Part shown: in pieces, positions 1 through 64,000 of the stretch
Layout of the letters: the number at the start of each line of letters is the position of its first letter
Numbering within the stretch: the first letter of the stretch is position 1
Source: Thiohalophilus sp.
GTDB lineage: Bacteria > Pseudomonadota > Gammaproteobacteria > UBA6429 > Thiohalophilaceae
Assembly (NCBI RefSeq): GCF_034521165.1
Contig: NZ_JAXHMV010000002.1
Span: forward strand, 197,467-261,466
DNA length: 64,000 nt
Direction of reading: 5' to 3'
Notes under the pieces: model-generated
Database searches by the model: none
What the model was told of the DNA's origin: nothing
The model's input: the letters and a program-made list of their open reading frames with translations, nothing else
Translations under genes and position numbers: made by a program

Positions 1-29
1 GCGCCGGGATTCGGTATAATGCCGGGTTT

Positions 30-2888
30 GTGACCATCAACTCACTGGCAAGCAACCGAATCGGATGTTCCGTGGACAAGACTTATAACCCGCAAGCGAT
101 CGAACAGCGCTGGTATGACAGCTGGGAACAGAACGACTATTTCGCCCCCGCCGGAACGGGCGAGCCCTTCTGCATCATGATCCCGCCGCCCAATGTCACC
201 GGCAGCCTGCACATGGGTCACGCCTTCCAGGACACCATTATGGATGCCCTGACCCGCTATCATCGCATGAAAGGCGACAATGCCCTGTGGCAACCGGGTA
301 CCGACCATGCCGGCATCGCCACCCAGATGGTGGTCGAACGCATTGTCAATGCCGAAGGCCAAACCCGCCACGACATCGGGCGCGAGAAATTCATCGAAAA
401 GATCTGGGAATGGAAGGAAGAATCCGGCGGCACCATCACCCGCCAGCTGCGCCGCATGGGCGCCTCCCCCGACTGGCAGCACGAACGTTTTACCATGGAC
501 GCCGGTCTGTCCGACGCGGTCAAGGAAGTCTTCGTCCGACTGTATGAAGAAGGACTGATCTATCGCGGCAAACGCCTGGTCAACTGGGATCCGGTATTGC
601 ATACCGCCGTGTCCGATCTCGAAGTACTCTCCGGGGAAGAAAACGGCCAGCTGTGGCACATGCGCTATCCGTTGACCAACGGTACCGGCCATTTGATCGT
701 CGCCACCACCCGTCCCGAAACCCTGCTGGGCGACTGTGCCGTCGCCATTCACCCGGGCGACGAACGCTATAAACATTTGCTCGGGGAATTCGTCGAACTG
801 CCCCTGACCGGCCGACGCATCCCGATCATCGCCGACGAGTATGTCGATCCCGAATTCGGTACCGGTTGCGTCAAGATCACCGCCGCGCACGATTTCAACG
901 ACTACCAGGTCTGGCAACGTCATCGCGATGAAACGCCGATTGCCGAGCAGCCCCATGGCGGTCTGATCAATATCTTTACCGACAGTGCCGCCGTGCGCGA
1001 CAACCTGCCCGACGAGGGGCAGTTGCTGCCCGCCGCCTACATCGGCCTGGATCGCGTCGAGGCGCGCAAACAGATCATCGCCGATCTCGAGGCGCAGGAT
1101 CTGCTGGAGAAAATCGAACCGCACAAACTGATGGTGCCGCGCGGCGATCGTTCCGGCGCGGTCATCGAACCATTTTTGACCGACCAGTGGTACGTCAAGA
1201 TCAAACCACTGGCCGGGCCGGCCATCGACGCGGTGGAAGACGGGCGTATCCGTTTCGTGCCGGAGAACTGGAAAAACACCTATTTCGAATGGATGCGCAA
1301 TATCGAGGACTGGTGCATCAGTCGCCAGATCTGGTGGGGCCATCGGATTCCGGCCTGGTATGACAAGGACGGTAATATTTACGTCGGTCGCGATGAACAG
1401 GAAGTCCGTCGCCAGCATAGCCTGCCCGATGCTCTCGCCCTGCAGCAGGACGAGGATGTTCTCGATACCTGGTTCAGTTCCGCGCTGTGGCCCTTCTCCA
1501 CCCTGGGCTGGCCCGAGGACACCGAACGTCTGAACACCTTCTACCCCACCAGTGTGCTGGTCACCGGTTTTGACATTATCTTCTTCTGGGTCGCGCGGAT
1601 GATCATGATGGGGCTCAAGTTCATGGACGATGTCCCGTTTCGCGAGATCTATATCCACGGCCTGGTGCGCGACGCGCACGGCCAGAAGATGTCCAAATCC
1701 AAGGGCAACGTGCTCGATCCCATCGATCTCATCGACGGCATCGAACTCGAGGCCCTGGTGGAAAAACGCACCAGAGGCATGATGCAACCGCATCTGGCCG
1801 AGAAGATCGCCAAACAGACGCGCAAGGATTTCCCCGACGGGATTCCCGCCTTCGGCACCGATGCATTGCGCTTCACCTTCGCCGCCCTCGCCTCCACCGG
1901 CCGCGACATCAACTTCGACATGGGCCGTATCGAGGGTTATCGCAACTTCTGTAACAAACTGTGGAACGCGGCCCGTTATGTGCTGATGAACACCGAGGGC
2001 CAGGATTGCGGGCAGGAGGGCGGCGAAGTGGCGTTATCCGTCGCAGACAACTGGATCATCAGCCGCCTGCAGGAAACCGAACAACAGATCAACAAGGCCA
2101 TCGGCGAGTACCGCTTCGATCGTGCCGCCAACGCACTGTACGAATTTACCTGGAACGAATACTGCGACTGGTATCTGGAGCTGTCCAAACCGGTATTGAT
2201 GAGTGACGCCGCCAGTGACGCCGCCAAACGCGGTACCCGCCGCACCCTGGTCCGGGTGCTCGAGGCGATATTACGCCTGGCGCACCCGATCATGCCCTAC
2301 ATTACCGAGGAGATCTGGCAAAAAGTCGCCCCCCTGGCCGCCCGGCAGGGCGAGACCATCATGACCCAGCCCTACCCCGAAGCGGACAGGAACAAAATCG
2401 ACAATACCGCGGTCGAGGAGATGGAGTGGGTCAAGCAGTTCATTGTCGGTATTCGCCAGATCCGCAGTGGCATGGACATCAAACCGGGCAAACCGCTGCC
2501 GGTGATGCTGCAGCACTACAGCAATACGGATCAAGAACGGGTCGAGCGACACCGGCATTATCTGCAGAACCTGGCGAAGATCGAATCTATCGCGTGGCTG
2601 TCCGGGAACGAAGAAGCCCCGGAATCGGCCACCGCCCTGGTGGATGACTTGCAGATCCTCATCCCCATGGCCGGCCTGATCGACAAGGAAGCCGAACTGG
2701 CCCGTCTGGGCAAGGAGATCGACAAACTCGACGATCAGGCCAGACGGATCGACGGCAAATTGAATAATCCCAATTTCGTCGACAAGGCACCGGAGGCCGT
2801 GGTGCAAAAAGAGCGCGACAAACTCCGGGAGATTCAGGGCTCCCTGCAGCAGCTCAAAAGCCAGAAAGAGAAAATCGCCAACCTCTGA
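30..2888 (+). CDS. valS: valine--tRNA ligase
   Basis: The 952-aa ORF carries class I aaRS signatures [13 protein letters not shown] (HIGH type) and KMSKSKGN and ends in a long C-terminal coiled coil. ValRS N-termini normally begin near [15 protein letters not shown], so a GTG start at 72 is about as likely as 30. Confidence 0.97.
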
Positions 2889-2995
2889 CCCCGGTAAAGG
2901 CCTCTTTCGAGGCCTTCATGCCCTGTCCCCGTCGCTGTTTTTATCCATGACGGTGAGCTTTCCCTATCCCCCAACCGGGTAACTCACACCGCCAT

Positions 2996-3030
2996 AAAAA
3001 AAGCCCCGCGATTTCTCGCGGGGCTTTTTT
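2996..3030. terminator. bidirectional rho-independent terminator between convergent valS and csp genes
   Basis: A perfect 10-bp GC-rich stem, AGCCCCGCGA / TCGCGGGGCT, has a TTTC loop. It is flanked by an A-run on the left and a T-run on the right. Confidence 0.7.
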
Positions 3031-3052
3031 GAGACAGCAGATGTTTTAAGGC

Positions 3053-3253
3053 TTAGGCCTGGACATCTGTCGCCTGCGGGCCCTTCTGGCCATTCTCGAC
3101 ATTGAAAGTCACAGATTGACCTTCAGTCAGGGTCTTGAAGCCTGAACCTGAGATAGCAGAGAAGTGAACAAACACGTCCTTGCTGCCGTCAGAAGGAGAA
3201 ATAAAGCCGAAGCCCTTGGATTCGTTAAACCACTTAACGGTTCCTGTTACCAT
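3053..3253 (-). CDS. cold-shock protein, CspA family
   Basis: The 66-aa product has the motifs [12 protein letters not shown] (RNP1) and VFVHFSAI (RNP2). A long AT-rich upstream region (3254-3450) is typical of csp 5' UTRs. Confidence 0.95.
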
Positions 3254-3639
3254 GATAATTTACCTATTCATAAAGTTATTAATAAAAAATGCGATACACG
3301 TCTTGCGAGGTTTTCAACAGGTATTATCTTGGTAAGAAATACTGACAAGAACCAGAGAAATGTAGCGTGGGTGTATTATATACCGAAGTTGAACCGGAAA
3401 TACTACACATTTTTACGATATTGGGCCAAATATCGTCATTACAACCCCTCCCGACTCACAAAACAGCAAAATACCGGTTTAAATCCCCGTCCTGGCCGGA
3501 CCCGGGCATTAACGTCGGCTCACAAATACCGCCCGCCCCTGTAATCCCTCAATACAGCTGATGGTTAATCCGACGTATCACAAACCGCGAGCTGACCCGG
3601 ATTTGTCACAAAGCAACTAAATAAAAATTCCCAATACCC

Positions 3640-3770
3640 GCTCCCCCCCCTGCAGGGTGGAACAAGCGACGCGGTTCCACCTGAGCCCCGGCAAAACCGG
3701 GATCTGGCGCGTTGCGCCTTGTTCCAGGCGACTCAGTAAAATGGACGGGTAGTCGGAACACGTATTCAGA
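3640..3770 (+). promoter_or_regulatory. structured 5' leader upstream of the Mo-hydroxylase operon (candidate Moco-type riboswitch)
   Basis: Helix CTGAG(3681-3685)/CTCAG(3732-3736) encloses hairpins CCCGG-CAAAA-CCGGG (3687-3701) and GGCGC-GTT-GCGCC (3706-3718). Two pairings are mutually exclusive: GGTGGAAC(3656-3663)/GTTCCACC(3674-3681) and GGAACAAG(3659-3666)/CTTGTTCC(3718-3725). The element lies upstream of molybdoenzyme and Moco-maturation genes. Confidence 0.3.
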
Positions 3771-3842
3771 TGGCCCGGTGTGACATCCACAAAAGGCATG
3801 CTAGGCTAATAAGGCTTCATACAATGAAGAAAGGCGTCTCGC

Positions 3843-4316
3843 ATGGTCACACTTTTCGTCAATGGCGAATCACACTCCCTCGATATCGAGCCCGACATGC
3901 CGCTGCTGTGGGCGCTGCGCGACATACTGGGGCTGACCGGCACCAAGTACGGCTGTGGCATCGCGGTGTGCGGTGCCTGCGTGGTACATGTGAACGACAA
4001 ACCGGTACGCGCCTGCATTACGCCGGTTGATTCCGTGCAGGGCAAGGCGATTACCACCATCGAAAAAGTCAGCTCCCCGGTCGCCAAAGCGGTGCAAAAC
4101 GCCTGGGAAGAGCATGATGTCGTGCAGTGTGGGTATTGTCAGTCCGGCCAGATCATGAGCGCCATCGCCTTGCTGGAGAACAACCCGCAGCCCGATGATG
4201 CGGCAATTAACGACGCCATGCGCGATAACCTGTGCCGCTGTCACACCTATGTGCGCATTCGCCAGGCCATTCACAGCGCGGCCCGGACCCTCGCTGACCA
4301 GGGCGGTGTGGCATGA
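3843..4316 (+). CDS. (2Fe-2S)-binding small subunit of a xanthine-dehydrogenase-family molybdenum hydroxylase (IorA/CoxS type)
   Basis: The 157-aa product has two [2Fe-2S] cysteine clusters: GCGIAVCGAC, then QCGYCQSGQ ... CRC. Confidence 0.9.
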   Translation: MVTLFVNGESHSLDIEPDMPLLWALRDILGLTGTKYGCGIAVCGACVVHVNDKPVRACITPVDSVQGKAITTIEKVSSPVAKAVQNAWEEHDVVQCGYCQSGQIMSAIALLENNPQPDDAAINDAMRDNLCRCHTYVRIRQAIHSAARTLADQGGVA

Positions 4317-6511
4317 GCCGCCGGCGCTTTGACATCCGGCGGCGCGAGTTTCTGATCACCAGCCTGGGTGCCGGTGCCGGCCTGACCCTCGGACTTTATC
4401 TCGGTGGCTGCGATCGAAATGGGAAAAAACCGACCCCAATCGGACCGGATCCGGCTGACGACAGCAGCGAGATCCTCTTTAAACCCAATGCTTTTGTGCG
4501 CATTACCGACGACGACAAGGTCATCGTGATTATCAAACACCTGGAAATGGGTCAGGGCACCTATACCGGGCTGGCGGCCCTGGTCGCCGAAGAGCTGGAT
4601 GCCGACTGGACGCAAATCGTCAGTGAAGGTGCCCCGGCCGATGCCAGTCGCTATAACAACCTGTTCTGGGGACAGATCCAGGGCACCGGCGGCAGTACCG
4701 CCATGCCCAACTCCTTTGACCAGATGCGCAAGGCCGGCGCCACCGCCCGGCACATGCTGGTCGCCGCGGCCGCACAACAGTGGCATGTGGACAGCGATGA
4801 CATCCAGGTGGAAAAAGGCATCCTTAAGCATCCTGATTCCGGACAACAGGCCCGCTTCGGCGAGCTGGCCGATCTCGCCGCGCAGCAGCCCGTCCCCGAC
4901 GACGTCTTTCTCAAGGAACCGGAACAGTTCACCCTGATCGGCACCACCGTACCGCGCAAGGACAGCAAGGAAAAAGTCAACGGCACGGCCATTTACACCC
5001 AGGACATCCAGCTGCCCGACATGCTGGTGGCGGTCGTCGCCCATCCGCCCCGCTTCGGCGCCAGGGTCAGACGTTTCGATGCCGTCGAAACCCGCAAGGT
5101 CCGAGGCGTGCGCGAAGTGATCGAGATTCCCAACGGCGTGGCGGTGCTGGCCGAGCATACCTGGGCCGCGATCAAGGGGCGCGATGCCCTGGTCGTCGAG
5201 TGGGATGAAAGTAACGCGTTTAACCTGAGCAGCGATGAAATCCTCGCCGATTACCAGCAACGGGCCCGGCACCCCGGTAACGTCGCACATCAAAACGGCG
5301 ACAGCGAGAAAGCACTCAACGAGGCTGCCGAACGGATCGATCTGGAGTTTGAATTTCCCTATCTGGCCCACGCCGCCATGGAGCCGCTCAACTGCGTGGT
5401 ACAGCGCACCGATGACGGGGTGACCCTCTGGAACGGGGTGCAATCGCAAACCGCCGATCAGCAGGCCGTGGCCGGGCTGTTTGGTATCAAACCGGAACAG
5501 GTGACAATCAATATGCTCTACGCCGGCGGTTCCTTCGGCCGACGCGGCAATCCCCACTCCGACTACGTGGTGGAAGCCGCCAGCATCGTCAAGGCGCTGG
5601 ATACCCGCAGGCCGGTGAAAATGGTCTGGACGCGCGAGGACGACACCCGGGCCGGGTACTTTCGTCCGCTCTACTATCACACCCTCTCCGCCGCGCTGGA
5701 TGACAACGGCAAACCGGTGGCCTGGCAACATCGTATCGTTGGCCAGTCGATCATGACCGGGACCGGGTTTGAATCGAACATGGTGGAAAATGGCGTCGAT
5801 GCCACCTCGGTGGAAGGCGCCGCCAATCTGCCCTACGCCATCCCGAATATCACGGTCGATCTGCATTCGCCCACACTCCCGGTACCGGTGCAATGGTGGC
5901 GCTCGGTCGGCTCCACCCATACGGCCTTTGCGGTGGAGACCATGATCGATCAACTGGCGCGTCGCGCCGGCCGGGATCCGGTCGAATTCCGACGCGAGTT
6001 ACTCAACGATCGGCCCCGTCATCGAGTGATTCTCGATCTGGCCGCGCAAAAAGCCGGTTGGGGAACGCCGCTGCCCGAAGGCCGGGCCCGTGGTATCGCC
6101 CTGCACAGGTCCTTTAACAGCTATGTCGCCGAGGTGGCGGAAGTGACCTTGCACAGTGACAACCGGTTCAGCGTCGACAAGGTGATTATTGCCATCGACT
6201 GCGGCATCGCCGTCACCCCGGACGTGATCCGGGCGCAGATGGAAGGCGGCATGGGCTTTGGCCTCTCGCCCACCCTGCTCAGCGAGATCACCCTGGATAA
6301 CGGCGCAGTGGTACAGGGCAACTACCACGACTTTCGGATGATCACACTCGATCAGATGCCCGAAGTCGAAGTCCATATTGTCGAATCCACCCAGCCGCCC
6401 ACCGGGGTGGGTGAGCCGGCCACGCCGGTCATCGCGCCGGCGGTGGCCAATGCCCTGACCGCTCTGACCGGCCAGGCGTTTCAACGCCTGCCGTTGACGT
6501 TGTCCGCCTGA
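4313..6511 (+). CDS. molybdopterin-binding large subunit (IorB / aldehyde-oxidase-like), Tat-exported
   Basis: The 732-aa product has a twin-arginine motif (RRREFLITSLGAGAGL) at the N-terminus and is an aldehyde oxidase/xanthine dehydrogenase type large subunit. Its start overlaps the upstream gene by 4 nt. Confidence 0.9.
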   Translation: MSRRRFDIRRREFLITSLGAGAGLTLGLYLGGCDRNGKKPTPIGPDPADDSSEILFKPNAFVRITDDDKVIVIIKHLEMGQGTYTGLAALVAEELDADWTQIVSEGAPADASRYNNLFWGQIQGTGGSTAMPNSFDQMRKAGATARHMLVAAAAQQWHVDSDDIQVEKGILKHPDSGQQARFGELADLAAQQPVPDDVFLKEPEQFTLIGTTVPRKDSKEKVNGTAIYTQDIQLPDMLVAVVAHPPRFGARVRRFDAVETRKVRGVREVIEIPNGVAVLAEHTWAAIKGRDALVVEWDESNAFNLSSDEILADYQQRARHPGNVAHQNGDSEKALNEAAERIDLEFEFPYLAHAAMEPLNCVVQRTDDGVTLWNGVQSQTADQQAVAGLFGIKPEQVTINMLYAGGSFGRRGNPHSDYVVEAASIVKALDTRRPVKMVWTREDDTRAGYFRPLYYHTLSAALDDNGKPVAWQHRIVGQSIMTGTGFESNMVENGVDATSVEGAANLPYAIPNITVDLHSPTLPVPVQWWRSVGSTHTAFAVETMIDQLARRAGRDPVEFRRELLNDRPRHRVILDLAAQKAGWGTPLPEGRARGIALHRSFNSYVAEVAEVTLHSDNRFSVDKVIIAIDCGIAVTPDVIRAQMEGGMGFGLSPTLLSEITLDNGAVVQGNYHDFRMITLDQMPEVEVHIVESTQPPTGVGEPATPVIAPAVANALTALTGQAFQRLPLTLSA

Positions 6512-6522
6512 GGGAGACGGCC

Positions 6523-7509
6523 ATGGAAGCCTGGGGAACCGACCGTGAAGTCATCCGTACCGCCCACCAGTGGTTGCAACAGGGCCACGCGCTGGTACTG
6601 GTCACCGTATTGAAAACCTGGGGCTCCTCACCCCGTCCGCCCGGTTCGCTGCTGGTGATGCGCCCGGACGGCGTGCATGCCGGTTCGGTTTCCGGGGGGT
6701 GCGTGGAGGAGGATCTGCTGGCCCGCTTTTCCAACAATGAGCTGAGCGAACAGCTGCCGACCCGTCTGGATTACGGCGTCGATCGCCAGGAAGCCACCCG
6801 CTTCGGTCTGCCCTGCGGCGGACGGCTGGAACTGTTACTGGAACAATTAAACGATCCGGATCAACTGCAGCCGTTGCTCAGCGCCATGCAAGAGGGGGAA
6901 CTGGTCAGCCGCCGGGTGGATCTGGCCAGCGGCGACGTCACCCTGGCACCGGCCAGTGCCAATCAGGAGTTTGCCTATGGCGAGGCATCGGTCAGCAAGG
7001 TCTTCGGACCGCAATGGCAAATGCTGTTGATCGGGGCCGGGCACCTGTCCCGGTATGTCTCGCAACTGGCCCTGATGCTCGATTACCAGGTCATCGTTTG
7101 CGATCCGCGCCAGGAATACGCCGCCGGCTGGCAGGTGCCCGGCACGCAACTGACCGGCATGATGCCGGACGAGGCGGTCGGCGAATATGCCGGTCATACC
7201 CGCAGCATCGTGCTTGCCCTCACTCACGATCCCAAACTGGATGATATGGCGCTGCTCGATGCACTCGATTCCAACGCCTTTTATGTCGGTGCCATTGGTT
7301 CGCAACGCAACTGCGAGGCGCGGCGGCGGCGCCTGCAGGAACTGGGATTGTCTAAAGCGCAAATCCGCCGTCTGCATGCGCCGGTGGGACTGGATATCGG
7401 CAGCCATACGCCACCGGAGATCGCCCTCGCCATCCTGGCGGAAATCACCGCCCTGCGCAATTCGGCCACCGCCGTCGTACGCAACCCCCATGCCGTCAAC
7501 GTGGCATGA
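6523..7509 (+). CDS. XdhC/CoxI family molybdoenzyme maturation protein
   Basis: The 328-aa product has an XdhC-type N-terminal domain and a Rossmann-like C-terminal domain (LLIGAGHLSRYV). It sits directly after the Mo-hydroxylase subunits. Confidence 0.85.
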   Translation: MEAWGTDREVIRTAHQWLQQGHALVLVTVLKTWGSSPRPPGSLLVMRPDGVHAGSVSGGCVEEDLLARFSNNELSEQLPTRLDYGVDRQEATRFGLPCGGRLELLLEQLNDPDQLQPLLSAMQEGELVSRRVDLASGDVTLAPASANQEFAYGEASVSKVFGPQWQMLLIGAGHLSRYVSQLALMLDYQVIVCDPRQEYAAGWQVPGTQLTGMMPDEAVGEYAGHTRSIVLALTHDPKLDDMALLDALDSNAFYVGAIGSQRNCEARRRRLQELGLSKAQIRRLHAPVGLDIGSHTPPEIALAILAEITALRNSATAVVRNPHAVNVA

Positions 7510-8096
7510 GCATTACCGGTATTCTGCTGGCCGCCGGCCTGAGCCAACGCTTCGGCAGCAATAAATTATTACAGCCCCTGTCAGATCAAACGCCGATGGT
7601 GGTGCATTGCGCCCGTCGCCTGAAAGCGGTGCTATCCGAAAACGTGGCCGTGGTCGGTCCCGATGATGCCACCACCGCCGAGTTGTTAAGCCGCGAAGGC
7701 CTGCAGGTTGTCATCAACCCGCACCCCGACGCCGGCATGGGCAGCAGTCTCGCCTGCGCGATACGCGCCGTGCACGAAGCGTCGGGCTGGCTGGTTATGC
7801 TGGGAGATATGCCCTGGATCGATAAACAAACAATTCGGGCGGTCGCCACCGAACTGCGACAGCCGCGCGACATCGTCGCACCGCTGTACGGCGATCGACG
7901 CGGCCACCCGGTCGGCTTCGGCAGTGCCTATGTCCGGGATCTGATCGCCCTGGACGGCGACCAGGGTGCGCGCGCCATTGTGAACGCCAACCCGCAACAT
8001 CTGACCCTGGTTTCGGTCAACGACCCCGGCATATTGCGGGATGTGGATTATCCGGAAGATTTATCGAGTGCTGAGCACCAAGTACCAAGTTCTTAG
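7506..8096 (+). CDS. MobA-like NTP transferase (molybdenum cofactor cytidylyltransferase MocA type)
   Basis: The 196-aa product has the N-terminal loop GILLAAGLSQRFG. Its start overlaps the xdhC-like gene by 4 nt. The last ~10 codons run into repeat element A. Confidence 0.8.
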   Translation: MSITGILLAAGLSQRFGSNKLLQPLSDQTPMVVHCARRLKAVLSENVAVVGPDDATTAELLSREGLQVVINPHPDAGMGSSLACAIRAVHEASGWLVMLGDMPWIDKQTIRAVATELRQPRDIVAPLYGDRRGHPVGFGSAYVRDLIALDGDQGARAIVNANPQHLTLVSVNDPGILRDVDYPEDLSSAEHQVPSS

Positions 8097-8476
8097 TACT
8101 TAGTACTTAGTACTTAGTCGGGTAGGTCAGGGTGCGCGTAGCGCTCCCTGACAAACCAACCAGAAGATAGCTTGCGAGATCCATTTAGAATTAATTTTGT
8201 GCCCGACTCTCGCAGAGACGCAGAGCGCGCGAAGAATAAACGCGTTCAGTTTCTCTGCGTCTTGGCGTCTCTGCGAGAGATCAGCAGGGGTGTCACGCAG
8301 GCTATCGCCAGCGTAACCTACGTAACTGGACTGGTTATCCGAAATATCCTTATCGGTGAGTTCAGTGTATTCGGTGTCCCCGGTGGTTTCCCGCTGATTT
8401 TTATAAACACGAAATACCCATCAGTCGGTCAATCTCAGGACTCAGCACTCAGCACTCAGAACTCAGAACTCGGCAC
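8066..8476. repeat. composite palindromic low-complexity intergenic element, copy A
   Basis: The left arm is eight degenerate heptamers (GAGTGCT GAGCACC AAGTACC AAGTTCT TAGTACT x3 TAGTCGG, 8066-8121). The right arm is six heptamers of the inverse type (TCAGGAC TCAGCAC x2 TCAGAAC x2 TCGGCAC, 8435-8476). It encloses a GTAG-headed REP-like hairpin (8121-8152) and an inner CGCAGAG-type hairpin (8207-8279). Confidence 0.6.
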
Positions 8477-8480
8477 TGAT

Positions 8481-8696
8481 TTACACTCCGGCCAGCGACA
8501 TCACCACTTTGACTACGCCGATGATAACGGCGATGAAAATCACCACACCAATGAGCCCGATGGTAATGTATTGCCAGGGTTTACCATGGGTAAAATCCCG
8601 TTCGTAATGCTTGCTTTTCTGCACACCCAGAAACGCCGCCATCACGCTCTTGGCCACGTCCCACAGACCCGGGGCCTGTTTATTCTCATCACTCAC
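8481..8696 (-). CDS. small membrane protein (DUF2970-like)
   Basis: The 71-aa product has a basic N-terminal half and a single C-terminal TM helix (ITIGLIGVVIFIAVIIGVV). The family assignment is from memory only. Confidence 0.6.
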   Translation of the reverse strand: MSDENKQAPGLWDVAKSVMAAFLGVQKSKHYERDFTHGKPWQYITIGLIGVVIFIAVIIGVVKVVMSLAGV

Positions 8697-8761
8697 TGCA
8701 CTATCCGCCTTGTCGATTGGTTAGCTTGATTGTTTGTTTGATCGGCAATTTACGCCCGGTA

Positions 8762-10033
8762 TTATAACTGGCGCGCCATGCGCTCGCCTTCTTTCACGTC
8801 GACCATCAGCAACAGAATGCCCCCGATCAGAAACAACAGCGTCACCGAAAGAATGGCCAGCCGCGAACTGTCGGTCAGCACGGCCACCGAACCCATCAGT
8901 ACCGGGCCGATCACCGCCGCAAACTTGCCCATCATGTTGTAAAAGCCGAAAAACTCGCCGGATTTCTCCGGCGGGATAATGCGCGCGTACAGCGATCGAC
9001 TCAGTGACTGTACGCCCCCCTGCACCAGGCCGATCACCACGGCCAGCAGGTAAAACTCATACACTTCCTGCATGAAATAGGCCCAGGTGGTGACGATAAA
9101 ATAGACGCACAGCGCGATCAGTATGCCGGCCTTGGCACCTATCCTGTTGCCGAGGATACCGAACAACAGCGCGGACGGAAACCCGACAAACTGGGTAATT
9201 AACAGGGCAACAATCAGATCGTTACTGTCAAAGCCGATCGACATGCCGTAATCCACCGCCATGCGCACCACGGTATCGACCCCGTCGATATAGAGCCAGT
9301 AGGCTACCAGGAACAGGGACACCACTTTCAGTCGGCGAATTTCGGCAAAGGTATTGCGCAATTGCCGAAAGCCGCCGCGCACCGCCTTGAACACCGGCAA
9401 CCGCAATCCTTCATCGGCCGGCACGTTGAATGCCAGCGGCAGGGTAAAAAGGGCCCACCAGATGGCCACGGTGATAAAGGCAAAGCGTACCGCCTCGCTG
9501 GCATCGGTGAAACCGAACCAGGTCGGATAGAGGGTCATCAGCACATCCAGGGTAAATAACAATCCGCCGCCGAGATACCCCAGGGAAAAACCGTAACCGG
9601 AGACCAGATCGTAATGCTCGGGGCGGGTGACCTTGACGATCAACGCATCGTAGAAGATCACGCTGCCCATAAAGCCGATCACACCCAGCGCATACAGGAC
9701 GGCCGCCGCCAGCCAGGCGCCTTTTTCCACGCCGTACAGTGCCGCGGTCATGATCATGCCCAGCGCGGCAAACGACAATAACAACCGCTTGCGGGCCTGA
9801 CCGGCATCGGCGATGGCCCCGAGAATTGGCGCCAGCAAAACGATCACGATGCCGGCGACGGAGTTGGCCACCCCCAGATGAAAGGTGCTGGTGGTCGCTG
9901 CCTGTCCGGCGCTCCAGTACTGTTTGAAAAAGACCGGAAACAGTCCCGCCAGCATGACCGTGGCAAAGGCCGAATTAGCCCAGTCATACAATGCCCAGGA
10001 AAGCACTTTCTTTTCGGTGAGCAGTTTCCACAT
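8762..10033 (-). CDS. MFS transporter, UMF1/Atg22-like family
   Basis: The 423-aa product has about 12 predicted TM segments. The N-terminal SWALYDWANSAF motif is typical of the UMF1 family. It lies directly downstream of the aas-like gene. Confidence 0.85.
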   Translation of the reverse strand: MWKLLTEKKVLSWALYDWANSAFATVMLAGLFPVFFKQYWSAGQAATTSTFHLGVANSVAGIVIVLLAPILGAIADAGQARKRLLLSFAALGMIMTAALYGVEKGAWLAAAVLYALGVIGFMGSVIFYDALIVKVTRPEHYDLVSGYGFSLGYLGGGLLFTLDVLMTLYPTWFGFTDASEAVRFAFITVAIWWALFTLPLAFNVPADEGLRLPVFKAVRGGFRQLRNTFAEIRRLKVVSLFLVAYWLYIDGVDTVVRMAVDYGMSIGFDSNDLIVALLITQFVGFPSALLFGILGNRIGAKAGILIALCVYFIVTTWAYFMQEVYEFYLLAVVIGLVQGGVQSLSRSLYARIIPPEKSGEFFGFYNMMGKFAAVIGPVLMGSVAVLTDSSRLAILSVTLLFLIGGILLLMVDVKEGERMARQL

Positions 10034-10092
10034 GCCGGTCTCGTTGTGTGTTTGTTGTTATTCGCGCAAGGCCCCTGCCCTGCCGGTATCGG

Positions 10093-12261
10093 TCAGGCCT
10101 GTGACGGTTGACCGTATTGCTGTTGCAATTGCCGATAGTCGATCTTGCCACTGCCCAGTTGCGGCAGCTTGGTCACAGAGACCAGCCTGTGCGGCACACC
10201 GGCCTCGGGGATACCCTGCTCGCGCGCGGCATCCAGCAGATCACCGCATTGCGCCTGCGGCCGGGTGGTGATCAGCACCAGCTGTTCACCGCTTTGGGTA
10301 TCACCCACGCGAATGATCGCATGGGTTGCCTGCGGCCAGACGCCGCTGACAAATTCCTCCAGCTGTGCCAGCGACACCGTTTCGCCGTCGACCCGGGCAA
10401 AACGCCGGGCCCGGCCAAGGAGGGTCAAAAACCCGCGCGCATCCACCCGGACAATATCGCCGGTATCATACCACCCGGGCCCGGCGGCGGTGGCCGGCGG
10501 CTGAACCGTTTGTGGTTGATCGGATTGCAGATAGCCGAGCATCACGTTGGGCCCCTTCACCCACAGACGTTCGCCGGCTTCCACGTCCGGTTCGGCCACC
10601 AGCCGGTAGTCCATGCCCGGCAGCAGCCGGCCGACCGTGCCGGGGCGGTTTTCCATGGCCGTGTTCATGGCGATCACCGGGCCGGTCTCGGTGGTACCGT
10701 AAGCTTCGAAAATGCGCACCCCGAATCGCTCGCTCCACATCCGGCGGGTTGTCGCCTGCAGTTTTTCCGCGCCGGCGAACACATACCGAACGCTGTAAAA
10801 ATCATACGGATGAGCAAAACGGGCATAACCGGCCAGGAAGGTGTCGGTACCAAAGACGATGGTGGCGTTGATGTCGTAGGCGATCTCGGGGACGATGCGG
10901 TAGTGCCACGGATTGGGATAGAAAAAGACCCGCAACCCGGAGACCACCGGCAGCAGCGTACCGCAGGTCAGCCCGAAGGCATGGAACATGGGCATGGTGT
11001 TGAGCACGACGTCCCGTGAACTGAAATCGCTGCGGCTGACCAGTTGCGAACAGTTGGCCAGCAGATTGGCGTGCGACAGCAGCACGCCCTTGGGTTCAGC
11101 TTCGGAGCCGGGAGTAAACAGCAGCACCGCCGGATCATCCGGCCCGGCCTCACCGGCACGTCCGCGATACCCCAGTCTCGGAAACCAGGCCGCGAACCTG
11201 CCACGCAGTTTATGCCGCCAGCGCAAACCACTGACCACCTCTTCGAGGTAAATCACCTTCACTTCCCGGCCCAGTTCGCTCAGCAGTTCGTGCAAACGGA
11301 CATAATCGGCAAACCGGCGCGAGGTATAGATCGTGTTGAGGCGCCCGATGCGACAGGCCGCGAGCAGATTTTGCACCCCGTCGGAATAATTGAGCAGCGC
11401 CGGCACCCGGTGATAGATCTGCAGTGCAAACAGGGTGATCAGCGTCGCGGTGGTATTGGGTAACAAAATACCGACGTGCTCTTGTCGCCGGGTCCGCGAC
11501 GCCAGGGCATCGGCCAGGATAAAACTGCGCTGGATCAGCTGGCGATAGTTAATCGGTACCCGCTCGAAATCCTCCGCAATCTTGTGCCGGCCGCCGTGAA
11601 TGCGCTGCGCATCCAGCAGGGCCTCGAAGATCGTGCAACGATAATGGCTGGTGGCGAACATCATCTCGGTCATGATGTCGGTCAGCTGCTCGCCGGCATA
11701 GATACGCCGCGCCCGTCCGCGTATCTCGTCCGGCGCCTTGATTTTGCGCGGCGGCAGAACGGTCAGGGTAATGCGCGGGAACCAGCGCACCCGGATGCGC
11801 TTGCGCAGGCGGGAGAACGGCGAATACTGGGCGCCGTCGATGCGCACCGGTAACACGTCGGCATCGACCTTGTCCGCCACCAGCCCCGGGCCGTGATAGA
11901 TCTTCATCAATGCCCCGGTCACGGTGATCCGCCCTTCGGGGAACAGCACCACGCTGTGATCGTCCTGCATATAACGGATCAGCGATTTGAGAGAAAACGG
12001 ACTGCTCGGCTCCATCACAAACAGCGTCACCAGCGGTTTGAACGGCCGCATGAACCATTGATTCACGATACGGGTATGGATGGCGAAGCTGAAATCGCGC
12101 GGCAGAAAGACCGTCAGCAAAAGCCCGTCGAGAAAGGAGGTGTGGTTGGCAATCAGCAAGGTGCGCGGACCGGCCTGTCGCAGGTTTTCCAGCCCCTGCA
12201 CCTCGACCCGATAGAGCAACCTGAGCAGAGCGCGGAAAACGATCTTGAGTAAGGTTCGCAT
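10093..12261 (-). CDS. aas: bifunctional acyltransferase / acyl-ACP synthetase (Aas-like)
   Basis: The 722-aa product fuses an N-terminal PlsC-type acyltransferase (NHTSFLDG, an HX4D motif) to a C-terminal AMP-dependent synthetase domain (TPGSEAEPKGV, YGTTETG). Confidence 0.88.
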   Translation of the reverse strand: MRTLLKIVFRALLRLLYRVEVQGLENLRQAGPRTLLIANHTSFLDGLLLTVFLPRDFSFAIHTRIVNQWFMRPFKPLVTLFVMEPSSPFSLKSLIRYMQDDHSVVLFPEGRITVTGALMKIYHGPGLVADKVDADVLPVRIDGAQYSPFSRLRKRIRVRWFPRITLTVLPPRKIKAPDEIRGRARRIYAGEQLTDIMTEMMFATSHYRCTIFEALLDAQRIHGGRHKIAEDFERVPINYRQLIQRSFILADALASRTRRQEHVGILLPNTTATLITLFALQIYHRVPALLNYSDGVQNLLAACRIGRLNTIYTSRRFADYVRLHELLSELGREVKVIYLEEVVSGLRWRHKLRGRFAAWFPRLGYRGRAGEAGPDDPAVLLFTPGSEAEPKGVLLSHANLLANCSQLVSRSDFSSRDVVLNTMPMFHAFGLTCGTLLPVVSGLRVFFYPNPWHYRIVPEIAYDINATIVFGTDTFLAGYARFAHPYDFYSVRYVFAGAEKLQATTRRMWSERFGVRIFEAYGTTETGPVIAMNTAMENRPGTVGRLLPGMDYRLVAEPDVEAGERLWVKGPNVMLGYLQSDQPQTVQPPATAAGPGWYDTGDIVRVDARGFLTLLGRARRFARVDGETVSLAQLEEFVSGVWPQATHAIIRVGDTQSGEQLVLITTRPQAQCGDLLDAAREQGIPEAGVPHRLVSVTKLPQLGSGKIDYRQLQQQYGQPSQA

Positions 12262-12325
12262 CCGCTATTGATACCGGGTCACTGACCGGTTTGTAAAGGG
12301 CTTTACGTATTGTCCGGTGAACAGG

Positions 12326-12455
12326 CTGTTGAAAACGTTGGCGAGGCCGCCGATGCAAGGCAAAAATGGCCGAAAAAGCGGAGTTTATGTGTAATAAATG
12401 CGCATTTTGAGGCTATTTTTAACGCTGCAGCGGCAACGCAGGGTGTTTTCAACAG
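12326..12455. repeat. 130-bp intergenic element with 11-bp perfect terminal inverted repeats
   Basis: CTGTTGAAAAC (12326-12336) and GTTTTCAACAG (12445-12455) flank an AT-rich core. The element lies between the aas start and the prfC stop. Confidence 0.5.
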
Positions 12456-12459
12456 TCTG

Positions 12460-14040
<1,581 letters not shown>

Positions 14041-14142
14041 GAAGGGTCCAGCTATTAAAAGAGCGCTATTGTACAAAAAAGCCGCGCCGCTGTGCAGGGC
14101 AAGAAGCCTCTCCGGCCCTGGCGGGAGGACGCCGGACCGACG

Positions 14143-14760
14143 TTATTTTGCGGGGCGGTTCTTTTCGCCCGGTGTCGATTTGGACAGTTCGGCCGTGAGT
14201 ACCCGGCGCATGGCATCCTCCATGGACATATTCACCGGTTCGATCTGCGAGCGCGGGATATACAGGGTATAGCCCCCGATCTGGTAACTCAGCGGCATAT
14301 AGACCGCGACAATATCGTCCCCCGCCGGCGCGCTCAGGCCGGGAATATCCTCAATATGATCGCGGGTCAGAAAGCCGATCAACCGGGCGCCGCCGAAGTT
14401 CACCAGCACCACCTGCTTGAGCCCGCCGCGGCTCTTGCCGGCGGCGAAATAATCCATGAAATCGTTCAGCGAGCCGTAGATCGATTTGACCAGCGGAATC
14501 CGCTCCAGCAGCTTCTCCACCAGCCAGATCAGCTGCCGCACCACCCAGGCATTCACTGCCAGACCGATAAAAAACAGCAGCACCACCCCGGCCACCAGTC
14601 CCATGCCGGGCAGGTAATGCTCCTCGGGGACAAACGAGGTAATCGCCGGATGCAGCCCCTTCTCGATATTCAGACCCAGCCAGTAAATCAGATACAGCGT
14701 CAACGCCACCGGCAACACCGTCGCCAGTCCCTTGAAGACATTCTTCCATAGATAGGACAT
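14143..14760 (-). CDS. DUF502 domain membrane protein
   Basis: Two N-terminal TM helices are followed by a conserved DUF502-like core. The start was set to the ATG preceded by AGGAGA (MSYLWKNVF...). Confidence 0.75.
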   Translation of the reverse strand: MSYLWKNVFKGLATVLPVALTLYLIYWLGLNIEKGLHPAITSFVPEEHYLPGMGLVAGVVLLFFIGLAVNAWVVRQLIWLVEKLLERIPLVKSIYGSLNDFMDYFAAGKSRGGLKQVVLVNFGGARLIGFLTRDHIEDIPGLSAPAGDDIVAVYMPLSYQIGGYTLYIPRSQIEPVNMSMEDAMRRVLTAELSKSTPGEKNRPAK

Positions 14761-14922
14761 TGCATTCTCCTGCTGGCCAAACGCCGAAACCGGCAAGGGC
14801 CATATGAACACCTCTGCCGACTATATCAGTCGAGATGGCGCCGTAACACGCTTGCTTACACGCTTTTACGCTGAACAACGAATAACCGACTCAGCAGGCA
14901 CTTGCCAGGGGCCCCCGGAGGC

Positions 14923-15726
14923 TTATCCAGTACCCTTGTCTTTGCACTGGATTCCCAGCCAGTCGGACCAGGCGGCAAACAACCCCGGATCCAGCGCCGC
15001 CACCGCCGAGCGCGGTTGCAAACGGTTGTTAAACACCGCCTCGCCCTCCAGGGTGCACGACTGTCCCCCGGCCTCGGCCAGGATCAGGTGCCCGGCGGCG
15101 TAATCCCACAGATTCTGCTTGCCGTGCAGATAGACATGACTGCGGCCGATGGCAATCCAGCACCAGTCCAGTGCCACCGAACCGAAACTGCGTTGCGATG
15201 AATAGGGGATATCGGTAACCAGCCGGGTCGCCAGCGCGGGTGCCAGCCGTTTGAAGTCGATGAGGCCGGTACTTTGTTTCAGACTCAGGCCGATATCGAT
15301 TGGAACAAGCCGCTCACCATTGAGCCAGGCGCCCTGGCCCTGTTGCGCGAAGAAGCATTCGTCACGCACCGGGTCGTAAACCAGGCCGAGTTTCAACGCG
15401 CCCGCCTCGATCAGCGCCAGCGACACCGAGAAACAGGGAATGCCCGAGGCATAGTTACTGGTGCCATCGAGCGGGTCCAGCACCCACAGGGGTTTGCCGC
15501 TTTGCAACAGGGCCTGTTGTTCTTCGGGGGGCATCTCTTCACCCAGAAACAGGATATCGGGCTCATGGCGGTTTAATTCACGGGCAACCCGGTTTTGCAT
15601 GGCGAGGTCGGCCTCGGTCAGAAAACTGCCGTCGGCCTTGATGCCGCGTTTGACGTGGGTAAAGCGGGTCATCAGTTCCTCGCGCGCGGCGGCGCGGATC
15701 AGCGAGATGAGCGTGTCTGACTGCAT
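14923..15726 (-). CDS. inositol monophosphatase family protein
   Basis: IMPase metal-binding motifs EEM...WVLDPLDGTSNY and WDYAAG are present. Confidence 0.85.
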   Translation of the reverse strand: MQSDTLISLIRAAAREELMTRFTHVKRGIKADGSFLTEADLAMQNRVARELNRHEPDILFLGEEMPPEEQQALLQSGKPLWVLDPLDGTSNYASGIPCFSVSLALIEAGALKLGLVYDPVRDECFFAQQGQGAWLNGERLVPIDIGLSLKQSTGLIDFKRLAPALATRLVTDIPYSSQRSFGSVALDWCWIAIGRSHVYLHGKQNLWDYAAGHLILAEAGGQSCTLEGEAVFNNRLQPRSAVAALDPGLFAAWSDWLGIQCKDKGTG

Positions 15727-15753
15727 AAAAGCCAATCCGTTAAGAGGAAGGAC

Positions 15754-16233
15754 TCAGTCGCCGAGCGACAGCGCCATCACCAGCGCATCTTCGCGGCCGA
15801 ACTCGTCGGGATAATAATCGGGGCGAATGCCGATCTCCTGAAAGCCGGTTTTCTCGTACAGCCGTATGGCCGCCTGATTGGAAGGGCGCACTTCCAGATA
15901 GACCGAATCGACGTGATATTCCCGGGCCACTTGCAAGATATCGCCCAGCATCAGTTCACCGTAACCGCGGCGATGGGAATCGGGATGCACGCACAGGGTC
16001 AGAATATGGGCCTCGCCGGCGGCAATGGAGAGAATCGCATAGGCCCGCAGCCGGCCGTCGATTTGCAAAACCCGGCAGGGATAGCCGACGGCCATACAAT
16101 CGCGAAATATCCCGCGAGTCCAGGGAAAAAAATAGATCGCCTCCTCGATTGCCATGACCTCATCCAGATCCGCCAGGGTCATGGCGCGGATGCCGTCATC
16201 TGCCTGTTTGAAAACCGCGCTCATACCGAACAA
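15754..16233 (-). CDS. rimI: ribosomal-protein-alanine N-acetyltransferase
   Basis: This 159-aa GNAT protein has the acetyl-CoA loop HRRGYGELML. The RimI assignment follows from size and the neighbouring family-4 UDG gene, a common gene pair. Confidence 0.8.
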   Translation of the reverse strand: MFGMSAVFKQADDGIRAMTLADLDEVMAIEEAIYFFPWTRGIFRDCMAVGYPCRVLQIDGRLRAYAILSIAAGEAHILTLCVHPDSHRRGYGELMLGDILQVAREYHVDSVYLEVRPSNQAAIRLYEKTGFQEIGIRPDYYPDEFGREDALVMALSLGD

Positions 16234-16242
16234 GTATACCGG

Positions 16243-16992
16243 TTATTCGCCGGTTGTCAGGGAGCGGGCAAACAGCAAATCTTCCCACGCCTTGCGCTTG
16301 TCCGCCGGACTACGCAGCAGATAGGCCGGATGGTAAGTCACGATGACCGGGGTAGCGGTGGATTCCAGCTGCTGCACACTGCCCCGTAACCGGTTCAGCG
16401 GCGTATTGCAGTCGAGCAGCCGCTGGGCGGCGATACGACCCACCGCAATAATCAAGTCCGGCTGAATGAGTTCGATCTGGCGACGCAGATAGGGAAAACA
16501 GCAGGCCGCCTCTTCGGGCCGGGGATCCCGGTTATTCGGCGGCCGGCATTTGAGAATATTGGCGATATAGACCTGCTCGCGAGACAATCCCACCGCCTGC
16601 AGCATGGCATTGAGCAACTTGCCGGCCCGGCCGACAAACGGCTCACCCTGGCGATCTTCATCGACCCCGGGGGCCTCGCCGACGATCAGCCAGCGGGCCT
16701 GCTGATCCCCCACCCCGAACACGGTCTGCGTGCGGCTCTGGTGCAACTCGCACAACCGGCAACCGGCCACCCGCTGGCGCAGGCCATCCCAGTCCAGTTC
16801 ACTGACATCCGGCAGCCCCTCGCCCGGCGCCTCCAGCGGCACCGCCGGTTCCGGCGCCAGCGCAGACTCAATCGAGGCCGATTCGGCTTGCGCCACAGCC
16901 GCCGCCTCCGGCAACACCTGATCCCGCCGCACCCAGACATCGATCCCCATCGCGTCCAGATAGCGGCGTTGTTGTGGCGTGACAGGAGACAT
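16243..16992 (-). CDS. uracil-DNA glycosylase, family 4
   Basis: The motifs [20 protein letters not shown] and HPAYLLR are present, with an N-terminal extension. Confidence 0.85.
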
Positions 16993-17016
16993 GGGATGAG
17001 TTTACCACCTACGAAA

Positions 17017-17163
17017 GAAAAGGGGCGAGGGACGAGGAAAAGCGTTAACCACCAAGACGCCAAGACACCAAGAATGCACAATTATTTTCTTCGTGCCTTG
17101 GTGTCTTGGTGTCTTGGTGGTGAGTTTTTAAGCTTTTTTCCTCGTCCCTCGGACCTCGCCCCT
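17017..17163. repeat. nested palindromic low-complexity intergenic element, copy B
   Basis: Outer arms AAAAGGGGCGAGGGACGAGGAAAAGC / CTTTTTTCCTCGTCCCTCGGACCTCGCCCCT enclose inner arms ACCACCAAGACGCCAAGACACCAAGAATGCAC / GTGCCTTGGTGTCTTGGTGTCTTGGTGGT around an AT-rich loop. Confidence 0.65.
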
Positions 17164-17172
17164 GGCCGCCGA

Positions 17173-18723
<1,551 letters not shown>

Positions 18724-19026
18724 TGTCTCTCTCCTGATAACCCATTATGGCATGGGTTGGCAGTTAACCTGAAAATTCTGTGCTTGTTGGGCTGTGAGGT
18801 TGTGGCGCCCAGCCCGGCGCGTCGTCTGCTGTTATTTGCCCCTCAGGGCAGCAGTCGCAGGTTCAGGAGAGCATCCAGGGAGGTCAACCGGACGAACAGG
18901 GGCAGGCCCTGCATCGGGGAAGCAGTGACAGAGATGTCGCTGTGGTTCGAACGCGTCATTGTCCGGGCATTTCGCTCAATCATTTAGACTCAATATAACG
19001 TCTCTTGCGCCGTTTTCCAAGCCCTG

Positions 19027-19794
19027 TTACGACTCCTCGTGGCGATGGGCCTGATCCCGCTCGGCACGGCGCTGGCGCAACTGGATCAGGGTCAGTACCG
19101 GCCCCGACAGGGCGTAAACCGCGAACACGCTGAACAGCACCACCGGGGGATTGGCCGACACCAGCACCAGGATCAGGACAATGACCAGAATGGCCACAAA
19201 CGGCACCCGGTTACGCAGATTGAAGGTCTTGAAGCTGTAGTAGCGGACATTACTGACCATCAGCAGGCCCACCAGCACCGTGATCGCCCAGACCAGATAA
19301 TCGAACTGGGCGGGGAACACGTCGTAGTGCTCACCCACCCAGACCCCGCCGGCAATGATCGCCGCCGCCGAGGGACTGGCCAGCCCCTGAAAATAACGCT
19401 TGTCGGCATGCTCCACCTGGGTATTGAACCGGGCCAGCCGCAGCGCCGCCGTGGCGGTGTAGATAAAGGCCGCCAGCCAGCCGAGCTTGCCCAGATCCGA
19501 CAGAGCCCATTCGTAAATCACCAGCGCCGGCGCCAGCCCGAAGGAGACCATGTCCGACAGGCTGTCATACTCGGCGCCAAAATCGCTCTGGGTGTTGGTC
19601 AGGCGTGCCACCCGCCCGTCGATCCCATCCAGCAGCATGGCCACGAAAATGGCAATCGCGGCCGGCTCGAAGCGGCCATGCATGGCCGCCACGATAGCGT
19701 AAAACCCCGAGAACAGGGCCGCCGTGGTAAACAGGTTAGGCAGCAGATAGATGCCGCGACGATGCTGATCGGTCTGGGATTTTCTGCTCATCAA
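19027..19794 (-). CDS. pssA: CDP-diacylglycerol--serine O-phosphatidyltransferase
   Basis: The CDP-alcohol phosphatidyltransferase motif DGIDGRVARLTNTQSDFGAEYDSLSDM is present, in a multi-TM protein of 255 aa. Confidence 0.88.
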   Translation of the reverse strand: MMSRKSQTDQHRRGIYLLPNLFTTAALFSGFYAIVAAMHGRFEPAAIAIFVAMLLDGIDGRVARLTNTQSDFGAEYDSLSDMVSFGLAPALVIYEWALSDLGKLGWLAAFIYTATAALRLARFNTQVEHADKRYFQGLASPSAAAIIAGGVWVGEHYDVFPAQFDYLVWAITVLVGLLMVSNVRYYSFKTFNLRNRVPFVAILVIVLILVLVSANPPVVLFSVFAVYALSGPVLTLIQLRQRRAERDQAHRHEES

Positions 19795-19886
19795 ATCAAA
19801 CGCGTGTTAAGAACGAGATACCGATCATAACGTAAACCCCCTCCGCTGCAGAGCCCCGTGCAAGGGAATTTCAGCGGCCCAAACGC

Positions 19887-19914
19887 AAAAGGCCGGTTAG
19901 AAAACCGGCCTTTT
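19887..19914 (-). terminator. rho-independent terminator after ilvC
   Basis: The stem GGCCGGTT / AACCGGCC has a short loop and is flanked by A/T runs. It lies 22 nt downstream of the ilvC stop. Confidence 0.65.
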
Positions 19915-19935
19915 ATCAAGCGAAACGCGACGCGC

Positions 19936-20976
<1,041 letters not shown>

Positions 20977-20991
20977 TTAATTAATTGAAGA

Positions 20992-21486
20992 TTAAACGTG
21001 CAATGCCCGGCTGCCGCGTGCAACACCCGTAGCACCGGAACGAACCGTTTCGATAATCAGCTCCGCGTCGATTGCACCGAGAAAGGCATCCAGCTTGGTG
21101 CCGTTACCGGTCAGTTCGATGATATAAGTCTCGTCAGTGACATCCAGTATGCGGCCGCGGAAAATGTCCGCCATACGCTTGAGTTCGGCACGCGCCTGAT
21201 CCGAGGGGGTCGAGACCTTGACCATCATCAGTTCCCGTTCGATATGATTGCCCTCGGAAATATCCGCCAGTTTGACTATATCGACCAGCTTGTTCAGCTG
21301 CTTGAAGATCTGCTCGATGATCTCGTCCGAACCGCTGGTCACGATCGTCATGCGCGACAGGGAGGCATCCTCGGTCGGCGCCACGGTCAACGATTCGATG
21401 TTGTAACCGCGCGCCGAGAAGAGCCCCGCCACCCGGGACAGGGCCCCGGCCTCGTTTTCCATCAACAGTGAAATGATATGTCGCAT
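20992..21486 (-). CDS. ilvH: acetolactate synthase small (regulatory) subunit
   Basis: The 164-aa product has an N-terminal ACT domain (ISLLMENEAGALSRVAGLFSARGYNIESL). Its start overlaps the stop of the large-subunit gene by 1 nt. Confidence 0.95.
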   Translation of the reverse strand: MRHIISLLMENEAGALSRVAGLFSARGYNIESLTVAPTEDASLSRMTIVTSGSDEIIEQIFKQLNKLVDIVKLADISEGNHIERELMMVKVSTPSDQARAELKRMADIFRGRILDVTDETYIIELTGNGTKLDAFLGAIDAELIIETVRSGATGVARGSRALHV

Positions 21487-23204
21487 CAGGCCAGCTCCCT
21501 CTCCGGTGACAGGTGCATCTCATGATGCCCCTTGCCGGCGGCAATCATCGGATAGACGTTCTCGGTCTGATCGGTAATGAAGTCCATGAACACCAGCCGG
21601 TCCTTCATGGCGAAGGCTTCCCTGAGCGCACCTTCCACGTCCCCCGGCTGCTCGATACGCATGCCCACGTGGCCGTAGCTTTCCGCCAGTTTGACGAAAT
21701 CGGGCAACGCATCCAGATAGGAATGGGAATAGCGGCTGTCGTAGAAGAACTCCTGCCACTGACGCACCATGCCCATATAACGGTTGTTCAGGTTGACGAT
21801 CTTGACCGGCAGCATGTATTGCAGCGCGGTGGACAGCTCCTGGATACACATCTGGATACTCGCCTCGCCGGTGACACAGGCCACCTGACTGTCGGGATAG
21901 GCCAGTTGCACGCCCAGCGCAGCCGGCAGGCCGAAGCCCATGGTGCCCAGGCCGCCGGAGTTGATCCAGCGACGCGGCTTGTCAAACGGATAGAACTGCG
22001 CCGCGAACATCTGATGCTGGCCCACGTCGGAGGTCACATAGGCGTCGCCGCCGGTCACCTCGTGCAGTTTTTCGATCACGAACTGCGGCTTGATCAGCGC
22101 GCTGTTGCGATCGTAACGCAGGCAGTTTTTGCTTTTCCAGGCCTCGATCTGCTGCCACCACTGATCCAGCGGCTTGGCATCCGGCTTTTTCTTCGAGGCC
22201 TTGATCGCCTTGTTCATATCCGACAGCACATGCTTGATATCGCCGACGATGGGCACATCCACCCGCACGTTCTTGGAAATGGACGAAGGATCGATATCGA
22301 TGTGAATGATCCTGGCATCCGGGCAAAACTGTTTGACGTCGCCGGTCACCCGATCGTCGAAGCGCGCGCCGATGGCGATCAGCACATCGCACTCGTGCAT
22401 CGCCATGTTGGCCTCGTAGGTACCGTGCATGCCGAGCATGCCCAGATGTTGCTTGTCGCTGGCCGGATAGGCACCGAGGCCCATCAGGGTCTGGGTAATG
22501 GGATAGCCCAGGGTGCGGGTGAATTCGATCAGCTCGGCGTCGGCATTGCTCAGCACGACCCCGCCGCCGGTGTAGATCATCGGCCGGCGCGCCGCGAGGA
22601 TCAGCTCCATCGCCCGGCTGATCTCGCCGGGGTGGCCCTTGACCACCGGCTGATAGGAGCGCATCTCGACTTCGCCCGGGTATTCATAATCGATCTTGAT
22701 GTTCGGATCAGTCGTGTCCTTGGGAATATCCACCACCACCGGGCCGGGCCGGCCGGTGCTCGCCACATAGAAGGCCTTGCGCAGGGTCTCGCCCAGATCC
22801 TCGGCCCGTTTCACCAGAAAGTTGTGTTTCACGCAGGGACGGGTAATGCCGACCGCATCCACCTCCTGGAACGCGTCACTGCCAATATAATGGGTCGCCA
22901 CCTGACCGGTGATGATCACCATCGGAATCGAGTCCATGTAGGCGGTAGCAATGCCGGTCACGGCATTGGTCGCCCCCGGACCGGAGGTGACCAGCACCAC
23001 GCCCGGCTTGCCGGTCGCGCGGGCATAGCCGTCGGCCGAATGAGTCGCGCCCTGTTCGTGGCGAACCAGGATGTGCTTGACCTCATCCTGATTGAACAGG
23101 GCGTCATAGATATGCAGAACCGCGCCGCCCGGATAGCCGAAGACGTATTCAACGCCCTCGTCCTTCAGGAACTGGACTACGATTTCGGCTCCACTGAGTT
23201 TCAC
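21486..23204 (-). CDS. ilvI: acetolactate synthase large subunit
   Basis: This is a ThDP enzyme with the motif [15 protein letters not shown]. The 657-aa ORF has a non-homologous N-terminal extension. The start was reassigned to GTG at 23204 ([13 protein letters not shown]...), which is preceded by a GGGAG RBS. Confidence 0.93.
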
Positions 23205-23248
23205 GTTGTGTACTCCCAGATGCGTTCCAGAAATGTTGCGTCGCTGCG

Positions 23249-23271
23249 AAAAAAATACCCGTCGCAACGGG
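23249..23271 (-). promoter_or_regulatory. terminator-like hairpin in the ilvI leader (possible attenuator)
   Basis: On the minus strand, CCCGT-TGCG-ACGGG is followed by TATTTTTT. It lies ~45 nt upstream of the ilvI GTG and just downstream of a TATAAT box (23284-23289 on the minus strand). Confidence 0.3.
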
Positions 23272-23477
23272 CAGGGACGCCCATTATAATCGGTAAAACG
23301 GTATAAATACACGGAATGTCGACAGAAAGCCGGCAAAACCTGCCGCCGCGACACAATTTCCGGACCCTCGCCGTGGTTGTTGCCGACAGTAACTTGACCC
23401 GGCGGGCGCGACATGCGAAAACCACTCCTGAGACAGGCTTTACAACCCCTTAACCGCAACCTGCGCAGAATACGCTC

Positions 23478-23924
23478 ATGAAAACAATCAACAAGCTTTT
23501 CGCTCTACTCCTGCTGCTCGCCCTGGCGACCCCGACCGCGCTGGCCGCCACCTACAAGTATCAGGACGAGTCGGGCAACACGGTCTATTCCCAGAATCCG
23601 CCCGAGAACCCCGATACGCCCTACGAGGTAATGACCAACATCTCCTCCCAGGCCAGGCCCGGCAGCAACTCCGCGCCGGCCAGCAGCCGCCCGTCGCCCA
23701 ACCTGCAACCGGACGAAGAAGAGAGTGACACCGTCGCCCGCGAGCAGCAACAGGCCGAACAGATGCGCGAAGAAAACTGCGAAGCCGCGAAAAAGAACCT
23801 GGAGATTTACACCGTCTATCGCCGGATTCGCAATGAAGAAGGCGAAGTGGTGCGCATCAGCGACGAGGAACGTCAGCAAAAAATCGACGAAGCCAAACAG
23901 GCGATCCGGGATTTCTGTGACTGA
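23478..23924 (+). CDS. DUF4124 domain-containing secreted protein
   Basis: A signal peptide is followed by [17 protein letters not shown], a DUF4124-type motif. Confidence 0.7.
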
Positions 23925-23959
23925 CTTACGGGGACTGACCTGCGTGAGGGAGTTTTAGC

Positions 23960-24304
23960 ATGCCGCTACTCAAGATTCAGAGCAATCAATCCGTCGAACC
24001 GGCGCGGGCCGAACAACTGGTCAGTGCCGCCTCCGCCCTGGTGGCCGGGCAACTGGGCAAGCCCGAGCGCTACGTGATGGTGGCCCTGGAGCCGCCGGTT
24101 CCCATGTCCTTCGGCGGCAGCACCGACCCGCTGGCCTACCTGGAACTGAAAAGCATCGGCCTGCCGCAGGACAAGACCCCGGCCCTGTCCGAGGCCCTCT
24201 GTGGTCTCATCCAGGAACAACTGGGCATCGATCCTGAACGGGTCTACATCGAATTCGCCAACGCCCCGCGCGCCATGTGGGGCTGGAACAGCTCGACTTT
24301 CTAG
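23960..24304 (+). CDS. MIF / phenylpyruvate tautomerase family protein
   Basis: The 114-aa product begins Met-Pro (catalytic Pro1) and has a tautomerase-superfamily pattern of size and sequence. Confidence 0.75.
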   Translation: MPLLKIQSNQSVEPARAEQLVSAASALVAGQLGKPERYVMVALEPPVPMSFGGSTDPLAYLELKSIGLPQDKTPALSEALCGLIQEQLGIDPERVYIEFANAPRAMWGWNSSTF

Positions 24305-24314
24305 ACTACCCCAA

Positions 24315-24437
24315 AAGCTTAACCACGAAGACACCAAGACACGAAGGAGACCAGTCAATTCACTTCGTATCTTCGCGTCTTCGTGGTGAGATTTTGTGCT
24401 GTTTTCCTCGTAACTCGTCCCTCGGCCCTCGTCCCTG
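24315..24437. repeat. palindromic low-complexity intergenic element, copy C (homologous to copy B)
   Basis: The inner arms are ACCACGAAGACACCAAGACACGAAGG / CTTCGTATCTTCGCGTCTTCGTGGT. The right flank GGTGAGATTTT...TTTTCCTCGTAACTCGTCCCTCGGCCCTCGTCCCTG is collinear with the right side of copy B. Confidence 0.6.
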
Positions 24438-24494
24438 CCTGAAAATTTGGGATAAAATGGCCATTTAACTCCATCACATAACAAAGCGAAAATT

Positions 24495-26198
24495 ATGCGT
24501 AGCTCCCGTCTGTTGCTCTCCACCCTGAAGGAAACCCCGGCCGACGCCGAAATCATCAGTCACCAGCTGATGCTGCGCGCGGGGATGATTCGCAAACTCG
24601 CCGCCGGGCTCTATACCTGGCTGCCCATGGGGCTGCGGGTGCTGCGCAAGGTGGAGAATATCATCCGCGAAGAGATGGACCGTGCCGGTGCCCAGGAGGT
24701 GCTGATGCCGGCGGTGCAACCGGCCGAGCTGTGGGAAGAGTCGGGCCGCTGGGAACAGTACGGGCCGGAACTGCTGCGACTGGCCGATCGCCACGGGCGC
24801 GACTTCTGTTTCGGCCCGACCCACGAGGAGGTCATCACCGATCTGATCCGGCGCGAAATCCGCAGCTACAAGCAGCTGCCGACCAATCTCTATCAGATCC
24901 AGACCAAGTTTCGCGATGAGATCCGCCCCCGCTTCGGGGTGATGCGGGCCCGCGAGTTTCTGATGAAAGACGCCTACTCCTTTCATCTGGACGATGCCTC
25001 GCTGGATGAAACCTACCACCGCATGCACGACACCTATTGCCGTATTTTTTCACGCCTGGGGCTCGACTACCGCCCGGTCCAGGCCGACACCGGCTCCATC
25101 GGTGGCAAGCTCTCCCATGAATTCCATGTGCTGGCCGACTCGGGGGAAGATGCCATCGCCTTCAGCAGCGACAGCGACTACGCCGCCAATGTGGAACTGG
25201 CACCCACACAGCCGGTCAGTGACAGCCTGCCGCCCGCCGGCGCCACGATGCAGCGCGTGGATACGCCCGGCCAGCACACCATCGAACAGCTGGCCGCGTT
25301 CCTCGATGTGCCCGCCAGCCAGTGCCTCAAAACCCTGCTGGTGGTCGATGCCGGGGAACAGGTTCATGCCCTGATTCTGCGCGGCGATCACGAACTGAAT
25401 ATGCTCAAGGTGGAAAAGCTCGAAGGCATTACCCCGCCGCTGCGTTTCGCCAGTGACGCGGAAGTCAAACAGGCCTGCGGCTGCGAGCCCGGGTCCATCG
25501 GGCCGGTGGGTCTGGAAGTTCCCTTGCAGGTGGATCACGGCGCCCTGATCGCCGACTTTGTCTGCGGCGCCAATCAACCGGACCAACACCTGACCGGTGT
25601 CAACTGGGGGCGCGATCTGCCGCAACCGGCCACGGTCGACATCCGCAATGCGATCGAGGGCGACCCTTCCCCCGATGGCCAGGGAACGCTCTCGATCAAG
25701 CGCGGCATCGAGGTCGGGCATATCTTCCAGCTGGGCGATAAATACAGCGATGCCATGAAGGCCACCGTGCTGGATGAAAACGGTCACTCGGTGGTGATGA
25801 CCATGGGCTGTTACGGCATCGGCGTCTCGCGGGTGGTCGCCGCCGCCATCGAACAGAACCACGATGAGCGCGGTATCATCTGGCCCGACGCCATCGCGCC
25901 CTGGCAGGTAGCGATCCTGCCGCTGAACATGCACAAGTCGCAACGACTGCGCGACACCGCCGAACAGCTGTATACAAACTTACAGCAGGCCGGTATCGAT
26001 GTATTGCTGGACGATCGCAAGGAACGCCCCGGGGTCATGTTCGCTGACATGGAGTTGATCGGCATCCCGCATCGCATTGTCATCGGCGATCGCAGCCTGG
26101 ACAAAGGGGTCGTGGAATACAAAACCCGCCGCGAGACCGACGCGCAGGAAATCCCGGTCGATCAGATCATCGACCATATCCGGCAACAGCTGCAATAA
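24495..26198 (+). CDS. proS: proline--tRNA ligase
   Basis: This is a 567-aa bacterial-type class II ProRS with an inserted editing domain. Confidence 0.97.
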
Positions 26199-26209
26199 CC
26201 CGGGACACC

Positions 26210-26812
26210 GTGATGCGGCCGCTGGCAAAACAAGCATCCTCCCTGATTCGGGCCGCAACGTTATTCCTGTTCGGGGGACTGCTTGTTGGCCCGTCACTGG
26301 CGGCGGAACAGGGCAATGTCGATCCCGAACTGCGCCAGCTGCTACAGCAGGCGATCAACGAAAACGACAGTTTCGAGGATCGGTTCGAGGCGGAAGTCTG
26401 GCTGGTCGACATGTCCCAACGGCTCAAGGCACGAGTGCCCGATCCGCAGCGCCGCCTTTCGCTGCTCAAACAGATTCACTTTGAAGCCAAACGGGCCGGG
26501 CTCTGGCCCGAACTGGTGCTGGCGGTCATCGAGGTGGAAAGCAACTTCGATCGCTTTGCCATCTCCAGCGCCGGCGCCATGGGCCTGATGCAGGTCATGC
26601 CCTTCTGGCTGGACGAAATCGGCCAGCCCGGCGATAACCTGTTCGACATCCGCACCAACCTGCGTATGGGCTGCACCATCCTCAAATACTACCTGGAAAA
26701 GGAAAACGGCAACCTCACCCCCGCCCTCGCCCGCTACAACGGCAGCTACGGCAGCCACCGCTACACCACCAAAATCTACACTGCCCTCGACAACCGCTGG
26801 CGGCGGTACTGA
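26210..26812 (+). CDS. lytic transglycosylase domain-containing protein
   Basis: A signal peptide is present, along with the SLT catalytic motif EVESNFDRFAISSAGAMGLMQV. Confidence 0.85.
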   Translation: MMRPLAKQASSLIRAATLFLFGGLLVGPSLAAEQGNVDPELRQLLQQAINENDSFEDRFEAEVWLVDMSQRLKARVPDPQRRLSLLKQIHFEAKRAGLWPELVLAVIEVESNFDRFAISSAGAMGLMQVMPFWLDEIGQPGDNLFDIRTNLRMGCTILKYYLEKENGNLTPALARYNGSYGSHRYTTKIYTALDNRWRRY

Positions 26813-26841
26813 CAAAGCAATAATCTCTTCTCACAGTCGCT

Positions 26842-27019
26842 GGAAACAACGCAAAGAACGCAAAGGCGCAGAGTTCGCAAAGGACAAGAATAAAAATCAA
26901 GTTGCGTAAATTTTTTCAAAACGTTTGTATTGCAATAAACCCAGGCCACCTGTCCGATTGCTTCACAACAATAATTTATTCCTTTGTGTTCTTTGCGTCT
27001 CTGCGTCCTCCGCGTTTCC
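26842..27019. repeat. palindromic low-complexity intergenic element, copy D
   Basis: The arms are GGAAACAACGCAAAGAACGCAAAGGCGCAGAGTTCGCAAAGG / CCTTTGTGTTCTTTGCGTCTCTGCGTCCTCCGCGTTTCC, around a ~90-nt AT-rich core. Confidence 0.6.
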
Positions 27020-27054
27020 TTCCAGAGAACCTGAAAAGTGTTTGTTACAGCGTT

Positions 27055-27324
27055 CTATTCAGTGGTGAAATGTGATGGCGGCGGGGTGTCGACGGTTTCG
27101 CAGTCGACCTGGTCAACCTGGGCCATGGGCGAGCCTTCCCACAGCCAGTCGCAGAGCTGGCGGACTCTGGCGTCGGAGCCGCAGGCGAGGACTTCCACCG
27201 AGCCGTCGTCCCGGTTACGGACGTAACCGGTCAGGCCCAGGCGTTGCGCTTCGTGGCGGGTGCTGTCGCGGAAGAACACCCCCTGCACCCGGCCCGTGAC
27301 CCGACACTGGCGACAGAGATTCAT
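27055..27324 (-). CDS. acyP: acylphosphatase
   Basis: The 89-aa product has the signatures [11 protein letters not shown] and [12 protein letters not shown]. Its ATG overlaps the stop of the upstream MFP gene (ATGA). Confidence 0.9.
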
Positions 27325-28079
27325 GGCAGTTCGATGCTGGCGGTTTGCCCGACCCGGTAACGCTGGTCTTCCAGCGGGAAGCTGACCGCCACGGCATACC
27401 GTTCCGTGCCCTCGACCGGTTCCAGGCCGATACTCTTGATTTGGCCGGTATGCCGGCGACCCGCGATGTTCACCGCCGCTTCCTGACCCACTTCGAGGGA
27501 GCGAGTCTGTGCTTCGGTGAGTTCGGCACGGGCAACCATGGAATTGGCATCGGCCACGGTAACCAGTGTCAGCGGTTGCAGATCATTGATCACTGTCTGA
27601 CCCTGTTCGGCAAAGACGCTGATCACCAGGGCATCAAACGGAGAACGCACCGCGCTGTATTCCAGGTTCAACCGGGCCTGCACCAGTGCCGCGCGGGCCG
27701 CGGCATAATCCGCCTCGGCCTGCTTGGCGTCGTTTAACGCCATTTGCAGCTCATGATCCGATAACACGGTACGGTCATACAGTTCCTCGGCGCGATCCCG
27801 CTCGCGGCGAGCTTCCGCGCGCACGGCCTTGAGACTCTCCAGTCGGCTACGGGCCTTGCTCACATCGGCCCTGAAGCCCCGATCGTCCAGTTGCACCAGC
27901 ACGGCACCGGCCTTCACCCGTTGCCCGGCCTGCGCGGTCACCTCGCTGATCACGCCCTGTACCGGCGTGCCCAGTTCAACGCGCCGCTCCCATTCCAGCC
28001 GGGCATCGTACTCGGCTGCTGCAGCGTGGCCGCTGAGCAGCAATAACGTCGCCGCCACGAATTTAATTTGCCTGTTCAT
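27321..28079 (-). CDS. short periplasmic adaptor (HlyD/membrane-fusion protein family)
   Basis: A signal peptide (start reassigned to [22 protein letters not shown]) is followed by a lipoyl-like beta-hybrid, an alpha-hairpin coiled coil and a beta-barrel. The protein is only ~252 aa, so the membrane-proximal domain seems absent. Confidence 0.78.
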
Positions 28080-29430
28080 TGCTCTCTTCCTTTTGCGTCG
28101 TATTCTGCGGAGGCACAAAGGGTTGTTCGACATCCAGCCGGCCCAGCAAGGCATTCAGCCGAGCCCAGGCCAGGGCGGTCTCATAATCGCTTTCGGCGGT
28201 GTTCCGTTCCGCTTCGGTATAACGCACCATGGAATCACCCAGATCCGCTCTGACTTCCAGCTCGTAAAGAGCACGACTGCGATCCAGATAAAGTTCGCGA
28301 TAACGTTTTTCGCTCTGGCGCTGCTCGCGTCGGGCCTTGAGCGAATCCAGTTGCAACCACAGCTCCAGCACCTGCTGGCGGACATCGCGTTCCGCCCGTG
28401 TCAGCATCGCCCGCGTTTCGAACAGGCGAGCCTTTTCGCGCGCCACGCCGGCATCGGTACGGCTGCCATCGTACAGCGGGATAGTCACTTGCAGTTCGGC
28501 ACGAAAATCGTCGTAACTGTTGCGCTCCCGGGAATAGGCGCCGGCCTGCAACTTGCCACTGACAGTCGGATTATCACCAGCGCGGGCCCCTTCGACCCGC
28601 GCGTGCGCGGCTTCAAGCCGTTCCCGCAGCGATTTCACCACCGGGTTTTCCTGCAGTGCCAGCGCTTGCAGCTGTTCCACTTCCGGCAGCTCCCGTTCGA
28701 TGTCCGGCAAGGCAGGGGGGACCACATTGCGGGGTAACTGGCCGGGCCGGTTCAGTGCCTGCGCCAGTCGGGCCCGGGTCTCACGCTGGCGGTTCTGGGC
28801 CCGGGAACGCCGGTAACGGGAACGCTGAAAAACCGCTTCCTGCTCCAGCAGTTCCAGATCGGAGATTTGCTTGAGCTCGTGCCGATCGCGCAACTTGTCC
28901 AGCTCGACAAACTCGACCGCCATCTCCTCGTTATAGCGGTAGTACTGCAAGTCGGCCAGCACCACATCAAAATAGCGCTGCATGATCGCCAGGCGCCGTT
29001 GCTGGCGCGTGTTGACGCGCAGAAGTTTGTGACTGTCGAGTTGTCGGGCTGCGGCAGCACTGGCCGAGCGGGTTCGACCGAAGTCGTAGAGCGTTTTATC
29101 GACATTCAGCAACAGGCGATGATCATCGTTACTTTGATTGAAGGCGTAATCGGGCGGTTCCACATGGGCCAGCGCGCCATCGACATAGACATCCAGATCG
29201 TCCCCGGCACGGGCTCCCTGCAGTTCCGCCTCGGCCACCTGGATGCGCGCCTCCGCGATTTGCAGATCGGGATGCGGTTCATCGGCCAGCGCCAGGGCCT
29301 TGTCGAGCGTCAGCGGCTCCGGCAACGGTTCGGGTTTTTCATCGCTCTGCTGCGCATAACCGCTCGTCATGCCCAACAGCAGCAGGCCGCACAACCAGGC
29401 GTGCGGGCGAAACACGATTGCTCGATTCAT
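28063..29430 (-). CDS. TolC family outer-membrane efflux protein
   Basis: The 455-aa product has a signal peptide and two OEP-type coiled-coil/barrel repeats. Its end overlaps the MFP start by 17 nt. Confidence 0.85.
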   Translation of the reverse strand: MNRAIVFRPHAWLCGLLLLGMTSGYAQQSDEKPEPLPEPLTLDKALALADEPHPDLQIAEARIQVAEAELQGARAGDDLDVYVDGALAHVEPPDYAFNQSNDDHRLLLNVDKTLYDFGRTRSASAAAARQLDSHKLLRVNTRQQRRLAIMQRYFDVVLADLQYYRYNEEMAVEFVELDKLRDRHELKQISDLELLEQEAVFQRSRYRRSRAQNRQRETRARLAQALNRPGQLPRNVVPPALPDIERELPEVEQLQALALQENPVVKSLRERLEAAHARVEGARAGDNPTVSGKLQAGAYSRERNSYDDFRAELQVTIPLYDGSRTDAGVAREKARLFETRAMLTRAERDVRQQVLELWLQLDSLKARREQRQSEKRYRELYLDRSRALYELEVRADLGDSMVRYTEAERNTAESDYETALAWARLNALLGRLDVEQPFVPPQNTTQKEESNEQAN

Positions 29431-29439
29431 GTCGTAAGA

Positions 29440-29970
29440 TTATTCTTTTCGTTTTTCACGTTTGTAACGGGTAAACGACATATCCTTGTAGATTCCGTTG
29501 GCAACGTATTCACCCATCCACATAAATTCTTCCACGCCGGACGTCTTGCCGGTATGCCGGTGTATCCGCTCGCCTTCGAGATTATAGAAAGCAAAGACCG
29601 GCGTGGCCCGCACGCGATTTTCCTTGAACGCGAAATCCTTCTGCTTTTTCTGTTCGCCCTGCAGGTTGGTAATCTCGACATCCCCTTCGATATCCACGGA
29701 GAAGTTCAGAAAATGCTCACGATAGTATTCCTGGACTTTCTGACGATTGAGGACGTTTTCCTTCATGTAGTGGCAAAAGGGGCACTCGTCCATCTCAAAA
29801 AAGATAAGTACGCCTTTTTTACCCTGCTCCCGGGCATTTTCCAGCTCTTCCTGATAATCGCCCCAGGTTTCATGGAAAAAATGCTTATAGGGATCGCGGG
29901 TTTCCGCGGCCAGCGTCGCCGTACCCAGCGCCAGCAGCAATACGAAAATAGAGCCAAACAGTTTACGCAT
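29440..29970 (-). CDS. periplasmic thioredoxin-fold protein (CPFC motif)
   Basis: A signal peptide is present. The redox motif ECPFCH lies in a thioredoxin-like context (VLIFFEMDECPFCHYM). Confidence 0.75.
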   Translation of the reverse strand: MRKLFGSIFVLLLALGTATLAAETRDPYKHFFHETWGDYQEELENAREQGKKGVLIFFEMDECPFCHYMKENVLNRQKVQEYYREHFLNFSVDIEGDVEITNLQGEQKKQKDFAFKENRVRATPVFAFYNLEGERIHRHTGKTSGVEEFMWMGEYVANGIYKDMSFTRYKREKRKE

Positions 29971-30253
29971 GAATCACACCATTATGTTTGAAATGCCACA
30001 TCAGTCTGTGACCGTCACAAAACGAAAAAATTCCCGCCAGATAGCAGGGTTGACCGGCTCGGCTATTCTACCGCGTTTCCCCGGCTTTTAAACCCGTTAC
30101 CCTCATCGGATCCACCGCCAGATCGAGCGGCGGCAAATTTTAACACAGCCCTCACAATCGGGCCCGGGAACAGCAACCAGCCGGGCAGTGCGCAGCGAGG
30201 AACCCGTGCAAGAGGGGAAGAACCTGAAAAAGGGGAGAAGAAGAGCAGACAAC

Positions 30254-30280
30254 AAAAAGGGCCCGCGAGGGGCCCTTTTG
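30254..30280 (-). terminator. rho-independent terminator after the LysM gene
   Basis: On the minus strand, GGGCCCCTCGCGGGCCC is followed by TTTTTGTT. It lies 30 nt downstream of the LysM gene stop. Confidence 0.6.
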
Positions 30281-30309
30281 GCAGTTACAAAGAAATTCTG
30301 TAACTTGTT

Positions 30310-30768
30310 TTAGCGTGCCAGGTAGTCGCGATCGGAATCTTCAACCACACCGACAGACCAGCTACCGCGGGTCCGGGCATGACGGACTGCCGCATCGACT
30401 TCCATGCTGGACGGATTGTTATCAATATCCAGAACCTGACCCGGATAGATCAGATCAGCGTCCTCGATCTTGTTACTGTTTTGCTTGTAAATCAGCGGCC
30501 ACTGATAAGGATTGCCGTAGATTTCCGATTTGCCGGAAATGTCCCACAGGTTGTCACCGCGCACCACGGTGTAGTCCGACATATCACCCATATCCGGGCC
30601 AAGCGCACCGGTCTGGGTATCGGCAGGCTGGGTTTCGGGGGCGGTGGTTTCGGCGGGAGCCGCCGGAGCCGGTTCCTGTGCTTCCTCAGTAGTGCCCGCG
30701 CAACCGACAGAAATACTGACCGCAGTGATCAGCAGTCCTGCAAGTTTCAGCGAGTTAACTATTTTCAT
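30310..30768 (-). CDS. LysM peptidoglycan-binding lipoprotein
   Basis: The start was reassigned to MKIVNSLKLAGLL. A lipobox-like SVGCAG is present, with a C-terminal LysM domain (YTVVRGDNLWDISG...YPGQVL). Confidence 0.8.
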   Translation of the reverse strand: MKIVNSLKLAGLLITAVSISVGCAGTTEEAQEPAPAAPAETTAPETQPADTQTGALGPDMGDMSDYTVVRGDNLWDISGKSEIYGNPYQWPLIYKQNSNKIEDADLIYPGQVLDIDNNPSSMEVDAAVRHARTRGSWSVGVVEDSDRDYLAR

Positions 30769-30924
30769 TGTTATGGACTCCAGTTGGTTTTGAATTCGAT
30801 AAAGGGCAATTTGTTCTCTACGTTGCAACCTAGCACTGGCCGTAAATGCCTGTCAAGGCAGCAACTTACAAACCACCCTTGTTCCGGCAAGTTTAGTGAT
30901 TTGGTCGCATATAGCAAGCCAATA

Positions 30925-31242
30925 TCAATCGTTTTGAGGTCTGTTTCCGGTTTTGTCGACGGCTTTTTGCCGGGCCAGCATCGCCTGCTCCTGGGCTTCG
31001 AGTGCGAAATCCCGGGCAATGGGGTAATCCCCCTGTTCCAGTTTGCGCGCGGCCCGATCCAGCAATTTTTCCGCGATCGACAACAGTTCGGGGGCATGCT
31101 CCTGCGCACCGGCATCCCTGGCGGCCTGGATCGTCTGGCGCGCATTGCTCATTTCCTGAACAGGGGCCGAGATGGCACAGCCGGTCAACGCCAGTATCGC
31201 AACATACCAGCCAAAAAAGAGAGACAAAGAGATCAGGCGCAT
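30925..31242 (-). CDS. DUF4398 domain lipoprotein
   Basis: Lipobox LTGCA is followed by a helical ARDAGA...ARKLEQGDY pattern, as in DUF4398. Confidence 0.65.
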   Translation of the reverse strand: MRLISLSLFFGWYVAILALTGCAISAPVQEMSNARQTIQAARDAGAQEHAPELLSIAEKLLDRAARKLEQGDYPIARDFALEAQEQAMLARQKAVDKTGNRPQND

Positions 31243-31362
31243 TAAACCAATTCGGGTAGATACAGGGTCAAACGAATGTATCCCCGCCCCTATAGGCTGT
31301 CAAGACAACAACCGCTAGAATACAAAGCCAGTCAGGCAATCATCAAAGACGCACAAAACGCT

Positions 31363-32318
<956 letters not shown>

Positions 32319-32322
32319 GCTA

Positions 32323-32718
32323 TTGAATATTATTACTTTTTCCCGCTGGCTGACACTGGGCGCCTATTTTGCCCTGCTGATCCTGCTGATGCTGTGGCAA
32401 ACCGTGCTGGCGCCCCCGCAACTGCTGCCGATTTCGCTGGTGCTGCTGTTGCTGGTCGGCCCGCTGTTGTTCCCGTTGCGCGGCCTGCTTCATGGCCGGC
32501 CCTACACCCACGCCTGGACCAGTTTTCTGGTGCTGATCTATTTCATACACGGGACGGTGGAAGCCTGGAGCAGTCCGGACGTGCGCCTGTATGCCGGCCT
32601 GGAAATCCTGTTCAGCGTGCTTCTTTATACTGGCGCCCTGCTCTATGCGCGCTACCGCGGACGCCAGCTCAGGCTGGAGACTGACGGGTCAGATACGCCC
32701 GGACAAAGGGAATCGTAA
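32323..32718 (+). CDS. DUF2069 membrane protein
   Basis: The 131-aa product has four TM segments. It sits after wrbA, as in many gammaproteobacteria. Confidence 0.65.
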   Translation: MNIITFSRWLTLGAYFALLILLMLWQTVLAPPQLLPISLVLLLLVGPLLFPLRGLLHGRPYTHAWTSFLVLIYFIHGTVEAWSSPDVRLYAGLEILFSVLLYTGALLYARYRGRQLRLETDGSDTPGQRES

Positions 32719-33358
32719 GCCGGCGCTGGGCGGCCAGCGACGCCTCGTCCAGCCCATCCAGCAGGGCGAACAACGAGTTCATATCCCGCGGGCAGCGGCT
32801 CATCAGATAGGCGGCCACCTCATCATCCAGGCTCAGCCCCCGGGCCGCGGCACGCTGTTGCAGCGCCTGACGCTTGGCCGCATCGCCCAGCGGTTGCAAC
32901 TGAAACACCGGCCCCCAGCCCAGGCGCGAGCGCAGATCGGGCAGCTGGATCCCCAGCGCCGTCGGCGAGCCCGTGGCGGTCACCAGCAATTGATGGCCGG
33001 CGGCGGTCAGGCGGTTATAGACATGAAACAGCGCCGTCTCCCAGGCCGGATCGCCGGCCACCGCCTCGAGATCGTCCAGACAGAGCCGATCGAACTGCTC
33101 CATGCCTTCCAGCATGGCCGGTTCCAGGCCGGGTTCGGCCAGCGGCAGATAGGCGGCCCGCTGATTCTGCGCCGCCGCCTGATGGCAGACCGCCTGCAGC
33201 AGATGCGATTTGCCGGTACCGGCGGCGCCCCACAGATAGATCGAGGGGGCCTCGGCCGTGTGCAGGGCATCCAGTACCCGCTCGTTGCCGACGGGCAGAA
33301 AATTCTCGAACGTGGCCGTATCCTGCAGCCGCACGCCTAACGGGAGCTGCCGGATCAT
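32669..33358 (-). CDS. hda: DnaA regulatory inactivator Hda
   Basis: This 229-aa AAA+ protein resembles DnaA domain III. It has Walker A GAAGTGKSHLLQA and the N-terminal clamp-binding-type QLPLGV. Confidence 0.9.
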   Translation of the reverse strand: MIRQLPLGVRLQDTATFENFLPVGNERVLDALHTAEAPSIYLWGAAGTGKSHLLQAVCHQAAAQNQRAAYLPLAEPGLEPAMLEGMEQFDRLCLDDLEAVAGDPAWETALFHVYNRLTAAGHQLLVTATGSPTALGIQLPDLRSRLGWGPVFQLQPLGDAAKRQALQQRAAARGLSLDDEVAAYLMSRCPRDMNSLFALLDGLDEASLAAQRRLTIPFVRAYLTRQSPA

Positions 33359-34422
33359 GCCGACTCCGAGTCGTCCGTGTAGAGATCGCTTTGCCGGTAC
33401 TGCTCGTGGGCATAGCGCAACAGCACCATCGCCACCGCCGCCACCGGCAGCGCCAGCAGCACCCCGATAAAGCCGAACAACTGACCACCGGCCAGCACCG
33501 CGAAAATCACCGCCACCGGGTGCATGCCGATGCGATCACCCACCAGCAACGGAGTCAGTACGGTTCCCTCCAGCAACTGGCCAATGCCAAAGACGAGGCC
33601 GACAAAGACCAGATAGAGCGGATCGTGGAACTGCAACAGGGCGGCGATCAACGCGGCCAGTACGCCGACGATAGTGCCCAGATAGGGTACAAAGCTGATC
33701 AGGCCCGCCACCAGACCGATCAGCAGGGCGAAATCCAGCCCGATAATCGACAATCCCACCGAATAGATTAACCCCAGCGCCAGCATCACCAGCAACTGGC
33801 CGCGCAGGAAGGCGCCCAGCACCTCATCTGCCTGGCGCGCCAGACGGACGATGATCGCTTCGCTGCGGCGCGGCAGCAGGACGTGCAGCCGCTCGATCAC
33901 CTTGTCCCAGTCGCGCAGCAGGTAGAAAGTCACCACCACCGCCACCATCAGGTTGGCGATCCAGCCGACCAGCGCCAGTCCCGAGCGGGAAACCTGCGCC
34001 AGCATCTCACGGGCCAACCCGCCTGCCTGTTGCCAGTGCTGCTGGACCGCGTTTTTCAGGGTCGCCAGATCCAGGGTCGTCTCGGTCATGCCCAGCCGGG
34101 CCGTCAGCCAGGGCAGGCCCTCGGCCTGCAGCCAGTCGATATAGCGGGGCAATTTCTGCACCAGCACCCGAACCTGCTCCTCAATGAGCGGGATCAGCAC
34201 CAGCAGCAACAACAGCGCCACTATAATGAAGATTATAAATACCAGCACCACCGCCAGGGTGCGCGGCAGTTTCCAGCCCTGCAGCCGATCCACCAGCGGA
34301 TCGGCCACATAGGCCAGTATCGCCGCGCCGATAAACGGCACCAGCACCGGCCCCAGCAGATAGAGCACCGTTCCGGTCAGGGCGATCGCCCCCAGCACCC
34401 ACCATCGTTGTTGTACGCTCAT
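33355..34422 (-). CDS. AI-2E family transporter (PerM-like)
   Basis: This is a multi-TM protein of 355 aa. The start was reassigned to MSVQQRWWVLG. The upstream part of the 550-aa ORF overlaps the next gene in another frame. Confidence 0.85.
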   Translation of the reverse strand: MSVQQRWWVLGAIALTGTVLYLLGPVLVPFIGAAILAYVADPLVDRLQGWKLPRTLAVVLVFIIFIIVALLLLLVLIPLIEEQVRVLVQKLPRYIDWLQAEGLPWLTARLGMTETTLDLATLKNAVQQHWQQAGGLAREMLAQVSRSGLALVGWIANLMVAVVVTFYLLRDWDKVIERLHVLLPRRSEAIIVRLARQADEVLGAFLRGQLLVMLALGLIYSVGLSIIGLDFALLIGLVAGLISFVPYLGTIVGVLAALIAALLQFHDPLYLVFVGLVFGIGQLLEGTVLTPLLVGDRIGMHPVAVIFAVLAGGQLFGFIGVLLALPVAAVAMVLLRYAHEQYRQSDLYTDDSESA

Positions 34423-34982
34423 GTGCGTCTCCTTGTCGGCCACTGCTGCCAGGCCCGATAACCCCACAGGGCCACGTAGCTGGCCCCGCTCATGACGGTG
34501 GTGATGAACACCAGATACATGAGTCCCTTGACCAGCATGGGCAGATCCAGCCAGCCGGCCAGGGACAGAATCACCAGCAGCACCAGCACAATCTGCAAGC
34601 CGGTATTGAGCTTGCTGATTAACAGCGGCTGCGCCGTCACGTTGGCGATCAGCCAGCGATACGACAGGGTCCCGAGCACGATGATCACATCCCGGGCGAT
34701 CACCGTGCCCACCAGCCAGCCCGGCAAGGCGCCGATCCAGCCCAGGGTCAGATACCCGCAGACCATCAGCAGCTTGTCGCCCAGCGGATCGAGAAACCCG
34801 CCCAGGCGGGTAATCCAGTGATAGCGTCGGGCCAGATAGCCGTCCAGCCCGTCCGACAGCCCCGCAACCAGAAACAGGATCAATGCCGTGGTATAGGCAC
34901 CCTGCAACAGGCTCCAGACCACCGGCGCCACCAGCAGGATACGCAGCAGACTGATCAGATTGGGCAGCTGGCGCAGATTCAC
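34419..34982 (-). CDS. CDP-alcohol phosphatidyltransferase family protein
   Basis: The motif DGLDGYLARRYHWITRLGGFLDPLGDK is present. ATGA-type overlaps link it to both neighbouring genes. Confidence 0.8.
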   Translation of the reverse strand: MNLRQLPNLISLLRILLVAPVVWSLLQGAYTTALILFLVAGLSDGLDGYLARRYHWITRLGGFLDPLGDKLLMVCGYLTLGWIGALPGWLVGTVIARDVIIVLGTLSYRWLIANVTAQPLLISKLNTGLQIVLVLLVILSLAGWLDLPMLVKGLMYLVFITTVMSGASYVALWGYRAWQQWPTRRRT

Positions 34983-36112
34983 GGCAGCAGACGGTACTGC
35001 AGATCAACCGGGCGGGTTTGCGGCTCCACCGGGGAATCCTGCGCGATGACCTGGCCTGTCATGGGCAGGTTGGATAGCGCCGGCGTCATCGACACGGTTT
35101 CGGCCTTCAGGGTATGCCCCAGTGAGACAGCCTGGTTAATGGCGAGGCGTCCGTGGCGCGAACTGAGCATCAGGGTCAGGTTGTTGGCCTCGATCTGTTC
35201 GATGCTGACCTCTTTAACCAGCGCCAGATCCTTGAGGTAATTCATAACCCGGTTAAAATCCGCCAGCCCGTTCACATCGCTCACCCGCACGCGCAGTTGC
35301 TCATGCTGATCGTTTTGCCCGAGCCGGGCGAACTGTTCCGCCAGGAGATCGGCCAGGCGATTAATGCCGGGGACAATCACTTCCTCCAGCGCCTGCCCGG
35401 CCGCATTCCAGTTCTGGCTGCGCCCCTCCTGGTACAGGTTCCAGCGACCGCTCCAGCCCCCCGAGGTCGTTTTGGCCACGCGCCCCACCAGCACCGCTTC
35501 GGCATCATAGCGGGCGGAGGCCTGCAGGATATTGTCCTCGAAATTTCCCCACACATCGCTGACGCTGATAACACTGCGATCGGTCAGATCCATGAGCGGG
35601 AAACGCAGCGGCAGGCCGCGCAGGCGGGCCTGCTGTTCGATGGCCTGGCGGGCGCGGGTATCCATATCGTTGCTCAGCAGTTCGCGTTCCCGGCGATCGT
35701 CGACCACCAGCCAGATGAGGGTCGCCGGTCGGGTCCGGCCCCAGATCGGCAGGCGGTTCTCGCGCAGCAGACGATCCACGGCCTGTTTGTCGAACCGGAC
35801 CCAGAGCAGTTCGGTCGGCTCCTGCTTCCCGTTCGCCTCCCGGGCCTGATAGCGAAACTGCTGAACATAGCGCGGCGCCTGTTCCAGCAACGGTTCCATA
35901 TCGGCCATGGTCAGGACCCTGCGCCGGCCGGTGACCCGCACCAGCACCTGTTGCAGCGCCACGCGCAGGGCGACTTCACGCACCTCCCGGTCCTGGGACT
36001 CGACCGGCACCTCGGCCTCGTACAGTCCCGGCACCTCTTCCGCCGACAGCGGCGTCGCCACCAGCCATATCAGCCCGGCTAAAAGAATCCCCAGTTGCTT
36101 GTCATACTTCAT
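34979..36112 (-). CDS. DUF2066 domain-containing periplasmic protein
   Basis: A signal peptide is present (start reassigned to MKYDKQLGILLAGLIWLVATPLSA). The gene is divergent from purM, the usual DUF2066 position. Confidence 0.65.
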   Translation of the reverse strand: MKYDKQLGILLAGLIWLVATPLSAEEVPGLYEAEVPVESQDREVREVALRVALQQVLVRVTGRRRVLTMADMEPLLEQAPRYVQQFRYQAREANGKQEPTELLWVRFDKQAVDRLLRENRLPIWGRTRPATLIWLVVDDRRERELLSNDMDTRARQAIEQQARLRGLPLRFPLMDLTDRSVISVSDVWGNFEDNILQASARYDAEAVLVGRVAKTTSGGWSGRWNLYQEGRSQNWNAAGQALEEVIVPGINRLADLLAEQFARLGQNDQHEQLRVRVSDVNGLADFNRVMNYLKDLALVKEVSIEQIEANNLTLMLSSRHGRLAINQAVSLGHTLKAETVSMTPALSNLPMTGQVIAQDSPVEPQTRPVDLQYRLLP

Positions 36113-36266
36113 GCGCTTGCCATTCCTCTGACCTGATGCGGTCCCATTGTACCGGTCGAACTGCCGTGGATTCCAAGCCGACGACCGAATTGATAGACTA
36201 GGCATATTATGCCTTGAAGCGGCCCCGAAAAGGTGCGCCCTTATTCTCTAATTTCAGGAGACTTTC

Positions 36267-37328
36267 GTGTCCAATGACCGTGTCCCACCGTCCGGTGGCC
36301 TGAGCTACCGTGATGCCGGCGTGGATATCGACGCCGGCAACCAGTTGATCGAGCGGATCAAACCCTATGCCGCCAGCACCCGGCGTCCGGAAGTCATGGG
36401 CGGGCTGGGCGGCTTCGGCGCCCTGTTCAAACTGCCACTGGACCGCTACCGTGAGCCGGTGCTGGTCGCGGGCACCGACGGGGTCGGCACCAAGCTCAAA
36501 CTGGCGATGCAGATGCAACGCCACGATACCATCGGCATCGATCTGGTCGCCATGTGTGTCAATGATCTGATCGTGCAGGGTGCCGAACCGCTGTTCTTTC
36601 TCGATTACTACGCCACCGGGCGCCTCAATATCGAGGCCGCCGCCGATGTTATCAAAGGCATCGCCGAAGGTTGTCGCCAGGCCGGTGCGGCATTGAGCGG
36701 CGGTGAGACGGCGGAAATGCCCGGCATGTATCAGGGCGACGATTATGATCTGGCCGGGTTCTGTGTCGGGGTGGTGGAAAAAAGCCGCATTATCGACGGC
36801 ACCCGGGTTGCAGCCGGCGATGTGCTGATCGGTCTGCCCGCCAGCGGTCCCCATTCCAACGGTTATTCGCTGATCCGCAAAATCGTGGAAGTCAGCGGTG
36901 CCGAGCTGAATGCCCCGTTTGGCGACACCACCCTGGGCGAGGCGCTGCTGGCCCCCACCCGGATTTACGTCAAACCGTTGCTGGCCCTGTTCGAACAGAT
37001 TAACGTCCATGCCCTGGCACACATCACCGGCGGCGGCCTGCTCGAGAATCTGCCGCGCGTCATGCCACCCGACACGGTCGCCGTCATCGACCGGCAAAGC
37101 TGGCAACGCCCGCCGGTGTTCGACTGGCTGCAGGAACAGGGCAACATCGCCGATGAAGAGATGTTCCGTACCTTCAATAACGGACTGGGGATGGTGCTGA
37201 TGGTAGCGGCCGACGATGCCGACGCCTGCCTGGGGGTCTTGCAGGAACAGGGCGAAGCCCCGCTGGTCATCGGTCAAATTGAGGCCGCCGGGGGCGAGCC
37301 GCGGGTCCGCATTCGCGACATCGCATGA
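36267..37328 (+). CDS. purM: phosphoribosylformylglycinamidine cyclo-ligase
   Basis: This is a 353-aa AIR synthase with [12 protein letters not shown] and GGLGGFG motifs. It has a GTG start. Confidence 0.97.
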
Positions 37329-37996
37329 GCGAGTCTGTGACCTCGAACCCGCTGCGCATCGTGGTGTTGATCTCCGGCAGCGGGACCAATCTGCAGGCAC
37401 TGATCGATCAGATTCATCAGGGTGAGGTCCCGGCGCGCATTGTCGCGGTGATCAGCAACCGGGCCGATGCCTATGGACTCAGGCGCGCTGAACAGGCCGG
37501 CATTCCCGCCCGGGTCCTGAGTCATCGCGACTATGCTTCCCGCGAGGCCTACGACACCGCCCTGCAGGCGCAGATCAACGAGTACCGGCCCGACCTGATC
37601 GTCCTGGCCGGGTTCATGCGCATATTAAGCGATGAGTTTGTGCGCCATTACCAGGGACGCATGATCAACATTCACCCTTCCCTGCTGCCGCGCTACAAGG
37701 GGCTCAATACCCACCAGCGGGCCCTGGAGGCCGGCGATCCCGAGCATGGCTGCAGCGTTCACTTCGTCACCCCGGAGCTGGACGGCGGGCCCATCATCCT
37801 GCAGGCCAGCGTGCCGATCGACGCCAGCGATACGCCCGAGAGTCTGGCGCAGAAAGTCCATGTTCAGGAACACCGGATCTACCCGCAGGCGGTCGAATGG
37901 ATCGCCCGTGGCCGTGTGCGCCTGGAAGACGATAACGTGTTATTCGACGGCCAGCCGATCAGCGAGCAGCAACGCCGGTATCGGGCCAAAAATTAA
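37325..37996 (+). CDS. purN: phosphoribosylglycinamide formyltransferase
   Basis: The motifs [10 protein letters not shown] and [12 protein letters not shown] are present. The start overlaps purM by 4 nt. Confidence 0.95.
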
Positions 37997-38186
37997 CGCT
38001 CCCAAAGAAAAATTGGCTCACAGCGCTATCATAACCCCTGGCGAGAAGATTAAAAATGAACCTGTCGCAACAGCGTTGTCTGACTAATAAGCGGCGCTCT
38101 CGCAAAGCCGCGGGCTTGCCAGGAAGCATATTTGACTTCGCGTCCTGGCAAGAGATTAACAACCAACCTGCTTTAGTGGTGAGACC

Positions 38187-38894
38187 TTGAGCCCCATACT
38201 TCGCATCCTGATCCTCAGTCTGCTGGTCGGTTTACCCCTCGCCGCAGACGCCGAACTGTCGGCGCTGGATATCGAGTACCGCGTCAGCAAGGACGGTTTC
38301 AACCTGGGCAGTAACCGGCGCCAGCTGCGCCAGACCGGCGATGAAAAATATACCGTGCGGGCCGTCACCGAGGCGGAAGGTATCGTGGCCCTGTTTGTTT
38401 CCGACACCGTGCAGGAAACCAGTCGTTTTCGCCTGGTCGACGGCCAGGTTCAGCCGCTGCACTACCGCTATCATAAAAACGGCAAAGAGCCGGAAACCTT
38501 CGAAGTCGACTACGATCGCCAGGCACAACTGCTGCGCCACAGCCGGCTTGATGAAACCCCGCCCCTGCAGGAGAACGATCAGGATCTGATAACTTTCCAG
38601 CTCGCCATGATGCTTGATTTGCAACAAGGCGTGCGCAAGCTGGAATACCGCATTGCCGATAAAAAACGGATTGAAGAATACACCCTGATCCCGCGCGGCG
38701 AAAAAACCTTCGACACAGCCATGGGCAAACTGCACACCGTGGTCATGGAGTATTACGACCAGCAACGCAACCGCACCTACACCTTCTGGTGCGCGAAAGA
38801 GCTGGGTTACCTGCCCTATCAGACCCGCCGCCTTGAAGCCGACGGCGATACCATCGAATTAAAATTGCGCCGTTACAACGGCAAGTCTCTTTAG
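38187..38894 (+). CDS. DUF3108 domain-containing protein
   Basis: A signal peptide is followed by a beta-rich protein. The gene sits downstream of purN, the common DUF3108 position. Confidence 0.7.
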   Translation: MSPILRILILSLLVGLPLAADAELSALDIEYRVSKDGFNLGSNRRQLRQTGDEKYTVRAVTEAEGIVALFVSDTVQETSRFRLVDGQVQPLHYRYHKNGKEPETFEVDYDRQAQLLRHSRLDETPPLQENDQDLITFQLAMMLDLQQGVRKLEYRIADKKRIEEYTLIPRGEKTFDTAMGKLHTVVMEYYDQQRNRTYTFWCAKELGYLPYQTRRLEADGDTIELKLRRYNGKSL

Positions 38895-38909
38895 CCCAGC
38901 CCTTACGGG

Positions 38910-38992
38910 CAGTGCCGAGGTACGAGTGACGAGGGCCGAGTAAAAGGTCTTGCGCGGTATCGGGCAACCTCGTACCTCGTCCATCGGCCCTG
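38910..38992. repeat. palindromic low-complexity intergenic element, copy E
   Basis: The arms are GTGCCGAGGTACGAGTGACGAGGGCCGAG / CCTCGTACCTCGTCCATCGGCCCTG (CGAGG-type heptamers). Confidence 0.5.
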
Positions 38993-39052
38993 TATTGGCA
39001 GACAGGTAATCGCCACATGTTACCTGCAATGACGAGGGGGCACTCGACGTTC

Positions 39053-39307
39053 TTAATTGGCCGCGGCCGGGTCATCCAGACAGCCCCGCACAAAATCCCG
39101 CCAGCAGCCGAGCCGGTCCACCAGCGCCATGATCTGCCGATCCGACTCGTGGCAGGCGTCCAGCTCGACGGGCGTCAACGCGCCCCGTTCCAGCAGCGCC
39201 TGCAGGCGTGCTCGTTCCAGCTCGAGCAGGACACGGCCGCTGTCGGCCGCGCGAATACGCAGGCTCGGGTGTGCGTCACCGAGGCGGGATTCCAGTTGCA
39301 GATGCAT
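39053..39307 (-). CDS. hypothetical protein (84 aa)
   Basis: An ATG (MHLQLESRLGD...) is preceded by a GGAGG RBS at good spacing. I recognise no family. Confidence 0.4.
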   Translation of the reverse strand: MHLQLESRLGDAHPSLRIRAADSGRVLLELERARLQALLERGALTPVELDACHESDRQIMALVDRLGCWRDFVRGCLDDPAAAN

Positions 39308-39417
39308 GCGATCCTCCATAATGATAATAATTCTCATTCGCAATATTACCAGACCCGCCCGGCATTGCAATAGGAATCATTCTCATTTGGAGAAATCCGT
39401 CACTCTTCGAGGCGCCC

Positions 39418-39984
39418 TCAGGCTTTGGGCAGGGTCACCCCGCGCTGGCCCTGGTACTTGCCGCCGCGATCCTTGTAGGAGGTCTCGCACACCTCATCGG
39501 ATTCGAGGAACAGCATTTGCGCCACGCCCTCGTTGGCGTAGATCTTCGCCGGCAATGGCGTGGTGTTGGAAAACTCCAGCGTGACATGCCCTTCCCAGTC
39601 CGGCTCCAGCGGGGTAACGTTGACGATGATGCCGCAACGGGCATAGGTGGACTTGCCCAGGCAGATGGTCAACACACTGCGCGGGATGCGGAAGTATTCC
39701 ACCGTGCTGGCCAGGGCAAAGGAATTGGGCGGAATGATGCAGACCTCGCCCTTGTAATCGACGAAGCTCTGGTGGTCGAAGTCCTTGGGATCGACGATGG
39801 CGGAGTTGATATTGGTGAAGATCTTGAACTCGTCCGAACAGCGCACATCATAGCCGTAACTCGAGGTCCCGTAGGAGACGATCTTCTGACCGTTTACCTC
39901 GCGCACCTGGCCCGGTTCAAAGGGCTCGATCATCCCCTCCTGCTCCGCCATGCGCTTGATCCACTTGTCCGCCTTGATACTCAT
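39418..39984 (-). CDS. dcd: dCTP deaminase
   Basis: The 188-aa product starts at [13 protein letters not shown] and has a typical Dcd N-terminus and core. Confidence 0.95.
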
Positions 39985-40107
39985 GCTGCCCCACTCCTCA
40001 AATACGTGAGGCACATTCTAATAGAAAATGGGCGGGAACGGGTACGCCGATAGGCCCTCTGGACAGGATATTGGCAAGGTACTGCCATTCCACTATTCAG
40101 GCACGCG

Positions 40108-40278
40108 GGAACAAACGCAAAGAACGCAAAGGCGCCAAGGACGCAAAGAATGGGAGTAAGGACGGAATCCAAAATTGAACAAGGCGGGTTGATTGCGAAC
40201 ATCACCAGAAGTGAGGCCGCTGTTGACAGAAAACACTGAACTTTGCGTCCTCCGCGCCTTTGCGTTCTTTGCGTTATT
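40108..40278. repeat. palindromic low-complexity intergenic element, copy F1
   Basis: The arms are GGAACAAACGCAAAGAACGCAAAGGCGCCAAGGACGCAAAG / CTTTGCGTCCTCCGCGCCTTTGCGTTCTTTGCGTT, around a ~95-nt core. Confidence 0.6.
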
Positions 40279-40350
40279 TTCAGTAAATTTTATAAATGGC
40301 AGGTAGCGGGCCAGACAGGACAAGCGGGCCGCCGCCCCGAAAACGAAAAA

Positions 40351-40423
40351 GGGACGACTTACCAGTGAGGCAAAGCCGGGGTGGCTTTGCCTCGTCCCTC
40401 GTAACTCGTCCCTCGGCCCTGAG
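40351..40423. repeat. palindromic low-complexity intergenic element, copy F2
   Basis: GGGACGACTTACCAGTGAGG is followed by the hairpin GAGGCAAAGCC/GGCTTTGCCTC and then GTCCCTCGTAACTCGTCCCTCGGCCCTGAG. The latter is the same right-arm sequence type as copies C and G. Confidence 0.5.
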
Positions 40424-40431
40424 ATCGTGAT

Positions 40432-41523
40432 TCAGTTGTTTTGAATCACGATCTTGGGGAAGCTCGCGCTGTAGTCCTTGGCCTTGAGCGCCAGCTTGGC
40501 CGCGACCCGGCGAGAGATGTCGCGATAGATTTCCGCGACCCGGCCCTCCGGATCGGCCACTACGGAGGGTTTGCCTTCGTCGGTGGAGCTGCGGATAGAC
40601 ATTTCCAGCGGCAGGGAGCCCAGCAGGTCGACATGATTCTGTTCGGCCATGCGCTGACCACCGCCTTCACCGAAGATATGCTCTTCGTGGCCGCAGTTGG
40701 AGCAGATGTGGATGCTCATGTTTTCAATGATCCCCAGCACCGGCACTTCGACCTTCTCGAACATCTTCAGTCCCTTGCGGGCGTCGAGCAGGGCGATGTC
40801 CTGCGGCGTGGTGACGATGACCGCGCCGGTGACCGGCACTTTCTGCGCCAGGGTCAGCTGGGTGTCGCCGGTGCCCGGCGGCAGGTCGATGACCAGGTAA
40901 TCGACCTCATCCCACTGGGTGTCGTTGAGCAGCTGTTCCAGCGCCTGGGTGACCATCGGCCCACGCCAGATCATCGGGGTTTCCTCGTCGATCAGATAAC
41001 CGATGGACATGGACTGGATGTCATGGCTTTTCATCGGCTGCAGAGTCTTGCCGTCCTCGGACTCGGGCTGACCGGTTACGCCCAGCATACGCGGCATGCT
41101 GGGGCCGTAGATGTCCGCGTCCAGGATACCCACCCTGGCACCTTCGACCGACAGGGCCAGGGCCAGGTTGACCGCCGTGGTGGATTTGCCCACGCCGCCC
41201 TTGCCGGAGGCCACGGCGATGATGTTCTTGACGCCCTTGAGGGGCTCAACGCCTTTTTGCACGCTGTGGGAAACGATCTTCCAGCTGATGTTGAACTCGG
41301 CGCTGCTGACGCCGTCGACCGCTTCAACCTTTTCCTTGAGCTGGGCGGCCAGTTTGTCCCTGTAGCCGGCCGCGGGATAACCGAGCACGATGTCGACGCT
41401 CACCTTGTCGCCGTCAATCTGGATGTCCTTGACCGCCTTGGCACTGACCAGGTCCTTTTCCATGTTCGGATCGGTAACCTGTTTCAGTGCTTCTTCAATC
41501 TGTGTCTGGGAGACGTCTGCCAT
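40432..41523 (-). CDS. apbC: iron-sulfur cluster carrier protein ApbC/Mrp
   Basis: The deviant Walker A VASGKGGVGKST and a CSNCGHE motif are present, with an N-terminal DUF59-like domain. Confidence 0.93.
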   Translation of the reverse strand: MADVSQTQIEEALKQVTDPNMEKDLVSAKAVKDIQIDGDKVSVDIVLGYPAAGYRDKLAAQLKEKVEAVDGVSSAEFNISWKIVSHSVQKGVEPLKGVKNIIAVASGKGGVGKSTTAVNLALALSVEGARVGILDADIYGPSMPRMLGVTGQPESEDGKTLQPMKSHDIQSMSIGYLIDEETPMIWRGPMVTQALEQLLNDTQWDEVDYLVIDLPPGTGDTQLTLAQKVPVTGAVIVTTPQDIALLDARKGLKMFEKVEVPVLGIIENMSIHICSNCGHEEHIFGEGGGQRMAEQNHVDLLGSLPLEMSIRSSTDEGKPSVVADPEGRVAEIYRDISRRVAAKLALKAKDYSASFPKIVIQNN

Positions 41524-41726
41524 CTCGTTTCTCCTGATAGTTTATGTGGCTGAATAACCGAGTAAAATACTCGGGAGGAGTATGGTACACAAATTCGGGG
41601 CGGAGTGCGAATTTGGCCTCAAATCCCTCTTAACTGCAAGGGAAATGATTTGTAACTGGTCGCAAACGCCCATTCCTGCTAGGGTATGCGGCTTTTGCAA
41701 GCCTACGATTTCGGCGATCAGAGACC

Positions 41727-43757
41727 ATGCCCACACCGCGTCACATCCTTGTTACCAGCGCCCTGCCCTATGCCAACGGCTCGATCCATCTCGGTCATCT
41801 GGTGGAATATATCCAGACCGATATCTGGGTCCGCTTTCAGAAAATGCAAGGTCATCACTGCATCTACGTCTGTGCCGACGACGCCCACGGCACCCCGATC
41901 ATGCTGCGTGCCCAGAGCGAAGGGATCGAGCCCGAGGCGCTGATCGCGCGCACGCATGACGAACACACCGCCGATTTCGCGGCCTTCGACATCGGCTTCG
42001 ACAACTATCACTCGACCCACTCGGACGAAAATCGCGAGCTGGCGTCCCTGATATACAATCGATTGCGCGATGCCGGCCATATCCACACCCGGGTGATCAA
42101 GCAGGCCTTCGACCCCGAAAAGCAGATGTTCCTGCCGGACCGTTTCATCAAGGGGGAATGTCCCCGCTGCGGGGCGGCGGATCAGTACGGCGACAGCTGC
42201 GAGGCGTGCGGTGCGACCTATACCCCGACCGAACTGAAAAATCCGGTCTCCGCCCTGTCCGGCGCCACGCCCATAGAAAAGGAATCGGAACACTACTTTT
42301 TCGCGCTGGGCGATTTCGAGGCCATGCTGCGCGACTGGACCCGGGGCGATCACGTCCAGCCGGTGATCGCCAACAAGCTGCATGAGTGGTTCGACGCCGG
42401 GCTGCAGGACTGGGACATCTCCCGCGATGCGCCCTACTTCGGTTTCGAGATCCCCGACGCCCCCGGCAAATATTTCTATGTCTGGCTGGATGCGCCCATC
42501 GGTTACATGGCCAGTTTCAAAAACCTGTGCGACAAACGGGATAATCTCGATTTCGATCGTTACTGGGACAGGGAGAGCGATTGCGAGGTGTACCATTTCA
42601 TCGGCAAGGACATCGCCTACTTTCATACCCTGTTCTGGCCCGCCATGCTGCACGGTGCCGGCTTTCGCACCCCCAGCGCGGTCTACTGCCACGGCTTTTT
42701 GACCGTCAACGGCCAGAAGATGTCCAAGTCGCGCGGCACCTTCATTCAGGCGCGCACCTATTTAAAACATCTCAATCCCGAATACCTGCGTTATTACTTC
42801 GCCGCCAAGCTGGGCAGCGGCATCGAGGACATCGATCTGAGTCTGGAGGACTTCCAGCAACGGGTGAACAGCGATCTGGTCGGCAAGGTGGTCAACATCG
42901 CCAGCCGTTGCGCCGGTTTCATTCACAAGCGCTTCGAAGGCCGGCTGTCCGCTACCTGCAGCGAGTCCGAACTGTATCAACAGTTTGTCGAGGCGCGTGA
43001 ATCGATCGCCGAGCTGTATGAGAACCGCGAATTCGGTCATGCCATGCGCGAGATTATGGCGCTGGCGGATCAGGCCAACCAGTATATCGATATGGAAAAA
43101 CCCTGGGTCATCGCCAAACAGGCGGGCAGTGACGACGCCTTGCAAAACATTTGCAGCGTCGGCCTCAACCTGTTCCGCGTGCTGGTCACCTACCTCAAGC
43201 CGGTGCTGCCCAAGCTGGCCGCGGGGGCCGAGGCGTTTCTCAATATCGAGGCCCTGCACTGGGAGGACGTGGCCACGCCACTGACCGGCCAGCGCATCAA
43301 CAAATTCAAACCGCTGATGACCCGGATTGAAAAGGAGCACATCGACGCCATGATCGATGAATCGAAACAGGATCTGCAACAGACCGCGCCCGCCGCACCA
43401 AAACCGGCCGCCAACATCGAACCGATCGCCGAGCCGATCGAGTTCGACGATTTCGCCAAAATCGATCTGCGCATCGCCCGTATCGTCAGGGCCGAGCACG
43501 TGGAAGGCGCCGACAAACTGCTGCAACTGACGCTGGATATCGGCGACGGCACCCGCAACGTTTTCGCGGGTATCAAGTCAGCCTATCAACCGGCCGATCT
43601 CGAGGGCAAGCTGACCGTGATGGTCGCCAACCTCAAACCGCGCAAAATGCGCTTCGGCGCCTCCGAAGGCATGGTCCTGGCCGCCGGACCCGGCGGTCGG
43701 GACCTGTGGATTCTCGAGCCGCATACGGGGGCGCAGCCGGGGATGCGCGTGAAATAA
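41727..43757 (+). CDS. metG: methionine--tRNA ligase
   Basis: The motifs [18 protein letters not shown] and zinc knuckle [18 protein letters not shown] are present, with a C-terminal tRNA-binding domain. Confidence 0.97.
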
Positions 43758-43922
43758 CAGGGACGAGGGACGAGGAAAACCTCAGTTCCTCATCGAAGCA
43801 TGCACATAACCTGCAAGGACTTTGATCGACCTCAAAGCGAGTTGAAGCACGCTATGCTTAAAATTCTCATCCTGACGGAGTACGCTTATACCTCGTCACT
43901 CGTCCCTCGGCCCTCGTCACTG
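43758..43922. repeat. palindromic low-complexity intergenic element, copy G
   Basis: The arms are CAGGGACGAGGGACGAGGAAAACC / TACCTCGTCACTCGTCCCTCGGCCCTCGTCACTG. The element fills the whole metG-rnfA spacer. Confidence 0.6.
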
Positions 43923-43929
43923 TGATGTT

Positions 43930-44511
43930 ATGATGGAATATGCCCTGATTCTTGTCAGTACCGTCCTGGTCAACAACTTCGTCCTGGTGAAGTTTCTGGG
44001 GCTGTGTCCGTTCATGGGAGTCTCGCGCAAGCTGGAGACGGCCACGGGCATGGCGCTGGCCACCACGTTTGTGTTGACGCTCTCCTCCATCTCCAGTTAT
44101 CTGGTCAACGAATACCTGCTGATGCCGCTGGGGCTGGAATATCTGCGCACCATCGCCTTTATCCTGGTCATCGCGGTGGTGGTGCAGTTCACCGAGATGC
44201 TGGTGCACAAGACCAGTCCGCTGCTCTACCAGGTACTGGGGATCTTTTTGCCGTTGATCACCACCAACTGCGCCGTGCTGGGTGTCGCGCTGCTCAATGT
44301 AAAGACCGAGCATGGCTTTATCGAATCGGCCCTGTACGGTTTTGGCGCCGCACTCGGTTTCTCGATGGTATTGATCCTGTTCGCCGCCATGCGCGAACGT
44401 CTGGCCGTGGCCGATGTGCCGACGATCTTCCGCGGTCCCTCCATTGCACTGATCACCGCCGGGCTGATGTCGATGGCCTTTATGGGTTTTGCCGGACTGG
44501 TCAGGGGATAA
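43930..44511 (+). CDS. rnfA: electron transport complex subunit RnfA/RsxA
   Basis: This is a 193-aa polytopic membrane protein and the first gene of a canonical rnfABCDGE order. Confidence 0.95.
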
Positions 44512-44520
44512 ACCACCGCC

Positions 44521-45090
44521 ATGTTTGAAGCCATTATCGTTCTCGCCTTGCTTGCCGTCATCTTCGGCCTGTTGCTGGGCTTTGCCTCGGTACGCTTCAA
44601 GGTGGAAGGCGATCCGGTGGTGGATCAGATCGATGCCATCTTGCCGCAGACCCAGTGCGGCCAGTGCGGTTTTGCCGGCTGCCGCCCTTACGCCGAAGCC
44701 ATGGCCAAAGGTGAGGCCGATATCAATCAGTGCCCGCCCGGTGGCGAGGCGGTGATCCAGCAACTGGCCGATCTGCTGGGCGTCGATCCCAAGCCCTTGA
44801 ACGAGGAACATGGCGAACACGGCGAGAAAACCGTCGTCTACATCGATGAGAACGAATGCATCGGCTGTACGCTCTGTATCCAGGCCTGCCCGGTGGATGC
44901 CATCGTCGGCGCCGCCAAGCAGATGCACACGGTGATCGAATCCGAGTGCACCGGTTGCGATCTCTGCATCGAACCCTGTCCGGTGGATTGCATTCACATC
45001 AAGCCGCTGGAAGAGACCCCGCAAACCTGGAAATGGCCGGCGCCACCGTTGCCGCTGGAAAAACCCCCACACGAGGCCAGCTCCTCATGA
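44521..45090 (+). CDS. rnfB: electron transport complex subunit RnfB
   Basis: An N-terminal TM helix is followed by CGQCGFAGC and two CxxCxxCxxxCP ferredoxin motifs. Confidence 0.93.
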
Positions 45091-46682
45091 AGCGCCGGCT
45101 GTGGCATTTTCACGGCGGCTTGCGCCTGCCCGGCCACAAGGCCGAATCCATGCAGGAGCCGGTGCATAGCGCCAGCATCCCGCCGCGCTTGATCGTCCCC
45201 TTGCAGCAACATATTGGCGAGCCGGCCGAGCCGGAAGTCGAAGTCGGCCAGCGGGTCCTGAAAGGCCAGCGTCTGGCCCACGCCACCGAATACGTGAGTG
45301 TCCCGGTGCATGCCCCGACCTCCGGCACGGTCCGGGCCATCGAGGAACACCCGATCCCCCATCCCTCGGGCTTGCAGGCGCCCTGTATCGTGATCGACAG
45401 CGACGGCGAGGACGCGTGGACCGAGCTGACACCCCGCCCCGATTATGCCGGGCTGGAACCGAGCGCCCTGCGCAATGTGATTCGCGAGGCCGGGATTGTC
45501 GGTCTGGGTGGCGCCGGCTTTCCCGCCTTTATCAAACTCAATGCCGGTCCCGGCAATGTCGTCGATACGCTGATTCTCAATGGCGCCGAATGTGAGCCCT
45601 ATATCACCTGCGATGCGATCCTGATGCAGGAACAACCGCGGCGCATTATCGATGGCCTGTTGATCATGCGCCATGCGGTCCAGGCCAGACACTGCATCAT
45701 CGCCCTGGAGGACAACAAGCCCCGGGCCTATGAAAGCCTGCGCGAGGCCCTCAGTGACGAGGAAAAAACCTTTATCGAACTGGTGCAGGTCCCGACCATT
45801 TACCCCACCGGGGGCGAAAAACAGCTGATCAAGGTGCTCACCGGCAAGGAAGTACCCAGTCATGGCCTGCCGCTGGATATCCACGTGGTCTGTCACAATG
45901 TCGGCACCGCCGCGGCCGTGGCGGATGCCATCCATCGTGGCCAGCCGCTGATTTCCCGTTATGTCACCGTCACCGGCGAAGCGATCGGCCAACCTTCCAA
46001 TCTGGATGTATTGATCGGCACGCCCTTCTCCGCCCTGCTCGAACAATGTGGCTGGCGCGACGATCAGGATCATGAGCTGATCATGGGCGGTCCGTTAATG
46101 GGCTTCAATGTCGCCTCGCCCGATGTCCCGGTCATCAAAACGACTAACTGTATTCTTTCCTGGCCGAGTTCCGCAGAACAACATACCCCCATGCCCTGTA
46201 TCCGTTGTGGTGAATGCGCGCGCGTCTGCCCGGCGCAACTGTTGCCGCAACAGCTTTACTGGTATGCGCGGGCGAAAAATTTCGACCGGGTGCAGGATTT
46301 CAATCTGTTCGACTGTATCGAATGCGGCTGCTGCGCCTATGTGTGTCCCAGTCATATTCCGCTGGTGCAGTATTACCGCTTTGCCAAGACGGAAATCTGG
46401 GCCCAGGAACGGGAAAAGCGCAAAGCCGACCTGGCCCGCGAACGGCATGAGTTTCGCCAGGAACGTCTCGAACGCAAGAAACGTGAGGACGAGGAACGCA
46501 AGCAGCGCAAAAAAGAAATGCTCAAAAAAAGCCAGGGCGACAAAAGCGAAAGTGACGATAACAAAAAAGCCACCATTGAAGCGGCCAAGGCGCGCGCCAG
46601 GGCACGCCGGGCGGAGTCGTCAAAAGCGGACACCCCCGCGGACGATGCGACCGCCCCGAACAATGACAAGGAAGAATCATGA
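45087..46682 (+). CDS. rnfC: electron transport complex subunit RnfC
   Basis: The start was reassigned to [12 protein letters not shown], giving an ATGA overlap with rnfB. The NADH/FMN-binding GLGGAGFP and two 4Fe-4S motifs are present, with a Lys/Glu-rich C-terminal tail. Confidence 0.93.
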
Positions 46683-47710
46683 ACCTGTCGTTACATAGCT
46701 CGCCGCATCTACAAAGCGGTAACCAGGTCAACCGGATGATGCTGGCGGTGATCTATGCGCTGATCCCCGGCGTGCTGGCGTATATGCACTTTTTCGGCCC
46801 GGGCGTCATTATCAATATCACGCTGGCGGTCGTCACGGCGCTGGCCGCCGAGGCGCTGATGCTGCGCCTGCGCAAGCGGCCGATCAAGCCGTTCTTGATG
46901 GATGGCAGCGCGGTGGTGACCGGGATTCTGCTTGGCGTGGCCCTGCCCTCACTGACACCCTGGTGGTTGCCTGTTCTGGGTGCCGGCTTTGCCCTGATCA
47001 TTGCCAAACATTTATACGGCGGGCTGGGCTACAACCCTTTCAACCCGGCCATGGTTGGCTATGCCATGTTGCTGATCGCTTTCCCGCGCGAGATGACCCT
47101 GTGGCTGACGCCCGAAGTGCATGACATCACGTTGCTCGACACGCTGCGTTATACCTTCCTGGAACAGCTCCCCGCCGGGCAAAACCTGGATGCCCTGACC
47201 GCCGCCACGCCCCTGGATGCCATCAAAACCGCGTTGTCACAGAATCTGACCCTGACCGAAATTCATAACAGCAGTACCGAGCTGTTCGGCATGTTCTCCG
47301 GCCATGGCTGGGAGTGGATCAATCTGCTGTTCATGCTGGGCGGGCTGGTGCTGATTTACATGCGCGTCATCAGCTGGCATATCCCGCTGGCCATGCTGGC
47401 GACCCTTTTTCTGGTCTCCGGCCTGTTTCATCTGAACGATCCCGACGCTTTTACTTCGCCGCTGTTCCATCTGTTCGGTGGCGCCACCATGCTCGGTGCG
47501 TTTTTCATCGCCACCGATCCGGTCACGGCGGCGACCACCAACCGTGGCCGGATCATCTACGGCATCGGGATCGGCCTGTTGCTGTATATCATCCGCACCT
47601 GGGGCGGTTATCCCGATGCCGTCGCCTTTGCCGTGCTGCTGATGAACATGGCGGTTCCCACGATTGATTACTATACCCGGCCGCCGGTCTTTGGTGAGGG
47701 GCAGTCATGA
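46679..47710 (+). CDS. rnfD: electron transport complex subunit RnfD
   Basis: This is a 343-aa polytopic membrane protein. The start overlaps rnfC by 4 nt. Confidence 0.93.
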   Translation: MNLSLHSSPHLQSGNQVNRMMLAVIYALIPGVLAYMHFFGPGVIINITLAVVTALAAEALMLRLRKRPIKPFLMDGSAVVTGILLGVALPSLTPWWLPVLGAGFALIIAKHLYGGLGYNPFNPAMVGYAMLLIAFPREMTLWLTPEVHDITLLDTLRYTFLEQLPAGQNLDALTAATPLDAIKTALSQNLTLTEIHNSSTELFGMFSGHGWEWINLLFMLGGLVLIYMRVISWHIPLAMLATLFLVSGLFHLNDPDAFTSPLFHLFGGATMLGAFFIATDPVTAATTNRGRIIYGIGIGLLLYIIRTWGGYPDAVAFAVLLMNMAVPTIDYYTRPPVFGEGQS

Positions 47711-48360
47711 TGCGGGCACTGATCAAACACATGACGATCAGCGCGGTCCTGCTGGGCGGTTTTGCCGTGATCGGTGCCGGGCTGGTCGCCTGGATCCAGC
47801 AACAGACTGCGCCCACGATCAAGGCGAACGAACAGGCCGCCCTGTTACGTAACCTCCACAGCCTGGTTCCGCCAGAGACGCATGACAACAAATTGACCCG
47901 GGATACCATCCAGGTCCGCGATGAAACCCTGCTGGGCACCCCCGAACCGGTAACGGTCTACCGGGCACGCCAGAACGGAGAGCCGGTCACGGCGATTCTC
48001 AACGTCATCGCCCCCGACGGCTATAGCGGCCGCATCAACCTGCTGGTCGCCATTCGCTATAATGGGGAACTGGCCGGGGTGCGGGTCATCAATCATAGCG
48101 AGACGCCGGGACTGGGCGATGCCATCGACGCCGACCGCTCCGACTGGATTCACAGCTTCAGCGGCAAATCCCTGGACAATCCCGGCCCGGCCGGCTGGAA
48201 GGTCAAAAAAGACGGCGGCCAGTTCGATCAGTTCACCGGCGCGACAGTCACCCCGCGCGCCGTTGTCAAAGCGGTGCATAACGCGCTTAAATATTACGAC
48301 AAACATCGCGAACAACTGTTTCGCCCAACCGACAACCCGACGACGGACGACCCGGCATGA
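47707..48360 (+). CDS. rnfG: electron transport complex subunit RnfG
   Basis: The 217-aa product has an N-terminal TM anchor and the FMN-attachment region [10 protein letters not shown]. The start overlaps rnfD by 4 nt. Confidence 0.9.
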
Positions 48361-49049
48361 CAACGAATCCCTACAGCACCCTGATCCGCGACGGCCTGTG
48401 GACCAACAACGTGGCATTTGTCCAGCTACTGGGCCTGTGTCCGTTGCTGGCGGTCACCAACACCATGATCAACGGCCTGGGCCTGGGACTGGCCACCATT
48501 TTGACGCTGGTCGTGTCGAATACCACCGTCTCGCTGATTCGCCGCTGGGTGCGCCCCGAAATCCGGGTACCGGTGTTTGTCATGATCATCGCCTCGGTGG
48601 TCACCGTGATTGAACTGAGCATGAATGCCTGGTTTCACGAGCTGTACAAAATCCTGGGGATCTTCATTCCGCTGATCGTCACCAACTGCTCAATTCTGGC
48701 GCGTGCCGAAAGCTTCGCCTCGAAAAATCCGGTCCCGCAGGCCTTCACCGACGGCCTGTTCATGGGACTCGGCTTCACCGCCGTGCTGGTCACCCTCGGC
48801 GCCATGCGTGAAATCCTGGGCTTCGGCACCCTGCTGCGCCAGGCCGAACTGATGTTCGGCCAGGGCGCCGAGTGGATGACTCTGGTCCTGTTCGAAGACT
48901 ACCGCGGCTACCTGCTGGCCATCCTCCCCCCCGGCGCCTTTATCGGTCTTGGATTGCTGATCGCCGTCAAAAACCTGATCGACCAGCGCCGCGCCGAAAG
49001 CCGCAAAGCAGCCATCGCTACAGAACAACCCGCCAGTGCCGCCACTTAA
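48357..49049 (+). CDS. rnfE: electron transport complex subunit RnfE
   Basis: This 230-aa protein is a paralogue of RnfA. The start overlaps rnfG by 4 nt. Confidence 0.93.
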
Positions 49050-49098
49050 TGGGCAGGAGGCAAGCGAATGACTTTCTCCTTTCAACGTACTGGAAATT

Positions 49099-49253
49099 AC
49101 GCCAAGAACGCCAAGGCGCAGAGAACGCAAAGGAACTGAATTTATTTTTACCATATCTTCTATTTGATTAGGCAATTTCAAAATCAATGAGCCTTGGCAA
49201 CATAAATACATTAATAATAACTTTGCGTTCTTGGCGACTTTGCGACCTTTGCA
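49099..49253. repeat. palindromic low-complexity intergenic element, copy H
   Basis: The arms are ACGCCAAGAACGCCAAGGCGCAGAGAACGCAAAGG / CTTTGCGTTCTTGGCGACTTTGCGACCTTTGCA, around an AT-rich ~85-nt core. Confidence 0.6.
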
Positions 49254-49307
49254 CCCACACAACGGGCATAAACGTTTTTTACAGCAGCCTTTAAAAAAGA
49301 ATAAAAA

Positions 49308-49943
49308 ATGAACCCCGAGAAGCGACGTGAGATTTTCAAGCGGCTGAAAAAAGCAAATCCGCACCCCACTACCGAGCTGAACTACCGCACGCCGTTTGAA
49401 CTATTGATTGCGGTGATTCTCTCGGCGCAGGCCACGGACAAGGGGGTTAACAAGGCCACCAGAGAGTTGTTCAAGGTCGCCCGAAGCCCGAAAAAGATCC
49501 TGGAGCTCGGCGAATCCGGGCTGAAGGAACACATCAAGAGCATCGGGCTGTTCAACAGCAAGGCCAAAAATATCATCAAGACCTGCCAGATCCTGGTCGA
49601 GCAGCACGCTGGCAAGGTCCCCGAGGATCGGGCCGCGCTGGAGGCCTTGCCCGGGGTCGGGCGCAAGACCGCCAACGTGATTCTCAATACGGCCTTCGGC
49701 CACCCCACTATCGCCGTGGACACCCATATCTTCCGGGTCAGTAATCGCACCGGCCTGGCGCCGGGCAAGACCGTGCTGGAGGTGGAGAAAAAACTGCTCA
49801 AGATGGTCCCCGAGGAATACAAAAAAGACGCCCATCACTGGCTCATCCTGCACGGGCGCTACATCTGCGTGGCCCGTACACCGCGCTGCGGGGCCTGTGT
49901 CATCGAGGACCTGTGCGAGTACAAAGACAAGACCGCCGACTGA
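49308..49943 (+). CDS. nth: endonuclease III
   Basis: The HhH-GPD motif LPGVGRKTANV and the 4Fe-4S cluster loop CVARTPRCGACVIEDLC are present. The gene follows rnfE, as in E. coli. Confidence 0.95.
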   Translation: MNPEKRREIFKRLKKANPHPTTELNYRTPFELLIAVILSAQATDKGVNKATRELFKVARSPKKILELGESGLKEHIKSIGLFNSKAKNIIKTCQILVEQHAGKVPEDRAALEALPGVGRKTANVILNTAFGHPTIAVDTHIFRVSNRTGLAPGKTVLEVEKKLLKMVPEEYKKDAHHWLILHGRYICVARTPRCGACVIEDLCEYKDKTAD

Positions 49944-49963
49944 TTCCTTTTTTTATGACTGGT

Positions 49964-50131
49964 GGAATAAACGCCAAGAACGCAAAGACGCCAAGGGCGC
50001 TAAGAAAATAAGTATTTACAGACCGTCTCGAGCGCAAATCAATTCAGGTAGTACTCAACGTTGAACCGGAAAAATAAAATAATTTAACTCTCTTTGCGTT
50101 CTCTGCGTCTTCGCGTTCTTGGCGTTATTCC
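49964..50131. repeat. palindromic low-complexity intergenic element, copy I
   Basis: The arms are GGAATAAACGCCAAGAACGCAAAGACGCCAAGGGCGCTAAG / CTCTTTGCGTTCTCTGCGTCTTCGCGTTCTTGGCGTTATTCC, roughly 85 percent complementary by eye. Confidence 0.65.
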
Positions 50132-50332
50132 CAGCAGCCGGTGAGCAAGCCCCGGCAAAGATAGAATATTAGCAGAAACTTATATAGAGGCCCGGACCAG
50201 GAACCATTGGGTCCTGACAGGGTCACAATTCAGGAATGGCGTGGTTTTTTTATATCATTTCTGTTGTAAGGTTGAGCGCGATACCACGACTAAATAACTA
50301 ACCAACAATGACACACATGGAGAATGCAGATT

Positions 50333-50701
50333 ATGTCTAACCGTAAATCATCGAAAACCCTGACGCTTGCCCTGGGTACGGCCTTTGCCGCCAGCATGGC
50401 CGCCAGCAACGTCGCCACAGCGGCCGAAGCCGGCAGCAACCCCTTCGCCATGAGCGAGCTGTCCAGCGGCTATATGCAGCTGGCCGACAGCCATATGGAA
50501 GGCAAATGTGGTGAAGGCAAGTGCGGCGGCGACAAGGACAAAGCCAAGAAAGAAGGCAAGTGTGGCGAAGGTAAATGCGGCGGCGACAAGGACAAAGCCA
50601 AGAAAGAAGGCAAGTGCGGCGAAGGTAAATGCGGCGGCGACAAGGCCAAAGCCAAGAAGGAAGGCAAGTGCGGCGAAGGTAAATGCGGCGGCAGCAAGTA
50701 A
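50333..50701 (+). CDS. hvfA: secreted Cys-repeat RiPP precursor (HvfA-like, eight EGKCG motifs)
   Basis: A GGAGA RBS lies 9 nt before the second ATG (50333); the ORF is open from 50324. It has a Sec-type signal peptide (MSNRKSSK + TLTLALGTAFAASMAAS + NVATAAEA) and a short segment SNPFAMSELSSGYMQLA. These are followed by 4 x (EGKCGEGKCGG + DKDKAKK-type spacer). All 8 Cys residues lie in an EGKCG context. Confidence 0.85.
   Translation: MSNRKSSKTLTLALGTAFAASMAASNVATAAEAGSNPFAMSELSSGYMQLADSHMEGKCGEGKCGGDKDKAKKEGKCGEGKCGGDKDKAKKEGKCGEGKCGGDKAKAKKEGKCGEGKCGGSK
50498..50698 (+). repeat. 3.7 tandem copies of a 54-bp coding repeat inside the precursor gene
   Basis: The units start at 50498, 50552, 50606 and 50660. 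Neighbouring units differ at only 3-4 positions, mostly synonymous third positions. Confidence 0.9.
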
Positions 50702-50719
50702 GCGGCCAAAGGAACTGAC

Positions 50720-51577
50720 ATGAACACGACAAGCTATCCTGTTCATGGCGCCGGACTGGGTCTGCGGCGGTCCATTATGGAACCGCTCGCGGACCCGTTT
50801 CCTTCGCAGGTCGATTTCATGGAAATCGCCCCGGAAAACTGGATCGGCGTCGGCGGCAGTTACGGCCGCAAGTTACGCGCGTTTACCGAACGCTATCCCT
50901 TTGTGACCCACGGCCTGTCCCTGTCGCTGGGCAGTCCCGCACCGCTGGACGAGGCCTTTTTACAACGCCTCAAACGGTTTCTCAAACAACACAATATTCG
51001 CATTTACACCGAACATCTGAGCTATTGTAGCGACGATGGACATCTTTATGATCTGATGCCGATTCCGTTTACCGAGGAAGCCGTGCATCATGTTGCCGGG
51101 CGTATCCGCCGCGTGCAGGATATCCTGGAGCAGCCGATCGCCGTGGAGAATGTCTCTTACTATGCCGCCCCGGGCAAACAGATGGAAGAAATCGAATTCA
51201 TCAATGCGGTGCTCGAAGAAGCCGACTGCCGGCTGTTGCTGGATGTGAATAATATTTACGTCAACAGCGTCAATCACCGCTATGACGCGGAACAATTCCT
51301 GCGTGCACTCCCTGCCGAACGTATCAGCTATATCCATGTTGCCGGGCACTACAATGAAGCCGAGGATCTGATCGTCGACACCCATGGCGCCCCGGTGATC
51401 GATCCGGTCTGGGAGTTGTTGAAAAAGACCTATCAGCATTTTGGCGTAATCCCGACCATGCTGGAGCGGGATTTTAACCTGCCGCCGATCGAGGAACTGC
51501 TGGACGAGGTTGACACCATCAGCGCCCTGCAACAGCAGGCCCGGCCGCAACAGGCGTTGCATGAGCAATCGAACTGA
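50720..51577 (+). CDS. hvfB: DUF692 / MNIO (multinuclear non-heme iron oxidative) RiPP maturase
   Basis: The 285-aa product has a typical DUF692 TIM-barrel motif series: [69 protein letters not shown]. It starts 18 nt after the precursor stop, with an AAGGAA RBS. Confidence 0.9.
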
Positions 51578-52355
51578 GATGACGGATTTTCAACAACAGC
51601 AATATCGCTTTGCGGCGCACATCCGCGATCCGCAGGCCAGCCCGGCCCCGGCCGATGTCGAGGATCGGCGCATGGCCATTTACCGGGAGCTGTTTTACAA
51701 CAATGTCGAAGGCTTCATGGCCGACAGTTTCCCCGTCCTGCGCCAGCTACTGAATGATGAAAAATGGCATCGGCTGATTCGCCACTATTTTGCCAGTCAC
51801 AGGGCCACCACCCCGCTGTTTCCGGAAATGCCCCGGGAGTTCCTGCATTACCTGGAGCACGAACGGACCGCCGAAGCTGACGACCCGCCGTTCATGTTCG
51901 AGCTTGCCCATTACGAGTGGGTCGAGCTGGCACTGAGCCTCTCCGATCAGGAGCCGGACTGGCCCCGAATCGATACCCAGGGCGATCTGCTCAAAGGCCG
52001 GCCGCAGCTTTCCCCCCTGGCCTGGCCGCTCAGCTATCACTACCCTGTCCATCTGATTGGCCCCGATTTTCGTCCCGACCAGCCCTCCGAGCAGCCGACC
52101 TGGTTGCTGGTCTACCGCGATGCGCGCGATGAGATCACCTTCATGGAACTCAACCCGGTCACCGCCCGGCTGTTGCAGCTGATCGACAACAGCGAACATG
52201 CCACCGGCGAGGCGATGCTCGAGCAGATTGCCGCGGAACTCAATCACCCCGATCCCGCGGTGGTCATCGAGGGCGGGCAGCAAATTCTGAACGATCTGCA
52301 CCAGCGCGGTGTCATACCCGGTATCCGGTTACCCGGTCATTCACCGGCCAGCTAA
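51561..52355 (+). CDS. hvfC: DUF2063 partner protein (HvfC/BufC/MbnC-type peptide-recognition chaperone)
   Basis: DUF2063 hallmarks [31 protein letters not shown] and ELAHYEW are present. The start at 51561 overlaps the MNIO gene by 17 nt; an alternative ATG at 51579 lies 2 nt after its stop. Confidence 0.85.
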
Positions 52356-52390
52356 CCGTTTTTCTTTCCAGATCTCCTCCTGTGGTCTGC

Positions 52391-52422
52391 AGCCGGCCAA
52401 TGTTGGGCCGGCTTTTCTTTTT
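52391..52422 (+). terminator. rho-independent terminator of the precursor-MNIO-DUF2063 operon
   Basis: The stem AGCCGGCC / GGCCGGCT with loop AATGTTG is followed by TTTTCTTTTT. It lies 36 nt after the DUF2063 stop. Confidence 0.65.
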
Positions 52423-52662
52423 GTCCGGACGCCGGTCACGCTTTGGGTGCTATAACTCACTGACATTAATGGTATAATACGGTCTGAATACGCCGCTCGG
52501 CGCACCCGTAAGTCTGGCGCGACTGTACCTGCCCGGCCGGCTGTAATACACTGCAACGGCCCCCGAAGAGGGGGTTGGGCCGCTATCTGGTACCAGAATC
52601 CGTTTCGGACACCGCATCCACCACCATGTCGGCCGTAAGCTGACAGTTGAACGACGTTTACT

Positions 52663-53670
52663 ATGAAAATTTCCGCCTCGATTTATTCCAACAAGCACAA
52701 GACACTGAAGGACATCGTTACCGATCTGGACGCGCACGGGACGGACTTATTTCATATCGACTGCAACGACGACCCTTCGGTTTTCGAGGACATTGCCCGG
52801 ATCCGGCAACTGAGCCGTACGCCCATCGATCTGCACATCATTACCCCGACACCCGGCAAATATTACGATCTGATTGCAAAACACGAGATCCACGCCGTTT
52901 GTTTCCAGTATGAAAATCTTCAGGAACCCCTCGCGATACCGGAAACGATTAGTGCCCGAACCGGCCTGGCCATCAGTTCCAGCACCGATATTGATGCCTT
53001 TGCACCCTACGCGGAACAACTTGATTTCGTACTGATCATGGCCACCACGCCGGGCAAGAGCGGCGGCACTTTCGACAAACACAATTTCCGCAAGATACGC
53101 CAGTTCCGCCAGCGGTTTCCACAAACCCGGATTCACGTCGATGGCGGGGTGAATCACGAAGTCTCATTCATCCTGCGCAACATGGGCGTGTATGCCGCCG
53201 TTTCAGGTTCTTACCTGATGAACAGCGACTCCATCGGCGCAGCGATGCTGAATCTCAAGACCCATGACATCGGCTCGCACTATCTGGTCGGGGATTTCAT
53301 GCGCCAGCTGGATGAGACGCCACTATTGCGCCCCGATGAATTGAGTGTGCGCAATATCCTGCAATCTATTGAGGACAACAAGCTCGGATTTACCCTGGTG
53401 GCCGACGAGAGTGATGTATTGCTCGGCATGATCACCAATGCCGATGTGCGCAAAGGGCTACTGAAACACATCGACAATCTCAATGCCCTGGAAGTCGCGG
53501 ACATGATCAACCCGTCGCCCGCTGCCGCGCGCGAGGATTTTACCGTGCAGGAACTGCTGGCCTATATTCAGGAGCAGACGTTCCCCGTCAATTATTTACC
53601 CGTCGTCAATAGCAAGCATGAGGTGACCGGTTCAGTCACATTCATGAATCTCGTTAAAGGTGAAGTATGA
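52663..53670 (+). CDS. ribulose-phosphate-3-epimerase-fold domain fused to a CBS-domain pair
   Basis: Residues 1-210 follow the RPE barrel pattern: SASIYS, FHIDCND, IDLHII, LIMATTPGKSGGTFD, IHVDGGVN, AAVSGSYL. The His/Asp metal ligands are retained. Residues ~215-335 are two CBS motifs (GMITNADVRKGL, VTGSVTFMNLVKG). Confidence 0.7.
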   Translation: MKISASIYSNKHKTLKDIVTDLDAHGTDLFHIDCNDDPSVFEDIARIRQLSRTPIDLHIITPTPGKYYDLIAKHEIHAVCFQYENLQEPLAIPETISARTGLAISSSTDIDAFAPYAEQLDFVLIMATTPGKSGGTFDKHNFRKIRQFRQRFPQTRIHVDGGVNHEVSFILRNMGVYAAVSGSYLMNSDSIGAAMLNLKTHDIGSHYLVGDFMRQLDETPLLRPDELSVRNILQSIEDNKLGFTLVADESDVLLGMITNADVRKGLLKHIDNLNALEVADMINPSPAAAREDFTVQELLAYIQEQTFPVNYLPVVNSKHEVTGSVTFMNLVKGEV

Positions 53671-54665
53671 TTATCCATTTCGACAAAAATACCGACCAGA
53701 AAACACTCGACAAGATCGGCTGGGAACTGGACGCGTTTCATATCAAAAAGCCCGACTATCATGTGATGGTCACCCCCTCGGCCCTGCAGGAAGTGCCGAA
53801 AGAATATCAAAGTATGGTCGTGGAAAGCTTTGTCTTCCCCAACGACATGCAGTTATCCAGCGCCGAATACCTGCCGGAAAAACGCCGGATTGACATCGGC
53901 GATATCAGCATCGGCGGCAACACCCGCAACACCATGATCATCGGCGGCCCCTGCTCGGTGGAATCTGAAGAGCAGATCACCTCTTCGGCCAAACTGATGA
54001 AGGAACTGGGCATTTCCACCCTGCGCGCCGGCTGTTACAAGCCGCGTACCTCGCCCTATAGCTTCCAGGGCCTGGGGGACGAGGGACTGCGCCTGCTGGA
54101 CAAGATGCGCGGCGAATACGGTCTGAACATCATTACCGAAGTGCGCGATTCCACCCATGTAGACGAAGTGATCGAAACCACCGATATCGTCCAGATCGGC
54201 GCCAAGGCCATGTACGACCAGGGGATCCTGCGCACCTGTGGCCGCAGCAACAAGCCGATCCTGATCAAGCGCGGTTTCGGCACCACGCTGCAGGAATTCG
54301 TGCAGGCGGCCGAGTTTGTGCTCTCCGGCGGCAATGATAACGTCATTCTCTGCGAGCGCGGTATCCGCACCTTTGAAACCAAGACCCGTTTCACGCTGGA
54401 TCTGTGCGGCGTAGCCTATCTGAAGGAATACACCAACCTGCCGATCATCGTCGATCCCAGTCATGCCATGGGCTATCGCTACGGCGTACCGGATCTGGCC
54501 CGCGCCGCCACTGCCATGGGCGTCGATGGCCTGCTGATTGAAGTGCATCCCGATCCGTCCGTCGCCAAGTCCGATGCCTCGCAACAGCTGGATCACGATG
54601 CCTTCCGGCAGCTGATCGGTACCCTGCGCCCCATCGCCGACGCCATCGGCTATCATATTGTCTGA
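53667..54665 (+). CDS. 3-deoxy-7-phosphoheptulonate (DAHP) synthase, type I-beta, with N-terminal ferredoxin-like regulatory domain
   Basis: The motifs IIGGPCSVES, YKPRTSPYSFQGLG and VDPSH are present. The ~70-aa N-terminal extension resembles that of Thermotoga-type DAHPS. The start forms an ATGA overlap with the upstream gene. Confidence 0.85.
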   Translation: MIIHFDKNTDQKTLDKIGWELDAFHIKKPDYHVMVTPSALQEVPKEYQSMVVESFVFPNDMQLSSAEYLPEKRRIDIGDISIGGNTRNTMIIGGPCSVESEEQITSSAKLMKELGISTLRAGCYKPRTSPYSFQGLGDEGLRLLDKMRGEYGLNIITEVRDSTHVDEVIETTDIVQIGAKAMYDQGILRTCGRSNKPILIKRGFGTTLQEFVQAAEFVLSGGNDNVILCERGIRTFETKTRFTLDLCGVAYLKEYTNLPIIVDPSHAMGYRYGVPDLARAATAMGVDGLLIEVHPDPSVAKSDASQQLDHDAFRQLIGTLRPIADAIGYHIV

Positions 54666-55152
54666 GCCTGTGGCGATTCGCGCTGATATCAAACTGCTGG
54701 CCCTGGATATCGACGGGGTCATGACCGACGGCGGTATGTATTACACCGAAGGGGGTGAAGAAGTTAAACGCTTCGATACCAAGGACGGACGCGGTATTAT
54801 TCACCTGCAGCGCGAGGGCGTGCCGGTGGCGGTTTTGAGTTCCGGCTTCAAAAGCACGATCATCGCTGAGCGCTGTAAGACGCTGGGGATTGAAAAGTTT
54901 TATGTGGGTACCGAGCCGAAACTGGATATTCTCAGGCAGTTTTGCGCCGAATTGAACATTGAACTGGCCCAGGTCGCCTATATCGGCGACGACATCAACG
55001 ATCGCGATATTATCCATGCCGTCGGCTTCAGCGCCTGCCCCGCCGACGCGGTTGGTTCAATCAAAAAGATCGTCGATGTCGTGCTGGAGAAAAACGGTGG
55101 CTATGGCTGTATTCGTGAGTTTATCGACGAGCAGCTGGGCTATCACTTTTAA
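54658..55152 (+). CDS. KdsC-family (YrbI) HAD-IIIA sugar-acid phosphate phosphatase
   Basis: The motifs LALDIDGVMTDGGMYYTEGGEEVKRFDTKDGRGI, GDDINDRD and GGYGCIREF are present. The start is TTG at 54658, overlapping the DAHPS stop, or GTG at 54670. Confidence 0.8.
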   Translation: MSEPVAIRADIKLLALDIDGVMTDGGMYYTEGGEEVKRFDTKDGRGIIHLQREGVPVAVLSSGFKSTIIAERCKTLGIEKFYVGTEPKLDILRQFCAELNIELAQVAYIGDDINDRDIIHAVGFSACPADAVGSIKKIVDVVLEKNGGYGCIREFIDEQLGYHF

Positions 55153-55168
55153 ACAACAAAACAACGGT

Positions 55169-56257
55169 ATGCCTCTGCCCTTTACCACGCCCCCGTCCAG
55201 CCTGTGCATTTTGCGCCTCTCCGCCATCGGCGATATCTGTCATACCCTGCCGGTGGTGCGCACCATCCAGCAAGCCTGGCCGCAAACCCGGCTGACCTGG
55301 ATCATCGGCAAGACCGAACATGCCCTGTTGCAGGGTATCCCCGATATCGAGTTTATTGTGTTCGACAAGGCTCGCGGCCTTGCCGCCTACCGCGAGGTAC
55401 GTCGGCAACTGAACGGCCGCCGTTTCGACGCCCTGCTGCACATGCAAGTCGCCCTGCGGGCCAGCCTGTTGAGTCGCCTGGTCAGCGCCCCGATCCGGCT
55501 GGGTTTCGATCGCGCCCGGGCCCGGGATCTGCAGTGGCTGTTTAGCAACCACCGGATCGCAGCCAGAGCGCATCAGCATGTCATGGACGGGCTGTTCGGT
55601 TTCAGTGAAGCCCTGGGTATCGCGGACAGGCAACTGCGCTGGAATATTCCGATCCCGGCGACCGATCGCCAGACAGCCGCTCAACTCGCCGACCCGGCCC
55701 GGCCGTATCTGGTCATCAGCCCCAGCGCCAGCAGTGCCTATCGCAACTGGCATGTGGCCGGTTATGCCCGGGTGGCCGGGTATGCTGTCGAACAACACGG
55801 CTTGCCGGTCTATCTTACCGGCGGCAACAGCGCCAGCGAACAAGCGCTGGCCGCTGCCATCGAAGCGAAGGCAGACAATCCCAATATCACCAATCTGGTC
55901 GGCAAAACCTCGTTAAAACAGTTACTGGCGATTCTGAAACATGCCACGGCCCTGATCACACCGGATTCGGGACCGGCCCACATGGCCACCACGGTGAATA
56001 CCCCGGTCATCGGCCTGTATGCCTGTGCCAACCCCGACCGCACCGGCCCCTATTTGAGCCAACAATGGACGATCAACCATTACCCCGACGCCGTACAGGA
56101 CAAGTACCACAAGCCGGTGTCGGAATTACCCTGGGGGATCCGGGTGCGCGACCCCGGCACCATGGACCTGATCACGGTCGAGGAAGTAGAATCGACGCTG
56201 GACCGATTACTCGACGCGCATAAAAACAACACTTCCGATAAAGATAACAACGCATGA
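55169..56257 (+). CDS. glycosyltransferase family 9 (heptosyltransferase-like)
   Basis: The start was reassigned to MPLPFTTPPSSLCILRLSAIGDICHTLPVV, a typical GT9 N-terminus (RLSAIGD). The C-terminal region DSGPAHMATTVNTPVIGLY is also present. Confidence 0.8.
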   Translation: MPLPFTTPPSSLCILRLSAIGDICHTLPVVRTIQQAWPQTRLTWIIGKTEHALLQGIPDIEFIVFDKARGLAAYREVRRQLNGRRFDALLHMQVALRASLLSRLVSAPIRLGFDRARARDLQWLFSNHRIAARAHQHVMDGLFGFSEALGIADRQLRWNIPIPATDRQTAAQLADPARPYLVISPSASSAYRNWHVAGYARVAGYAVEQHGLPVYLTGGNSASEQALAAAIEAKADNPNITNLVGKTSLKQLLAILKHATALITPDSGPAHMATTVNTPVIGLYACANPDRTGPYLSQQWTINHYPDAVQDKYHKPVSELPWGIRVRDPGTMDLITVEEVESTLDRLLDAHKNNTSDKDNNA

Positions 56258-57024
56258 GCTTTCATATCGTCATTCCCGCCCGCTACGCCTCCAGTCGTCT
56301 GCCCGGCAAACCGCTGCGCGAGATTGCCGGCAAGCCGATGATCGCCCACGTCATCGATAACGCCCTGCAAAGCGATGCCGAGCGGATTATCGTGGCCACC
56401 GACGACGAGCGTATTCTCGAGGCGACGGCGGACTTTCCGGTTGAAAGTTGTCTGACCTCGGAGCGCCACAATTCCGGTACCGAACGCATTCATGAAGTCA
56501 TCGAGAAATTCAATCTGGCTGATGAGACCATCATCGTCAATATGCAGGGGGACGAGCCGCTGATGCCCGGTGCCTGCCTGAATCAGGTGGGACATGCCCT
56601 GGCCCGGGACAGCCAGGCCGAAATGGCCACGCTCAGTACGCCGGCGGAGAGTGTCGAGGAACTGTTCGACTGGAATGTGATCAAGCTGGTCCGCGACCAC
56701 GAGGATAATGCCCTCTACTTCAGCCGCGCCCCGATCCCCTGGGATCGCGAGGCGTTTCGCGAATCAACGCCAACGCTGAATGACTTCGGTCATTTTCACC
56801 GGCATATCGGTCTGTATGCCTACCGCGCGGGATTCGTCAAACAATACATCGCCTGGGGCAGCTGCGCGCTGGAACGGATAGAATCCCTGGAGCAGTTACG
56901 GGTGCTGTATCACGGGCGCCGGATCAAGGTCGTCACCGCCGAACAGATACCCGGGCCGGGCGTCAATACGGAAGAGGAATTGCAGCGGGTTGCATCCATA
57001 CTGTCGGGTCAACAGCCGGCCTGA
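56254..57024 (+). CDS. kdsB: 3-deoxy-manno-octulosonate cytidylyltransferase (CMP-Kdo synthetase family)
   Basis: The motifs IVIPARYASSRLPGKPL, VNMQGDEPL and the HIGLYAYR pattern are present. The start forms an ATGA overlap with the GT9 gene. Confidence 0.9.
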   Translation: MSFHIVIPARYASSRLPGKPLREIAGKPMIAHVIDNALQSDAERIIVATDDERILEATADFPVESCLTSERHNSGTERIHEVIEKFNLADETIIVNMQGDEPLMPGACLNQVGHALARDSQAEMATLSTPAESVEELFDWNVIKLVRDHEDNALYFSRAPIPWDREAFRESTPTLNDFGHFHRHIGLYAYRAGFVKQYIAWGSCALERIESLEQLRVLYHGRRIKVVTAEQIPGPGVNTEEELQRVASILSGQQPA

Positions 57025-57036
57025 GCCGGTTACTGC

Positions 57037-59403
57037 TTACTTTTCCACCATCGTCGGGTGATTGATATGATAGCCCTGCACATAATCGATGCCGATTTCG
57101 ACCATTTTTTTGTAAATCACCTCATCCTCGACAAATTCAGCCACCGTCTTGATGCCCATGGCGTGGCCAATATCATTGATCGCCTTGATCATTGACGCAT
57201 TGATCTTGTTGACCACGCTGTTGCGGATCAAATCGCCGTCAATCTTCAGATAATCCACATGCAGATTCTGCAGATAGGTGAATGAACTGACGCCACTGCC
57301 AAAATCATCCAGTGCAAAACGACAACCCACGTCATGCATCATGGACATGAATTTCTGGGCATTGGCCAGATTGGTGATCATCGCGGTTTCGGTAATCTCG
57401 AAAATCAGCCCACAGGGATCGATCCGGTATTCCTCGATCTTATTGACGACATAATTGATCATGTCGGTATCGCCCAGCGAGTCCCCGGAGAGATTGATAG
57501 AGATCTCATGAGTATTCAGACAGCCGGTACTGATAAGGCGAAATGCCTCGTTAATAACCCATTTATCTACATTTTTAATCAGATTAAAGCGCTCCGCCGC
57601 CGGAATAAAGGCTCCAGGGGAGCAGTGGCTGCCGTCTTCTTCCACCATTCTGACCAGTAATTCATAGCGCTCGTCACTCGGGTTCTGTGTGGAACGAATA
57701 CTCTGCTTGTACAGACAAAACTGATCTTCACTCAGAGCCTGCTGCAGGCGGTGAGCCCATTCGATATTCTTGATATGCCGACCCAGTTCATAGTCATCCT
57801 GTTGATAGACATGCACCCGATCCCGTCCGGTATCCTTGGCAACATAACAGGCGGTATCCGCGGCACTCATCAAATCCTTGACCCCGCCACTGTGGCGTGT
57901 GACAGGTACCAGACCGATACTGGCACCGACGGTAAATACATTACTTTCCCAGACGAAGCGGTGTTCGGCAATGGTTTTTCGAATCTGTTCGGCAATTTCC
58001 CGGGCCTTATCCACGCTGCAGCCAGTCAACAACAATCCGAATTCATCACCACCCAGCCGCGCCAGGGTATCCGTGTCGCGGATTTTTTCCTGGAGTAACC
58101 AACCGAGCTGACGCAACAACTCATCGCCGGCATTGTGACCGCATTTATCATTGATAATCTTGAACTGATCCAGATCGATATAACACAACGCATGCTCCCT
58201 GTTTTCCCGCCAGCTCTGATCGATCAACTGATTGATGCGGCGATCGAATTCGCTGCGGTTCACCAGTCCGGTCAGGCTGTCGTGCGTGGCGAAGTATTCC
58301 ATTTCATCCGCCATGTCGCGGATCTCGGTGATGTCCCAGGAATAGATCCGCACCACTTTATTCTCCGGGACATAGGAGAACTGCTGTTCATAGACCATCG
58401 CGCCGACTTCAACACTGCGCAAAACAGCGCGGTCACTTTGCCTGACTTTGTCTATCATCTCGTTCAGATTGAGCAAAGCAGGATGCTCGGAACCCAGTAC
58501 TTGCAAACGTACAAAGCTCTCATTTGCCGCGGAATTCGCGTAAGTGATCTCTCCCGTTAGCGTGACCTCGATAATAGGTGTCGGGCTCAATTCTGGAAAA
58601 CTGGCCAGACGCTGCAGTTCACGCTCGGCCTGTTTGCGCTCGCTGATATCCCGGATTACCGCGCAGACTGAAACTTCATTGTTGGCACTGATTGGCGTCA
58701 GGCTGACTTCCACCGGCAGGGTCGTGCCGTCCTTGCGCCGACAGCACAGTTCACCGCAGCCCATGGCTCTGGGATTCGGCGCATCCGTGAACATCTGTCG
58801 CAGGCCAACATGACGATCGCGCAATGCTTCCGGTATCAGAATCTCCACCGACTCACCTATCAGCTCGATATTCCTGTAACCGAAAACACCGAAACACTGG
58901 GCGTTGGCCTGCTCGATAAAGCCGTCACCATTGACGATGATCTGGGGATCGGGGGAGGCTTCGAACAGCTCACGAAACTGTCTCTGGGTATCGAGGTATT
59001 TGTTTTCCGCCGCGCGGATCAGGCTCAGATCCTGGATGTGCTGAATAATCCCGCTCGGATTACCCTGCGCGTCGCGAATCACACCGATGCGCACCTGAAT
59101 GGAACGGCCGGCATGATTACGCGGATCGTCGGCCTCCATGGTGACCACCGTGTCCTTTTGCGCCAGACGCGCCCGGCAGATCGGACAGGGTTCTTCTTCC
59201 CCTTCAGGGTGGAAAAAACGGGTAACCGGTTGACCGATCACGTCTTCGGGCGGACATCCCATGCGGGCAAAGAAGGTTTTATTGGCCTGCATCACCCGAT
59301 CATCCAGATCGAGCAGGCAAATCGGCTCATCCAGGAAATCGAGTGCCGTTTTCCAGCCGTTCGAAAGTGTATCGAGTGCCAACGCCCCGGGGACCAATGC
59401 CAT
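57037..59403 (-). CDS. PAS/PAC sensor diguanylate cyclase-phosphodiesterase (GGDEF + EAL)
   Basis: The 788-aa product has three PAS-like modules, an intact GGDEF motif (RLGGDEFGLLL) and an EAL domain (YELLVR ... EITET ... DDFGSG). Confidence 0.9.
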   Translation of the reverse strand: MALVPGALALDTLSNGWKTALDFLDEPICLLDLDDRVMQANKTFFARMGCPPEDVIGQPVTRFFHPEGEEEPCPICRARLAQKDTVVTMEADDPRNHAGRSIQVRIGVIRDAQGNPSGIIQHIQDLSLIRAAENKYLDTQRQFRELFEASPDPQIIVNGDGFIEQANAQCFGVFGYRNIELIGESVEILIPEALRDRHVGLRQMFTDAPNPRAMGCGELCCRRKDGTTLPVEVSLTPISANNEVSVCAVIRDISERKQAERELQRLASFPELSPTPIIEVTLTGEITYANSAANESFVRLQVLGSEHPALLNLNEMIDKVRQSDRAVLRSVEVGAMVYEQQFSYVPENKVVRIYSWDITEIRDMADEMEYFATHDSLTGLVNRSEFDRRINQLIDQSWRENREHALCYIDLDQFKIINDKCGHNAGDELLRQLGWLLQEKIRDTDTLARLGGDEFGLLLTGCSVDKAREIAEQIRKTIAEHRFVWESNVFTVGASIGLVPVTRHSGGVKDLMSAADTACYVAKDTGRDRVHVYQQDDYELGRHIKNIEWAHRLQQALSEDQFCLYKQSIRSTQNPSDERYELLVRMVEEDGSHCSPGAFIPAAERFNLIKNVDKWVINEAFRLISTGCLNTHEISINLSGDSLGDTDMINYVVNKIEEYRIDPCGLIFEITETAMITNLANAQKFMSMMHDVGCRFALDDFGSGVSSFTYLQNLHVDYLKIDGDLIRNSVVNKINASMIKAINDIGHAMGIKTVAEFVEDEVIYKKMVEIGIDYVQGYHINHPTMVEK

Positions 59404-59617
59404 ACATTAACTTTTTGCCGTGCCCGATCCCTGGCGTTGAATGAGTGAAATCCTCCCGGATTTCAGCTACGTAGCAGGTTGTCGGTCGACGACGGTGAAA
59501 CTTTACCCTGCGCCGTCTGGGTGAATAGACGCAATGCGGGTAAAGTTATTCCAACCCATTATATTTTATGAGGTTTTTCGCCCGGCGACCCGGGCGGGCA
59601 GAGGAAGGGCGCGATAT

Positions 59618-60835
<1,218 letters not shown>

Positions 60836-61271
60836 GAAATTCGGCTCCGTCGCGAGGAAAATTACGCCAGATTCGGTAAAACGCCGCGCATTATACCGGA
60901 AACGACAAGAAAAAACGTGCTAGCAAGCCGACGGGCTCCGCCGCGCCGGCGCCTCCCCGGGCCCCGGCAAAAAGCGCGTCAGGGTGTTATTTAAGCCTGA
61001 ACAGCGGCGAAATGGCCTCTAAATCGCGGGATCCGTCACAAACCGGCGTTTTCCCCTTTAGCCCGCACGAAAAATCATGCTATAAAAGGGGATTAGATAA
61101 TAAGCAACTACAGGGACAAGTATGGGACGACTGACTCTGATCATTCTGGTTCTGTTTTCAGTGACCGCCATTTACAGCGAGGCCAATGCGGCAGCCGCCC
61201 CTGGCGCTGACACCGGCAAAACGCAGGCTGCGCCTGCCGTAGCATGTGGAGACGTTCCTCGACGCTGAGTA

Positions 61272-62141
61272 TCAGCGACTGAGAATAATCTCCACCCGAC
61301 GATTCTTGCGCCGGCCTGCCTCGGTCCGATTGTCGAACTTCGCCTCGGTCTCCTCGTAGGCCCGGGTCGTAATCAACTTGGCATCCACCCCCTGCTCCAG
61401 CAGATAGGCCCGCACCGCATCGACCCGCTGATTGGCCACCACCCGGTTCACCCGCGACAGACCCAGGCTGTCGGTATAGCCTTCGATGCGCACCCCCTCA
61501 ACCTCTCGATCCTGACGCAGATAGCGAACCAGCCGGTCGAGCCGATTGCGCTGGGCCCGCGACAAACGGGTCTGATTGCTCTGGTACACCAGCACGGTCT
61601 GGCGTACATCCTCAAAGGTGTACGGCAGCAACCCCTCGACGCAGGCGCGAAATTCGCCCACAACCGCCGCAAAGCCCAGCGGGGAAAGCCGGACCCGGAC
61701 AACATCCTGCGGCTCGACCCAGTCCTGGTAGATAAGCGTCGGAAACAATCCTGCTTCCAGTTCCGCCATTACCCGGCGCGCGCCCGACTCTCCAAGATAA
61801 AAGGGTATCTCGCCCGGAACCACCGGCAGGTCACCCAGATCCCGGCCCTCATCATAGTGCTGCCAGCTGGCCGGCAGTGACAACAGGCGCGCCTCGCCGG
61901 CGGTGGCCGTGGCGGGTTGCTCGACCCGTACCCGGAACACCAGCTGACCATCGCTTTGCTGGCGAAATTCGGCGACGCCGTAACCGGCAATCTCGTGCGT
62001 CAGACGGCAAATCAATGCCGTCCCCTGCAACTGCCAGTCTGCTTCGGCCAGCGGGGTCGAATAGATCCGCAGGCCCGCCCAGCTCGAGGAGGCCGCCAGC
62101 AACCCGAAACTCACTAAAATCATGGAGAAAACACGCATCAT
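61272..62141 (-). CDS. motY: MotY-like flagellar stator-associated protein (OmpA C-terminal domain)
   Basis: The start was reassigned to MMRVFSMILVS, which gives a signal peptide. The N-terminal domain is followed by an OmpA-like peptidoglycan-binding domain (GYTDSLG...NRRVEI). As I recall, adjacency to argG matches Pseudomonas. Confidence 0.6.
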   Translation of the reverse strand: MMRVFSMILVSFGLLAASSSWAGLRIYSTPLAEADWQLQGTALICRLTHEIAGYGVAEFRQQSDGQLVFRVRVEQPATATAGEARLLSLPASWQHYDEGRDLGDLPVVPGEIPFYLGESGARRVMAELEAGLFPTLIYQDWVEPQDVVRVRLSPLGFAAVVGEFRACVEGLLPYTFEDVRQTVLVYQSNQTRLSRAQRNRLDRLVRYLRQDREVEGVRIEGYTDSLGLSRVNRVVANQRVDAVRAYLLEQGVDAKLITTRAYEETEAKFDNRTEAGRRKNRRVEIILSR

Positions 62142-62243
62142 ACGACCTGAAATGCAATTACCGGGCCAGCCTGACAAATTGAATTTGAATCCGCCATGGC
62201 CAATGCAGTAGCCTGACAAACAGCCCAGTACGGAACCCATGGC

Positions 62244-63206
62244 ATGGACATTCTCATCATCGATCACCAGCGGGTCAGACAGCTGGAAACCTTACCCGAG
62301 TCAGTGCCCGAAACCGGCTTTCTCTGGCTGGATATTATCCGCGGCGAGGAGAGTGACTGGCCGCAACAGGTCGAACGTCTGAGCGGTGTGAGCATCCACG
62401 AACGACACATCCGCGACAGCCAGAACCTGGAACACCCCTCCTTCTACGACGGCACTCAGGACTACGAAATGCTGATCTTCCGCGGTCTCTCCCCCGCGGA
62501 TCAGACCAGTGATTTTCAGACCCGCCCGACGGTATTTTTCGTACTCGAGCACCTGCTGTTGACCATTCGCTCTGCTGACAGCGTCTCGGTCTCCCTCGTC
62601 AAACCGCGCCTGCTGGACAAAACCGTGCGTATTCCGCGCCGGCCGGCCGGACTGATGCACCAGCTGATGACTTACATGGTAGACCGTTACCTGGCCCTGC
62701 GCGAACCCCTGCTCGATCGTTACGATGAATGGCGGCGAGATCTGCTCGATCCGCGTCGCGACTTCAGCGACTGGATGGCGGTAATGGATTACACCAGTGA
62801 CCTGCGAAAACTGGAGCGCCTGTGTGACGAACAGATCACCGCGCTGCAGGCCTGGCGTGAGGACACCGATACCGAATTCGATGATCACCTCACGGTCCGG
62901 TTCAACGATCTGGTCGAGCATATTCAGCGCGTCATTCGCTTCGCGCAGGACCAGAAAAACGAAGCTGAAGCCCTGGTACAGTTACACTTCTCCGCTGTCT
63001 CCCATCGCACCAACGAGATCGTGCGCGTGCTGACAGTGATCTCGGCGATCTTTTTACCGCTCACCTTCCTGGCCGGAATTTTCGGTATGAACTTCGAGAA
63101 CATGCCCGAACTCAAACTGGAGTACGCCTACTTCTTCGCCCTCGGCGGCATGGGTACGCTGGCTCTGGTATTGCTGTTCCTGTTCAAGATCAAGAAGTGG
63201 TTGTGA
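62244..63206 (+). CDS. corA: CorA family magnesium/cobalt transporter
   Basis: The 320-aa product has two C-terminal TM helices and the GMNF signature (GIFGMNFENMPEL). Confidence 0.85.
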   Translation: MDILIIDHQRVRQLETLPESVPETGFLWLDIIRGEESDWPQQVERLSGVSIHERHIRDSQNLEHPSFYDGTQDYEMLIFRGLSPADQTSDFQTRPTVFFVLEHLLLTIRSADSVSVSLVKPRLLDKTVRIPRRPAGLMHQLMTYMVDRYLALREPLLDRYDEWRRDLLDPRRDFSDWMAVMDYTSDLRKLERLCDEQITALQAWREDTDTEFDDHLTVRFNDLVEHIQRVIRFAQDQKNEAEALVQLHFSAVSHRTNEIVRVLTVISAIFLPLTFLAGIFGMNFENMPELKLEYAYFFALGGMGTLALVLLFLFKIKKWL

Positions 63207-63218
63207 ATAGGCGGAATT

Positions 63219-63288
63219 GCCCGATACCGTTCACGCTATATCGGGCCTACAATCCGGGTAGGCCGGACAGAGCGAAGCGGTGTCCGGC
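63219..63288. repeat. BIME-like pair of inverted REP hairpins
   Basis: GCCCGATA-ccgttcacgc-TATATCGGGCCTAC is followed by inverted GTAGGCCGGACA-gagcgaagcggt-GTCCGGC. Both have the GTAG/CTAC head typical of REP elements. The pair lies between convergent corA and mscS-like genes. Confidence 0.55.
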
Positions 63289-63299
63289 AAATAGCAATG

Positions 63300-64000
63300 C
63301 TATCGTGCTGAATCCGGGTTTGATTTGATATACACATCCCGCTGCGGGAACGGAATGGTAATATTGTGTTCCTTGAAGGCCCGCCAGATTCCCAGGTTCA
63401 ATTCCGAGCGGATGCTGTTAACTCCTTTCTCCGGATCGCTGATCCAGATACGCAACTCGAGACCGATGCCGTTGTCACCGAATTCCAGCAAGCGCCCGAC
63501 CGGTTCGGGATCCGGCAGCACACGCGGATGCTGTTTGGCCAGTTCCACCATCAGTTGCATGGCCAGTTCCGGATCATCGCCGTAGCTGATCTGCACCGGA
63601 AGCTTGACCCGCACGTTGCGATCCTCATAGCTCCAGTTGATCACCTCCGTGGTGATCAGGTTCTCGTTGGGAATCAACGTATCCACCCCGTCACGATCCC
63701 GCACTACAATATAGCGGGCATGCAGCTCGTGGACCCAGCCGAACTTGTTACCCACGCTGATCACATCCCCCGGCTTGATGGAGCGATCGAACAACAGCAA
63801 GAACCCGCTGATGAAGTTGCTGGCAATGCGTTGCAGACCAAATCCAAGGCCCACACCGAGCGCACCACCGAACACGGTCAACGCCGTCAGATCAAGCCCT
63901 ACCGCATCCAGGGCGATCAGAACCACCTTAACGATTTTACCCAGCGCCACCTGCAGCCCGGAGGCCAGATAGGTGGCCCGCTGCATGCGCCGCTCGATAA
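63300..64000 (-). CDS. mechanosensitive ion channel (MscS family), C-terminal part; gene continues beyond the window
   Basis: The MscS pore helix and beta domain (GGALGVGLGFGLQRIASNFISGFLLLFDRSIKPGDVI) are present. The reading frame stays open upstream of the ATG at 63986 to the window edge. Confidence 0.8.
   Translation of the reverse strand, partial: IERRMQRATYLASGLQVALGKIVKVVLIALDAVGLDLTALTVFGGALGVGLGFGLQRIASNFISGFLLLFDRSIKPGDVISVGNKFGWVHELHARYIVVRDRDGVDTLIPNENLITTEVINWSYEDRNVRVKLPVQISYGDDPELAMQLMVELAKQHPRVLPDPEPVGRLLEFGDNGIGLELRIWISDPEKGVNSIRSELNLGIWRAFKEHNITIPFPQRDVYIKSNPDSAR

Follow-up and report, generated by a model that had tools for sequence, protein, structure and literature searches.

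Multinuclear non-heme iron oxidative enzymes (MNIOs) act with PME1 partners in several RiPP systems, and the relatives closest to the locus described here form the EGKCG branch of these systems. Its members are oxazolin, fontiphorin, gonophorin, and bulbicupramide, collectively named captophorins. Catalogues list from about 2,000 to more than 3,000 homologues of the precursor, and at least four family members have been characterised biochemically since 2024. In nontypeable Haemophilus influenzae, oxazolin is encoded by HvfA/B/C/X. HvfA carries a Sec signal, receives six −4 Da modifications, can be modified in the cytoplasm of E. coli, and binds Cu(I) at ~1 per modified pair; unmodified HvfA also takes up 2–3 Cu(I), and its N-terminal Cys pair C38/C43 aids its full modification (PMC11252979). 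The modification was originally assigned as oxazolone/thioamide in 2024 (PMC11252979), and those of oxazolin, fontiphorin, and gonophorin have been reassigned as 5-thiooxazole (PMC12668002; bioRxiv 10.64898/2026.06.05.730506). N175, D242, and H244 are essential in HvfB, whose active cofactor is a mixed-valent di-iron center (bioRxiv 10.64898/2026.07.17.739211). Each of the partners HvfC, FonC, and NgoC associates with its own MNIO in a complex and is required for modification; ternary ABC complexes have been observed by native mass spectrometry. The roles proposed for the EGKCG family are copper scavenging, copper buffering, and oxidative-stress defence (PMC11252979, PMC12668002, PMC12538549).

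Fontiphorin (FonABC, Fontimonas thermophila) and gonophorin (NgoABC, Neisseria gonorrhoeae) arise from EGKCG-repeat precursors and an MNIO-PME1 heterodimer; alkylation-assisted NMR established the 5-thiooxazole, and both products bind copper (PMC12668002). FonA has 7 sites. Bulbicupramide is encoded by the three-gene mmrABC cluster of the free-living marine gammaproteobacterium Microbulbifer, whose precursors contain 5–8 Cys in EGKCG units; their N-terminal region is conserved, and the repeats vary in number. Thiooxazoles are a tentative assignment for bulbicupramide, which binds Cu(I); in cultures of Microbulbifer, expression of the cluster was not detected (PMC12538549). The original prediction for the present locus had held that functional data were lacking for free-living gammaproteobacteria; this does not stand, because Cu(I) binding has been demonstrated for the expressed FonABC and MmrABC systems.

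Bufferins, encoded by BufABC(D) in Caulobacter and other bacteria, have a closely related MNIO, a PME1 partner, and Sec export (PMC11626156, PMC12452194). Their products carry thiooxazole Cu ligands, and their precursors contain DUF2282 or Buf_6/12Cys domains. Methanobactin (MbnABC) shares with these systems the MNIO superfamily, the four-electron oxidation of Cys, and a Cu(I)-binding product, whereas the product chemistry differs, being oxazolone/thioamide. Methanobactin is made from a short leader-core peptide and has dedicated machinery for export and uptake.

Several of these operons are controlled by ECF sigma factors. In H. influenzae, the four genes of the hvf/doxX cluster are induced by HOCl in a strictly RpoE2-dependent manner, and RpoE2, an ECF sigma factor, also drives msrAB. 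The hvf-type operon of Neisseria belongs to a sigmaE regulon together with msrAB, and SigF of Caulobacter controls bufferin operons through an ECF promoter. A DoxX gene is frequent but not universal in such clusters, which occur in "various combinations" (PMC12452194).

Results

The sequence analysed here (the window) is a 64-kb stretch of DNA from a Thiohalophilus species, a free-living halophilic sulfur oxidiser that is not a pathogen. It contains a three-gene operon on the plus strand, consisting of a precursor gene, an MNIO gene, and a gene for a DUF2063/HvfC-type partner, followed by an intrinsic terminator at 52391–52423. The terminator stem (52391–52413) has 8 pairs, 7 of them G-C, with a 7-nt loop, and is followed by TTTCTTTTTG. 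The coordinates, gene order, and spacings given in the original prediction were all confirmed, as was its hairpin and T-run terminator. The order precursor-MNIO-PME1 recurs in the best 80 of at least 583 related genomic loci. The three proteins are identical to WP_322567030/31/32 of Thiohalophilus sp. in RefSeq, which already bear Hvf names, and the same is true in UniRef. The family call of the original prediction was therefore right but not new. These results indicate that this is an ordinary hvfABC operon, already annotated and of a known family.

The five genes on each side of the operon were assigned by Pfam to rnf, nth, and sugar-nucleotide/LPS-type genes. The gene after the operon starts at 52663 and is part of an unrelated sugar-nucleotide/LPS-type cluster. 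Among these flanking genes, Pfam detected no exporter, TonB receptor, MATE exporter, or periplasmic binding protein.

The precursor gene (50333–50701, plus strand) encodes 122 residues; its ATG is at 50333, its stop codon ends at 50701, and GGAGA lies 9 nt upstream of the ATG. A predicted Sec signal peptide occupies residues 1–30 (50333–50422) and was recognised by eye from R4/K5/K8, a hydrophobic core, and ATA|AE, in agreement with the Sec-type signal claimed before. It is followed by a conserved docking-type motif, SNPFAMSELSSGYMQLA, at residues 35–51 (50435–50485), and by a core with eight EGKCG motifs at residues 56–120 (50498–50692). The protein contains exactly eight Cys (C59, 64, 77, 82, 95, 100, 113, and 118), each within EGKCG, so that the count of eight motifs with every Cys in the same context was borne out in full. 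Tandem Repeats Finder reported a repeat at 50498–50692 with a 54-bp period, 3.6 copies, 95% matches, and a score of 334, corresponding to the 18-aa unit EGKCGEGKCGGDKDKAKK. The repeat is far beyond chance, and the 54-bp array has been recently homogenised.

The precursor scored 87.2 bits with the KCGExKCG_twice model NF050137 (cut-off 19.5) and 79.2 bits with the HvfA equivalog model NF050188, below its cut-off of 95. It is therefore designated HvfA family rather than an HvfA equivalog, and RefSeq likewise lists the identical WP_322567030.1 as "HvfA family oxazolone/thioamide-modified RiPP metallophore". No Pfam domain, DUF2282 included, was found in the precursor. Among 81 sequences (the window plus the best 80 related loci), 62 share a signal peptide, the NPF..GYM motif, (E/D)GKCG repeats, and the position directly 5′ of HvfB; in these precursors 90% of the Cys sit in [ED]GKCG. 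The number of Cys per precursor ranges from 2 to 17 across related loci (median 7; 8 here), and Thiohalophilus congeners have 5–7 modifiable sites compared with the 8 of this locus. Minus-strand ORFs also overlie the precursor, for example at 50348–50746. We infer that they are mirror ORFs of the G+C-rich repeat; it is the plus-strand reading that is conserved in the 62 of 81 sequences.

The second gene (50720–51577, plus strand) starts 18 nt past the precursor stop and encodes an HvfB-family MNIO of 285 residues. The DUF692 assignment of the original prediction was upheld by a full-length match to PF05114 (MbnB_TglH_ChrH, formerly DUF692) at 1.4e-109. The protein scored 455 bits with the HvfB-family model NF003818 (cut-off 360), but 278 bits with the BufB model NF050167, under its cut-off of 310, and 41 bits with the MbnB model TIGR04159 against a cut-off of 325. 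The closest solved structure, the Histophilus somni MNIO 3BWW, matched at 1.7e-79, with the metal-site motifs, including LERDF, aligned. The motifs LDVNN and VDTH, counterparts of N175, D242, and H244, are present, and from these motifs we infer the mapping of the HvfB numbering onto this protein.

The third gene (51561–52355, plus strand) overlaps hvfB by 17 nt and encodes an HvfC-family partner (PME type 1) of 264 residues, with an N-terminal DUF2063 domain and a C-terminal NGO1945_C/RRE-like domain. An alternative in-frame ATG lies at 51579; RefSeq takes the 264-aa form. The predicted DUF2063 identity was supported by PF09836 (1.6e-26), accompanied by PF22106 (8.4e-36) and a weak PqqD-like (RRE) Pfam match (0.0025). 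The HvfC model NF050145 gave 339 bits against a cut-off of 142, and the solved structure nearest to it, the PME1 protein NGO1945 (3DEE), matched at 2.3e-14. The overlap of the two genes suggests translational coupling, as expected of an enzyme pair. Taken over the whole operon, the curated NCBIfam models for HvfB, HvfC, and the HvfA-family repeat domain all scored above their cut-offs; the agreement with NCBI Hvf models anticipated in the original prediction thus held for these three and failed for the strict HvfA equivalog. That prediction also counted MbnC among the DUF2063 partners, which needs correction: according to the fontiphorin paper, MbnB and MovB are remoter relatives whose genes do not lie close to one for a PME1 (DUF2063-type) protein (PMC12668002).

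A DoxX gene is present in 62 of the 80 related loci (the best 80 of at least 583). A tblastn search of the 64-kb window with 30 DoxX proteins from related loci found none (best E 0.28). The same set gave no DoxX in L001 and L002, and L081 has none within 10 kb on either side. No operon-linked DoxX (HvfX) occurs in the four Thiohalophilus genomes. The absence of an exporter, a TonB receptor, and DoxX noted in the original prediction was accordingly reproduced, by Pfam on the flanks and by tblastn over the window.

A putative ECF-sigma-type promoter was located at 50200–50227 on the plus strand by motif search, weight matrix, and conservation. It consists of a −35 box GGAACC (50200–50205), a 16-nt spacer, and a −10 box GTCACA (50222–50227), and lies ~105 nt upstream of the precursor ATG. 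The pattern [GA]AAC[CT][TA]T-N13-16-GTC[AG][TCA]A, which was drawn up after viewing upstream sequences, has a single match in both strands of the window. Of 64 related loci, 30 have the same motif 84–155 nt 5′ of the precursor, compared with 6 matches in 1.3 Mb of background sequence. Three of the six background matches fall inside the 3′ end of the hvfC coding sequence, which we read as the region encoding NHPDP, and we judge them to be coding coincidences or possible internal doxX promoters. A weight matrix trained on 26 non-Thiohalophilus sites only ranked the site at 50200 fourth of 127,934 window positions, with a score of 12.7 bits that is below the training range of 18–28. Both boxes are invariant and the spacer is variable across the four Thiohalophilus genomes. 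Judging from these motif and conservation data, the site at 50200–50227 is a likely ECF-sigma-type promoter that may drive the operon. The boxes differ from the Neisseria ECF13 consensus (GTMAGBWTT/CGTCTAAH). A second, weaker matrix match was found at 30035 on the minus strand, upstream of a thioredoxin-like gene.

The search for a cognate sigma gene in the window was negative: phmmer with an approximate E. coli RpoE query against ORFs of ≥60 aa gave no match at E ≤ 1, and Pfam assigned no ECF sigma factor among the small proteins of the window. L011, L025, and L076 are the three related loci that have an ECF sigma gene close by; upstream of that gene, no convincing copy of the motif was seen in any of them. 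A scan for sigma-70 promoters over 49900–52700 returned no sites.

Other candidate regulatory elements were considered and rejected. A search for riboswitch or leader RNAs with Rfam at E ≤ 1 gave only two sub-threshold matches, both on the terminator. The putative 5′ UTR (50232–50340) folded no better than shuffled sequences (z = +1.0), and a CGTGGT...ACCACG inverted repeat showed no covariation.

Discussion

We conclude with high confidence that the locus is a Thiohalophilus hvfABC operon and belongs to the EGKCG branch of MNIO-PME1 RiPP systems. Like the oxazolin system, it has the A-B-C order and encodes a precursor with a Sec signal and paired EGKCGEGKCG motifs, together with an MNIO of the HvfB family and a DUF2063/RRE partner of the HvfC family. 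By contrast, its four 18-aa units provide 8 modifiable Cys, compared with 6 from three units in HvfA; it is without the N-terminal C38/C43 disulfide pair of HvfA; and HvfX (DoxX), which is in the oxazolin cluster, is absent from the Thiohalophilus operon. ECF control has been shown in H. influenzae (RpoE2), whereas here it would follow from the promoter motif. Bulbicupramide has the same three-gene A-B-C cluster, although the genus and sequences differ. The Neisseria gonophorin operon carries genes for an ECF sigma factor, a ZAS anti-sigma factor, and DoxX, none of which is linked to the Thiohalophilus operon.

By analogy with these homologues, a course of events can be proposed. Transcription would start from the putative promoter at 50200–50227 when envelope, oxidative, or metal stress is signalled. 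In the cytoplasm, the 122-aa precursor would be docked by HvfC, probably through the conserved NPFAMSELSSGYM segment, and presented to HvfB. With O2 and a mixed-valent di-iron cofactor, HvfB would oxidise each of the eight EGKCG Cys by four electrons to 5-thiooxazole, with a mass change of −4 Da per Cys (−32 Da in total) and absorbance near 302–305 nm. The −4 Da per Cys of the original prediction thus agrees with what is known of the family; the oxazolone/thioamide structure that it proposed does not, as oxazolin, fontiphorin, and gonophorin contain 5-thiooxazole. Sec would export the modified protein, and signal peptidase I may cut after about residue 30, giving a mature periplasmic or released Lys-rich peptide of ~92 aa. 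As in oxazolin, the thiooxazole pairs would be expected to bind Cu(I), in about four high-affinity sites, which may serve copper buffering and possibly protection against copper-linked or oxidant stress.

The same products could instead act in hypochlorite or oxidative-stress defence within a small ECF stress regulon rather than in copper handling. In such a case the thiol-bearing heterocycles would be mainly redox or oxidant scavengers. The HOCl induction of the hvf/doxX genes of H. influenzae through RpoE2, which also drives msrAB, and the position of the Neisseria operon beside msrAB in a sigmaE regulon argue for this role, as do the putative ECF-type promoter and the weaker matrix match upstream of a thioredoxin-like gene in the window. 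However, in all EGKCG products characterised so far the modified residues bind Cu(I) (PMC11252979, PMC12668002, PMC12538549), and bufferins are reported to protect against copper stress in vivo (PMC11626156). We therefore regard a stress-defence role in place of copper handling as doubtful. The two roles are not mutually exclusive, because copper and oxidative stress are linked.

Assignments to other families, or to no modifying system at all, fit the data poorly. A methanobactin-type chalkophore, in which a small exported peptide with oxazolone/thioamide groups is loaded with copper outside the cell and taken up again, would agree with the shared enzyme superfamily PF05114 and with the first assignment of oxazolin in 2024. 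This reading is highly improbable given the MbnB score far under its cut-off, a 122-aa Sec-signal protein in place of a short MbnA-type leader-core peptide, five genes per flank without a TonB-dependent receptor, MATE exporter, or periplasmic binding protein, the reassignment of oxazolin to 5-thiooxazole by two groups, and the absence of a gene for a DUF2063-type partner in the vicinity of MbnB (PMC12668002). It is equally hard to see a bufferin operon in the strict sense here: the BufB score is strong but partial, and bufferin- and oxazolin-linked MNIOs fall in one sequence cluster, both with PME1 partners and Sec-signal precursors, yet it is the HvfB model whose cut-off was exceeded, the precursor has EGKCG repeats instead of DUF2282 or another Pfam domain, and no sigma, NrsF, or DoxX genes adjoin the operon. 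Both assignments were rejected on the curated NCBIfam cut-offs. GenBank still labels the third product "DNA-binding domain-containing protein", and the 2009 paper on the NGO1945 structure proposed DNA binding; moreover, the Cu(I) bound by unmodified HvfA (PMC11252979) would suit a periplasmic protein of the metallothionein type. That the DUF2063 protein is a regulator and the Cys-repeat protein remains unmodified is nonetheless very unlikely, considering that HvfC, FonC, and NgoC bind their MNIOs and are required for modification and that the hvfB/hvfC overlap points to coupled translation.

As a discovery the operon is of little weight, since curated HMMs exist for the family, at least four of its members have been characterised, and the proteins are already named in RefSeq. 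The points new in this analysis are the likely ECF-type promoter, the absence of an operon-linked DoxX gene in four Thiohalophilus genomes, and the recently homogenised repeat array. DoxX can thus be missing from the operon throughout a genus. The locus is a clean, compact, DoxX-less three-gene case with eight identical sites, which makes it handy for heterologous expression. The conserved ECF-type motif offers a testable handle on how metallophores are switched on in environmental bacteria, beyond Haemophilus, Neisseria, and Caulobacter.

A wider reading, which as a whole we consider unlikely and put forward as speculation, is that environmental gammaproteobacterial hvf operons form a hitherto undescribed regulon with a shared ECF-type promoter and an unlinked sigma factor, and that the Thiohalophilus branch is DoxX-free, with a number of sites that changes quickly by repeat expansion. 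The consensus in this reading is about GAAACTTT-N15/16-GTC(G/A)TA; the present site reads GGAACC-N16-GTCACA. If this were true, the operon would provide a sulfur-oxidising chemolithotroph with a tunable periplasmic buffer for Cu(I) and oxidants.

Identification of the HvfABC-type operon

Three plus-strand open reading frames were identified at the locus. The precursor gene (50333–50701, with GGAGA 9 nt before the ATG) encodes a 122-aa protein; gene 2 (50720–51577) starts 18 nt past the precursor stop codon, gene 3 (51561–52355) overlaps gene 2 by 17 nt, and a terminator, consisting of a G+C-rich 8-bp hairpin (52391–52413) followed by TTTCTTTTTG, closes the unit. This arrangement matched exactly the reading frames, spacing, and terminator of the original prediction of a RiPP metallophore operon.

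The products were subjected to Pfam and NCBIfam searches. The gene 2 product matched PF05114 (MbnB_TglH_ChrH, formerly DUF692; 1.4e-109), and the gene 3 product matched PF09836 (DUF2063; 1.6e-26) and PF22106 (NGO1945_C; 8.4e-36). No Pfam domain was found in the precursor. With the NCBIfam models, gene 2 scored 455 bits for HvfB (cut-off 360), gene 3 scored 339 bits for HvfC (cut-off 142), and the precursor scored 87 bits for the HvfA-family repeat domain (cut-off 19.5). Scores under the cut-off were obtained for gene 2 as BufB (278 bits; cut-off 310) or MbnB (41 bits; cut-off 325) and for the precursor as a strict HvfA equivalog (79 bits; cut-off 95). The nearest solved structure to gene 2 was the Histophilus somni multinuclear non-heme iron oxidative enzyme (MNIO) 3BWW (1.7e-79), with all metal-site motifs aligned, and that to gene 3 was the Neisseria PME1 (DUF2063-type partner) protein 3DEE (2.3e-14). 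An exact-sequence look-up retrieved existing public Thiohalophilus sp. entries for each of the three proteins, namely WP_322567030.1 ("HvfA family oxazolone/thioamide-modified RiPP metallophore"), WP_322567031.1 ("HvfB family MNIO-type RiPP peptide maturase"), and WP_322567032.1 ("HvfC family RiPP maturation protein") in UniRef/RefSeq. The PF05114 and DUF2063 matches and the Hvf scores above cut-off bear out the predicted family, and the operon is almost certainly a member of the HvfABC/EGKCG family. The locus is thus a known system, correctly recognized and already annotated, and is not novel.

Probable repeat turnover in the precursor

All eight Cys residues of the precursor lie within EGKCG. 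Tandem Repeats Finder detected an array at 50498–50692 (54-bp unit in 3.6 copies with 95% identity; score 334), whose unit encodes the 18-aa sequence EGKCGEGKCGGDKDKAKK. At least 583 relatives were present in the species-representative genome set, and the best 80 loci were compared with the window. A precursor gene was located directly 5' of hvfB-hvfC in 62 of these 81 sequences; each of the 62 precursors carries a signal peptide, an N-P-F-x-M-x-E-L-S-S-G-Y-M motif, and (E/D)GKCG repeats, with 2–17 Cys (median 7), 90% of them in [ED]GKCG. By these features, the window precursor is typical of the group. Unusual uniformity was seen among its four repeat units; congeners (HvfB 87–96% identical; 96% in a Thiohalophilus MAG and 87% in T. 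thiocyanatoxydans DSM 16326) have 5–7 Cys in irregular units, with Cys replaced by Arg in some. This sequence comparison points to recent expansion or homogenization of the array.

Variant precursors were also observed. In three (L033, 5569–5988; L039, 168–602; L040, 5407–5979), EGKCG blocks are separated by an EF-hand-like insert (DADGDGKVTKDEF...DKNADG), similar to Buf_EGKCG/EF-hand chimeras (PMC12452194), although the inserts sit inside the repeat array. At another locus (L047, 3636–4643), two tandem precursor genes with ~10 KCG motifs apiece precede a single hvfB-hvfC pair. L040 lies on contig CAVYIJ010000003.1, titled "uncultured Halobacteria archaeon", and is a typical gammaproteobacterial hvfABC-doxX locus with HvfB 73% identical to that of the window; the contig is probably a mis-binned or mis-labeled MAG.

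Genomic context and absence of DoxX at the locus

Upstream of the operon are rnfD/G/E-type genes and nth. Downstream are, in turn, a ribulose-phosphate-epimerase-like/CBS gene and DAHP-synthase-family (KDO-8-P-synthase-like), HAD phosphatase, heptosyltransferase-family, and cytidylyltransferase genes, beyond which a PAS-GGDEF-EAL protein is encoded on the opposite strand. None of these neighbors is metal- or export-related. In most relatives, a doxX gene (PF07681) follows hvfC; of the 80 loci, 62 gave a tblastn match to DoxX. By the same search, no doxX gene was detected across the 64-kb window (best E 0.28), nor within the 6-kb flanks of L001 and L002 or 10 kb either side of the operon in L081, a further Thiohalophilus genome with rnf-nth-hvfABC-epimerase synteny like that of the window. 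These results indicate that, at the locus and its flanks, the DoxX-less three-gene operon is a trait of Thiohalophilus.

Palindromic intergenic elements of ~150–180 bp, of MITE or REP type, were located at 26849–26998, 40115–40274, 49090–49252, and 49959–50137. They consist of imperfect ACGCCAAGAACGCNAAG units in inverted orientation with an A+T-rich center; in the window, 11 matches to the unit were counted, versus 0.07 expected by chance. Two copies flank nth, one of them between nth and the putative hvf promoter. At this spot, a related insert is present in L001 and none in L002 or L081.

Putative ECF-type promoter

Inspection of the 170-nt sequences preceding the precursors revealed a recurring bipartite motif. 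In 30 of 64 loci, the pattern [GA]AAC[CT][TA]T-N13-16-GTC[AG][TCA]A was present 84–155 nt 5' of the precursor start codon, with six matches in the remaining 1.3 Mb (both strands) and one in the whole window, at 50200/50201. Because the pattern was drawn up post hoc, the positions were also scored with a weight matrix built exclusively from 26 non-Thiohalophilus sites; with this matrix, the window site, AGGAACCAT...GGTCACAAT, ranked 4th of 127,934 positions at 12.7 bits, below the training range of 18–28. Both boxes are invariant in four Thiohalophilus genomes and the spacer between them is variable, a pattern that a promoter would be expected to show. The −35 box with its AAC, the 16-nt spacer, and the (G)TC −10 box are of ECF-sigma type; E. 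coli sigmaE has the −35 sequence GGAACTT, and Caulobacter SigF recognizes GTAACC-N16-CGAA. ECF control of hvf-type operons has been shown experimentally in H. influenzae (RpoE2, HOCl) and Neisseria. A phmmer search with E. coli RpoE against all window ORFs of ≥60 aa (E ≤ 1) and Pfam searches of small window proteins detected no ECF sigma gene. We infer an ECF-type promoter at the hvf locus, which is new here. The ~100 nt from the −10 box to the precursor ATG (50228–50332) are also nearly invariant in the four genomes (e.g., GGCGTGGTTTTTTTAT..ATTTCTGTTGTAAGGTT); no sigma-70-type promoter, Rfam family, or stable leader structure was detected at the locus to account for this constraint.

The third-best matrix match in the window, GGGAATTTT-N14-GGTCACAGA (30005–30035, minus strand), lies ~40 nt 5' of a thioredoxin-like gene (29440–29970), followed by a TolC-like gene of the outer membrane efflux protein family (28063–29430), and has the GGTCACA −10 box in common with the hvf site. 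The analogous case of msrAB/Trx in Neisseria and Haemophilus suggests that this site may mark a second member of the putative ECF regulon. Separately, a promoter-like GAACCATCCTGACCC-N-GTCATA lies within the hvfC 3' end, just 5' of doxX, in L032 (7513), L049 (7546), and L050 (7519); it could be an internal doxX promoter or a coding-sequence coincidence.

Comparison with characterized EGKCG systems

HvfABC of nontypeable H. influenzae was characterized in 2024: HvfA acquires six −4 Da modifications on AEGKCGEGKCG repeats, its Sec signal peptide is dispensable for modification, the product binds ~1 Cu(I) ion per pair, the fourth gene of the operon is DoxX/HvfX, and >3,000 HvfA homologs were found (PMC11252979). 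A survey catalogued ~2,000 "Buf_EGKCG/oxazolin" precursors, in clusters with RiPP, MNIO, DUF2063, and DoxX genes "in various combinations" (PMC12452194). The active cofactor of HvfB is a mixed-valent di-iron center (bioRxiv 10.64898/2026.07.17.739211). Three side statements of the original prediction need updating. Oxazolone/thioamide chemistry has been superseded, since two groups showed 5-thiooxazoles to be present in oxazolin, fontiphorin, and gonophorin (PMC12668002; bioRxiv 10.64898/2026.06.05.730506). Data for free-living gammaproteobacteria, thought to be lacking, exist for Fontimonas thermophila, the source of fontiphorin (PMC12668002), and for a three-gene EGKCG cluster of marine Microbulbifer, whose product binds Cu(I) and was tentatively assigned thiooxazoles (PMC12538549). 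It was also inexact to count MbnC among the DUF2063 partners, as PME1 proteins are reported not to be encoded in the vicinity of MbnB (PMC12668002).

By analogy with these systems, it is likely that HvfBC would convert the eight precursor Cys into 5-thiooxazoles in the cytoplasm, and that the modified precursor would be exported via Sec and bind Cu(I) at ~4 sites. This analysis makes small additions to the known family, namely the putative promoter motif, the genus-wide absence of DoxX at the locus, and rapid repeat turnover. Induction of the operon through an ECF sigma is possible, as is a physiological role in copper buffering or oxidant defense.

Follow-up and report, generated by a model that had tools for sequence, protein, structure and literature searches.

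Five open reading frames follow one another on the + strand of the window, by which we mean the whole 64,000-nucleotide stretch of DNA from the sulfur bacterium Thiohalophilus that was analyzed (Table 1). A preliminary description of this DNA had reported five co-directional genes here, and reading of the sequence recovered all of them, spanning positions 52663-57024. The domain assignments made at that time were borne out by profile matches to PF00834 plus CBS (ribulose-phosphate epimerase (RPE) fold with a CBS pair), NF006421 (type Iβ DAHP synthase, DAHPS), TIGR01670 (KdsC-like phosphatase), PF01075 (GT9) and TIGR00466 (KdsB).

Table 1. Features of the operon and of its 5' side in the Thiohalophilus window
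Feature	Position	Strand	Remarks
Terminator-like hairpin and T-run	52391..52413	+	Closes the DUF2063 gene that lies upstream; 5' limit of the operon
TATAAT and leader (probable promoter and 5' UTR)	52472..52662	+	TATAAT at 52472-52477, preceded by TGG; leader of ~185 nt to the first ATG
RPE-fold+CBS protein (RPE-CBS)	52663..53670	+	RPE fold, residues 1-200; CBS pair, about 205-330
DAHPS type Iβ-clade aldolase with N-terminal ferredoxin-like domain	53667..54665	+	
KdsC/YrbI-family HAD phosphatase	54658..55152	+	Start TTG 54658 or GTG 54670
GT9 glycosyltransferase (heptosyltransferase family)	55169..56257	+	Lineage-specific operon member
KdsB-type CMP-Kdo synthetase	56254..57024	+	

The junctions agree with the preliminary description in all but one respect. 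ATGA overlaps join the RPE-CBS gene to the aldolase gene (53667/53670) and the GT9 gene to kdsB (56254/56257), and a 16-nt gap separates the phosphatase gene from the GT9 ATG at 55169. However, the 8-nt overlap described between the aldolase and phosphatase genes exists only if the phosphatase starts at TTG 54658. We favor GTG 54670, located 4 nt past the aldolase stop codon (54663-54665), because alignments with phosphatase homologs outside the genus Thiohalophilus mostly begin at residue 5 or later. The coupling of these two genes is tight whichever start is used. The hairpin upstream of the operon, the T-run of which is kept in Thiohalophilus relatives, is the sole terminator-like site on the + strand between 52200 and 57300, and none was detected inside the operon. 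On the 3' side lies the end of a convergent PAS-GGDEF-EAL gene, at 57037. The overlaps and the lack of internal terminators agree with co-transcription of the five genes. The TATAAT and leader blocks are invariant in an alignment of six Thiohalophilus loci; neither covariation support for a fold nor an Rfam family was found for the region from 52472 to 52662.

The check on gene-order conservation proposed in the preliminary description showed the arrangement to be very strongly conserved. The aldolase gene lies directly 3' of the RPE-CBS gene in 75 of the 76 loci with room for it, and the gap does not exceed 10 nt in 67 of these 75, mostly owing to ATGA-type overlaps. A KdsC-like gene follows the aldolase gene within 2 kb in 57/66 loci. 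These loci belong to Thioalkalispiraceae, to Ectothiorhodospiraceae-type gammaproteobacteria and to many Bacteroidota, and their flanks otherwise vary. Since the RPE-CBS/aldolase pairing recurs almost without exception in two phyla, it is far beyond chance. Not all five genes share in this conservation: a cassette-adjacent GT9 gene is present in just 8 of 80 loci and a cassette-adjacent kdsB in 17, including two from Bacteroidota (L022 and L023). The conserved functional unit is thus the first two or three genes, with GT9 and kdsB being lineage-specific additions.

The RPE-CBS protein matches PF00834 (Ribul_P_3_epim, 95 bits) in addition to CBS, and it is not an ordinary Rpe, since it misses the cut-off of the rpe equivalog TIGR01163 (88 versus 213 bits). 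It shares with RPE and allulose-6-phosphate 3-epimerase the fold, the phosphate-binding loops and the four metal and acid-base residues (H31, D33, H58 and D160), which are invariant in both RPE-CBS subfamilies. Yet comparison with human RPE reveals a number of changes (L12Y, M39N, G41D, M72I, F147K/Q, G148S and a 6-residue deletion). Of the three cushion methionines, two have been substituted, and the active-site region has gained Tyr, Asn and Asp. The deletion shortens one loop by 6 residues, and the barrel carries a fused CBS pair. The best Foldseek matches of the AlphaFold2 model (pLDDT 90) are human RPE (3ovq) and the CBS pairs of KdsD (4o9k, 3fna and 3k2v). The KpsF/KdsD CBS pair is the nearest in both sequence and fold, while no solved structure in the Foldseek comparison combines an RPE barrel with a CBS pair.

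The aldolase (PF00793) was originally described as DAHPS-type rather than as a Kdo8P synthase (Kdo8PS), and this distinction holds. The protein passes the NCBIfam DAHPS model NF006421 (370 bits, cut-off 335), whereas the Kdo8PS models give 94-132 bits, under their cut-offs, and the motif KPRTSPYSFQGLG occupies residues 125-137. The metal ligands C96, H266, E292 and D303, the KPRTSPYSFQG loop and the domain layout are common to type Iβ DAHPS (1RZM); KPRT is present instead of KANRS, and the Kdo8PS-type loop insertion is absent. In its core, the aldolase shares about 50% identity with the DAHPS of P. furiosus and A. pernix, and among full-length PDB matches T. maritima DAHPS 1RZM ranks first (TMq 0.83). 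PDB entries of the A. aeolicus R106G mutant are also present among the structure matches. The ferredoxin-like N-domain noted earlier is seen in the AlphaFold2 model as a β-α-β-β-α-β arrangement of residues 2-55 although, in contrast to the 1RZM type, it is not recognized by Pfam PF18152. At the same time, the aldolase is clearly distinct from ordinary Iβ DAHPS. We compared 120 members of the RPE-linked aldolase family with 120 ordinary Iβ DAHPS and found zero overlap between their motifs, QIGAK[AS]MYD and DPSHA[MLI]GY.YG in the former versus QIGARNxQN and DPSH[PA][AT]G[RK][RS] in the latter. The changes include the invariant R180K, Q183Y and N184D and the replacement of PAGRRS by A[MLI]GY.Y (0/120 in ordinary enzymes). 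They are located in the β4-α4 and β7-α7 loops, which bind A5P in Kdo8PS structures. Phylogenetic analysis places the RPE-linked aldolases in clades of their own (85% bootstrap support), and the tree gives no support either way on a single origin of the two clades. A further difference from type Iβ DAHPS such as 1RZM is that, in the loci seen, coupling of the aldolase gene is without exception to RPE-CBS and in no case to shikimate genes.

The phosphatase belongs to the KdsC/YrbI subfamily (TIGR01670, 148 bits, cut-off 107) but misses the cut-off of the KdsC equivalog NF007019 (137 versus 208 bits). Its best model, the B. thetaiotaomicron-type Kdn-9-P phosphatase, reaches 163 bits with a cut-off of 180. 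Identity to E. coli KdsC is 37%, compared with 47-50% for the lptC-linked KdsC of relatives. Judging by these comparisons, the phosphatase is a paralog distinct from the housekeeping KdsC. The GT9 protein (PF01075, 177 bits) scores 82-122 bits, under all cut-offs, with the heptosyltransferase I, II and III equivalogs. KdsB is well above the cut-off of its equivalog TIGR00466 (304 versus 155 bits).

The genomic surroundings of the cassette differ between lineages. In ten gammaproteobacterial loci, the cassette and kdsB lie between yrbG and kdsC-lptC-lptA-lptB-rpoN (yrbG itself is within the fetched stretch in eight of them). This is the position of kdsD in E. coli, and no SIS-domain gene is left there. 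These genomes code for a bona fide KdsC (216 bits, cut-off 208), and its gene is 3 kb away from that of the cassette phosphatase (128 bits). Canonical kdsA and kdsD were found neither in the window nor in 1.36 Mb of related loci, both of which represent small genome parts. Bacteroidota have the cassette sporadically and in variable contexts. Even RPE-CBS homologs with only 25-31% identity are still found beside a DAHPS-like gene with the same aldolase signature. These distant cassettes lie within polysaccharide clusters and also include a cytidylyltransferase and an RraA-like gene. One of them (L088) consists of RPE-CBS, aldolase, a fused PseF-like cytidylyltransferase/KdsC-family phosphatase and an RraA-like gene, and is flanked by rmlBACD and giant glycosyltransferases.

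The preliminary description had proposed a Kdo-type pathway with RPE-CBS and a DAHPS-type aldolase in the KdsD and KdsA slots. This proposal is supported by conservation, by synteny and by the independent recurrence of the four functions. We conclude that the cassette probably represents a dedicated and hitherto uncharacterized CMP-ulosonate pathway; widespread but unstudied, it seems to serve the synthesis and CMP activation of a Kdo-like sugar acid destined for the cell envelope. What we observed directly is the set of genes with its coupling and conservation, the active-site signatures specific to the clade, and the repeated co-occurrence with genes for cytidylyltransferases, phosphatases and Kdo-type transferases; from these observations we infer every catalytic step and the identity of substrate and product. 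Following the logic of KdsD-KdsA-KdsC, the cassette would produce a free 3-deoxy-2-ulosonic acid of the Kdo family. The RPE-fold enzyme would turn a central sugar phosphate into an aldose phosphate acceptor, presumably using the retained metal site and a pair of aspartates, and the KdsD-type CBS pair may provide feedback control of this first committed step. The aldolase, possibly regulated through its ferredoxin-like domain, would then join the acceptor and PEP into a 3-deoxy-2-ulosonate phosphate, from which the phosphatase would free the sugar acid. Finally, KdsB would make the CMP-sugar for an envelope glycoconjugate on which GT9 may also work. As erythrose 4-phosphate is ribulose 5-phosphate minus C1, the most economical chemistry for an RPE-fold enzyme would be 2-epimerization of erythrose 4-phosphate to D-threose 4-phosphate. 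This tetrose phosphate and PEP would then condense to 3-deoxy-D-lyxo-heptulosonate 7-phosphate, the seven-carbon Kdo analog.

A Kdo analog (e.g. 3-deoxy-D-lyxo-heptulosonate) is our favored candidate for the product, with Kdo itself being the main rival. We hold with middling confidence that the operon combines a mobile three-gene cassette (RPE-CBS, aldolase and phosphatase) with two lipopolysaccharide-core genes, GT9 and kdsB, and serves as a route to a non-Kdo analog. Of the two readings initially put forward, replacement of early Kdo steps and synthesis of a different ulosonic acid, the evidence leans towards the latter. This is because the cassette has its own KdsC paralog beside a bona fide KdsC, because KPRTSPYSFQG is intact without a Kdo8PS-type insertion, and because distant cassettes rely on a cytidylyltransferase of their own that is not KdsB. 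To our knowledge, no aldose-phosphate 2-epimerase has been described within the RPE family, and we know of no glycans from organisms carrying the cassette. It also counts against the favored product that 3-deoxy-D-lyxo-heptulosonate (Kdh) has been called non-natural in the single paper located that makes use of it (PMC4019464).

The location of the cassette in the kdsD slot leaves room for the replacement reading as a possible, if rather unlikely, alternative. According to it, the cassette makes ordinary Kdo, and the operon comprises all four steps of Kdo synthesis along with a glycosyltransferase for the core. RPE-CBS would supply arabinose 5-phosphate either by isomerization of ribulose 5-phosphate or by 2-epimerization of ribose 5-phosphate; the latter corresponds, minus C1, to the allulose-6-P/fructose-6-P reaction that is carried out by AlsE, an RPE-family enzyme. 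The aldolase would be the Kdo8P synthase, the phosphatase would act on Kdo8P, and KdsB would perform the last step. Kdo as the product fits equally well with the cassette and kdsB sitting exactly in the kdsD slot of yrbG-kdsD-kdsC-lptCAB-rpoN and with the high-scoring, ordinary-looking KdsB of the window clade. The KdsD type of the CBS pair, the changes in the β4-α4 and β7-α7 loops of the aldolase and, within the small genome parts available, the observed lack of canonical KdsA and KdsD, as this reading predicts, point the same way. However, the aldolase has neither KANRS nor the long β7-α7 loop and scores far better as DAHPS than as Kdo8PS. Moreover, the two phosphatases in kdsD-slot genomes would be redundant if both used Kdo8P, a cytidylyltransferase other than KdsB accompanies the distant cassettes even though Gram-negative hosts already have KdsB, and the sporadic occurrence in Bacteroidota resembles that of an accessory trait.

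We consider it improbable that the aldolase is a true DAHPS acting on erythrose 4-phosphate (E4P), the product being free and CMP-activated 3-deoxy-D-arabino-heptulosonate (DAH) and RPE-CBS only a supply or regulatory partner that, for example, pulls pentose-phosphate flux. Plain DAHP synthesis is possible by sequence, since the aldolase passes the NCBI DAHPS models; every DAHPS metal/PEP ligand motif is kept, and the phosphatase and cytidylyltransferase contexts would still suit a sugar-acid end product. Yet E4P is a central metabolite, which makes a coupled, co-diverging partner enzyme unnecessary, and the invariant substitutions relative to ordinary DAHPS suggest a changed acceptor. Furthermore, we know of neither CMP-DAH nor DAH-containing glycans. 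A chance location of a housekeeping aromatic DAHPS and a pentose-phosphate epimerase beside lipopolysaccharide genes, as the public names ('3-deoxy-7-phosphoheptulonate synthase' and 'pentose-5-phosphate-3-epimerase / CBS domain-containing protein') might imply, is strongly disfavored and very improbable given the near-obligate adjacency or overlap in two phyla down to 25% identity, the lack of a conserved shikimate-pathway neighbor in the loci seen, the failure of RPE-CBS on the Rpe equivalog model and the repeated linkage to phosphatase, cytidylyltransferase and polysaccharide genes. Those names are generic, and a full-text literature search found no published description of the cassette, in line with the earlier statement that no characterized pathway has this gene combination.

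Comparison with known systems places the putative pathway closest to KdsD-KdsA-KdsC-KdsB of E. coli. The proposed four-step order (aldose phosphate, PEP condensation, dephosphorylation and CMP activation) is the same, the first enzyme has the same kind of C-terminal CBS pair, and a KdsC/YrbI-family phosphatase and a KdsB equivalog are common to both. In contrast to E. coli, the catalytic domain for step 1 is an RPE-type TIM barrel instead of a SIS domain, the step 2 enzyme is on the DAHPS Iβ side and has a ferredoxin-like N-domain, and the phosphatase fails the KdsC equivalog model. Bacteroides thetaiotaomicron reportedly has a Kdn-9-P synthase, the Kdn-9-P phosphatase BT1713 and a CMP-Kdn synthetase. 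This accessory ulosonic-acid route resembles the cassette in its KdsC-family phosphatase and the distant cassettes in their NeuA/PseF-like cytidylyltransferase. However, synthesis of Kdn depends on a NeuB-type enzyme and does not require an isomerase or epimerase, whereas in the cassette a DAHPS-clade synthase is coupled to RPE-CBS.

A further likeness concerns WbbB-type (GT99) β-Kdo chain-terminating transferases of ABC-transporter-dependent O-antigen, which transfer Kdo from CMP-β-Kdo (PMC9587256). No GT99 gene is present within the Thiohalophilus operon or in its immediate flanks. A distant locus (L091) contains wzm, wzt (with Wzt_C) and a gene for a GT99 protein homologous to the WbbB structures 5fa0 and 8csb, followed farther on the same strand by RPE-CBS, a cytidylyltransferase, the aldolase, an RraA-like gene and a KdsC-family HAD. 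Clusters arranged in this way, as with WbbB, are those in which a glycan is capped by a CMP-ulosonate. Known WbbB systems use housekeeping CMP-Kdo, whereas L091 has its own five-gene sugar pathway.

The preliminary description assigned five co-directional genes to one operon (52663–57024, + strand). All five ORFs were recovered exactly there, and family scans bore out each family label (see the table). As read from the sequence, the genes are linked by ATGA overlaps (53667/53670 and 56254/56257) and by a 16-nt gap upstream of 55169. The 8-nt overlap initially proposed between the aldolase and phosphatase genes implies a TTG start at 54658, which is possible; however, we favor the alternative GTG at 54670 (4-nt gap), because in homologs outside the genus the alignment mostly begins at residue 5 or beyond. 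No terminator-like hairpin was found within the operon on its strand, the sole one on this strand being located upstream, and a convergent PAS-GGDEF-EAL gene closes the operon downstream. The product of the first gene (RPE-CBS) is 90–93% identical to proteins of several Thiohalophilus MAGs and of Thiohalophilus thiocyanatoxydans DSM 16326, the one cultured carrier. The 5' leader features long blocks that are invariant in six Thiohalophilus loci, such as CTGTACCTG...TGTA.TACACTGCA.CGG and, directly 5' of the start codon, GCTGACAG.TGAACGAC. It could represent a regulatory 5' UTR. A riboswitch is not supported: although conserved within the genus, the leader has neither an Rfam match nor covariation support in these six close sequences.

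Coordinates of the features and gene orders of the distant loci. Positions refer to the window unless a locus is named
Feature	Position	Strand	Description
cspA thermoregulator (RF01766)	2996–3450	−	full-length match
rnfC, rnfD, rnfG, rnfE, nth	44856–49943	+	nth, endonuclease III
RiPP-type cluster	50324–52355	+	directly upstream of the operon
RiPP precursor	50324–50701	+	125 aa, signal-like N-terminus, four EGKCGEGKCGG-type repeats
MbnB/TglH/ChrH (DUF692, MNIO) enzyme	50720–51577	+	
DUF2063/NGO1945 partner	51510–52355	+	
Terminator-like hairpin	52391–52413	+	
5' leader	52472–52662	+	~185 nt from invariant TGGTATAAT to first ATG
RPE-CBS gene	52663–53670	+	PF00834 + CBS
Aldolase gene	53667–54665	+	PF00793
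Aldolase N-domain (residues 1–60)	53667–53850	+	ferredoxin-like
Phosphatase gene	54658–55152	+	KdsC/YrbI subfamily
GT9 gene	55169–56257	+	GT9
kdsB gene	56254–57024	+	KdsB equivalog
ORF	59618–60835	−	resembles argG by eye
MotY-like OmpA protein	61272–62267	−	
L004 junction	JAXHTI010000019.1 11996–13163		phosphatase–GT9
L050	JBCCTI010000117.1 1655–2656		
RraA-like genes	L084 8978–9634; L085 8361–8999; L087 2254–2883; L088 12029–12655; L091 11528–12163		
P0224 contig			RPE-CBS, 331-aa aldolase
L081–L083			RPE-CBS, 272-aa aldolase
L084			RPE-CBS, 270-aa aldolase, cytidylyltransferase, RraA-like
L085/L086			sugar-nucleotide genes, RraA-like, RPE-CBS, aldolase
L087			cytidylyltransferase, RraA-like, RPE-CBS
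L088/L089			rmlBACD, giant GT, RPE-CBS, aldolase, fused PseF-like cytidylyltransferase::KdsC-family phosphatase, RraA-like, giant GT
L090			RPE-CBS, 332-aa aldolase
L091			wzm, wzt with Wzt_C, GT99, GT2, RPE-CBS, cytidylyltransferase, aldolase, RraA-like, KdsC-family HAD

By scanning one genome per species we identified 88 RPE-CBS relatives, fetched 80 of their loci and clustered all the flanking ORFs. Over these 80 loci the clusters count 78 for RPE-CBS, 72 for the aldolase, 59 for the phosphatase, 17 for KdsB and 8 for GT9; broad conservation is limited to the first three. The five-gene operon is therefore best described as a three-gene cassette (RPE-CBS, aldolase and KdsC-like phosphatase) joined in Thiohalophilus by GT9 and kdsB. 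The aldolase gene directly follows that of RPE-CBS in 75 of the 76 loci, contig ends allowed for, which settles positively the check on gene order in other genomes proposed earlier. The two are separated by no more than 10 nt in 67 of the 75 loci, mostly with a 4-nt overlap, and the phosphatase gene is found within 2 kb downstream in 57 of 66. The preliminary description was correct and its interpretation is supported, with the refinement that not all five genes but the RPE-CBS/aldolase(/phosphatase) cassette forms the core unit. Carriers include Thioalkalispiraceae and Ectothiorhodospiraceae-type gammaproteobacteria as well as many Bacteroidota (Cyclobacteriaceae, Flavobacteriales, Chitinophagales and others), and their flanks beyond the cassette are unrelated. 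No shikimate genes were found among the conserved cassette neighbors in the flanking ORF clusters of the 80 loci. A tblastn search of PLSDB for plasmid-borne copies in cultured strains returned ordinary rpe genes only.

Two loci deviate from the common arrangement. L050 is the sole locus with downstream room in which the aldolase does not follow RPE-CBS; the cassette may be decayed or rearranged there. At L004, from a Thiohalophilus-like MAG, the phosphatase match ends at residue 129 and the GT9 match begins at residue 133, with ~100 bp in between, which suggests either a ~0.5-kb deletion across the phosphatase–GT9 junction or an assembly artefact.

RPE-CBS combines an epimerase-fold domain (PF00834, 95 bits; Foldseek match to human RPE with Ru5P, 3ovq, TMt 0.79) with a C-terminal CBS pair (PF00571). 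The phosphate loops and the RPE metal and acid-base residues (H31, D33, H58 and D160) do not vary between or within the two subfamilies, so the protein is very likely an active sugar-phosphate enzyme. It is distinct from ordinary Rpe: with the rpe equivalog model (TIGR01163) it reaches only 88 bits (cut-off 213), the methionine cushion has lost two of its three residues (M39N, M72I), only the counterpart of human RPE M141 being retained, and the family shares the changes L12Y, G41D, F147K/Q and G148S and one loop shortened by six residues. No match to a SIS catalytic domain was found in RPE-CBS: KdsD and KpsF models cover only residues 209–325, that is, the CBS pair, and E. coli KdsD aligns only from residue 162. 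The CBS pair most resembles that of KdsD/KpsF in profile, sequence and fold, and the nearest structures are those of KdsD-type isomerases (4o9k, 3fna and 3k2v). The first of these we take to be a KdsD-type CBS pair with CMP-Kdo bound, in which case the analogy suggests that the CBS pair of our protein may mediate feedback by a CMP-sugar. The AlphaFold2 models of RPE-CBS and of the aldolase are both confident (pLDDT 90 and 91, respectively).

The aldolase satisfies DAHP synthase (DAHPS) models (NF006421, 370 bits, cut-off 335; TIGR01361, 325 bits, cut-off 268; PF00793, 230 bits) and falls below the KdsA cut-offs (TIGR01362, 124 versus 314 bits; NF003543, 132 versus 242; Kdo8PS models overall 94–132). 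It is ~50% identical to the DAHPS cores of P. furiosus and A. pernix and about 27–28% to E. coli KdsA. Metal ligands C96, H266, E292 and D303 together with K125-P-R-T128 are invariant in 71 family sequences; the whole KPRTSPYSFQG loop is retained, with KPRT and not KANRS, and β7-α7 has no insertion after the metal-ligand His when compared with the enzymes of P. furiosus and A. pernix. At the same time, every member departs from the ordinary enzymes at two motifs: QIGARNxQNF has become QIGAK[AS]MYD[HQ]G, and DPSHPAGRRS has become DPSHA[MIL]G[YWF]xYG. Neither of the ordinary motifs, Q[IV]GARNxQN and DPSH..G[RK][RS], occurs in the family, which has Q[IV]GAK[AS]MYD and DPSHA[MLI]GY[RA]Y instead, and the motif sets do not overlap between 120 family proteins and 120 ordinary Iβ DAHPS. 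The first changed motif presumably lies in the β4-α4 loop, as judged from E. coli DAHPS and Aquifex Kdo8PS structures. In this loop the Arg of DAHPS would touch the PEP phosphate, and R106 of Kdo8PS would reach the acceptor phosphate of the neighboring subunit. The second we assume to lie in the β7-α7 loop, which in Kdo8PS would close over the acceptor.

In a neighbor-joining tree, a check suggested earlier, the aldolase falls into a supported clade of its own. Bootstrap values are 85% for the window-type clade, 85.5% for the distant RPE-linked clade and 95% for ordinary DAHPS, represented by a narrow sample of A. pernix relatives; the tree does not resolve the branching order of the three. 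It does not support a single origin of all RPE-linked aldolases, the window-type and distant sequences being monophyletic in just 15% of bootstraps. The modeled aldolase N-domain (pLDDT about 90–96) has a β-α-β-β-α-β topology; the best structural match of the aldolase is full-length T. maritima DAHPS (1RZM). PF18152, the Pfam DAHPS ferredoxin-like domain listed in the precomputed domains of ordinary Iβ DAHPS that have such an N-domain, does not match the N-domain of the aldolase, which may therefore bind a ligand other than Tyr/Phe, the ligand in T. maritima DAHPS.

The phosphatase belongs to the YrbI/KdsC subfamily (TIGR01670, 148 bits versus 107) and yet is below the cut-off of the KdsC equivalog NF007019 (137 bits versus 208 in the window). 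At L011, for example, the cassette phosphatase scores 128 bits with this model, while KdsC encoded next to lptC scores 216. The lptC-linked KdsC is 47–50% identical to E. coli KdsC, and the cassette phosphatase, 3 kb away, is 34–38% identical to it. The window KdsB is predicted to be an ordinary one, well above the equivalog cut-off (TIGR00466, 304 bits versus 155). The GT9 protein (PF01075, 177 bits) is below the cut-offs for heptosyltransferases I, II and III (TIGR02193, 122 versus 185; TIGR02201, 121 versus 170; TIGR02195, 82 versus 135).

The genomic context links the cassette to lipopolysaccharide. In ten gammaproteobacterial loci (L007–L015 and L021) the cassette and kdsB are located between a YrbG-type antiporter gene (counted where the contig extends far enough) and kdsC-lptC-lptA-lptB-rpoN-hpf-ptsN, while the opposite side carries mlaA, mlaFED and murA; NCBIfam models confirm these identities. 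The homologous locus of E. coli K-12 reads yrbG-kdsD-kdsC-lptC-lptA-lptB-rpoN, so the cassette and kdsB occupy the kdsD slot. A bona fide KdsC is still encoded in genomes with this arrangement. Two Bacteroidota loci have kdsB on the upstream side of the cassette, immediately adjacent in L022 and one gene away in L023. With verified E. coli KdsA, KdsD, AroG and KdsC as probes, neither the 64-kb window nor the 1.36 Mb of related loci yielded a canonical KdsA, a SIS-domain protein or an AroG-type DAHPS. The window does not include the lptC-lptA-lptB-rpoN locus.

An exhaustive search of 1.84 billion representatives yielded 106 RPE-CBS clusters (50% identity, E ≤ 1e-30), and the full RPE+CBS architecture is retained down to ~25% identity. 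Seven of the eight distant or intermediate members inspected have a DAHP_synth_1 gene beside RPE-CBS or one gene away; the eighth, L087, is on a short contig that stops 200 bp into the next gene. The distant aldolases of 268–272 aa also score as DAHPS, not Kdo8PS, and carry the signature (GAK[AS]M[YF][DN]H and SH[AS][MI]G..[FY]G). The GT99 protein of L091 is a homolog of WbbB (structures 5fa0 and 8csb), a retaining β-Kdo transferase with CMP-β-Kdo as the donor (PMC9587256). Judging from this gene content, an independent lineage again combines the four activities of the window operon, in polysaccharide clusters and once with a Kdo-type transferase. Their co-recurrence is the strongest evidence that the cassette probably makes a CMP-activated Kdo-like sugar acid, and it counts against a DAHPS of the aromatic pathway.

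The distant branch has a constant extra member that is absent from the window clade, an RraA-like protein of ~210 aa. It is a member of the HMG/CHA aldolase-oxaloacetate decarboxylase family, and one of its best NCBIfam matches is the RraA-like half of archaeal hexulose-6-phosphate synthase fusions (66 bits, cut-off 593). Since 3-deoxy-2-ulosonates are 4-hydroxy-2-oxo acids, this protein may act on the sugar acid itself.

Overall, the operon is a real, strongly conserved and uncharacterized variant of a Kdo-type sugar-acid pathway. The earlier statement that no characterized pathway has this gene combination stands: full-text searches on the enzyme families of the cassette and on the candidate sugars, including Dha, threose 4-phosphate and heptulosonic and other ulosonic acids, found no published description of the cassette, and public records carry only generic names ('CBS domain-containing protein', 'pentose-5-phosphate-3-epimerase' or '3-deoxy-7-phosphoheptulonate synthase'). 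The order of steps would follow the gene order and, by analogy, that of KdsD-KdsA-KdsC-KdsB. Epimerase chemistry α to a carbonyl would fit two central aldose phosphates. Erythrose 4-phosphate corresponds to ribulose 5-phosphate without C1, and its 2-epimer, D-threose 4-phosphate, would give 3-deoxy-D-lyxo-heptulosonate 7-phosphate, with the ring stereochemistry of Kdo and a side chain one carbon shorter. Ribose 5-phosphate corresponds to allulose 6-phosphate without C1, and its 2-epimer, arabinose 5-phosphate, would lead to Kdo.

We favor the former product, a tetrose-derived Kdo analog, and give it an even chance, because the acceptor loop of DAHPS is kept in full, a second phosphatase paralog is maintained beside true KdsC, and the distant cassettes bring their own non-KdsB cytidylyltransferase. 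Kdo itself, made after a double displacement of KdsD and KdsA, is possible though not probable, and is a serious rival: synteny with the kdsD slot and the ordinary KdsB of the window operon speak for it, but the same loop, extra phosphatase and cytidylyltransferase speak against it. It is improbable that the aldolase is a true DAHPS acting on erythrose 4-phosphate and that 3-deoxy-D-arabino-heptulosonate is the sugar activated with CMP. A chance position of housekeeping genes, including an aromatic DAHPS, beside LPS genes is hardly credible given the recurrence with cytidylyltransferase, phosphatase and polysaccharide genes.

The favored Kdo analog permits a further, doubtful proposal, namely that the cassette is the missing entry to seven-carbon Kdo-like sugars, 3-deoxy-D-lyxo-heptulosonate (Kdh) and then, after C7 oxidation, Dha. 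RPE-CBS would in that case be the first RPE-fold aldose-phosphate 2-epimerase, converting erythrose 4-phosphate to D-threose 4-phosphate, and the aldolase would be a DAHPS-clade enzyme retuned to a C2-epimeric tetrose phosphate. Dha occurs in an Acinetobacter LPS core. It is also found in prasinophyte walls and plant rhamnogalacturonan II (RG-II), its activated form being unidentified in 2012 (PMC3355719), and Kdh, the corresponding mono-acid, has been treated as non-natural (PMC4019464).

Gram-negative envelope glycans are anchored and capped by sugar acids of the Kdo family, whose pathways serve as antibiotic targets and as textbook examples of enzyme specificity. Plain 'DAHP synthase' and 'CBS domain-containing protein' labels would miscount the capacity for aromatic biosynthesis and hide a sugar pathway. 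A Kdo analog would be a new activated sugar and possibly the route to Dha; Kdo would mean that KdsD and KdsA have both been displaced by non-orthologous enzymes, a natural experiment on what separates DAHPS from Kdo8PS. Either reading can be tested with four small soluble enzymes.

Several other features were noted in the window. The RiPP-type cluster matches published clusters for EGKCG-type bufferins and thiooxazole metallophores (PMC11252979, PMC11626156, PMC12452194) and so looks like a known kind. Upstream of it, the rnf genes followed by nth represent ordinary gammaproteobacterial synteny. The RF01766 site scores 88 bits (gathering score 78) and represents an ordinary cold-shock 5' UTR unrelated to the operon. 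Finally, the MotY-like protein and the argG-like ORF are both encoded on the reverse strand.
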